Notes under the pieces: generated by a model | The model's database searches: none | Told to the model about the DNA's origin: nothing | The model's input: the letters and a program-made list of their open reading frames with translations, nothing else | Shown here: one piece after another, positions 1-28,535 of the stretch | Layout of the letters: every line of letters starts with the position of its first letter | Position numbering within the stretch: position 1 is the stretch's first letter | Made by a program: the position numbers and the translations under genes | Virus genome (UHGV): UHGV-0260790 | Strand: one strand, 5' to 3' | Length of the DNA: 28,535 nucleotides | Source: a virus

Positions 1-138
1 TCCGAGACGAACGCGAAAGCGTCGGAAACCAGCGCAGAATCCTCAAAAACGGCTGCCGCATCGTCCGCCAGTTCGGCGGCGTCATCGGCATCATCGGCGT
101 CTGCTTCAAAAGATGAGGCGACCAGACAAGCGTCCGCA
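1..138 (+). other. Inverted copy of an internal stf coding segment (wrong strand relative to the gene)
   Basis: Plus-strand frame 1 from nt 1 reads SETNAKASETSAESSKTAAASSASSAASSASSASASKDEATRQASAA, which matches the expected continuation of lambda Stf after the minus-strand gene breaks at nt 139. Confidence 0.75.
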
Positions 139-173
139 GCGCTGGTTTCCGACGCTTTCGCGTTCGTCTCGGA
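1..173. repeat. Fold-back inverted repeat at window start: arm 1-35 is the exact reverse complement of arm 139-173, spacer 36-138; left arm touches the window edge and may extend beyond it
   Basis: Base-by-base comparison: reverse complement of 1-35 (tccgagacgaacgcgaaagcgtcggaaaccagcgc) equals 139-173; pairing fails at 36/138. Confidence 0.9.
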
Positions 174-1252
174 TGTCTTCGCTGCGGAAGCAGACCTCGC
201 TGCTGCGCTGGCCTGTTCAGTGGCTTCGCCAGCCTTCGTTGTGGCTGTTGAAGCAGACGATGCGGCACTTTCTGCCGATTTTCCGGCGGCAGTGGCACTG
301 GCTGAGGCCTGCCCGGCACTTGTTGACGCGGCACTGGCAGATGATGCAGCCGCTGTTTTTGAGCCTGCCGCAGCTGAGGCGCTCTGTCCCGCTGCCGTCT
401 CAGAAGACTTAGCGTTCGTCTCGGACGTTTTTGCCGCCTTCGCGGAATTTCCTGCCGCCGTTGCCGAGGAAGTTGCGCTACTGGCGCTCGAGGATGCGTT
501 CGTTTCTGATAATTTCGCTGCCTCTTTTGAGGCCGCCGCATCCCGGGCTGAGGTGGCAGCTTCTGACGCTTTCGTGGTCGCGGTGGATGCAGAAGTGGCT
601 GCTGATTGTTGTGACGCTGCGGCATTCGTTTCTGACGTTTTCGCGGCACTGGCACTGGTAGCCGCCGCGCTTTTTGAGGACTCTGCAGCGGCAGCACTTT
701 TTGATGCTTCAGTAGCCTTTGTTGATGCCGTTCCTGCGCTGGAAGACGCTGACTGAGCCGACGTCGCGGCCTGCCCGGCTGATGTGCTGGCTGCACGTGC
801 TGAGCCTGCAGCATCAGTCGCATGGGTTGCCGCCTCACGGGCTGATGTGCCGGCATCGCTGGCTGACTTCTTCGCGGCTGCCGTGTTCTGTGCCACCGCG
901 GACGCGTTACGCGCCACCTCTTCCACCATCAGCTCAAAACGGCGCAGTGCCTCCGGACGGGCATCATCCTCCGTCATGGCACCGAGAAAATCATTCAGCG
1001 TACCGGGTCGGGAATCTTCATACACGGTGATGGTCCCGGCATGTGACGGCGGGAATCCTTCCACCAACAGAATAACGCTGTACTGACCGTACTCAACGTC
1101 CATGCTGTAACGCCCGGCTTCATCCGGATTTTCTGAGGCCAGCGTGTTCACCACCACCGTGGTGCTGTTACGTTTTGCTTTCAGCTGGATTGTGCAGTTC
1201 TGTACCGGTTTTCCTGTGCCGTCTTTCAGTACACCTGAAATCTTTACTGCCA
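139..1252 (-). CDS. stf: Side tail fiber protein Stf, N-terminal ~371 codons; native reading frame ends at the fold-back junction at nt 139
   Basis: Minus-strand ATG at 1250-1252 with GGGGTGA-like RBS; translation starts MAVKISGVLKDGTGKPVQNCTIQLKAKRNSTTVVVNTLASENPDEAGRYSMDVEYGQYSVILLVEGFPPSHAGTITVYED, then Ala/Ser-rich KTSETNA repeats typical of lambda Stf; not in the ORF track because no in-window stop. Confidence 0.8.
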
Positions 1253-1264
1253 TATTCACCCCAC

Positions 1265-1290
1265 AAAAAAGCCCGCCTGAACCGGCGGGC
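1265..1290 (-). terminator. Putative intrinsic terminator downstream of lom
   Basis: Minus-strand hairpin GCCCGCC-GGTTCA-GGCGGGC followed by a run of six U; lies between lom stop (1318) and stf start (1252). Confidence 0.55.
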
Positions 1291-1317
1291 TGTCATAACA
1301 CTGTGTTACCTGGCTAA

Positions 1318-1917
1318 TCAGAACTTATAACCGACACCCACGATGAAACCGTCAGTGCGCCAGTCGCCACTGCCGGAGCCTTCATAAGCAATATCAATGG
1401 CCACGGATTCGGTCGGGTTAAACTGCACGCCAGCCCCCCACGCCAGAGACGTGTTGCTGTGGCGACCGTCATCACTTCCGGTCAGCACATCGTGCTTTTT
1501 CCCCTTGTTGTCAGTTACGCGGAGATAATCCCCGGAAAAAGTCGACACACGGCTGTAAGCCACGCCTGCCATCGCATACGCGCTGAACCATTCATTCACG
1601 CGTACAGACGGCCCCGCCATTACGCTGAACCAGCGGTTACGCACGGAATCTTCATGCCAGCGGGTATCGCTGTAACGGGTCAGCTGGCGATTCTTGTCTC
1701 CTGCATAGCTGAACGACGTCACCATCCCCAGTGTGTCCGTAAACTCATAACGGTATTTCACGTTAATCCCGTTCAGATCATCACTGCCGGGAACGTTCGT
1801 CCGGGCATGAAGATACCCCGCGCTCAGCGTGGACTGATGTTCAGACGCCCATGCAGGCGCACCGGATACGGCCAGACAAATGGCTGCGGACAAAATGGCG
1901 GCATAAAGTTTACGCAT
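1318..1917 (-). CDS. lom: Outer membrane protein of the Ail/Lom/PagC family
   Basis: 199 aa ORF with signal peptide and C-terminus AYEGSGSGDWRTDGFIVGVGYKF identical in style to lambda Lom; sits immediately downstream of J as in lambda; N-terminal half diverges from lambda Lom. Confidence 0.85.
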   Translation of the reverse strand: MRKLYAAILSAAICLAVSGAPAWASEHQSTLSAGYLHARTNVPGSDDLNGINVKYRYEFTDTLGMVTSFSYAGDKNRQLTRYSDTRWHEDSVRNRWFSVMAGPSVRVNEWFSAYAMAGVAYSRVSTFSGDYLRVTDNKGKKHDVLTGSDDGRHSNTSLAWGAGVQFNPTESVAIDIAYEGSGSGDWRTDGFIVGVGYKF

Positions 1918-1983
1918 AATTACCTCTCGCTTTTCTGCAATAAAAAAGGCGTCATTTCTGACGCCCGTTCTGGGTTATAAAAT

Positions 1984-5385
<3,402 letters not shown>

Positions 5386-5442
5386 TCACGCTCCATAAAC
5401 GACAAAACCGCCCGCAGGCGGTTTCACATAAAACATTTTTCA

Positions 5443-6114
5443 TCAGCGACCAATCACCACAACCTGACCACCATCACCTTCATCTGCCGTGCTGATCTCC
5501 TGAGATACCACCCGCGACCCCACACGCATTTCACCGTACAGAACGGGCAGGACATTGCCCTGGGCAACCATATTATCCAGTGAAGAAAAATAGGTGTTCT
5601 GTTTGCCGTTATCCGTTGTCTGTGTGCGGGGAGTTCTGGCTTTCGGTGCCAGCATCTGCGCCACACCACCGAGCACCATACTGGCACCGAGAGAAAACAG
5701 GATGCCGGTCATACCACCGGCCCCAATGGCTGCCCCCCATGCTGCAAGGGTGGCTCCGGCGGTAAAGAATGATCCGGCAATGGCGGCAGCCCCCAGGACA
5801 ATCTGGAATACGCCACCTGACTTGGCCCCGGCGACTCTGGGAACAATATGAATCACAGCGCCATCAGGCAGAGTCTCATGTAACTGCGCCGTTAACCCGG
5901 GCGTGCTGACGTCCCGCCCGGCAATGCGCACCTGATACCAGCCCTCATTCAGTTTCTGGCGAAACGACGGAAGCTGCGTGGCCAGCGCCCGGATGGCTTC
6001 AGCCCCCGTTTTCACACGAAGGTCGATGCGGCGGCCAAATCGTTGTAAATCCCCGTAAAGGCAGATGCGTGCCATGCCCGGTGACGCCAGAGGGAGTGTG
6101 TGCGTCGCTGCCAT
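5443..6114 (-). CDS. I: Tail tip assembly protein I
   Basis: 223 aa ORF MAATHTLPLASPGMARICLYGDLQRFGRRIDLRVKTGAEAIRALATQLP, lambda I length and sequence; overlaps K 3' end by 103 nt. Confidence 0.9.
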   Translation of the reverse strand: MAATHTLPLASPGMARICLYGDLQRFGRRIDLRVKTGAEAIRALATQLPSFRQKLNEGWYQVRIAGRDVSTPGLTAQLHETLPDGAVIHIVPRVAGAKSGGVFQIVLGAAAIAGSFFTAGATLAAWGAAIGAGGMTGILFSLGASMVLGGVAQMLAPKARTPRTQTTDNGKQNTYFSSLDNMVAQGNVLPVLYGEMRVGSRVVSQEISTADEGDGGQVVVIGR

Positions 6115-6755
6115 TTGTCTGTATACCTCTCTCGTTTGCTCAGTTGTTCAGGAATATGGTGCAACAGCTCGCCGTCGCCGCAGTAAATGGCGGCATGATT
6201 CGGCACCGATGAACCAAAACAGCACAGCAGCACATCGCCCGGCTGCGCCGCTGACAACGGCACCTGATACAGCCCTGTGGCCTCCAGATTATCCAGATAG
6301 AGATTCTGACCGTGACGCCACCAGTCATCCCCGCGATGAAAATCCGGCATCTCAATTCCCGCCAGATGGTAAGCATCCCGGAACAGCGTGTAACAGTCCG
6401 TCACCCCGTGCTCAAAGCGCCGCCCGGTGAGATGCGGCACACAGCGGAATTTATGAATCGCCCCCCGGCAGACCAGCCACCACGGCAAATCACTCTGCAC
6501 CTGCAGCCGCCGGTCGGCCTCACTCAGCCAGGGCAGACCACCGGGGTGACTGTGGACCAGTGCCACAATCTCACCCTGCATCTCTGCCCGCAGCCAGTCC
6601 TCCGGCGACATCCGGAAATACTCCTCCGGCTCACCGGAGATATTCACGCAGGGAAAATATCTTTCTCCCTCCGGCGTTTTCACCACGAAGCCGCACGACT
6701 CCGCTGGCGCACATCGGCGGGCGTGCGCCAGAATCGCTGATTCTGTCTCTGTCAT
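6012..6755 (-). CDS. K: Tail tip assembly protein K (JAB/MPN plus NlpC/P60-like); long form 247 aa, classical lambda annotation corresponds to internal start at 6611 (199 aa, MSPEDWL...)
   Basis: ORF with HSHPGG (JAMM-like) motif and C-terminus YTDKWQRRTHSLWRHRAWHASAFTGIYNDLAAASTFV; ATG at 6753-6755 just after L stop. Confidence 0.8.
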   Translation of the reverse strand: MTETESAILAHARRCAPAESCGFVVKTPEGERYFPCVNISGEPEEYFRMSPEDWLRAEMQGEIVALVHSHPGGLPWLSEADRRLQVQSDLPWWLVCRGAIHKFRCVPHLTGRRFEHGVTDCYTLFRDAYHLAGIEMPDFHRGDDWWRHGQNLYLDNLEATGLYQVPLSAAQPGDVLLCCFGSSVPNHAAIYCGDGELLHHIPEQLSKRERYTDKWQRRTHSLWRHRAWHASAFTGIYNDLAAASTFV

Positions 6756-6760
6756 GGGAT

Positions 6761-7459
6761 TTACTGCGAAAGTTTGTTAATGGAAAGGAAGCTGCCAAAG
6801 TTGCCGACATTATTGCGAAACTTACAGCCACTCAGGCATTTGCTGCATTTATCCTTCGTGATATCGGACGTCGGCTGGTCATATTCATCCGCGACCGCCG
6901 GACCGCTATAACCGCACTCATCGCCGCGATAGGTCCAGGTGCAGGTGTTGGCCAGCATGATACGTCCCGGAAAAACAGCGCCATCCGTTTCAGTCGGCGT
7001 GGACAGTACAAAAGAGGCACTGACCGCGCTCAGTTCGCTGCACTGCTCGATGCGCCAGCGGCTGATCACCTCCTGCTCCGGATCGGCTTCGCTGTTTCCG
7101 TTGACGAAGTTCACCGCATCCAGAAAGCGGGCGTAAACCTTACGCCGGACCACCGTTCCGCCGACCAGACTCTGCAGATCTTCCGCCATCCCGGTGATCA
7201 TGCCGTGCAGGTTAGAGACCGTCAGTGTCGGACGGGCAGCACTGCCCTTGCCGTTCATCTCAAATCCACTCCCCTGAATGGGATAGGCCTGATACTGCCG
7301 CCCCTGCCAGGTGACCGGCTCACCTTTTTCGTTCTGCTCATTACAGAAAAAATAACGTTCTCCACCGACCTCTGTCAGGTCGATTTCCCAGAGCACCACG
7401 CTGGCCGACTGCTCCGCACGGGTGCATTCATTCAGTGTTTCCTGCCGGATATCCTGCAT
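6761..7459 (-). CDS. L: Tail tip protein L
   Basis: 232 aa ORF MQDIRQETLNECTRAEQSASVVLWEIDLTEVGGERYFFCNEQNEKGEPVTWQGRQYQAYPIQG, lambda L length; start overlaps M stop. Confidence 0.9.
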   Translation of the reverse strand: MQDIRQETLNECTRAEQSASVVLWEIDLTEVGGERYFFCNEQNEKGEPVTWQGRQYQAYPIQGSGFEMNGKGSAARPTLTVSNLHGMITGMAEDLQSLVGGTVVRRKVYARFLDAVNFVNGNSEADPEQEVISRWRIEQCSELSAVSASFVLSTPTETDGAVFPGRIMLANTCTWTYRGDECGYSGPAVADEYDQPTSDITKDKCSKCLSGCKFRNNVGNFGSFLSINKLSQ

Positions 7460-7788
7460 CAGTTCACCACCTGTTCAAACTCTGCGCTGAACTCAACACG
7501 CAGCATACTGACCCGCGACGACCATTTTGCGCAGGTCACCTTTATCTGCCGCCACTCATAAGGCGGCGTCCACAGAAAGGATTTCCAGCCCCCGTGCTCT
7601 TCCAGAAACGACTCCAGTACCGTGGCCTCCTCACGGGGGACAGAAAGCGTCACGCTGTACGTTTTCAGGTTGGCATTCAGCCCGGCAGGCGCTCGCTGGG
7701 AATAGCCATCACCAAAGCGCACCTTTCTTACAGAAGGGACCGAAGCCACATCCATACCGGGTTTCACTTTCCAGCGGAAGGTCTTCAT
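7459..7788 (-). CDS. M: Tail tip protein M
   Basis: 109 aa ORF MKTFRWKVKPGMDVASVPSVRKVRFGDGYSQRAPAGLNANLKTYSVTLS, lambda M length. Confidence 0.9.
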   Translation of the reverse strand: MKTFRWKVKPGMDVASVPSVRKVRFGDGYSQRAPAGLNANLKTYSVTLSVPREEATVLESFLEEHGGWKSFLWTPPYEWRQIKVTCAKWSSRVSMLRVEFSAEFEQVVN

Positions 7789-10346
7789 CGTCCACCTCCG
7801 GAGAACAGGCCACCATCACGCATCTGTGTCTGAATTTCATCACGGGCACCCTTGCGGGCCATGTCATACACCGCCTTCAGAGCAGCCGGACCTATCTGCC
7901 CGTTCGTGCCGTCGTTGTTAATCACCACATGGTTATTCTGCTCAAACGTCCCGGACGCCTGCGACCGACTGTCCGCCATGCTGCCCGGTGTACCGACATA
8001 ACCGCCGGTGGCATAGCCGCGCATCAGCCGGTAAAGATTCCCCACGCCAATCCGGCTGGTTGCCTCCTTCGTGAAGACAAATTCACCACGGTGAACAATC
8101 CCCGCTGGCTCATATTTGCCGCCGGTTCCCGTAAATCCTCCGGTTGCAAAATGGAATTTCGCCGCAGCGGCCTGAATGGCTGTACCGCCTGACGCGGATG
8201 CGCCGCCACCAACAGCCCCGCCAATGGCGCTGCCGATACTCCCGACAATCCCCACCATTGCCTGCTTAAGCAGAATTTCTGTCATCATGGACAGCACGGA
8301 ACGGGTGAAGCTGCGCCAGTTCTGCTCACTGCCGGTCAGCATCGCCGCCATATTCTGTGCAATACCATCAAAGGTCTGCGTGGCTGCACTTTTAACCTGC
8401 GACATACTGTCCGTGGCGCTCTCTTCCCACTCACTCCAGCCGGACTTCAGGCCTGCCATCCAGCTCCCGCGAAGCTGGTCTTCAGCCGCCCAGGTCTTTT
8501 TCTGCTCTGACATGACGTTATTCAGCGCCAGCGGATTATCGCCATACTGTTCCTTCAGGCGCTGTTCCGTGGCTTCCCGTTCTGCCTGCCGGTCAGTCAG
8601 CCCCCGGCTTTTCGCATCAATGGCGGCCCGTTTTGCCCGTTGCTGCTGTGCGAATTTATCCGCCTGCTGCGCCAGCGCGTTCAGGCGCTCCTGATACGTA
8701 ACCTTGTCGCCAAGTGCAGCCAGCTGGCGTTTGTACTCCAGCGTCTCATCTTTATGCGCCAGCAGGGATTTCTCCTGTGCAGACAGCTGGCGACGTTGCG
8801 CCGCCTCCTCCAGTACCGCGAACTGACTCTCCGCCTTCCACAAATCCCGGCGCTGCTGGCTGATTTTCTCATTTGCTCCGGCATGCTTCTCCAGCGTCCG
8901 GAGTTCAGCCTGAAGCGTCAGCAGGGCAGCATGAGCACTGTCTTCCTGACGATCGCCCGCAGACACCTTCACGCCGGACTGTTTCGGCTTTTTCAGCGTC
9001 GCTTCATAATCCTTTTTCGCCGCCGCCATCAGCGTGTTGTAATCCGCCTGCAGGATTTTCCCGTCTTTCAGTGCCTTGTTCAGTTCTTCCTGACGGGCGG
9101 TATATTTCTCCAGCGGCGTCTGCAGCCGTTCGTAAGCCTTCTGCGCCTCTTCGGTATATTTCAGCCGTGACGCTTCGGTATCGCTCTGCTGCTGCGCATT
9201 TTTGTCCTGTTGAGTCTGCTGCTCAGCCTTCTTTCGGGCGGCTTCAAGCGCAAGACGGGCCTTTTCACGATCATCCCAGTAACGCGCCCGCGCTTCATCG
9301 TTAACAAAATAATCATCCTTGCGCAGATTCCAGATGTCGTCTGCTTTCTTAAACGCAGCCTCTGCCTTAATCAGCATCTCCTGCGCGGTATCAGGACGAC
9401 CAATATCCAGCACCGCATCCCACATGGATTTGAATGCCCGCGCTGTCCTGTCTGCCCAGGTCTCCAGCGTGCCCATGTTCTCTTTCAGGCGGCGGGTCTG
9501 GTCATCAAACCCTTTCGTTGCGGCTTCGTTCGCCGCCTGCAATGCCCCGGCTTCATCGCCGGAACGCTGCAACTGAGCAACATACGCAATCTGCTCCGCC
9601 GTCACGTTATGGAACTGGCGCGCCATCGCCGTCAGCCCCGACGTCGGGTCAGTGGTCAGCTTCCCGAAGGCTTCAGCGACCTTGTCCACCTCCACACCGG
9701 ATGCAGAAGAGAAACGCGCCACACTCTGGCTGATGGACGCAATCTGAGCCTCACCGCTTACCCCCGCCTTAACCAGTGCACTGAGTGACTCGCTGGTCTG
9801 GTTAAACGTCAGCCCTGCCGCCTGCCCGGCTCTGGACAGGACCAGCATACGATCTGCCGTCAGACCCGACTGATTACCGGAAAGGACCAGCGTTTTGTTG
9901 AAATCGGACAGGGTTGAGTTACCCTGATACCAGGCATACGCCAGCGCACCGGTCGCCACCGCCAGCGAGGTGGCCCCGACCATCGGCAGGGTGATCGCAC
10001 CGGCAAGCCCCCGGAACATGGGGATCATCCCGCCGAAGGAGTCCTTAACCTGACCACCCTGTTGCAGCAGGATCAGCCACGGGCTTTGCCCGCCTGCAAG
10101 CTGCGTGGCCACGTCAGTGAACTGTGCAGGCAGCATACGCATGGCGGCTTTATACTGCCCGACGGAAATTCCCGCTTTCTGTGCAGCCAGCGCCTGTCGG
10201 CTCAGCGACTGTTCAACGACTGCCGCTGTTTTTTTCGCATCACTTTCCGTACCGGAAAAATGACGCCTGACTCTGGCCATCTGCTCGTCAAATCTGGCCG
10301 CATCCAGACTCAAATCAACGACCAGATCGCCTACCGGTTCAGCCAT
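7785..10346 (-). CDS. H: Tail tape measure protein H
   Basis: 853 aa ORF, lambda H length, MAEPVGDLVVDLSLDAARFDEQMARVRRHFSG, coiled-coil-rich middle, glycine-rich C-terminal region. Confidence 0.95.
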   Translation of the reverse strand: MAEPVGDLVVDLSLDAARFDEQMARVRRHFSGTESDAKKTAAVVEQSLSRQALAAQKAGISVGQYKAAMRMLPAQFTDVATQLAGGQSPWLILLQQGGQVKDSFGGMIPMFRGLAGAITLPMVGATSLAVATGALAYAWYQGNSTLSDFNKTLVLSGNQSGLTADRMLVLSRAGQAAGLTFNQTSESLSALVKAGVSGEAQIASISQSVARFSSASGVEVDKVAEAFGKLTTDPTSGLTAMARQFHNVTAEQIAYVAQLQRSGDEAGALQAANEAATKGFDDQTRRLKENMGTLETWADRTARAFKSMWDAVLDIGRPDTAQEMLIKAEAAFKKADDIWNLRKDDYFVNDEARARYWDDREKARLALEAARKKAEQQTQQDKNAQQQSDTEASRLKYTEEAQKAYERLQTPLEKYTARQEELNKALKDGKILQADYNTLMAAAKKDYEATLKKPKQSGVKVSAGDRQEDSAHAALLTLQAELRTLEKHAGANEKISQQRRDLWKAESQFAVLEEAAQRRQLSAQEKSLLAHKDETLEYKRQLAALGDKVTYQERLNALAQQADKFAQQQRAKRAAIDAKSRGLTDRQAEREATEQRLKEQYGDNPLALNNVMSEQKKTWAAEDQLRGSWMAGLKSGWSEWEESATDSMSQVKSAATQTFDGIAQNMAAMLTGSEQNWRSFTRSVLSMMTEILLKQAMVGIVGSIGSAIGGAVGGGASASGGTAIQAAAAKFHFATGGFTGTGGKYEPAGIVHRGEFVFTKEATSRIGVGNLYRLMRGYATGGYVGTPGSMADSRSQASGTFEQNNHVVINNDGTNGQIGPAALKAVYDMARKGARDEIQTQMRDGGLFSGGGR

Positions 10347-10789
10347 ACCGGACTCCTCCTGCGATCCCTTCTGATACTGTCATCAGCATTACGTCATCCT
10401 CCGTCATGTCCGCCACATCCGGGGAAGCGGGGATAACTTCATTCCCGTCCGGGCCAAAACGAACGCCTCCGGCAAGCCCTGCCGCTTTCTGCATCAGCAC
10501 ATCATCTTCAGGCTCTTCGTCAGCCTCGCGCCGGTTCAGCAGACTGAAATCCAGCGGATGCATATCCGGATCGCTGAAAAACAGGCTGAGCACGGTGTAC
10601 GTCAGCCCGGAAAAGTGCATATCCAGCAGAACATCATGAAAATAATGGGTACTGTAAAAGCGGTGCCAGTCGGCATACTCCGTGGATGACATCCCGGCAA
10701 GCATGGCGCGCCAGTCGGGTCGCCCCATCTCACGCGCCAGTTTCAGGGCAAAACTCAGCTCACCGTCGAACACTTTCCCGCAGAAACAG
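10339..10789 (-). CDS. T: T portion of the G-T tail assembly chaperone, expected only as a G-T fusion via programmed -1 frameshift
   Basis: Frame open downstream of G and overlapping its 3' end; translation ...LSFALKLAREMGRPDWRAMLAGMSSTEYADWHRFYSTHYFHDVLLDMHFSGLTYTVLSLFFSD matches lambda T; stop overlaps H start. Confidence 0.75.
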
Positions 10790-11177
10790 GCTCTGCAGGC
10801 CCGGCGTCCTCTGCCTGTTCAGGGGCATCATTCACCACAAACTCATACATACCGGACAGCCGGTACACCACGTTTTCAGCATGAGAAATTGCCTCTGTAG
10901 GCCAGGTGGTAAGCACTTCCTGCTCAATCTGTTTAACGGCTTCATTCATGGAAGGCATCTGCGTCTTCTGCGGATGGTTATGCCACAGGGACATCGCCAC
11001 CACACAAGCACCGGTTCTGATGGCGTCTTCCACAGTAAACTTCCGGTTGCTGTCTGACTCCGCCTGTTCTGCCTGCCGTTTCATCAGGGCGAGATGCTCA
11101 ATACGCTGCAGGGCTGACAGTTCAGAAAGCGTGACGGTCACACCGTTATGTTCAAATGATTCGGTTTTCAGGAACAT
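10755..11177 (-). CDS. G: Tail assembly chaperone G
   Basis: 140 aa ORF MFLKTESFEHNGVTVTLSELSALQRIEHLALMKRQAEQAESDSNRKFTVEDAIRTGA, lambda G length. Confidence 0.9.
   Translation of the reverse strand: MFLKTESFEHNGVTVTLSELSALQRIEHLALMKRQAEQAESDSNRKFTVEDAIRTGACVVAMSLWHNHPQKTQMPSMNEAVKQIEQEVLTTWPTEAISHAENVVYRLSGMYEFVVNDAPEQAEDAGPAEPVSAGKCSTVS
10783..10789 (-). other. Slippery heptamer GGGAAAG for the G to G-T -1 frameshift
   Basis: Minus-strand GGGAAAG near the 3' end of G, in the G/T frame overlap; same heptamer as lambda. Confidence 0.7.
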
Positions 11178-11192
11178 CGCTGACTCTCCGGA

Positions 11193-11933
11193 TTAACTGG
11201 CGGTGACGTTGATTTCTGCAACCGCAGCAAGTTCACCATTACCGGATACGACCGGAATGTTGACCTTGCCTGCAGCAACACCTTTCACGGTGATGGTCAT
11301 ACCACTGACCGACACGGTGGCTTTTGTTTTATCCGCTGACACCGCACGGAAGCTCTTGTCGGTTGCGCCTTCCGGCTGGAATGCCACGGTCAGCGTGGTG
11401 CTCTGCCCTTTCACCACCGAGGTGCTGGCAGGCATCACGGTCATGCCGGTTGCCGCTGTTACCGTGCTGCGATCTTCTGCCATCGACGGACGTCCCACAT
11501 TGGTGACTTTCACCGTGCGGGTGATCACTTCCTTCGCCGTCACCGCCTTACCGATACTGCTGACCCAGCCACGGAACACATCGACCGTGCCGTTCGGGAA
11601 GCGGATTTTATAGGCACGGGTATCGCCTTCATTAAACCACGCCAGCAGCGCCTGCTGCCCCTGCTCTCCGGGCATCCACGCCAGCGTGAAGCTGGTATCT
11701 CCGGCAGATTTCTGCCCCTGCCCGGTCGCAGTCCAGTCTGCATCTTCATCATCGAGATAGCTGTCGTCATAGGACTCAGCGGTCAGTTCGCCGGGCGTCA
11801 GGTCTTTAACTTTTGCCAGACGCGACCAGTCAACGTCTGAAAGCGGATTCGCATAAGGGTCACCGCTCCCCTTATAAACCCACAGGGTGGTCCCGGCACC
11901 TTTCACCGGCATTGTAGGATTTGGTACAGGCAT
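11193..11933 (-). CDS. V: Major tail tube protein V
   Basis: 246 aa from [45 protein letters not shown]; the ORF-track start at 11963 is an upstream extension; C-terminal Ig-like domain present. Confidence 0.9.
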
Positions 11934-11940
11934 AGCGTCC

Positions 11941-12336
11941 TCACATTTCATAGGTAATGACATAAGTCAGATCGGCTGAACTCCACAGGCCCGCATCATC
12001 GTCGCGCCGGTAGTCATAGCCGCTGGCCACCATACTGGTGATCAAATCTGACAGTGCCGGGATATCGCTCATCACCGGATAAATCCGGGACTCCATCCAC
12101 GCATCCAGCTCTGAATCCGGCACCTGAGCAGGCAGGAAAACTTCGATATGCAGCTCCGCCTGCCAGGTATCGCTGTCCAGCTCTTCGCCCGTGTATTCAG
12201 CGCCGGTGAGATAAACGGCAACTGCCGGAAAATCCGCCTCATCAAAAACAGCGGGGCGACCATCAAAAAACGTCGCCCCGGTGTCATGCTTCTCCAGTGC
12301 ATCCAGTACGGCTGCACGGAGTTCAGTATGTTTCAT
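11941..12336 (-). CDS. U: Tail terminator protein U
   Basis: 131 aa [53 protein letters not shown], lambda U length; ATGA overlap with Z stop. Confidence 0.9.
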
Positions 12337-13089
12337 CGCTTTATTACCATCCTCAGTTGATGCTGCAGCGCATAGCCCAGCTCTTTCGGAAGACGTTCAC
12401 GCCGTATCCGCTCAATATTTTGTTTAAACGCCGTGGTCAGCGGCACCGCCATCGGGATTTTCACCACATCAATGGGGTAACGGTTTTTCCCGGTCCTTTC
12501 GCGCCGCAGGCGTCGTAAAAAGGGGCAGCGTTCATCCCTGAAAGGTGGCGGCAGCGTGCTTGTGGTGGGTAACCGTCGTATTCCCGGCGCGTTTATTCAG
12601 CAACTGAAAAATGGCCGGTGGCATGTCATGCAGCGTGTGGCCGGGAAAAACCGTTACCCCATCGATGTGGTGAAAATCCCGATGGCGGTGCCGCTGACCA
12701 CGGCGTTTAAACAAAATATTGAGCGGATAAATACGACGGTTACCCACCACAAGCACGCTGCCGCCACCTTTCAGGGATGAACGCTGCCCCTTTTTACGAC
12801 GCCTGCGGCGCGAAAGGACAACCCGCGCATTACCCAGCTTGATTACGGGCAAATCCCCCCGGTTAACTTTGATTCTGGCCTGCGGATTTTTGACCGTGGC
12901 CCTTTTCAGCCTGGCCCTTTCCTTTACCAGTTTCCGGCGTACCTTTGTCTCACGGGCAACCTGTGACGCCGACTGCGATATCGCGGATGAAGCAACGCGG
13001 TTAATGGCCATTGCGGCGGCACCAGGCACCGCCGTTTTGCTGATACGGCAGAGGTTTTCAATGGCCTGCTCAAGACCTTTTATGGCCAT
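12333..13089 (-). pseudogene. Z: Tail completion protein Z disrupted by a 178-nt fold-back (inverted duplication) insertion; predicted product has 120 native residues then out-of-frame sequence, stop at 12532
   Basis: Minus ORF 12532-13089 reads MAIKGLEQAIENLCRISKTAVPGAAAM...SVLVVGNRRI then junk YPLNILFKRRGQ...; the next Z residues (PGAFIQQLKNGRWHVMQRVAGKNRYPIDVVKIPMAVPLTTAFKQNIERI) are on the PLUS strand at 12583-12729; the Z C-terminus (NRYPID...[24 protein letters not shown]) resumes on the minus strand at 12493-12336. Joining rc(12730-13089) + 12583-12640 + rc(12333-12493) gives exactly 579 nt, 192 codons plus stop, the length of lambda Z. Confidence 0.85.
12405..12819. repeat. Composite fold-back inside Z: arm P 12405-12493 pairs with P' 12641-12729 (89 nt, 1 mismatch); arm Q 12493-12582 pairs with Q' 12730-12819 (90 nt, exact); unique core 12583-12640. 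Layout P-Q-core-P'-Q'
   Basis: Manual reverse-complement comparison of the listed coordinates; arms share a single nucleotide (12493) at the junction. Confidence 0.9.
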
Positions 13090-13100
13090 ACATCCCCCTT

Positions 13101-13454
13101 TCAGCGGCGACGGTTAACGGCAGGCGGTACGCCCCGCCCAAGCCAGAGATGACAGCTTCCACCATCATCCGGCGAAACCCGGTCTATCCAGAAGTTTTCC
13201 TCACCGATGGTCAGCGTGTCTCCACGCCGCAGCTGCCGCACATCATCAGTCCGGACAAACAGGGACGGGCTGGAGCCTTCAACGCGCACGCCCTGTCCGG
13301 CATAGCTGATATTTTCAGGGTCATCAAAAACACCACGTATTACTGCGCCGGACTGCTCACCGGATGTCATGGTGGCTGACGTTCCCATGTACCCGCGTAT
13401 CGTTTCATCGGCGCGGGCAATGGCAGCATCGAACAGGTTATCGGAATCAGCCAC
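13101..13454 (-). CDS. FII: Head-tail joining (tail attachment) protein FII
   Basis: 117 aa ORF MADSDNLFDAAIARADETIRGYMGTSATMTSGEQSGAVIRGVFDDPENISYAGQGVRVEG, lambda FII length. Confidence 0.9.
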   Translation of the reverse strand: MADSDNLFDAAIARADETIRGYMGTSATMTSGEQSGAVIRGVFDDPENISYAGQGVRVEGSSPSLFVRTDDVRQLRRGDTLTIGEENFWIDRVSPDDGGSCHLWLGRGVPPAVNRRR

Positions 13455-13465
13455 AGCGCCTCCCG

Positions 13466-13861
13466 TTATTGCATTCTGGCCAGGCCATGTTCTGTCATTT
13501 CGGCTGCCACACCGGCAGAGACACGGAACGCCGTTCCCGGCAGCACAAATGCCACAGGCTCATCCCGCGTGGCGTGAAGTGCATCGGTATGCAGCGTCAC
13601 CAGTGCCACAACCGTGACCAGAGCAGCCGTATCAGTCACGGTATCCGTCTGTGCTGATACCACCTCATTTTCATGTCCGGTCAGCGCATTTTCCGGGCTG
13701 ACAGACGAGTCCTGACCGGCTCCGTCATCCGTGTCATCAAGCTCCTCTTCCAGCTCTGCCACACGGAGCGCCAGTTCTTCTTTCGTCCCCGTCAGGCTGA
13801 CATCACGGTTCAGTTGCTCACCCAGCGACCGGAGACGGGCAATCAGTTCATCTTTCGTCAT
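13466..13861 (-). CDS. FI: DNA packaging protein FI
   Basis: 131 aa from MTKDELIARLRSLGEQLNRDVSLTGTKEELALRVAELEEELDD; the ORF-track start at 13900 is an upstream extension. Confidence 0.85.
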   Translation of the reverse strand: MTKDELIARLRSLGEQLNRDVSLTGTKEELALRVAELEEELDDTDDGAGQDSSVSPENALTGHENEVVSAQTDTVTDTAALVTVVALVTLHTDALHATRDEPVAFVLPGTAFRVSAGVAAEMTEHGLARMQ

Positions 13862-13902
13862 GGACTCCTCCACAGAGAGAAAATGGCCCCTAAGGGCCAT
13901 GA

Positions 13903-14928
13903 TTACGCCAGTTGAACGGACACGAACTCATCAGGATCAGCCAGCAGCATCAGCGGTGCTGACTGAATCATGGTGAACTCTCGCGCCGGATCGCCGGATG
14001 TCTTCCAGTTTTTCGGATAACGGGGAGACGCATTAATACCCTCACTCAATGCATCCGCATCCTGAATACAGCCATAGGTGCGCAGACCGCGTGCATGAGT
14101 GTTACCCAGCACCATCGTGTTGTCCGGCAGGAAGTTCTTTTTGACGCCGTTTTCCACGTACTGTCCGGAATACACGACGATGGCCACATCGCCATACATT
14201 CCCTTATAAGACACCGCTTTGCCCAGGTCTTTTACCGCTGTCTCCAGTTCGGAATGAGAGCCGCGACGGGTATCCAGCTTCTCCCTGACGGCTTTGAAGG
14301 AACGGAACAGCGCCCAGCCTTTCGGGTCAAACACGATGATATTCACCACGCCGCTGGCGTTCAGCGCGTAGGCTTCGATATCGTCGGTCGGGTCATACGT
14401 GGACTTGTCACGCTTGCTCCACTCCGTGCCGCCGGACTGCGTGATGTTGTTCGCCGCACTGCGGCCCATATCCACCTCAACCGGATCGAAGGCTTCACCG
14501 GTCATGGTGTATTTGCCCTTGAGCACGGCAGAAACTGCCTGCATCTCTTCGACCTGAGCAATGGCCAGCTCTTCGTCACGCATGTTCTGCATGATGATGC
14601 GACGGCGGCGGTAAGCCGGGTCCGCCAGATTCTGCGGTTCTTCATCCGGCAGGCGACGCAGGGTCATCTGCGGATTCACTTCATGCTTGGGTTTGACATA
14701 TCCCGGCGTAAATTCAGAGGTGGAGCCGCCACGGGAACGGATAACCTCACCGGAAACAATCGGCGAAACGTACAGCGCCATGTTTACCAGTCCCGGAATT
14801 TGTGAGAGATAGACTTTCTCCGTAGTGAAGGGATAGCTCTCACGGAAAAAGAGACGCAGAAACAGCGGATCAAACTTAAATTTCTGCTCATTTGCCGCCA
14901 GCAGCTGGGCGGTTGTGTACATCGACAT
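13903..14928 (-). CDS. E: Major capsid protein E
   Basis: 341 aa from MSMYTTAQLLAANEQKFKFDPLFLRLFFRESYPFTTEKVYLSQIPGLVNMALYVSPIVSGEVIRSRGG; lambda E length. Confidence 0.95.
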   Translation of the reverse strand: MSMYTTAQLLAANEQKFKFDPLFLRLFFRESYPFTTEKVYLSQIPGLVNMALYVSPIVSGEVIRSRGGSTSEFTPGYVKPKHEVNPQMTLRRLPDEEPQNLADPAYRRRRIIMQNMRDEELAIAQVEEMQAVSAVLKGKYTMTGEAFDPVEVDMGRSAANNITQSGGTEWSKRDKSTYDPTDDIEAYALNASGVVNIIVFDPKGWALFRSFKAVREKLDTRRGSHSELETAVKDLGKAVSYKGMYGDVAIVVYSGQYVENGVKKNFLPDNTMVLGNTHARGLRTYGCIQDADALSEGINASPRYPKNWKTSGDPAREFTMIQSAPLMLLADPDEFVSVQLA

Positions 14929-14983
14929 AAAAAAATCCCGTAAAAAAAGCCGCACAGGCGGCCTTTAGTGATGAAGGGTAAAG

Positions 14984-15316
14984 TTAAACGATGCTGATTG
15001 CCGTTCCGGCAAACGCGGTCCGTTTTTTCGTCTCGTCGCTGGCAGCCTCCGGCCAGAGCACATCCTCATAACGGAACGTGCCGGACTTGTAGAACGTCAG
15101 CGTGGTGCTGGTCTGGTCAGCATCAACCGCCAGAATGCCAACGGCAGTACCGTCGGTGGTGCCATCCCACGCAACCAGCTTACGGGTGGAGGTGTCCAGC
15201 ATCAGCGGGGTCATTGCAGGCGCTTTCGCACTCAATCCGCCGGGCGCGGTTGCCGTATGTGCCGGGTCACTGTTGCCCAGCGGCTGGTAATGGGTAAAGG
15301 TTTCTTTGCTCGTCAT
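14984..15316 (-). CDS. D: Capsid decoration protein D
   Basis: 110 aa from [56 protein letters not shown]; lambda D length. Confidence 0.9.
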
Positions 15317-15325
15317 AAACATCCC

Positions 15326-15931
15326 TTACACTGGTGTGTTCAGCAAATCGTTAACGGCATCAGATGCCGGGTTACCTGCAGCCAGTGGTGCCGGTGCCCC
15401 CTGCATCAGACGATCCAGCGCAGTGTCACTGCGCGCCTGTGCACTCTGTGGTGCAGCTGCCAGAATGCGGCGGGCCGTTTCCACGGTCATACCGGGGGTT
15501 TCGGCCAGCACACGTGCCTGTTCTTCGCGTCCGTGAGCTTCCTCACAGTTGAGGATCCCCATAATGCGGCTGTTTTCTGCCGCAACCGCAGCGGTGATCT
15601 GCGCGTTCACGTCCGGCTGCGCCGCGCTGGCGTTTTCGCCCTCCGTCGCTTGCACCACGTCAGTAACGTCAGCCTGCGAAGCAGTGGCTGAAACAGTTGT
15701 TGATTGAGTCTCTTTGGTCATTCGCCCTCCTGAGAGACGGGATTTACGTGCATCCAGTGCATCACGCATAACGGTGATCGCATCGGTGCTGTTGACAAGT
15801 TCATCAGCCAGTCCGGCATCAATGGCCTCCTGACCGCTGTACACTGCAGCCTCGGTATCCAGCACAGCCTGCACGGACAGGCCGGTATATGCCGACACCT
15901 TCTGCGCAAACATCCGGCGGGTTGCATCCAT
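15326..15931 (-). CDS. nu3: Scaffolding protein Nu3, nested in-frame in the 3' third of C
   Basis: Internal Met (MDATRRMFAQKVSAYTGLSVQAVLD...) gives 201 aa sharing the C stop codon, as known for lambda C/Nu3. Confidence 0.7.
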   Translation of the reverse strand: MDATRRMFAQKVSAYTGLSVQAVLDTEAAVYSGQEAIDAGLADELVNSTDAITVMRDALDARKSRLSGGRMTKETQSTTVSATASQADVTDVVQATEGENASAAQPDVNAQITAAVAAENSRIMGILNCEEAHGREEQARVLAETPGMTVETARRILAAAPQSAQARSDTALDRLMQGAPAPLAAGNPASDAVNDLLNTPV

Positions 15932-16625
15932 CCGGGACTGCAGTGTCTCCCGGACATCACCCGGTAGATGGCTGTAGGGGTTGCCATCCACCTTATGGCT
16001 GCCGCTGTAAATCAGCGTGATTTCCACGCCCTGTTTCTCCAGCGCAGCGCCGTAATTACTGTGAGCCATCATGACGCCGATGGAGCCTGTCCGGGCGGTC
16101 TGCGTGACCAGACGCCGGGAGGCGGCGCTGGCAAGCAGCTGACCTGCACTGCAGTTCATGTCGTTGGCCAGCGCCCATACCGGCTTTATGTCACGCACAC
16201 GGGCGATGATGTCAGCACAGTCAAATGCTCCCGCCACCATCCCGCCCGGTGTGTCCATATCGAGCAGAATGCCGTCCACCATCGGATCGCTGGCAGCCTG
16301 TTGCAGACGAGCGATAATGCCGTTGTAACCGGTCATTCCCGAATACGGCTGCAGCGCCCGCGTCCGGCTGACCAGCGTACCGGACACCGGCAGCACGGCG
16401 ATGCCGTTCATGACCTGATAACTGCGGGCCTGTCGTGGTCCGTCATCATCACCGGATAACGCCAGCGCCGCGGGTGCCTCTCCGGCAGTCAGGCTGTCGC
16501 CGGATACTGCATCCGTCAGGCGACTGATCCCAAGCTGGCCTGCAAGCGCACAAAAGAAAACCCGCGCATAGGCGGGTTCAAGCATCAGCGGCTCATTAAA
16601 AGCCATGCTGGCAATATGCGGGAGA

Positions 16626-16645
<20 letters not shown>
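15326..16645 (-). CDS. C: Capsid maturation protease / scaffold C (ClpP/SppA-like), GTG start
   Basis: 439 aa from (V)TAELRNLPHIASMAFNEPLMLEPAYARVFFCALAGQLGIS; the ORF-track start at 16780 runs 45 codons upstream into B; overlaps B 3' end by 20 nt as in lambda. Confidence 0.9.
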
Positions 16646-20326
<3,681 letters not shown>

Positions 20327-20352
<26 letters not shown>

Positions 20353-20872
20353 TCAGCAACCCCGGTATCAGTTCATCCAGCGCGGCTGCTTTGTTCATGG
20401 CTTTGATGATATCCCGTTTCAGGAAATCAACATGTCGGTTTTCCAGTTCCGGAAAACGCCGCTGCACCGACAGGGGGATCCCGTCGAGAATACTGGCAAT
20501 TTCACCTGCGATCCGCGACAGCACGAAAGTACAGAATGCGGTTTCCACCACTTCAGCGGAGTCTCTGGCATTTTTCAGCTCCTGTGCGTCGGCCTGCGCA
20601 CGCGTAAGTCGATGGCGTTCGTACTCAATAGTCCCTGGCTGGAGATCTGTCTCGCTGGCCTGCCGCAGTTCTTCAACTTCCCGGCGCAGCTTTTCGTTCT
20701 CAATTTCAGCATCCCTTTCGGCATACCATTTTATGACGGCGGCAGAGTCATAAAGCACCTCATTACCCTTGCCACCGCCTCGCAGAACGGGCATTCCCTG
20801 TTCCTGCCAGTTCTGAATGGTACGGATACTCGCACCGAAAATGTCAGCCAGCTGCTTTTTGTTGACTTCCAT
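20327..20872 (-). CDS. nu1: Terminase small subunit Nu1
   Basis: 181 aa ORF MEVNKKQLADIFGASIRTIQNWQEQGMPVLRGGGKGNEVLYDSAAVIKWYAERDAEIENEKLRREVEELRQ; 3' end overlaps A. Confidence 0.95.
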
Positions 20873-21049
20873 TGTTCATTCCACGGACAAAAACAGAGAA
20901 AGGAAACGACAGAGGCCAAAAAGCTCGCTTTCAGCACCTGTCGTTTCCTTTCTTTTCAGAGGGTATTTTAAATAAAAACATTAAGTTATGACGAAGAAGA
21001 ACGGAAACGCCTTAAACCGGAAAATTTTCATAAATAGCGAAAACCCGCG
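20873..21049. other. cosB terminase-binding region (R and IHF sites) between nu1 start and cosN
   Basis: Reverse complement of this stretch matches the remembered lambda left end (…TTTTCCGGTTTAAGGCGTTTCCGTTCTTCTTCGTCATAACTTAATG…) with inverted GGAAACGACAG / CTGTCGTTTCC R-site motifs. Confidence 0.6.
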
Positions 21050-21061
21050 AGGTCGCCGCCC
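21050..21061. other. cosN, 12-nt cohesive end site (AGGTCGCCGCCC on plus strand = GGGCGGCGACCT on the phage top strand)
   Basis: Exact lambda cohesive-end sequence, positioned ~190 nt upstream of nu1 as in lambda. Confidence 0.8.
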
Positions 21062-21260
21062 CGTAACCTGTCGGATCGCCGGAAAGGACCCGCAAAATGA
21101 TAATAATTATCATCTACATGTCACAACGTGCATCTACGCCATCAAACCACGTCAAATAATCAATTATGACGCAGGTATCGTATTAATTGATCTGCATCAA
21201 CTTAACGTAAAAACAACTTCAGACAATACAAATCAGCGACACTGAATACGGGGCAACCTC

Positions 21261-21455
21261 ATGTCAACGAAGAACAGAACCCGCAGAACAACAACCCGCA
21301 ACATCCGCTTTCCTAACCAAATGATTGAACAAATTAACATCGCTCTTGAGCAAAAAGGGTCCGGGAATTTCTCAGCCTGGGTCATTGAAGCCTGCCGTCG
21401 GAGACTAACGTCAGAAAAGAGAGCATATACATCAATCCAAAGTGATGATGGATGA
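21261..21455 (+). CDS. Hypothetical small protein, possible ribbon-helix-helix DNA-binding fold
   Basis: 64 aa ORF MSTKNRTRRTTTRNIRFPNQMIEQINIALEQKGSGNFSAWVIEACRRRLTSEKRAYTSIQSDDG; basic N-terminus followed by a pattern resembling CopG/Arc RHH proteins; weak RBS; may be non-coding. Confidence 0.3.
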   Translation: MSTKNRTRRTTTRNIRFPNQMIEQINIALEQKGSGNFSAWVIEACRRRLTSEKRAYTSIQSDDG

Positions 21456-21815
21456 ACATCCCGGTTTCTTCCACCATCGCACCGGAAAAGCGACTATGAG
21501 GGTAACCCTGCGTCTGTCAGCACAGTAAAACCCGGTGTGCATCGTTTTTGATTATTCCCGCACACTCACGCAGAAGGAATTCCCCGTCGGGCTACGGTCA
21601 TGGTTAATGCGGGAATACGGCGACGATACAGCGCAGCTAAAAGGGTAATGGACAGATAGAGCGGTTTATTTCATTCCACAGGATTCTGAGTGCCCCCCCT
21701 CCTCCAATAGGCTGAGCATCCACCTATATAGTTTTAATTTTCATCAATCCATTTAACTATCGTTTAATTGTTGTCACATAGGATTCTGCCGTTTTTAACA
21801 ATGCAGGATAATAAG

Positions 21816-22109
21816 ATGAAAAAAATGTTGTTTTCTGCCGCTCTGGCAATGCTTATTACAGGATGTGCTCAACAGACGTTTACTGTTGGAAACAAACCGA
21901 CAGCAGTAACACCAAAGGAAACCATCACCCATCACTTCTTCGTTTCGGGAATTGGACAGGAGAAAACTGTTGATGCAGCCAAAATTTGTGGCGGCGCAGA
22001 AAATGTTGTTAAAACAGAAACCCAGCAAACATTCGTAAATGGATTGCTCGGTTTTATTACTTTAGGCATTTATACTCCGCTGGAAGCGCGTGTGTATTGC
22101 TCACAATAA
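21816..22109 (+). CDS. bor: Bor lipoprotein (serum resistance-associated)
   Basis: 97 aa from MKKMLFSAALAMLITGCAQQTFTVGNKPTAVTPKETITHHFFVSGIGQEKTV with lipobox LITGC; opposite strand to Rz as in lambda. Confidence 0.9.
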   Translation: MKKMLFSAALAMLITGCAQQTFTVGNKPTAVTPKETITHHFFVSGIGQEKTVDAAKICGGAENVVKTETQQTFVNGLLGFITLGIYTPLEARVYCSQ

Positions 22110-22140
22110 TTGCATGAGTTGCCCATCGATATGGGCAGCT

Positions 22141-22602
22141 CTATCTGCACTGCTCATTAATATACTTCTGGGTTCCTTCCAGTTGTTTTTGCATAGTGAT
22201 CAGCCTCTCTCTGAGGGTGAAATAATCCTGTTCAGCGGTGTCTGCCAGTCGGGGGGAGGCTGCATTATCCACGCCGGAGGCGGTGGTGGCTTCACGCACT
22301 GACTGACAGACTGCTTTGATGTGCAACCGACGACGACCAGCGGCAACATCATCACGCAGAGCATCATTTTCAGCTTTCGCATCAGCTAACTCCTTCGTGT
22401 ATTTTGCATCGAGCGCAGCAACATCACGCTGACGCATCTGCATGTCAGTAATTGCCGCGTTCGCCAGCTTCAGTTCTTTGGCATTTTTGTCGCGCTGGGC
22501 TTTATAGGTAATGGCGTTATCACGGTAATGATTAACAGCCCATGACAGGCAGACGATGATGCAGATAACCAGAGCGGAGATAATCGCGGTTACTCTGTTC
22601 AT
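22141..22602 (-). CDS. Rz: Spanin inner-membrane subunit Rz
   Basis: 153 aa from [60 protein letters not shown]; ATGA overlap with R stop. Confidence 0.9.
22200..22382 (-). CDS. Rz1: Spanin outer-membrane lipoprotein subunit Rz1, embedded in Rz in the +1 frame
   Basis: 60 aa [63 protein letters not shown] with lipobox and proline-rich region, wholly inside Rz. Confidence 0.85.
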
Positions 22603-23096
22603 TGCTGACCCCACAAACAGATTTCACGCTCAATCTCACGACGAGTCATGAGACCTTTCCATTGCTTACCGCCAGCATATGTCCAGCGACGTAACTGATC
22701 ACATGCGCCTTTGATATCGCCCTGGTTTATTTTGCGAAGAAGCGTCGATGTTCTGAAATTGCCAGCACCCACGTTGTAAACGAATGAGTAAAGAGCGCCG
22801 CGCGTTGTTTCCGGTATATCGACTTCGATGTATGGGTTAATTTGTCTGGCGACAGTGGCAAGGTCTTTATTCAAGAGTGCTTTGCATTCTGCTTTGGTAT
22901 ACGTTTTACCGAGCATGATGTCTTTTCCTGTATGCCCGTGACATACGGTCCATACACCAACAATATCTTTGTATGGTATGTAGCTGACACCTTCCAGACC
23001 ATCGTTACCACTTGGGCCAGTGATTAACACTGATGCTATAGCAATTGCTCCGCCACCAATAGCAGCAGCAACGGCTTTTCGTAATGATGGAGGCAT
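22599..23096 (-). CDS. R: SAR endolysin (T4-lysozyme-like muramidase with N-terminal signal-anchor-release domain), phage 21 / DLP12 RrrD type
   Basis: 165 aa [78 protein letters not shown]; glycine/alanine-rich SAR segment then lysozyme catalytic region. Confidence 0.9.
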
Positions 23097-23311
23097 TATT
23101 CACCTCTCGCAGCCTTGCGCTTATCTTCTTTAATCTTGAAATAAAGGTTTGTCAGGTACGTCAGCAGGCCAAATACCAGGCTACCCAGCACACCTATTGC
23201 TGCCCACTGTGAGGGCGTGACTTTATCGAGCAGCTGTAAAAACCAGTAACCGGCACTACCTGCTGAGATGCCATAGGCGACACCCGTTGTTAACTTATCC
23301 ATGGATTTCAT
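23096..23311 (-). CDS. S: Pinholin S (phage 21 S21 type) with dual-start motif MKSM (antiholin S71 at 23311, holin S68 at 23302)
   Basis: 71 aa from [71 protein letters not shown]; two TMDs, charged C-terminus; the ORF-track start at 23356 is an upstream extension. Confidence 0.9.
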
Positions 23312-23617
23312 AACCCCACCTCGCAGACAAAGCGGGTGTAAATTGAGGGAATACAACGTATCGCAAAAAAGCAGAAACGTAACAGACTCGGAGTCAGTGA
23401 ATAACTCAGGTATTGAGTTATCAGCTAATATCGAGACTCAAAAAATGGAAAAACCAGCTCGACGGCGGGTTTAAGCTGTGTGACGAAGTAACCACTCTTA
23501 ACAGCATAACCAATTTTTTACGTACGTAAACCACTGAATGATATTTATGAGAATGCTACCGAGTGTTCAAAACACCACCACAAATACATAAGAAAACCTC
23601 AACAAATAACCAATAAA

Positions 23618-23947
23618 TAATTTCCGGCGTTATTTTTAGTTAATTTAAATTAAACCATCGAATTATAGACCCCCCATATTTTAGTTTCTCATTTAATTTG
23701 TGAAGTAGATCTCTATTTTTATCTGAACTTTTTCTATCGAAACCTATTTATGGCTCTTATTTGAACAAAAATAAACCTATTAGCTAATTTATATTAATGG
23801 CTGTTATTTATGGGGGGTCTATAATTCGATGGTTTAATTTAAATTAACTAAAAATAACGCCGGAAATTAGAGCCATAAATAGGTTTCGATAGAAAAAGTT
23901 CAGATAAAAATAGAGATCTACTTCACAAATTAAATGAGAAACTAAAA
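23618..23947. repeat. Composite fold-back in the S-to-porin intergenic region: X 23618-23678 pairs with X' 23809-23869 (61 nt exact); Y 23679-23757 pairs with Y' 23869-23947 (79 nt exact); unique core 23758-23808. Layout X-Y-core-X'-Y'
   Basis: Manual reverse-complement comparison; AT-rich; arms share one nucleotide (23869) at the junction, same topology as the Z fold-back. Confidence 0.9.
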
Positions 23948-24038
23948 CTTACATCTTGAAATAATCACATTGATTAGATGAATATTTATCGCGCAGTGAC
24001 ATCATTTTTTAATAATAGTTCAAAAAAAAGGGCTCACG

Positions 24039-25121
24039 ATGAAAAAATTAACAGTGGCAATTTCTGCTGTAGCTGCATCAGTACTGATGGCGATGTCTGC
24101 TCAGGCAGCTGAAATTTATAATAAAGACAGTAACAAGCTGGATCTGTACGGGAAAGTTAATGCTAAGCACTACTTCTCCTCTAATGATGCAGATGATGGT
24201 GATACTACTTATGCCCGTCTTGGCTTCAAAGGTGAAACCCAAATCAACGATCAACTGACTGGTTTCGGTCAGTGGGAATATGAATTCAAAGGCAACCGCG
24301 CTGAATCTCAAGGTTCCTCCAAAGATAAAACCCGTCTTGCCTTCGCTGGCCTGAAATTCGGTGACTACGGCTCCATCGATTACGGCCGTAACTACGGTGT
24401 AGCATACGACATCGGTGCGTGGACTGACGTCCTGCCAGAATTCGGTGGTGACACTTGGACTCAAACAGATGTGTTCATGACTGGTCGCACCACTGGTGTT
24501 GCAACTTATCGTAACAACGACTTCTTTGGTCTGGTTGATGGTCTGAACTTTGCTGCTCAGTATCAGGGTAAAAATGACCGCACTGACGTAACTGAAGCTA
24601 ATGGTGATGGTTTCGGTTTCTCCACTACTTATGAGTATGAAGGATTCGGTGTAGGTGCAACCTATGCTAAATCTGATCGCACTAATAATCAGGTTATCTA
24701 CGGTAACAACGGTCTGAATGCTTCTGGTCAAAATGCTGAAGTATGGGCAGCTGGTCTGAAATATGATGCGAACAACATCTATCTGGCCACCACCTATTCT
24801 GAAACCCAGAACATGACTGTTTTTGGTAATAACCATATTGCCAACAAAGCACAAAACTTCGAAGCTGTTGCACAATATCAGTTCGACTTCGGCCTGCGTC
24901 CATCCGTTGCTTACCTGCATTCTAAAGGAAAAGACTTGGGTGTTTGGGGTGATCAGGACCTGGTTGAATATGTTGATGTAGGTGCAACCTATTACTTCAA
25001 CAAAAATATGTCCACTTTTGTTGACTACAAAATCAACCTGATTGATAAGAGCGATTTCACGAAAGCATCTGGCGTTGCTACCGATGATATCGTTGCTGTA
25101 GGTATGGTTTACCAGTTCTAA
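24039..25121 (+). CDS. nmpC: Outer membrane porin, OmpC/OmpF/NmpC family, prophage-encoded moron
   Basis: 360 aa ORF with signal peptide [23 protein letters not shown], mature N-terminus [18 protein letters not shown]-terminal ...VAVGMVYQF; AAGGG RBS; opposite strand to Q/S/R as for nmpC in DLP12. Confidence 0.9.
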
Positions 25122-25172
25122 TTTGATTACTAAAAGATATGTTGTGGGAGGCTTTGCCTCCCCAACATATAA

Positions 25173-25197
25173 GTGGCTCCCTCAAGCCACTTCCTTT
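25173..25197 (+). terminator. Possible intrinsic terminator after the porin gene
   Basis: Hairpin GTGGCT-CCCTCA-AGCCAC followed by TTCCTTT; the same hairpin on the minus strand is followed by UUAUAUGUU, so it could also act on the late transcript. Confidence 0.35.
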
Positions 25198-25309
25198 AGA
25201 AGCACAACCTTGCTTCTAACTATACAAACCTTCTGTTATATATTACCCTTTATTTTTGGGGGCGTTTCAACGCCCCATTTTTAATAACTTTTAGTAAATA
25301 ATTGGCGTA
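25198..25309 (-). promoter_or_regulatory. Candidate late promoter / Q-utilisation region downstream of Q
   Basis: Position directly after the Q stop, where PR' and qut lie in lambdoid phages; minus strand has TTGAAA about 17-20 nt upstream of TAATAT-like hexamers plus GC-rich hairpins (GGGGCG-TTGAAA-CGCCCC); no exact consensus identified. Confidence 0.25.
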
Positions 25310-25693
25310 TTAATTAGAGTTATTAACAACGATATCCATCTCTAACCGGATATCTAATGCCATTAACATCCCTTCAATTATGCCCTCAGCCTTTTGTAAC
25401 CTTTTCCCGATATAACCATCAGAGCAGCAATGCTTACCTGCCAGTGACATGAATGTCATACCGACTACATAATAATCTACTAATAAATCGTGCAAATCGC
25501 TGTTGTTCTTTTTCAGACGGGCCATGCACCCGCAAATGATCATCGCGTCATCGTCACAACATTGCGGGCGAGATTTTACTTTTGAAGGAATTAATCCCTT
25601 AAAACCGGCGGCAATGGACGACCAGGTCACATCTTCATGATTATTAGCCGCCCACGCTCCCCAACGCTCAAGAACCATCTGAATATCACGCAT
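25310..25693 (-). CDS. quuD: Late gene antiterminator Q, phage 82 / DLP12 QuuD type
   Basis: 127 aa from [60 protein letters not shown] (Cys-rich zinc-binding region); GGAG RBS 8 nt upstream of the ATG at 25693; the ORF-track start at 25708 is a TTG. Confidence 0.85.
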
Positions 25694-25778
25694 CAACTTA
25701 CTCCACAAAAATCAGACCAGAACGCCAATTACAAGCAAAAATCAATAAAACAGTATTAGTTGATTGTTATCTCTGACT

Positions 25779-25916
25779 TCATACTCCTGCTCCTGTCAGG
25801 GTTTTGGCGTAATTCTTCAGTATTCGGTAATCGGTCAAAACAGAACCGGGGAAACGATATAAGCGCAGACGCCCCCAGCGGTGGCGAAGAAGTTCTGCTA
25901 TATTAAACTCAAACAT
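25779..25916 (-). CDS. ylcG: Small nin-region protein YlcG-like
   Basis: 45 aa [48 protein letters not shown] found by manual translation; start overlaps rusA stop (TGATG); below the 60 aa cutoff of the ORF track. Confidence 0.7.
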   Translation of the reverse strand: MFEFNIAELLRHRWGRLRLYRFPGSVLTDYRILKNYAKTLTGAGV

Positions 25917-26278
25917 CATTCATTCCCCATTTCGGTGATGGTCAGTTCCAGCCTCCCACCTTTGGTAACAGGCATCTTCACAACGCGGTAATCAACGACC
26001 TGAGCATCATCCAGCCAGAAACCTGCTTTAGTGAGTGCGTCAAAAGCGGCTTTTTGCAGATTATCCAGGTCACGGCGACGGCGATCCGGCATGTGGCACT
26101 CAATGCGGATTTTCACAGGCATAGCCAGGCCGATATCCAGCATTGCGCTTTTAATGATTCGGGCGACGTTATCGCGGTATGCCTGCCCCTCTGCACTGAC
26201 GTGCGTGCGCCCGCGATTATGGCGGTAATAGCGATTATTGCTCGGAGGCCAGGGTAATGTGATACTGTAGGTATTCAC
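25916..26278 (-). CDS. rusA: Holliday junction resolvase RusA
   Basis: 120 aa [96 protein letters not shown]. Confidence 0.9.
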
Positions 26279-26565
26279 GCCTTAATAACCCCCTCTTTCA
26301 GCCAGATAACCTGTGTTCTCGCCATACCTTCCAGCGCGCATTCTTTTGCATATGCAGCATCGACAAAATGTGTGCGGCGGTCGATTTCGTCGTGGCAGGC
26401 AGAACATGCAATGGTGGCAATCAGGTCTGGCGGTTTGATACCGGTACCGCACAATCCAGCCAGCCGGATATGTGCCAGTACAGACGTTTCAGAATTGCCA
26501 TTACATACGCCAGGGATTCTTACCTGGCATTCCCGACCATGCGCTGCTTTTCTCAAATCAGCCAT
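26275..26565 (-). CDS. ybcO: YbcO-like nin-region protein (DUF1364, putative nuclease)
   Basis: 96 aa from [64 protein letters not shown]; start overlaps ninE 3' end; the ORF-track start at 26604 is a 13-codon extension. Confidence 0.8.
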
Positions 26566-26728
26566 GACTCCTCCTTGCTGCCAGTCGCAACCATTTTTTA
26601 TCAACCAAGCTGGCGGTATATCCGAGCAGTGTTGGTATTTCGGATGGCTTCAGCTCAGGTTTACGCTTACGACGATTTGGTACTCTGTAGATGTGTCCGT
26701 TCATGACACGAATAAGCGGTGTAGCCAT
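26558..26728 (-). CDS. ninE: NinE-like small protein
   Basis: 56 aa [59 protein letters not shown] found by manual translation; TAATG overlap with ybcN stop. Confidence 0.7.
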   Translation of the reverse strand: MATPLIRVMNGHIYRVPNRRKRKPELKPSEIPTLLGYTASLVDKKWLRLAARRSHG

Positions 26729-27183
26729 TACGCCTCCTGCTTGTCGCGCAGCAGCTGAAACTCGCAGCTCTGTGGAATAGTCAGGTGGCAGCCAATATTC
26801 ATCGCCCAGGCTTCAACCTTACACAGGAAGACATACATCTCTCCGGTATCAAGATCGGAGGTATGGCGTAACGACTGGATAGTAGTGATTTCGCCGGTTA
26901 CGACATCAACCAGGTCCTTGGTTTCATAACCGAGGTATGTGTGTTTGAGAGCATCTTTTACCCATGCTGCGGTAGCGAACGATTTCCCCCTGCTGATGAG
27001 GTATTCACTGATTTCGCTGTACCACATGTGGCTGAGTGCATTCTGGGAAAGACTGCGTTTCTCACGCCACGGTTTAAGCACCATGCGAAAGCATTTGCCC
27101 TCCTCCAGATAAGGCTGGATCTGCCGACCGATAGCGGTGAAGTTACCGCGATGTAATTTGATGCCATCTTGTGGGAGATTCAC
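26728..27183 (-). CDS. ybcN: YbcN-like nin-region protein
   Basis: 151 aa ORF (V/M)[61 protein letters not shown]; GTG start with GGAGGTG RBS 5 nt upstream. Confidence 0.75.
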
Positions 27184-27370
27184 GCTTCACCTCCGCAGAG
27201 GTCAAACGCTGGATACAATATATCGCAGGTGCATTTCTGCATCTGTGGAGGGAGAAGAGAGTTTGGATTGTGTGTGCGCATAAACGTCCCCGTTTAGCGC
27301 AGAAGTCACCGGAGTTGTTCAGGCTCCGATGACATGATTATGGCGAGTTGATTATCGCAAATCAAAGGTT

Positions 27371-27727
27371 TTAATTGTGCTTTATTCCTTCAAGCGTTGC
27401 CTTCATACCAACCAAAGAAATGTTTAGCTCTCCAACTTTCTCAGGGCTATATAATTCAGAATGAAGCCAATATTCTGATTTATCTAAACATCTTTTAGCC
27501 AGCTCTCGATCAAAGTCTACGACTTGGGAAGACGCTTCATACCAAAGCCTATAAAGTTTTTCTTCTTCGTTTGGGTTATTAGGCTCACCACGTTTTAATT
27601 TTTCAGTATATAAAATTGTTGAATAAATCGCAGGAGTTAATCCAGTGATTGCCCTCTGCCGCAGATCGGATTTGTTTGTTATCCACCCCAACAGACGATC
27701 TCCCATCCATGTGATAATTGTATCCAT
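27371..27727 (-). CDS. Hypothetical protein, AT-rich orphan ORF (possible moron)
   Basis: 118 aa ORF MDTIITWMGDRLLGWITNKSDLRQRAITGLTPAIYSTILYTEKLKRGEPNNPNEEEKLYRLWYEASSQVVDFDRELAKRCLDKSEYWLHSELYSPEKVGELNISLVGMKATLEGIKHN; GAAGGG RBS 8 nt upstream of ATG; visibly lower GC than flanking genes; no family recognised. Confidence 0.6.
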   Translation of the reverse strand: MDTIITWMGDRLLGWITNKSDLRQRAITGLTPAIYSTILYTEKLKRGEPNNPNEEEKLYRLWYEASSQVVDFDRELAKRCLDKSEYWLHSELYSPEKVGELNISLVGMKATLEGIKHN

Positions 27728-28146
27728 GCTTTAGCCCTTCTTAGTAAATAGTGTGTAGGGCGACTGAAGGACCGAGTTTATGCTTTTTCGCATTGCTTTC
27801 AGTTAGTACACCGGTATCGCACCGGAAACAATCCTACGGCAAATTGGTTGTCTGACCTCTCGGTTTTTCGTGCATTAACCGATACCCACTACAGTCTCGG
27901 CGAAAGCTGCACACCCCCAGGGTGTACTGGTAGCACTCGGCACAGCCTAGCACGCCACTTTCTTCTCACTATCCAGTCTAATTTTATCCCCTAGTCAGAC
28001 ACTCAGATGTAGTGCTCCGCAGCGGCATGCGGGGGAATACAAAAACTCGGACAAAATTGGGCCCTCCTTTTTGAATCACTCGCGGGGATGTAGTTATTAA
28101 TACATGGAAAAAGATCTGTTTTCAAATCCAACATTATATGGTTTCA

Positions 28147-28535
28147 ATACCACGGGGTGGCTATGTGTTTCTCATTGTTAATTGGAATCTACTGTAATCG
28201 ATCCGAACGTAAATGCGGCAAAACTCGACTCCACTTATCATCCTGCCACGGCCGGAATTTTACATGTGCCGTCGGCACAGTTGGTGTGGCGGCCTCAGTC
28301 CGGAACAATTTGAAAACAAGAACCTCGCTTAGGCCTGTGTCCATATTACGTGGGTAGGATCAAATATCCCCAGATACTCAATAAGGCACAGGCAATCCTT
28401 GCCAGAGAAACGGCACATGTAAAATTCCGGCCGTGGCAGGATGATAAGTGGAGTCGAGTTTTGCCGCATTTACGTTCGGATCGATTACAGTAGATTCCAA
28501 TTAACAATGAGAAACACATAGCCACCCCGTGGTAT
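28147..28535. repeat. Perfect 126-nt inverted repeat: arm 28147-28272 pairs with arm 28410-28535, spacer 28273-28409; right arm ends exactly at the window edge and may extend beyond it
   Basis: Reverse complement of 28410-28535 equals 28147-28272 at every position checked; pairing fails at 28273/28409. Confidence 0.9.

Follow-up and report, generated by a model that had tools for sequence, protein, structure and literature searches.

The stretch of DNA analysed here (UHGV virus genome UHGV-0260790, 28,535 nucleotides in full, hereafter the window) proved, when read on the minus strand, to be the late region of a lambdoid prophage. The landmark genes are the following.

1253, minus strand: start of stf (side tail fibre)
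1318-1917: lom
1984-5382: J
24039-25121, plus strand: porin gene encoding 360 aa, between Q and the lysis genes

Beyond J, the window continued through tail, head, terminase, and lysis genes, the porin gene, Q, and the nin region, to approximately 27.7 kb. Outside the two joints described below, it was co-linear with ordinary lambdoid prophage loci at 95-100% identity. The porin gene carries an ompC/nmpC-like annotation in the co-linear locus of E. coli KSC207 (L002), and a porin gene is likewise located between Q and the lysis genes in DLP12. Downstream of stf-tfa, relatives of the window carried genes with Omptin, AraC-type, and DUF4434 domains. The K-12 map position matching these genes, which we take to be the DLP12 site, suggests that the prophage occupies that site, here with an intact late operon. 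Most likely the window comes from an E. coli lambdoid prophage located at the DLP12 position.

The stf reading frame opens with an ATG at 1253 on the minus strand and encodes a lambda-type side tail fibre N-terminus (MAVKISGVLKDGTGKPVQNCTIQLKAKRN...). Matches to this gene were annotated as 'prophage tail fiber N-terminal domain-containing protein'. The frame read to ...AAKTSETNAKASETSA up to nt 139 and then turned into nonsense (ADACLVASSFEADADD...); past residue 372 it was Asp/Ala-rich and remained free of stop codons until the window edge. The shaft region of Stf, encoded at 139-900 on the minus strand, is long and Ala/Ser/Thr-rich, with repeated KTSETNA-type motifs that form the direct-repeat families D1-D4. 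The plus strand of positions 1-138 translated to SETNAKASETSAESSKTAAASSASSAASSASSASASKDEATRQASA, a peptide that starts with SETNAKASETSAESSKTAAASS and ends with KDEATRQASA. We found that this peptide corresponds to native Stf residues 361-406, and that the structure at the left end of the window can be divided as follows.

1-35, plus strand: left outer arm (segment A), encoding Stf residues 361-372 (SETNAKASETSA), antisense to the window's stf gene and ending at the window edge
36-138, plus strand: left loop (segment B), the part of stf that natively comes next (residues 373-406), here reversed against the remainder of the gene
137-144: surroundings of the non-native joint 138/139, with a 3-nt overlap GCG (139-141) common to both partners
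139-173, minus strand: left inner arm, rc(A), within genuine stf (codons 361-372)
139-1253, minus strand: 5' part of stf, residues 1-372 of a 1075-aa protein, co-linear with the upstream lom and J

Positions 1-35 and 139-173 are exact reverse complements over 35 nt (100% complementary), with 103 nt between them, and the outer arm abuts the window edge at position 1. The 35-mer of the arm was present in two copies only in the window, with none expected from 100 shuffles, and analytically an exact inverted pair of 35 nt would be expected approximately 3e-13 times in 28.5 kb. The left inverted repeat cannot be a product of chance. In single-stranded folding, positions 1-173 formed a perfect 35-bp stem (z = -11). 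Weaker inverted matches (I2-I4, 1-78 versus 327-686) were also found, and these arise because 1-138 belongs to the same repetitive gene in the opposite orientation.

To determine the native arrangement, relatives were retrieved by looking up the exact J protein. This yielded draft assemblies from independent samples, among them GCA_016672265.1, GCA_049927335.2, GCA_031074505.1, and GCA_050023835.1, with GCA_026775005.1, GCA_053969655.1, and ENA ERZ27268740 as further relatives. In seven draft assemblies, window positions 139-2000 matched the J-lom-stf region at 100% identity. In the same seven, positions 1-141 matched the following stf sequence, also at 100%, on the opposite strand and with a 35-nt overlap with the first match. 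In all seven, stf was co-linear and continuous, encoding a Stf of 1075 aa followed by a Tfa (tail fibre assembly) protein of 194 aa. A more distant complete genome (L001) showed the same relation of 1-141 to stf at 97% identity. The best matches among complete genomes were 97.1% identical over the left 9 kb and 98.8% over the right 8 kb. Terminal inverted repeats were found in none of eight related loci, several of which reach contig ends. The co-linear stf of the seven assemblies is evidence from relatives and is compatible with a fold-back in the source sample.

Comparison with one of the 100%-identical relatives (L004, contig DADCZT010000043.1) allowed the left end to be resolved base by base. 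Segment A equals L004 15210-15244 on the sense strand (100%), and window 1-141 equals L004 15210-15350 (100%), directly contiguous in the native gene. The L004 locus contained the 35-nt arm once, on the sense strand alone. The inverted repeat is hence a duplication made by the joint and not a repeat that existed beforehand. With the native order written as U-A-B, the left end of the window reads A-B-rc(A)-rc(U), and 138/139 is thus a fold-back (inverted duplication) joint. Across it, the native sequence reads ...CCGCAGCGAAGGG and the window ...CCGCAGCGCTGGTTTCC; with the break marked, the native ...CCGCAGCG/AAGGG becomes ...CCGCAGCG/CTGGTTTCC. The joint creates an 8-nt palindrome, CAGCGCTG (137-144), and both native break points end in the 5-mer CAGCG.

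These results bear out much of what a preliminary description had claimed from the window. It had the stf frame folding back at 138/139 between exact 35-nt arms, with the left arm cut by the window edge, and the arm pair, the translations, and the alignment to native stf agree on each of these points. Its expectation that native Stf runs from KASETSA into ESSKTAAASS was confirmed in L004, whose Stf shares an identical 372-residue prefix with the minus-strand Stf of the window. The further statement that the next 46 Stf residues are encoded on the plus strand holds for 34 of them (373-406), while the other 12 (361-372) repeat residues already encoded on the minus strand. The description had also named a co-linear stf in reads as grounds against the fold-back, and the seven assemblies, which match both sides of the joint at 100% and have a straight gene, come close to such evidence. 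The truncated, chimeric Stf ORF appears to be a by-product of the fold-back and not a variant of the gene.

In L004, the stretch past the 194-aa tfa gene (17357-19026) contained a methyltransferase gene on the opposite strand and a second tfa-like fragment of 101 aa. This stretch may be left over from an alternative or invertible fibre module.

Mu, P1, and e14 are known to have tail-fibre segments that invert. We considered a programmed tail-fibre switch, in which a Pin/Gin/Cin-type serine invertase flips the segment between the 35-nt inverted repeats and changes the host range. The repeats do flank a segment inside stf, and pinQ adjoins tfaQ in the more distant L001. However, the native locus has one copy of the arm and hence no pre-existing pair of sites, and flipping the 103-nt loop would restore no frame beyond it, as the outer arm would stay antisense. 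The loop encodes 34 Ala/Ser-rich shaft residues, with neither an alternative C-terminus nor a tfa gene, and the joint, at residue 372 of 1075, is a long way from the end that binds the receptor. Within approximately 6 kb downstream of stf, where the loci end, the 100%-identical relatives L004-L010 contained no Resolvase-family gene. No dyad-symmetric 12-2-12 crossover site was seen by eye in the arms; a search for a Pin/Gin crossover site there returned a lone half-site-like GGAAACC with no dyad. We regard such a switch as extremely improbable.

Homologous recombination between oppositely oriented stf genes of two lambdoid prophages, leading to a prophage-mediated chromosomal inversion, could also bring stf sequences into opposite orientations. 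E. coli genomes have a median of three stf-like places, and the N-terminal half of stf is widely shared. Recombination between inverted copies, however, gives hybrid co-linear genes, whereas here a gene runs into its own antisense strand and 35 nt are duplicated. Homology is also needed for a crossover, and only 3 nt are common at the joint. Both sides of the joint were 100% identical to a single stf allele. This origin is very unlikely.

A second fold-back was found at the right end of the window, where 28147-28272 and 28410-28535 are exact reverse complements over 126 nt (100%), separated by a 137-nt loop. Its features are as follows.

28147-28272, plus strand: right inner arm (segment A'), the last co-linear native sequence, in the region of a gene with a P22AR C-terminal domain in the prophage nin region
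28265-28279: 7+1+7 palindrome TGTGCCG-T-CGGCACA at the non-native joint 28272/28273
28273-28362, plus strand: right loop, part 1, the terminal 90 nt of IS3, inverted relative to the probable native order
28363-28409, plus strand: right loop, part 2, the reverse complement of the 47 nt of prophage sequence found natively after 28272
28410-28535, plus strand: right outer arm, rc(A'), ending at the window edge

The outer arm finishes at the last base of the window, 28535. Positions 27300-28272 were co-linear with E. coli KSC207 and 100% identical to it, and 28363-28535 was the reverse complement of L002 4848-5020 (100%), that is, of the arm and the 47 nt natively following it. Part 1 of the loop matched sequence annotated as 'IS3-like element IS3 family transposase', and a further locus (L003) carried the identical IS3 end next to a different native upstream sequence. 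From these alignments, the native order in the source would be U'-A'-(47 nt)-IS3, while the window reads U'-A'-rc(IS3 end)-rc(47 nt)-rc(A'). The overlap at this joint is approximately 0 nt, compared with 3 nt at the left joint. Native A' and B' both end in the 7-mer TGTGCCG (chance approximately 3e-4), of which the CAGCG at the left joint is a weaker form. Palindromes are present at both joints because the native break points share this terminal 7-mer or 5-mer as a direct repeat, approximately 105-137 nt apart.

The IS3 end (...CATATTACGTGGGTAGGATCA) adjoins prophage sequence in the region of the gene with the P22AR C-terminal domain, and the probable native insertion point of IS3 lies 47 nt past 28272. 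IS3 at this exact site was absent from the complete E. coli genomes in the collection. Look-ups of a 118-aa protein and of TerL for the right ends of relatives returned only contexts that are very common and unrelated.

The presence of the same kind of structure in unrelated nin-region/IS3 sequence does not support the earlier view of the fold-back as a feature of stf. The fold-back belongs to the ends of this sequence and is unrelated to stf as such. The right end also bears on both explanations considered above: it has the same structure with no fibre gene for an invertase to switch, and recombination between the stf genes of two prophages leaves it unexplained.

With both ends of the sequence running into their own reverse complement, we also considered that the window represents an N15-like linear phage-plasmid sequenced round the turn of its covalently closed hairpin telomeres. 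Against this, the loops (103 and 137 nt) consist of ordinary coding or IS sequence and not of a palindromic telomere resolution site, and the sequence terminates within stf and within an IS3. In relatives, identical DNA runs on co-linearly to tfa and to chromosomal genes (Omptin, AraC-type, and others), and the genes present are those of an integrated DLP12-type lambdoid prophage. Hairpin telomeres are accordingly scarcely credible as an explanation.

We then asked whether either joint occurs elsewhere. The first 1300 nt of the window matched 5,086 E. coli and 235 phage records, and among the matches listed none crossed 138/139; the best stf matches listed had their first aligned query base at 139 or beyond, with starts at 144 or 210 for a few phage records. 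A 31-mer over the left joint and a 32-mer over the right joint each had no match in the viral, genome, and metagenome contig collections (viral_contigs, genome_contigs, and metagenome_contigs). Exact look-ups of the chimeric partial Stf, of a 51-aa ORF over the right joint, and of a 47-aa phage/IS3 fusion ORF returned no record. The joints were thus not reproduced in independent samples with the same flanking sequence, whether in the seven assemblies, the listed matches, or the three contig collections.

The observed part of the case is the geometry of the fold-backs, their presence at both termini, their absence from relatives, and the normal gene in those relatives. The reading we consider probable (roughly 80%) is that the window is a whole contig with fold-back chimeric sequence at both of its ends, produced during library preparation, amplification, or assembly. 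Under this reading, the window would be identical with the complete contig, and the joints would have been made in vitro or in silico, not in the cell. At both joints, sequence continues into the reverse complement of a neighbouring part of its own locus, with a single-copy loop between, and both duplicated outer arms sit at the termini, cut by the window edges (1-35 and 28410-28535). The chimeric terminal pieces are read-sized (left, 138 nt; right, 263 nt). At both ends the true order would be U-A-B and that of the contig U-A-rc(B)-rc(A), as if a strand ending at the far side of B had resumed on the opposite strand approximately 100-140 nt behind the tip. Such molecules form from a 3' end that snaps back or switches to a displaced or complementary strand. 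Strand-displacement amplification, end repair after fragmentation, and PCR are known settings in which fold-back molecules form. An assembler following a chimeric joint would re-enter its own k-mers in reverse and halt, leaving a truncated outer arm.

Published artefacts are of this kind. In multiple displacement amplification (MDA), inverted sequences with intervening deletions make up more than 85% of chimeras and are attributed to priming by a displaced 3' end on a neighbouring strand within one branched molecule (PMC1855051). Around short inverted repeats or palindromes, libraries made by sonication or enzymatic fragmentation contain chimeric reads that join a strand to its inverted complement (PMC10908179). 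Inverted junctions found in single reads have likewise been regarded as PCR artefacts of the sequencing protocol (PMC10766183). The loops of 103 and 137 nt, the overlaps of 3 and approximately 0 nt, and the terminal pieces of 138 and 263 nt fit these artefacts.

Several observations speak against a technical origin. Two independent chimeric joints closing one contig are unlike the output of a well-behaved assembler facing rare chimeras. In relatives, the assembly passes through stf without a break. A repeat boundary is therefore not enough to account for the left break, and the joint must have had real support in the data set, with the chimeric path competing against the native one. Arm lengths of 35 and 126 fit no single k-mer size (k or k-1). 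Simple snap-back priming predicts an inverted micro-repeat, whereas the joints show a direct one (TGTGCCG; CAGCG). In addition, a genuine inverted triplication of the segment would yield an identical contig.

Some narrower technical origins were tried and rejected. The signature of a single assembler was set aside on the mismatch of the 35-nt and 126-nt arms with one k, and the SKESA paper describes no handling of hairpins, palindromes, or chimeric reads. An origin in the de Bruijn graph with no chimeric reads was rejected because the joints share only 3 and approximately 0 nt with the native sequence. Head-to-head ligation at restriction sites was rejected for the left joint, where GCGC is native only at the A end and not at the B end, and for the right joint, where a native palindromic site is lacking.

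The inverted triplication has to be weighed in its own right. In this case, an inverted duplication or triplication in vivo would involve a segment of approximately 28.2 kb, from about stf codon 372 to position 90 of IS3. It could take the form of forward-inverted-forward copies or of a hairpin-capped linear amplicon, generated by template switching or fold-back priming at both ends. The models are the tandem inversion duplications (TID) of Salmonella and E. coli, reportedly described by Kugelberg et al. in 2010, and ODIRA in yeast. From a short-read assembler, the copies would emerge as a single collapsed contig. Fold-back joints that bound one segment at both ends are the topology that an inverted triplication predicts. 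Both joints form short palindromes, and the left break does not lie at a repeat that breaks assemblies of relatives. The loops of 103 and 137 nt are also near the junction spacing of ODIRA, given as 'within a hundred base pairs' (PMC10766183).

Other evidence makes such an event unlikely, if less so than the three explanations set aside above. The pre-existing inverted repeats appear trivial or imperfect, with GCG/CGC (3 nt) on the left and an imperfect match of 5/8 with a 3'-terminal mismatch on the right. Neither joint was found in any relative, complete genome, or contig collection, and no selective reason to amplify phage late genes is apparent. In wild-type E. coli, near-palindromes on the kilobase scale are unstable when their spacers are short (SbcCD), which also argues against a triplication. 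The segment seems to lack a phage replication origin, as none was identified in the window and the O/P genes of L002 lie approximately 3 kb past the right joint, whereas the first criterion for ODIRA, one derived from yeast, is an origin of replication inside the amplified segment (PMC10766183). The ODIRA paper is itself the one that takes single-read inverted junctions as PCR artefacts.

If the triplication were true, the source strain or a subpopulation of it would carry an approximately 28-kb block of late genes as an inverted triplication or a hairpin-capped amplicon. Template switching at both ends would then have taken place during in-situ replication or repair of the prophage, and the prophage would be the centre of an ODIRA/TID-type amplification occurring naturally in a bacterium. 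Real joints would be of moderate interest for the mechanisms of genome instability and would say nothing special about the function of stf.

On balance, the fold-back in stf is most likely a technical fold-back at the contig ends and not a biological property of the tail-fibre gene, and its main value lies in quality control. A terminal fold-back of this kind yields a false truncated, chimeric tail-fibre ORF, together with the false signal of a perfect inverted repeat whose folding energy is strongly negative. It also mimics an invertible segment, a terminal inverted repeat, or a hairpin telomere. Scans of sequences should therefore check both ends for an outer arm that touches the edge and down-weight findings of this type.

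Compared with known systems, the left end resembles the Mu G/Gin, P1 C/Cin, and e14 P/Pin switches in that inverted repeats are found in the tail-fibre gene of an E. coli prophage, part of which is reversed. It differs from them in that the repeat was created by the joint, with no native pair of sites, the invertase is absent nearby in identical relatives, the position is wrong, and there is no alternative C-terminal exon or tfa. The two ends together share with TID and ODIRA (PMC10766183 for ODIRA) a single segment with fold-back joints at both ends, arms approximately 100 nt apart, and a collapsed graph that would look identical. In contrast to those systems, no convincing pre-existing short inverted repeats, identified origin of replication in the segment, apparent selection, or other isolate with the joints was seen here. 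With the fold-back chimeras of MDA and of sequencing libraries (Lasken and Stockwell 2007, PMC1855051; the PDSM model, PMC10908179), there are two differences. The published chimeras are single reads, whereas those described here are assembled consensus at both contig termini, and the published priming model does not include a direct 7-mer repeat at the two break points, as seen on the right. The likeness is otherwise close. In both, sequence is joined to the reverse complement of what lies just behind it, with a single-copy segment between, and the overlap at the joint is short (3 and approximately 0 nt here, compared with complementarity of 2-21 nt in more than 70% of MDA junctions, PMC1855051). 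Both also have short palindromes at the joint, read-sized pieces, and joints that are missing from independent samples.

What the first reader, a model, noticed from the sequence alone, without database searches (positions are those of the whole stretch)
12405..12819. Tail gene Z broken by an inverted-duplication fold-back that exactly reconstructs to lambda-length Z
Z codons 1-120 are native on the minus strand, codons 91-177 are present on the plus strand, and codons 146-192 resume on the minus strand. The extra 178 nt are the inverted copies of two flanking segments. Removing the fold-back (rc 12730-13089, then 12583-12640, then rc 12333-12493) gives a 579-nt ORF, the length of lambda Z. 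As written, the gene yields a 185-aa product with 65 out-of-frame residues. Z is needed for infectious tails, so this prophage copy is predicted to be defective in particle infectivity even though every other structural gene is intact.
Basis: partly seen in the sequence, partly recalled or inferred. Interest (0 to 1): 0.7.

Follow-up and report, generated by a model that had tools for sequence, protein, structure and literature searches.

The report
Flipped-segment artefact breaking lambda tail gene Z
The phage tail gene Z really is interrupted in this sequence by a 237-base flipped stretch, but three more flips of the same kind occur in the contig, two of them at its very ends, and identical prophages elsewhere have an intact Z, so this is almost certainly an error in how the sequence was built.

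Summary
Window 12405-12819 has two interleaved inverted repeats (89 nt with 1 mismatch, and 90 nt at 100%). Undoing the flip gives a 579-nt, 192-aa Z. That Z is nucleotide-identical to Z in other E. coli prophages, 2 aa from lambda Z, and full length against Pfam PF06763.

The biological reading, a prophage defective in infectivity, is not supported, for five reasons.
- The same architecture (native A-c-B' written as A + rc(A-c-B') + B') occurs four times in 28.5 kb: at Z, at 23618-23947, and cut off exactly at both window ends (1-173 and 28147-28535).
- Draft contigs of the same prophage match the window with 0 mismatches over 15,186 nt outside the flips and have a collinear Z.
- None of 5,426 complete E. 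coli genomes carries any of the flips. The tested Z junction is absent from three public contig collections.
- The six junctions show no more microhomology than random blunt joins. That argues against polymerase template switching, in the cell or in MDA.
- The flipped Z block carries a private SNP.

Best explanation: short pieces of 141-263 nt were placed in the wrong orientation with their overlaps kept, by mis-assembly or chimeric reads. A real rearrangement is not excluded (about 0.1). Read mapping or PCR would settle it.

The parts
12730..13089 (-). Z codons 1-120, native orientation (5' part of the gene)
   Evidence: Pfam PF06763 positions 1-120
12493..12729 (+). 237-nt flipped block: Z nt 271-507 (codons 91-169) written on the wrong strand
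   Evidence: blastn against L001, L003 and others: inverted, 1 mismatch
12405..12493 (.). Arm A (native copy), pairs with A' at 12641-12729
   Evidence: the repeat finder I2: 89 nt, 99%
12641..12729 (.). Arm A' (copy inside the flipped block). It carries a private SNP at 12663.
   Evidence: The SNP is absent from 26 held Z copies, and none of 5,907 places in E. coli genomes matches the block at 100%.
12493..12582 (.). Arm B (copy inside the flipped block), pairs with B' at 12730-12819
   Evidence: the repeat finder I1: 90 nt, 100%
12730..12819 (.). Arm B' (native copy, Z codons 91-120)
12583..12640 (+). 58-nt spacer c (Z nt 361-418), present only in inverted orientation
12333..12493 (-). Z nt 419-579 (3' part plus stop), native orientation, overlapping the start of U
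12532..13089 (-). ORF as written: 185 aa, made of 120 native residues plus 65 antisense-derived residues
   Evidence: The product is not on record in the gene-position index.
1..173 (.). Left-terminal flip. Bases 1-141 are the reverse complement of native tail-fibre gene sequence. Arms are 1-35 and 139-173. The window starts exactly at the start of the arm.
23618..23947 (.). Second internal flip with the same architecture. The block 23679-23869 (191 nt) is inverted. Arms are 23618-23678/23809-23869 and 23679-23762/23864-23947. It lies in the AT-rich intergenic region upstream of the porin gene.
   Evidence: It is absent from 2,317 genomes that are collinear there.
28147..28535 (.). Right-terminal flip. 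28273-28535 is rc[A (126 nt) + 47 nt + the first 90 nt of an IS3 end]. Arms are 28147-28272 and 28410-28535. The window ends exactly at the end of the arm.

Best explanation
The break in Z most likely comes from how this sequence record was produced, not from the prophage itself.

Four short stretches (141, 237, 191 and 263 nt) are written in reverse-complement orientation. Two lie between correctly oriented longer stretches and two lie at the ends. The longer stretches overlap the short ones by 35-126 nt, and these overlaps were kept rather than merged. That automatically produces the interleaved inverted repeats (A B C A' B').

The most likely cause is a homology-independent joining error: small pieces or reads placed in the wrong orientation during assembly, scaffolding or gap closing, or an equivalent in-silico step. 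Chimeric library molecules are a second possibility.

The true source DNA very probably has a collinear, intact 192-aa tail completion protein Z.

Shown: the anatomy, the recurrence, the coincidence with the contig ends, the intact state in identical relatives, and the junction statistics. Inferred: that the cause is technical, and which step introduced it.
For: (1) Recurrence. blastn of the window against relatives, and a whole-window repeat scan, find the same architecture at 1-173, 12405-12819, 23618-23947 and 28147-28535.

(2) Both window ends coincide to the base with the ends of repeat arms. The right-terminal block ends 90 nt inside an IS3 copy, which is where a short-read contig would naturally stop.

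(3) Contig DADCZT010000043.1 (L003) is 100.000% identical to the window over 12,355 + 2,831 nt and has an intact 192-aa Z. L004, L008 and L010 show the same intact Z at 0-1 mismatch.

(4) No complete E. coli genome has the flips. The best coverage is 80% with a record span of 1,023 = 1,201 - 178 nt, and 3,094 genomes have a place covering at least 80% of the Z-region query, the most any collinear copy can reach. Site 3 behaves likewise in 2,317 genomes. All hits start at about 139-144 and stop at 28272. The phage collection also lacks the flip.

(5) The tested Z junction (A'|B', J2) is absent from viral, genome and metagenome contig collections, and the 185-aa product is not on record.

(6) Junction microhomology is 3, 1, 0, 0, 1 and 0 nt. 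This matches random blunt joins: P(0) = 0.56, P(1) = 0.28, P(>=2) = 0.16.

(7) The flipped Z block carries one SNP seen in no relative, while 15,186 flanking nt have none. That is expected if the block is an independent, lower-quality piece.
Against: No reads or assembly metadata are available, so the artefact is inferred rather than demonstrated. The overlaps are not a constant k-1 (35, 61, 78-84, 89, 90, 126 nt), so no single de Bruijn graph parameter explains them, and I cannot name the tool or step responsible. Each internal flip needs two novel junctions, which a single chimeric read does not supply. A real mutation of the four-point '3-1-4-2' type has exactly this geometry (PMC5453318).
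Confidence: 0.82

Rival explanations
1. The rearrangement is genuine in the source strain. A replication template switch to the opposite strand and back (four-point model type 3-1-4-2), or an inversion by staggered breaks, flipped 237 nt of Z and duplicated its flanks. This would give a Z-null prophage that makes normal-looking but poorly infectious particles.
For: [quoted passage not shown] The one SNP in the copied block could reflect error-prone repair synthesis. Loss of gpZ gives normal-looking virions with much lower infectivity (PMC11784142). A prophage gene can decay without cost to the host.
Against: It would require four independent events in 28.5 kb of one strain, against none in thousands of related prophages. 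Two of the events fall exactly at the contig termini. The flanks are 0/15,186 nt diverged from isolates with an intact Z, so all events would have to be extremely recent. There is no microhomology at the switch points. Type 3-1-4-2 is the rarest in vivo class, 1% of events, and the copied fragments here (191-237 nt) are long for a model that was devised for short switch events (my reading of PMC5453318).
Confidence: 0.1
2. The flips are wet-lab chimeras made by a strand-displacing polymerase (phi29 multiple displacement amplification or similar) and then assembled into the consensus. This is still an artefact, but one of real molecules rather than of software.
For: 85% of MDA chimeras are inverted joins, mostly between segments less than 10 kb apart (PMC1855051). 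All six junctions here are inverted joins, with re-entry points 106-148 nt away. Several events per contig are expected in amplified DNA.
Against: 93.5% of proximal inverted MDA junctions show at least 2 nt of complementarity. Here only 1 of 6 does, giving P = 7e-6. Each internal site needs two switches on one molecule, and that molecule would have to dominate coverage.
Confidence: 0.12
3. The block is a programmed invertible segment (a Gin/Cin/Pin-type or fim-type switch) caught in one orientation.
For: One flip lies in a tail-fibre gene, where invertase-driven switches are known in Mu, P1 and e14 (from general knowledge).
Against: The native sequence has no flanking inverted repeats. In the Z region of L003 there are only imperfect matches (74-92% complementary) of up to 19 nt, none at the breakpoints. 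The long repeats exist only as a consequence of the flip. The inverted state is absent from all relatives. Flipping destroys the Z reading frame.
Confidence: 0.01

Closest known systems
Bacteriophage lambda gpZ, the prototype tail completion protein (Pfam PF06763 Minor_tail_Z)
   Same: The repaired ORF is 192 aa and 2 aa different from lambda Z. It lies between FII and U and matches the full profile.
   Different: As written, only residues 1-120 are native. The rest is antisense-derived.
Short template-switch mutations, four-point model type '3-1-4-2' (Loytynoja & Goldman 2017, PMC5453318)
   Same: The geometry is identical: the fragment copied in reverse complement overlaps both the leaving point and the return point, giving two inverted repeats around an inverted spacer.
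   Different: There are four events in one 28.5-kb contig, two of them at the contig ends. No microhomology is seen. The copied fragments of 141-263 nt are long for a model that was devised for short switch events. There is no evidence that the events exist in the DNA.
Inverted chimeras of multiple displacement amplification (Lasken & Stockwell 2007, PMC1855051)
   Same: These are inverted joins between nearby segments, with several per stretch of sequence.
   Different: The junctions lack the 2-21 nt complementarity seen in more than 90% of proximal MDA chimeras. The internal sites need paired junctions.
Local mis-assembly: a small contig or read placed in the wrong orientation with overlaps left unmerged (from general knowledge of assembly errors; no specific tool identified)
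   Same: This accounts for blunt joins, read-sized flipped pieces, retained overlaps, flips at contig termini, and an independent SNP in one piece.
   Different: The variable overlap lengths fit no single k. I could not tie the pattern to a documented assembler behaviour.

Membership tests
Lambda gpZ / Pfam PF06763 Minor_tail_Z (tail completion protein) | Full-length match to the family profile above the gathering score | tested here: met
   Repaired ORF: 274.4 bits, positions 1-190/190. ORF as written: only 1-120/190, so the written gene is a truncated member.
Lambda gpZ / Pfam PF06763 Minor_tail_Z (tail completion protein) | Position between FII (head-tail joining) and U (tail terminator) in a lambda-like morphogenesis operon | tested here: met
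   The ORF order in the window matches the annotation of lambda J02459 and of the F8704-2 prophage.
Lambda gpZ / Pfam PF06763 Minor_tail_Z (tail completion protein) | Near-identity to lambda Z in sequence and length (192 aa) | tested here: met
   The repaired ORF differs from lambda Z by 3 nt and 2 aa, and from F8704-2 Z by 0 nt.
In vivo template-switch mutation (four-point model, type 3-1-4-2) | A middle fragment copied in reverse complement that overlaps both switch points 1 and 4 | tested here: met
   The switch points fall in the order 3 < 1 < 4 < 2 along the reference at Z and at site 3.
In vivo template-switch mutation (four-point model, type 3-1-4-2) | The event is present in the organism's DNA (heritable, seen in reads or in related isolates) | not testable with these tools
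   No reads are available. Indirectly, the event is absent from all relatives and public collections searched.
MDA inverted chimera | Inverted join between segments less than 10 kb apart | tested here: met
   All six junctions are inverted, with re-entry points 106-148 nt away.
MDA inverted chimera | At least 2 nt of complementarity at the priming site (93.5% of proximal inverted chimeras) | tested here: not met
   Microhomology is 3, 1, 0, 0, 1 and 0 nt. P(at most 1 of 6) = 7e-6 at p = 0.935.
Site-specific invertible segment (Gin/Cin/Pin-like) | Pre-existing inverted crossover sites flanking the segment in the native sequence | tested here: not met
   The native Z region of L003 has only imperfect inverted matches (74-92% complementary) of up to 19 nt, none at the breakpoints.
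Site-specific invertible segment (Gin/Cin/Pin-like) | Both orientations found among related genomes | tested here: not met
   Only the collinear orientation was found: 3,094 genomes have a place covering at least 80% of the Z-region query and 2,317 do at site 3.

The most novel reading that the evidence does not exclude
The flips are real. One E. coli lineage would have undergone a burst of short, homology-independent 'flip with retained flanks' rearrangements (3-1-4-2-type double template switches or staggered-break inversions) concentrated in a lambdoid prophage. One of them inactivated the tail completion gene Z. This would point to an undescribed local rearrangement process in bacteria.
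Probability: 0.07. Interest if true: 0.55.

Novelty: not a real feature. Interest (0 to 1): 0.08.

Why it matters
If taken at face value, the finding would label an apparently complete lambdoid prophage as defective and would report a rare type of rearrangement. The evidence instead marks this contig as carrying systematic orientation errors. In practice, Z here should be treated as intact. The other flips should not be interpreted biologically either: the tail-fibre gene end, the region upstream of the porin gene, and the IS3 junction. Other contigs from the same source should be screened for interleaved inverted repeats of about 35-130 nt with spacers of about 100-150 nt.

Tried and rejected
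- **Looking for the source or a second occurrence.** I scanned viral, genome and metagenome contig collections for the Z junction A'|B' and for the lineage-specific IS3 junction. All six scans found nothing. Exact-protein look-ups of the 185-aa product and of the 44-aa C-terminal ORF found only unrelated short contigs truncated in Z.
- **Paralogue hypothesis.** I tested whether the flipped block came from a second Z allele in the same genome. The block's SNP is in none of 26 held copies, and no place in E. coli genomes matches the block at 100%. The idea is not supported.
- **De Bruijn graph explanations.** I considered a constant k-1 overlap and 2k-1 bubbles. The right arm of 126 nt and the Z arms of 89 and 90 nt are suggestive, but 35, 61 and 78 nt do not fit, and the SNP is not central in the block. 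Rejected as a complete explanation.
- **Other sequencing artefacts.** Missed-adapter or long-read fold-back reads would give zero-loop palindromes, not 100-150-nt single-copy spacers. Rejected.
- **Quasipalindrome-mediated spacer inversion.** The native sequence has a 10-nt imperfect inverted repeat near the inner breakpoints, but such matches are common by chance (6 in 1 kb), and this mechanism gives no flank duplication. Rejected.
- **Failed fetches.** Fetching NZ_CP061223.1 failed because it is not in the collection. The PDB sequence search for Z found nothing.

Full report
**1. What is in the sequence.**
The region 12405-12819 contains two interleaved inverted repeats. Arm A (12405-12493) pairs with A' (12641-12729): 89 nt with 1 mismatch. 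Arm B (12493-12582) pairs with B' (12730-12819): 90 nt at 100%. Each pair has 147 nt between its arms. Read on the + strand, the order is A B C A' B'. This equals A + rc(A c B') + B': a 237-nt native stretch is present as its reverse complement, and 89 and 90 nt of its two ends are also kept outside it in native orientation. That adds 178 nt.

The minus-strand ORF as written (12532-13089) encodes 185 aa, of which 120 are native and 65 are translated from antisense Z sequence.

It is identical at every nucleotide to Z of the E. coli O39:NM F8704-2 prophage, and it differs from lambda Z by 3 nt and 2 aa. It matches Pfam PF06763 Minor_tail_Z over 1-190/190, while the written ORF matches only 1-120.

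The flipped copy holds codons 91-169, and native 3' sequence resumes at nt 419.

**2. The same thing happens elsewhere in the window.**
Aligning the whole window to a related prophage (L001) showed two further inverted pieces, at 23679-23869 and 1-141. A whole-window inverted-repeat scan then gave four sites with the same architecture:
- 1-35 / 139-173
- the Z site
- 23618-23678 / 23809-23869 together with 23679-23762 / 23864-23947
- 28147-28272 / 28410-28535

The first and last sites are cut off exactly by the window ends, to the base. The window therefore behaves like a whole contig whose termini are flipped pieces.

The right-terminal block (28273-28535) is the reverse complement of 126 nt (arm A) + 47 nt + the first 90 nt of an IS3 end. 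An IS3 copy is exactly where a short-read contig would be expected to stop. The flipped pieces are 141, 237, 191 and 263 nt long. The retained overlaps are 35, 89/90, 61/78-84 and 126 nt. The re-entry distances are 106-148 nt.

**3. Relatives.**
The window's J protein is found exactly on a small set of draft contigs. One of them, DADCZT010000043.1 (L003), is 100.000% identical to the window over 139-12493 and 12730-15560, that is 0 mismatches in 15,186 nt. It carries an intact, collinear 192-aa Z. L004, L008 (an independent MEGAHIT metagenome contig) and L010 show the same intact Z, with 0-1 mismatch to the window.

Among 5,426 complete E. coli genomes:
- 3,094 have a place covering at least 80% of the Z-region query. 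That is the most a collinear copy can reach, and the listed best hits span 1,201 - 178 nt in the record.
- 2,317 do so at site 3.
- Every listed long alignment starts at about 139-144 and ends at 28272.

The 108 matching phage records behave the same way. The tested Z junction (A'|B') is absent from the viral, genome and metagenome contig collections. The 185-aa product is not on record in the gene-position index.

**4. Junction anatomy.**
I used the native sequences (L003, L001 and the IS3 copy in L032) to measure microhomology at the six novel junctions. The values are 3 nt (left end), 1 and 0 nt (Z), 0 and 1 nt (site 3, where a 5-of-6 imperfect match is also possible) and 0 nt (right end).

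Random blunt joins give P(0) = 0.56, P(1) = 0.28 and P(>=2) = 0.16, which fits the observed values well. By contrast, 93.5% of proximal inverted MDA chimeras have at least 2 nt of complementarity (PMC1855051). At most 1 of 6 such junctions has probability 7e-6 under that rate. The joins therefore look homology-independent. This argues against polymerase template switching, whether in vitro or in the cell.

The flipped Z block also carries a transition at 12663. It is seen in none of 26 held Z copies, and no place among 5,907 in E. coli genomes matches the block at 100%. The 15 kb of flanks have no difference at all from L003. This is what an independent, lower-quality piece would show, and it is not expected from a recent copy of the same molecule.

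**5. Interpretation.**
The simplest account of all four sites is that short pieces, of read or small-contig size, were placed in the wrong orientation between or at the end of longer pieces they overlap, and the overlaps were left unmerged. This explains:
- the blunt joins
- the interleaved repeats
- the flips at both termini
- the IS3-bounded end
- the private SNP

I cannot identify the tool or step responsible. The overlaps fit no single k, and chimeric library molecules remain possible. I give 'artefact of sequence construction' a probability of about 0.82.

The geometry is the same as the in vivo '3-1-4-2' template-switch type, which creates two inverted repeats around an inverted spacer (PMC5453318). 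But that is the rarest class, at 1% of events, and the model was devised for short events. A real origin would need four simultaneous, very recent events in one strain, two of them coinciding with the contig ends, and none with microhomology. I give it about 0.1.

A programmed invertible segment is excluded. The native sequence has no flanking crossover repeats, and only one orientation exists in relatives.

**6. Consequences.**
Lambda gpZ is the prototype tail completion protein, and its loss gives normal-looking virions with much lower infectivity (PMC11784142). The premature stop 196 nt upstream of U could also disturb Z-U translational coupling; this is my inference. As things stand, Z should be regarded as intact and the finding filed as a sequence-quality flag. 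Read mapping or a single PCR across FII-U would settle it.

Noticed in passing
window 28273-28362 (inverted), next to 28363-28409: The first 90 nt of an IS3 end (TGATCCTACCCACGTAATATGG...) abut the 3' part of a P22AR C-terminal-domain (antirepressor-like) gene. This points to a lineage-specific IS3 insertion. It is absent at this site from all 5,426 complete E. coli genomes and from three contig collections.
   Followed up: partly
window 23618-23947: The second internal flip lies in the AT-rich intergenic region between the holin gene (essD-like) and the prophage porin gene (24039-25121, 360 aa, OmpC/NmpC-like). If taken literally, it would rearrange the porin's upstream region.
   Followed up: partly
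window 1-173: The contig starts inside the side tail-fibre gene (stf-like, 1,075 aa in L003) with a 141-nt flipped piece. In sister assemblies the contig runs on through stf into host genes (ompT side).
   Followed up: partly
window 20897-20953: There is a natural 25-nt imperfect hairpin (84% complementary, 7-nt loop) just beyond the Nu1 gene start (ORF 20327-20872, minus strand). It is unrelated to the flips and was not examined further.
   Followed up: no
repaired Z protein (192 aa): A sequence search of all PDB chains found no solved structure for a gpZ homologue. This agrees with a 2024 paper stating that gpZ is detected in lambda tails but not localised in the tail structures (PMC11784142).
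   Followed up: partly
L003 2816-2825 / 2899-2908 (native Z; equivalent to window about 12736-12745 and 12475-12484): A 10-nt imperfect inverted repeat (GGGTAACCGT / ACCGTTACCC) lies 6-9 nt outside the two inner breakpoints of the Z flip. It is probably chance: six such pairs occur in 1 kb.
   Followed up: partly

Follow-up and report, generated by a model that had tools for sequence, protein, structure and literature searches.

Gene context of the holin–porin spacer

The window, by which we mean the whole 28,535-nt stretch of UHGV virus genome UHGV-0260790 analyzed here, is a lambdoid prophage region with genes in the order found in annotated relatives: quuD, porin, essD, rrrD, rzpD and iss/bor. 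Lambdoid phages and prophages that carry the native lc/nmpC spacer (PA-2, J02580; DLP12-like prophages) have the same succession of Q, opposite-strand porin, holin, lysozyme, Rz and bor/iss, and share with the window the flanks of the spacer and the annotated CRP-site sequences. The exact porin protein is very widespread, with 2942 blocks of a public collection containing it. Next to both genes that bound the spacer, native sequence is retained, over 322 nt beside the holin gene and over the 170 nt that precede the porin ATG. The coordinates of the genes, repeat units and strand junctions are collected in Table 1.

Table 1. Genes, repeat units and strand junctions in the window. Jump is the displacement along the parental sequence at a strand change; overlap is the number of bases shared at the joint.
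Feature	Position	Strand	Jump (nt)	Overlap (nt)	Remarks
Left terminus	1–173				Inverted 138-nt block 1–138, forward from 139; arms 1–35 and 139–173 (35 nt)
Left end J2	138/139		103	3	
Z event	12405–12818				X 12405–12493; inverted 236-nt block 12494–12729; Y′ 12730–12818
Z J1	12493/12494		147	1	
Z J2	12729/12730		147	0	
Rz	22141–22602	-			
Lysozyme	22599–23096	-			
Holin, essD/S-like	23096–23311	-			71 aa; essD in homologous loci; untouched by the event
X	23618–23678	+			61-nt forward copy in native position, final stretch of forward block 12730–23678; 100% identical and collinear with parent-lineage locus L034; exact inverted partner 23809–23869
Holin–porin J1	23678/23679		130	0	Forward strand at parental a2 to opposite strand; GACCCCCCATA / TTTTAGTTTC
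Inverted block	23679–23869	-			Whole of parental segment R (191 bp; X + core + Y′), reverse complement
Y	23679–23756	-			Part of inverted block
CRP-site duplicate in Y	23696–23716	-			Inverted; made by the event
Core	23757–23808	-			Part of inverted block
X′	23809–23869	-			Part of inverted block
Holin–porin J2	23869/23870		113	1 (A)	End of inverted block at parental a1 to forward strand; CCGGAAATTA / GAGCCATAAA
Y′	23870–23947	+			78-nt forward copy in native position, opening stretch of forward block 23870–28272 that runs into the porin gene; collinear with L034; exact reverse complement of 23679–23756
CRP-site sequence in Y′	23910–23930	+			Native copy; identical to the site upstream of lc of PA-2 (J02580, 1363–1383)
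Porin, lc/nmpC/OmpC-like	24039–25121	+			360 aa; intact; between Q and holin; untouched by the event
Antiterminator Q	25310–25693	-			
Right terminus	28147–28535				Forward block to 28272; inverted block of at least 263 nt at 28273–28535; arms of 126 nt
Right end J1	28272/28273		137	0	

Anatomy of the fold-back

Positions 23618–23947 consist of five consecutive units, X (61 nt), Y (78 nt), core (52 nt), X′ (61 nt) and Y′ (78 nt), the inverted arms of which are exact. The repeat finder returned two inverted pairs: 23618–23678 with 23809–23869 (61 nt, 100% complementary), and 23679–23762 with 23864–23947 (84 nt, one mismatch). The exact portion of the Y/Y′ pair is 78 nt long, or 79 nt with an A that both sides of the joint share; the core occurs in a single copy. 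The X-Y-core-X′-Y′ order is no simple palindrome, and chance cannot account for exact inverted matches of this length (61 and 78 nt) in 28.5 kb. The stretch has a G+C content of 27%, compared with 54% for the window. The initial annotation had described this layout with exact inverted arms, and we find it just so; of its two arm lengths the 61 nt stands, and the 79 nt is reached only with the shared A. It had further taken the 330 nt for the whole intergenic stretch. This has to be revised, as the 330 nt are just the rearranged portion of a spacer of about 680–730 nt that runs from the holin start to the porin ATG (24039).

The 330-nt stretch can be written as X, followed by the reverse complement of a 191-bp segment, R, followed by Y′. 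The inverted block is 100% identical, in the opposite orientation, to loci L034, L035, L036, L007, L012, L014 and L015, and the exact 191-mer R is present in each of them.

The parental form and its distribution

The holin–porin spacer of E. coli ML35 measures 543 nt, compared with 682 nt in the window, and reads X + rc(core) + rc(Y), which is R. Relative to this parental form the window has an additional 139 nt in the spacer, all of which are duplicates of adjacent local sequence. Every parental k-mer persists in the window, in inverted orientation. When the event is undone on paper, the resulting 543-nt spacer is base-identical in six independent public assemblies (ML35, L012, L015, L034, L035 and L036). 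The native lc/nmpC lambdoid spacer likewise holds the 191-bp segment once, oriented oppositely to the inverted block of the window, and lacks long inverted repeats.

Prevalence was scored at a query coverage of at least 80% in complete E. coli genomes (n = 5426). The reconstructed form reaches this coverage in 2415 of the 5426 genomes, with best matches at 100% identity; the window's arrangement reaches it in none of the 3170 matching E. coli records from the same genome set, and is found in none of 36 matching phage records. A 41-mer across J1 was not found in the viral_contigs, genome_contigs or metagenome_contigs collections. The ancestral sequence that had been deduced from the window's own letters, X + rc(core) + Y′ with a length of 191 bp, thus exists as an exact sequence in ML35 and other records, and the reading of the 330 nt as a rearrangement or artefact of that form agrees with how common the form is. 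The comparison with homologous prophages, which the initial annotation had proposed, returned no homologue with the X-Y-core-X′-Y′ arrangement, whose presence there would have marked a conserved native structure.

Sister assemblies of the same prophage lineage

Contigs of the window's own lineage were recovered from independent sources through look-ups of the exact J and portal proteins. The portal protein is lineage-specific and gave the decisive loci; a look-up with the terminase was too unspecific (16136 blocks, with unrelated genomes returned). Five loci match the forward blocks of the window at 99.9–100%: L034, an ENA metagenome scaffold; L035 and L038, NCBI drafts; L036, an ENA MEGAHIT-style contig; and L037, a Logan contig. 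All five lack the event and have the parental form at both internal sites. The closest comparison is provided by L034, which has zero mismatches to window positions 6448–12493, 12730–23678 and 23870–28272 (~21.4 kb), and onto which positions 12494–12729 and 23679–23869 map in inverted orientation. The parental form is also present at Z in L016, L017, L021 and L023, and at the left end in L016–L022.

A single base of the window differs from the lineage: an A to G change at 12663, inside the inverted Z block, where 19 of 19 loci that contain the region have A. The inverted blocks thus contain one difference in 828 nt, versus none in about 27.7 kb of forward blocks. The window is thus the prophage lineage plus the rearrangements, and nothing else. 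Several draft E. coli genomes at NCBI contain the lineage (forward blocks at 99.9–100%), as do two metagenome assemblies from ENA and Logan SRR31115963 (L016, L034–L038), so that the phage behind the window is common and well represented.

Four events of one geometry

The window contains four events of the same geometry in 28.5 kb, located at both termini, in the tail gene Z and in the holin–porin spacer. The likeness between the spacer and the Z event had been pointed out in the initial annotation and is confirmed here; the two window ends turn out to be of the same kind. Alignment to E. coli A34 and the sister contigs resolves the window into three forward blocks, of 12.4, 10.9 and 4.4 kb in window order, that alternate with four inverted ones, of at least 138 nt (left end), 236 nt (Z), 191 nt (spacer) and at least 263 nt (right end). 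Across the four events the strand jumps cover 103–148 nt, and the inverted blocks are about 140–260 nt long.

In the Z event, the X, Y, core, X′ and Y′ units measure 89, 89, 58, 89 and 89 nt, respectively, which adds 178 nt and breaks the reading frame of this conserved tail gene. Z is intact (192 aa) in every relative, and an exact-sequence look-up with the chimeric 185-aa product returned no record. The terminal events have the same kind of junction and are cut by the sequence ends. Because both window termini lie inside inverted blocks, the window looks like a whole contig or molecule that ends in such events.

At the right end, the jump was derived via L034 and related alignments. The EC931 locus (L039) was considered as the parent of this end and rejected, as it is non-collinear there: the first 90 nt of the inverted block (28273–28362) correspond to one end of an IS3 copy that lies at another place in L039, at about 608–697. 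The right-hand inverted block starts 90 nt within the IS3 end, and the right-hand forward block stops 47 nt before the IS3 insertion, which in this lineage interrupts a P22AR-C-domain gene (L034). The short-read assembly L034 also terminates at the IS3, and public short-read contigs of the lineage stop there.

Five of the six junctions have an overlap of 0–1 nt, and the one at the left end has 3 nt. These values are about what chance would give, which argues against primed template switching and for blunt or computational joining. We also considered a single k-mer size as the common cause of overlaps and blocks. The 126-nt right arm suggests k = 127, but neither the 35-nt left arm nor the 90-nt IS3 segment agrees with this value, and the idea was rejected.

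A probable technical strand-switch product

From the geometry of the events, their privacy to this sequence, their blunt joints and their multiplicity, all of which are read directly from the alignments, we infer a technical origin: the 330-nt fold-back is very probably a chimeric molecule or a mis-oriented fragment join, and no native element. The sequence follows the normal strand through the end of X, makes a homology-free jump to the opposite strand 130 nt ahead, runs inverted through the whole 191-bp segment, and returns by a second such jump to the normal strand 113 nt on, from where it continues into the porin gene. An equivalent description is a 191-nt fragment that spans a 52-nt interval and has been set in reverse between two forward blocks, with its overlaps of 61 and 78 nt left untrimmed. 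In its general form, a read-sized fragment over an interval of 52–58 nt would be reversed and placed with untrimmed overlaps. The step at fault may have been the formation of chimeric molecules during library preparation or amplification, or the mis-orientation of short fragments in assembly or scaffolding. We know of no specific assembler documented to yield exactly this pattern.

Recurrence of the pattern at Z and at both ends points to a property of how the sequence was produced, and not of the phage. An origin outside biology, with the possibility of post-assembly editing of the record counted in, is judged highly likely, because (i) the events are private, multiple, uniform, heedless of coding sequence and blunt-jointed, and (ii) both termini lie inside events and the sole difference from the lineage falls in an inverted block. 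Less weight is given to the terminal position of two of the events, which is weak evidence since real inverted repeats can also end short-read contigs.

The best-described wet-lab source of inverted chimeras between nearby sites is multiple displacement amplification (MDA) with phi29 polymerase, in which the inverted class is the commonest, the process is intramolecular, junction overlaps are typically 5–8 nt, and the preferred distances are ~80 and 250–300 nt (PMC9984789). The window shares with these chimeras the short-range join to the opposite strand of the same locus, over 103–147 nt (130 and 113 nt at this event). The junctions differ, with overlaps of 0 and 1 nt in the spacer and of 1, 0, 0 and 3 nt elsewhere, and we do not assign the event to phi29 MDA because the expected 5–8 nt are missing. 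The "inverted repeat" read artefact of nanopore ligation libraries was also considered and does not match, as its definition calls for fragments of >500 bp.

Comparison with genuine template switching

The main alternative is that the fold-back is a genuine and very recent mutation of this prophage, produced by a replication template switch of type 3-1-4-2 in the four-point model (Loytynoja & Goldman 2017, PMC5453318). In that case the nascent strand would have left its template at the end of X, copied 191 nt of the complement and re-entered at the start of Y′, and the same burst would account for the Z event and for both terminal ones. The topology is identical to that of type 3-1-4-2. Positions 23679–23869 are the reverse complement of the adjacent parental 191 bp at 100%, the parental coordinates are ordered as the type demands (a1 = 16993 < a2 = 17053 < b1 = 17106 < b2 = 17183), and the switch order 3<1<4<2 produces two inverted repeats around an inverted spacer, as seen here. 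The same structure is known among human variants as dupINVdup, an inversion with flanking duplications (Collins et al. 2017, PMC5338099), in which ABC becomes A C′B′A′ C with the middle inverted and both flanks duplicated in inverted orientation; in the spacer, X and Y′ each occur twice, and the core once and inverted. True replication errors can therefore produce this topology. A real mutation is also consistent with every inserted base being a copy of local sequence and with the zero divergence of the arms, which fits a recent event, and the broken Z gene would be tolerable for a prophage.

The scale, the number and the distribution of the events speak against it. The copied fragments are 191–263 nt long, whereas the local events described for the four-point model are short, and type 3-1-4-2 makes up 1% of human–chimpanzee template-switch events (PMC5453318). 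The dupINVdup variants were resolved at about 5 kb, with one of 5.1 Mb (PMC5338099), compared with the 330 nt of the present event in the spacer of a prophage. For mutation in vivo, it would be very unlikely that 28.5 kb acquired four independent complex events while 27.7 kb of forward sequence stayed without a point change relative to the sister assemblies. The overlap of 0–1 nt at five of the six junctions and the position of both sequence ends inside such events are further difficulties. A heritable variant would be backed by reads or by independent sequences, and no such event is found in the same-lineage assemblies, the 5426 complete genomes or the three contig collections; the four events are private to one sequence, to which the sister assemblies are otherwise identical. 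Taken together, we consider a genuine mutation unlikely, and regard the event as probably technical where the type 3-1-4-2 model describes real mutations.

Should all four events nevertheless be real, they would represent a burst of homology-independent double strand switches in one prophage or replicating phage genome, each of which copied ~200 nt of the opposite strand. We hold this to be more doubtful still. If true, it would be a small-scale bacterial counterpart of chromoanasynthesis and would show that template switching in a bacterial prophage can be clustered and independent of homology, a finding of moderate interest for research into mutation mechanisms.

Other explanations

A record altered after assembly, by manual or scripted editing or by the simulation of structural variants, would account for the blunt joints, the exact copies and the uniform geometry. 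It would also be consistent with a sequence that no searched collection contains and a lineage whose unaltered form turns up many times. The base change in one inverted block is unlike a simple copy-and-flip, however, and termini inside events fit the ends of contigs or molecules better. We rate editing as very improbable; in practice it is indistinguishable from an assembly mis-join, and it is counted within the non-biological class.

A native, conserved element of the lambdoid late region, serving between the porin and the lysis genes as, for instance, a terminator, processing site or regulatory hairpin, might be suspected from the predicted stability of the late-strand RNA (-142.5 kcal/mol, z = -16.8) and from the location of the stretch in a region that the late transcript must cross. 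The predicted fold is a trivial outcome of the duplicated arms, however; the arrangement is absent from the E. coli and phage records searched (0 of 3170 and 0 of 36) while the 191-bp form is present in 2415 genomes, and sister assemblies with identical flanks do not have it. A scan of positions 23300–24100 found no promoter- or terminator-like sites. The probability of a native element is accordingly negligible.

It is likewise extremely unlikely that the stretch represents a small mobile-element insertion (MITE-like, or an IS remnant) or a segment inverted under recombinase control, as the inverted repeats of 61 and 78 nt, the 139 extra nt relative to relatives and the recombinase genes further along in related prophages (ybcK) might suggest: all 139 extra nt are local copies with no foreign DNA and no target-site duplication, the repeats interleave instead of flanking one segment, the parental form has no inverted repeats on which a recombinase could act, and the rearranged form is found in 0 of 3170 matching E. 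coli records while the parental form is common.

Implications of the arrangement

As a biological feature the fold-back is most likely not real. The effects on porin expression and late read-through that the initial annotation had considered are moot if the event is an artefact. If the arrangement existed in DNA, it would have no designed function and would add a second, inverted copy of a CRP site; the late transcript would also acquire a 78-bp hairpin upstream of the lysis genes. Only one long RNA stem could form at a time because the repeat pairs cross, and the 78-bp Y:Y′ stem dominates the predicted RNA fold. Such an arrangement would be expected to be unstable: an inversion between X and X′ would turn the Y′ copies into direct repeats, and a deletion between these would return the spacer to its parental form.

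Taken at face value, the window gives the impression of a large regulatory hairpin and a duplicated CRP site beside a phage porin and, in the sister event, of an inactivated tail gene. Both impressions vanish against otherwise identical assemblies, and the chief value of the case lies in quality control. The signature is recognizable: a forward block, a read-sized inverted block that overlaps both neighbors, and a further forward block, with blunt joints between them. Recognizing it in phage and prophage contigs can avert the reporting of false structural variants, pseudogenes, inverted repeats and "inverted terminal repeats".

Further features of the window

Several features of the window are separate from the strand switches. 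The sequences of both CRP-binding sites of PA-2 lc (J02580) are kept exactly upstream of the porin, at 23476–23496 and 23910–23930, and this conservation suggests that the porin is under catabolite regulation of the kind described for lc.

In E. coli ML35, the porin homologue is split by the IS5-family element ISKpn26. The nmpC gene of K-12 is likewise split by an IS5-family element.

Finally, just upstream of the Nu1 gene, positions 20897–20953 form an imperfect inverted repeat with 25-nt arms (84% complementary), a 7-nt spacer and CGTTTCCTTTCT-like motifs, a repeat that we take to resemble the terminase-binding R sites of cosB.

Follow-up and report, generated by a model that had tools for sequence, protein, structure and literature searches.

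The perfect inverted repeat that closes the UHGV virus genome UHGV-0260790 is very probably an artefact of sequence reconstruction and not a structure of the organism's DNA, as judged by comparing the sequence with its close relatives. The whole stretch of DNA analysed, hereafter the window, comprises 28,535 nt. By means of a repeat search and our own check, the arms at 28147-28272 and 28410-28535 were found to be exact reverse complements over 126 nt, with 0 mismatches and an arm-to-arm spacer of 137 nt, as the preliminary description had stated. The arms extend neither inward nor outward beyond this length, and the right arm reaches the final base of the window, 28535; it is probably the end of the sequence that makes the repeat stop at this position. 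The chance expectation of a perfect 126-nt inverted repeat in 28.5 kb is about N^2 x 4^-126, effectively zero. As single-stranded DNA, the region gives a fold of -185 kcal/mol, compared with -47 ± 4.6 kcal/mol in shuffled sequences (z = -30).

A lambdoid, DLP12-like prophage of E. coli makes up the window. Its gene order starts with the side tail fibre, lom, J, tail genes, head genes, terminase, bor/iss and lysis genes, and ends with the porin, quuD, rusA, ybcO, ninE, ybcN, a small hypothetical gene and a P22AR C-terminal-domain gene, the annotation of the last being taken from reference record L002. The porin gene (24039-25121) encodes an OmpC/NmpC-like protein of 360 aa that is identical in thousands of public contigs, and the Bor/Iss and Lom homologues that the prophage also carries are ordinary DLP12-like cargo. 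Many complete genomes are 100% identical to window positions 27300-28272 and cease to match exactly at 28272; past this point, the complete reference genomes continue with the P22AR C-terminal-domain gene and then ybcK. The left arm (28147..28272, plus strand) is genuine prophage sequence in its correct place, and many complete E. coli genomes contain it, colinear and at 100% identity. The earlier placing of the repeat in ORF-poor DNA is only partly right, given that the left arm covers, at 28189-28272, the final 84 nt of the minus-strand P22AR C-terminal-domain gene, together with 42 nt past its stop.

Everything to the right of 28272 belongs to a single block of 263 nt (28273..28535, minus strand), the size of a read or fragment, which comprises the spacer and the right arm and stands reverse-complemented. 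Flipped back, it consists of the 126-nt arm, 47 nt of prophage sequence and 90 nt of an IS3 terminus. The IS3 portion (28273..28362, minus strand) matches an annotated IS3 end in reference record L001 and ends precisely at the terminus of the element, ...GGTAGGATCA (on the other strand, TGATCCTACC...), a sequence with thousands of copies across E. coli genomes. The 47-nt piece (28363..28409, minus strand) follows directly after 28272 in the real genome and is inverted here, and the right arm (28410..28535, minus strand) is a second, inverted copy of 28147-28272. Window 28363-28535 is the reverse complement of the reference from 47 nt past the equivalent of 28272 back through the arm.

The natural order of these pieces was recovered from independent assemblies. 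Isogenic draft and metagenome contigs were found by exact-protein look-up with the J protein and the portal protein; the same look-up with the porin returned unrelated complete genomes only, this protein being too common for the purpose. Three sequences are of particular use: L004 (NCBI GCA_016672265.1), L022 (ENA ERZ28597589 scaffold_548) and L028 (metagenome contig ULWN01029740.1), the last of which was found by a search for the IS3/phage junction. In L022, the order is simple, with the arm ending ...ACATGTGCCGT, the 47 nt running from TTCTCTGGCAAGG... to ...GGGGATATT, and IS3 following as TGATCCTACCC...; the same order is present in L028. Window positions 28316-28535 correspond at 100% to positions 1-220 of L022, in an orientation opposite to that of the remaining window, and likewise to L028. 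The IS3 part of L022 begins TGATCCTACCCACG..., and the contig stops about 53 nt into the element. The real locus thus reads as prophage up to 28272, 47 nt more of the P22AR C-terminal-domain gene, and then an IS3 insertion, which splits the gene 47 nt past 28272 (L022 1-100; L028 5690-5783). This insertion, of which one IS3 flank was recovered but neither the other flank nor the target-site duplication, was found in two independent metagenome assemblies and in 0 of 5,426 complete E. coli genomes. Assemblies break at the right end because of the IS3 insertion there; to judge from its coordinates, the NCBI contig behind L004 appears to end within about 3 nt of the IS3 junction.

The folded arrangement itself was found nowhere else. 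It occurs in none of the 5,426 complete E. coli genomes and in no record of the phage collection, and a 50-mer spanning the junction is absent from the viral, metagenome and genome contig collections. Furthermore, it is absent from the independent near-identical assemblies, namely L004, L022, L028 and six other contigs. An unfolded sequence of 28,060 nt was prepared by flipping back four inverted blocks in the window (described below) and removing the duplicated overlaps. Its comparison with L004 (15,350 nt) and with L022 (21,602 nt) gave 100% identity, in each case with 0 mismatches and 0 gaps, and these two contigs together cover unfolded positions 1-28017. Against L028, 1 mismatch was found in 5,783 nt, and altogether seven further contigs from NCBI, ENA, Logan and the metagenome collection, L028 included, show 1 to 6 differences from the unfolded sequence and are colinear with it. 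The simple, non-duplicated order, which the preliminary description had named as evidence against a genuine repeat, is in substance what these base-identical assemblies of near-identical strains contain, and a long cruciform-forming palindrome in the genome, as had also been proposed, is unlikely.

These comparisons bear directly on whether the arms could be the terminal inverted repeats of a small IS- or MITE-like element, or the crossover sites of a recombinase switch. Such a reading would suit two long and perfect arms around a short core, with an IS3 end in the spacer and a serine recombinase gene (ybcK) nearby in the reference prophages. It can nevertheless be set aside almost entirely, as the arm is single-copy gene sequence that occurs once and in one orientation in every reference, the spacer is the natural downstream sequence, merely inverted, and no related genome has a second arm, whichever the orientation. 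The IS3 piece represents one end of an IS3 insertion of full size and does not belong to a 389-nt element. No recurring unit with target-site duplications, as expected of an IS or MITE, was observed, the 389-nt unit being in no genome searched; nor is there a sign of an invertible switch, as the related genomes hold one copy of the arm and the 47-nt segment in one orientation only. Known IS terminal repeats share with this structure two inverted arms, a short core and, here, IS3 sequence inside, but 126-nt arms are far longer, their sequence is that of a single-copy host-phage gene, and the IS3 fragment forms one end of a separate, ordinary insertion. The earlier suggestion that the arms are the ends of a small inverted-repeat element is likewise contradicted by single-copy phage gene sequence that is colinear with the reference prophages up to 28272, where the matches stop.

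An inverted repeat exactly at a sequence end also recalls the hairpin telomeres of linear phages and plasmids of the N15 type. Such telomeres are palindromes without a spacer and require a protelomerase. Here, unlike in hairpin telomeres, a non-palindromic spacer of 137 nt lies between the arms, and the locus is internal and simple in the related reference chromosomes; moreover, no protelomerase was found among the annotated genes of the reference prophage.

The terminal repeat is not the only one of its kind in the window. A repeat search over the whole window returned five long inverted pairs at three places besides the target. These are a pair at 1-35/139-173, two interleaved pairs at 12405-12493/12641-12729 and 12493-12582/12730-12819, and two more interleaved pairs at 23618-23678/23809-23869 and 23679-23762/23864-23947. 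In the last pair, an apparent arm mismatch at 23758/23868 was rejected, as it reflects only a chance match over which the repeat search ran on; the exactly matching arm measures 79 nt. Each place resolves into one inverted block. At the left window end, the block at 1..141 (minus strand, 141 nt) overlaps the following forward sequence by 35 nt (139-173) and lies in the side-tail-fibre gene, where isogenic NCBI contigs run on past this point. The internal block at 12494..12729 (minus strand, 236 nt), with duplicated overlaps of 89 and 90 nt, breaks the Minor_tail_Z gene, which encodes an intact product of 192 aa in isogenic contigs; in the window, it is reduced to a chimeric ORF of 185 aa (12532-13089, minus strand), the product of which is absent from the public protein index. 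The second internal block, at 23679..23868 (minus strand, 190 nt), has duplicated overlaps of 61 and 79 nt and is intergenic, between the holin and porin genes. Contigs L022, L023, L024 and L028 pass straight through this site at 23.7 kb.

With the target, there are four blocks (141, 236, 190 and 263 nt), and both window ends consist of such blocks. Their common layout is A - rc(A M B) - B, in which rc denotes the reverse complement and the overlaps with forward sequence are 35 nt, 89 and 90 nt, 61 and 79 nt, and 126 nt, respectively. The two internal blocks bridge 58 and 51 nt that are uncovered by the forward pieces. The whole window can thus be read as rc(F0)-C1-rc(F1)-C2-rc(F2)-C3-rc(F3), that is, as seven concatenated strings in which every F has the size of a read and a true overlap with its neighbours, but stands on the wrong strand and untrimmed. 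The structure falls on sequence ends or assembly break points, its dimensions are those of reads or fragments, and the right end adjoins multi-copy IS3. The guess that the repeat is a fifth fold-back proved well founded, the target being of the same kind as the other fold-backs of the window.

The junctions and the base sequence of the blocks provide further evidence. Junction microhomology at the six junctions amounts to 3, 1, 0, 0, 1 and 0 nt, as expected of random blunt joins. A candidate 7-nt microhomology with IS3 at 28266-28272 was rejected, since it was a BLAST extension with 2 mismatches, and base-by-base comparison gave a blunt join. A common motif was looked for at the breakpoints and none was found, which makes a site-specific enzyme unlikely. 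The sole true base difference between the window and the isogenic assemblies, at position 12663, lies inside an inverted block, 66 nt from the junction; the forward copy of the same base, at 12471, is correct. This difference looks like an uncorrected single-read sequencing error.

The same features were weighed against the possibility that the rearrangements are real and arose in vivo in this isolate, as inverted segments between duplications (dupINVdup or fold-back type), left in the prophage by template switching during replication. In form, the layout A - rc(A M B) - B agrees with a dupINVdup, in which an inverted segment is flanked by inverted duplications of both its ends, and nothing in the sequence alone forbids such a rearrangement. 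A spacer of 137 nt would also lessen the instability of a palindrome. Nonetheless, this origin is very unlikely: it calls for five events in 28.5 kb on a background that shows 0 point differences when compared with independent assemblies, none of the other assemblies of the lineage has these events, and the joins are blunt, unlike those of replicative switching, which normally relies on microhomology. In addition, two of the events fall exactly on sequence ends, one breaks an otherwise intact tail gene, and the base error is confined to the inverted copy. The dupINVdup and fold-back variants of human and cancer genomes are single, large and heritable, typically with junction microhomology, unlike the five events of about 200 nt observed here, which have blunt joins and are absent from isogenic genomes. 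It is even less likely that all five fold-backs are real and represent a recent burst of microhomology-free inverted duplications of about 140-260 nt in one prophage of one isolate. Such a burst would have to be very recent, because no point mutation separates the prophage from its relatives, and it would imply a process not known so far, such as a phage- or IS-associated activity that nicks, flips and religates DNA.

Among the ways in which an artefact may arise, an operation of software on strings, during assembly or gap filling, is favoured with some reserve. This origin is suggested by the joins, which are blunt, and by the blocks, each of which behaves like one uncorrected read. At the right end, a read-sized string of 263 nt with the true downstream sequence has been attached the wrong way round. 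Its overlap of 126 nt with the contig end was left untrimmed and is the right arm, the new sequence that came with it is the spacer, and the repeat stops at 28535 with the end of this string and of the contig. The opposite end of the contig and two internal joins were affected in the same way. The responsible step could be, for example, contig extension, gap filling, or the conversion of a graph path to sequence with a strand bug. This model gives no account of why the forward pieces break at those four places. The length of the terminal arm also counts against it: no self-repeat in the window is longer than 126 nt, no 127-mer recurs, and 126 is k-1 for k = 127, which hints at an origin in a de Bruijn graph more than in the pasting of strings, but may be coincidence.

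The arm length leads to a second route, in which fold-back chimeric molecules or reads, formed in amplification or library preparation, or an unsplit concatenation of read 1 and read 2, were threaded by a de Bruijn assembler with k = 127. The terminal arm would then measure 126 nt as the path halts on re-entering its own 127-mer, in line with a window in which a 126-mer is repeated and a 127-mer is not. The turn-around distances at the fold-backs, 101-148 nt, fall in a narrow, insert-like range. Furthermore, inverted joins between nearby segments are the dominant type of chimera in multiple displacement amplification (MDA); as in the window, stretches of one molecule that lie a short distance apart become linked with one of them inverted (Lasken and Stockwell, 2007; PMC1855051). 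Complementarity of at least 2 bp was present there at 93.5% of the proximal inverted junctions. Unlike in those MDA chimeras, five of the six junctions in the window are without such complementarity and only one has it. The left terminal arm is just 35 nt, so the k-1 relation fails at that end. Each internal block would also need two matched chimeric junctions that return the path to the forward strand, which would rarely happen twice in 28 kb, and the graph assembler would have to have passed over the true path, which has full depth, in favour of the chimeric one. The chimeric-read route is thus ranked second, after an origin in software, and is the less likely of the two, with a limited chance of being correct.

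As an artefact of software or of chimeric reads, the structure is closest to an inversion-type misassembly or chimeric contig end of draft and metagenome assemblies, in which a local segment is reverse-complemented and missing from independent assemblies of the same genome, at contig ends and next to a multi-copy IS, the kind of place at which assemblies normally break. It differs from the usual case in that whole read-sized blocks are affected, with untrimmed overlaps of 35-126 nt on both sides, four times in 28.5 kb. Literature searches returned nothing specific on an artefact of exactly this form. Its significance is mainly one of quality control, as the four flipped blocks give rise to long inverted repeats that are spurious, to the truncation of a tail gene and to ends that are only falsely palindromic, and scans of this data source for hairpins, invertible switches, telomeres or MITEs would flag such blocks. 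The signature can be screened for as perfect inverted repeats at contig ends, layouts of the form A - rc(A M B) - B, spacers of about 100-150 nt and blunt joins. The underlying biology of the locus is an ordinary, routine insertion of IS3 in the P22AR C-terminal-domain gene of the prophage, and nothing else.
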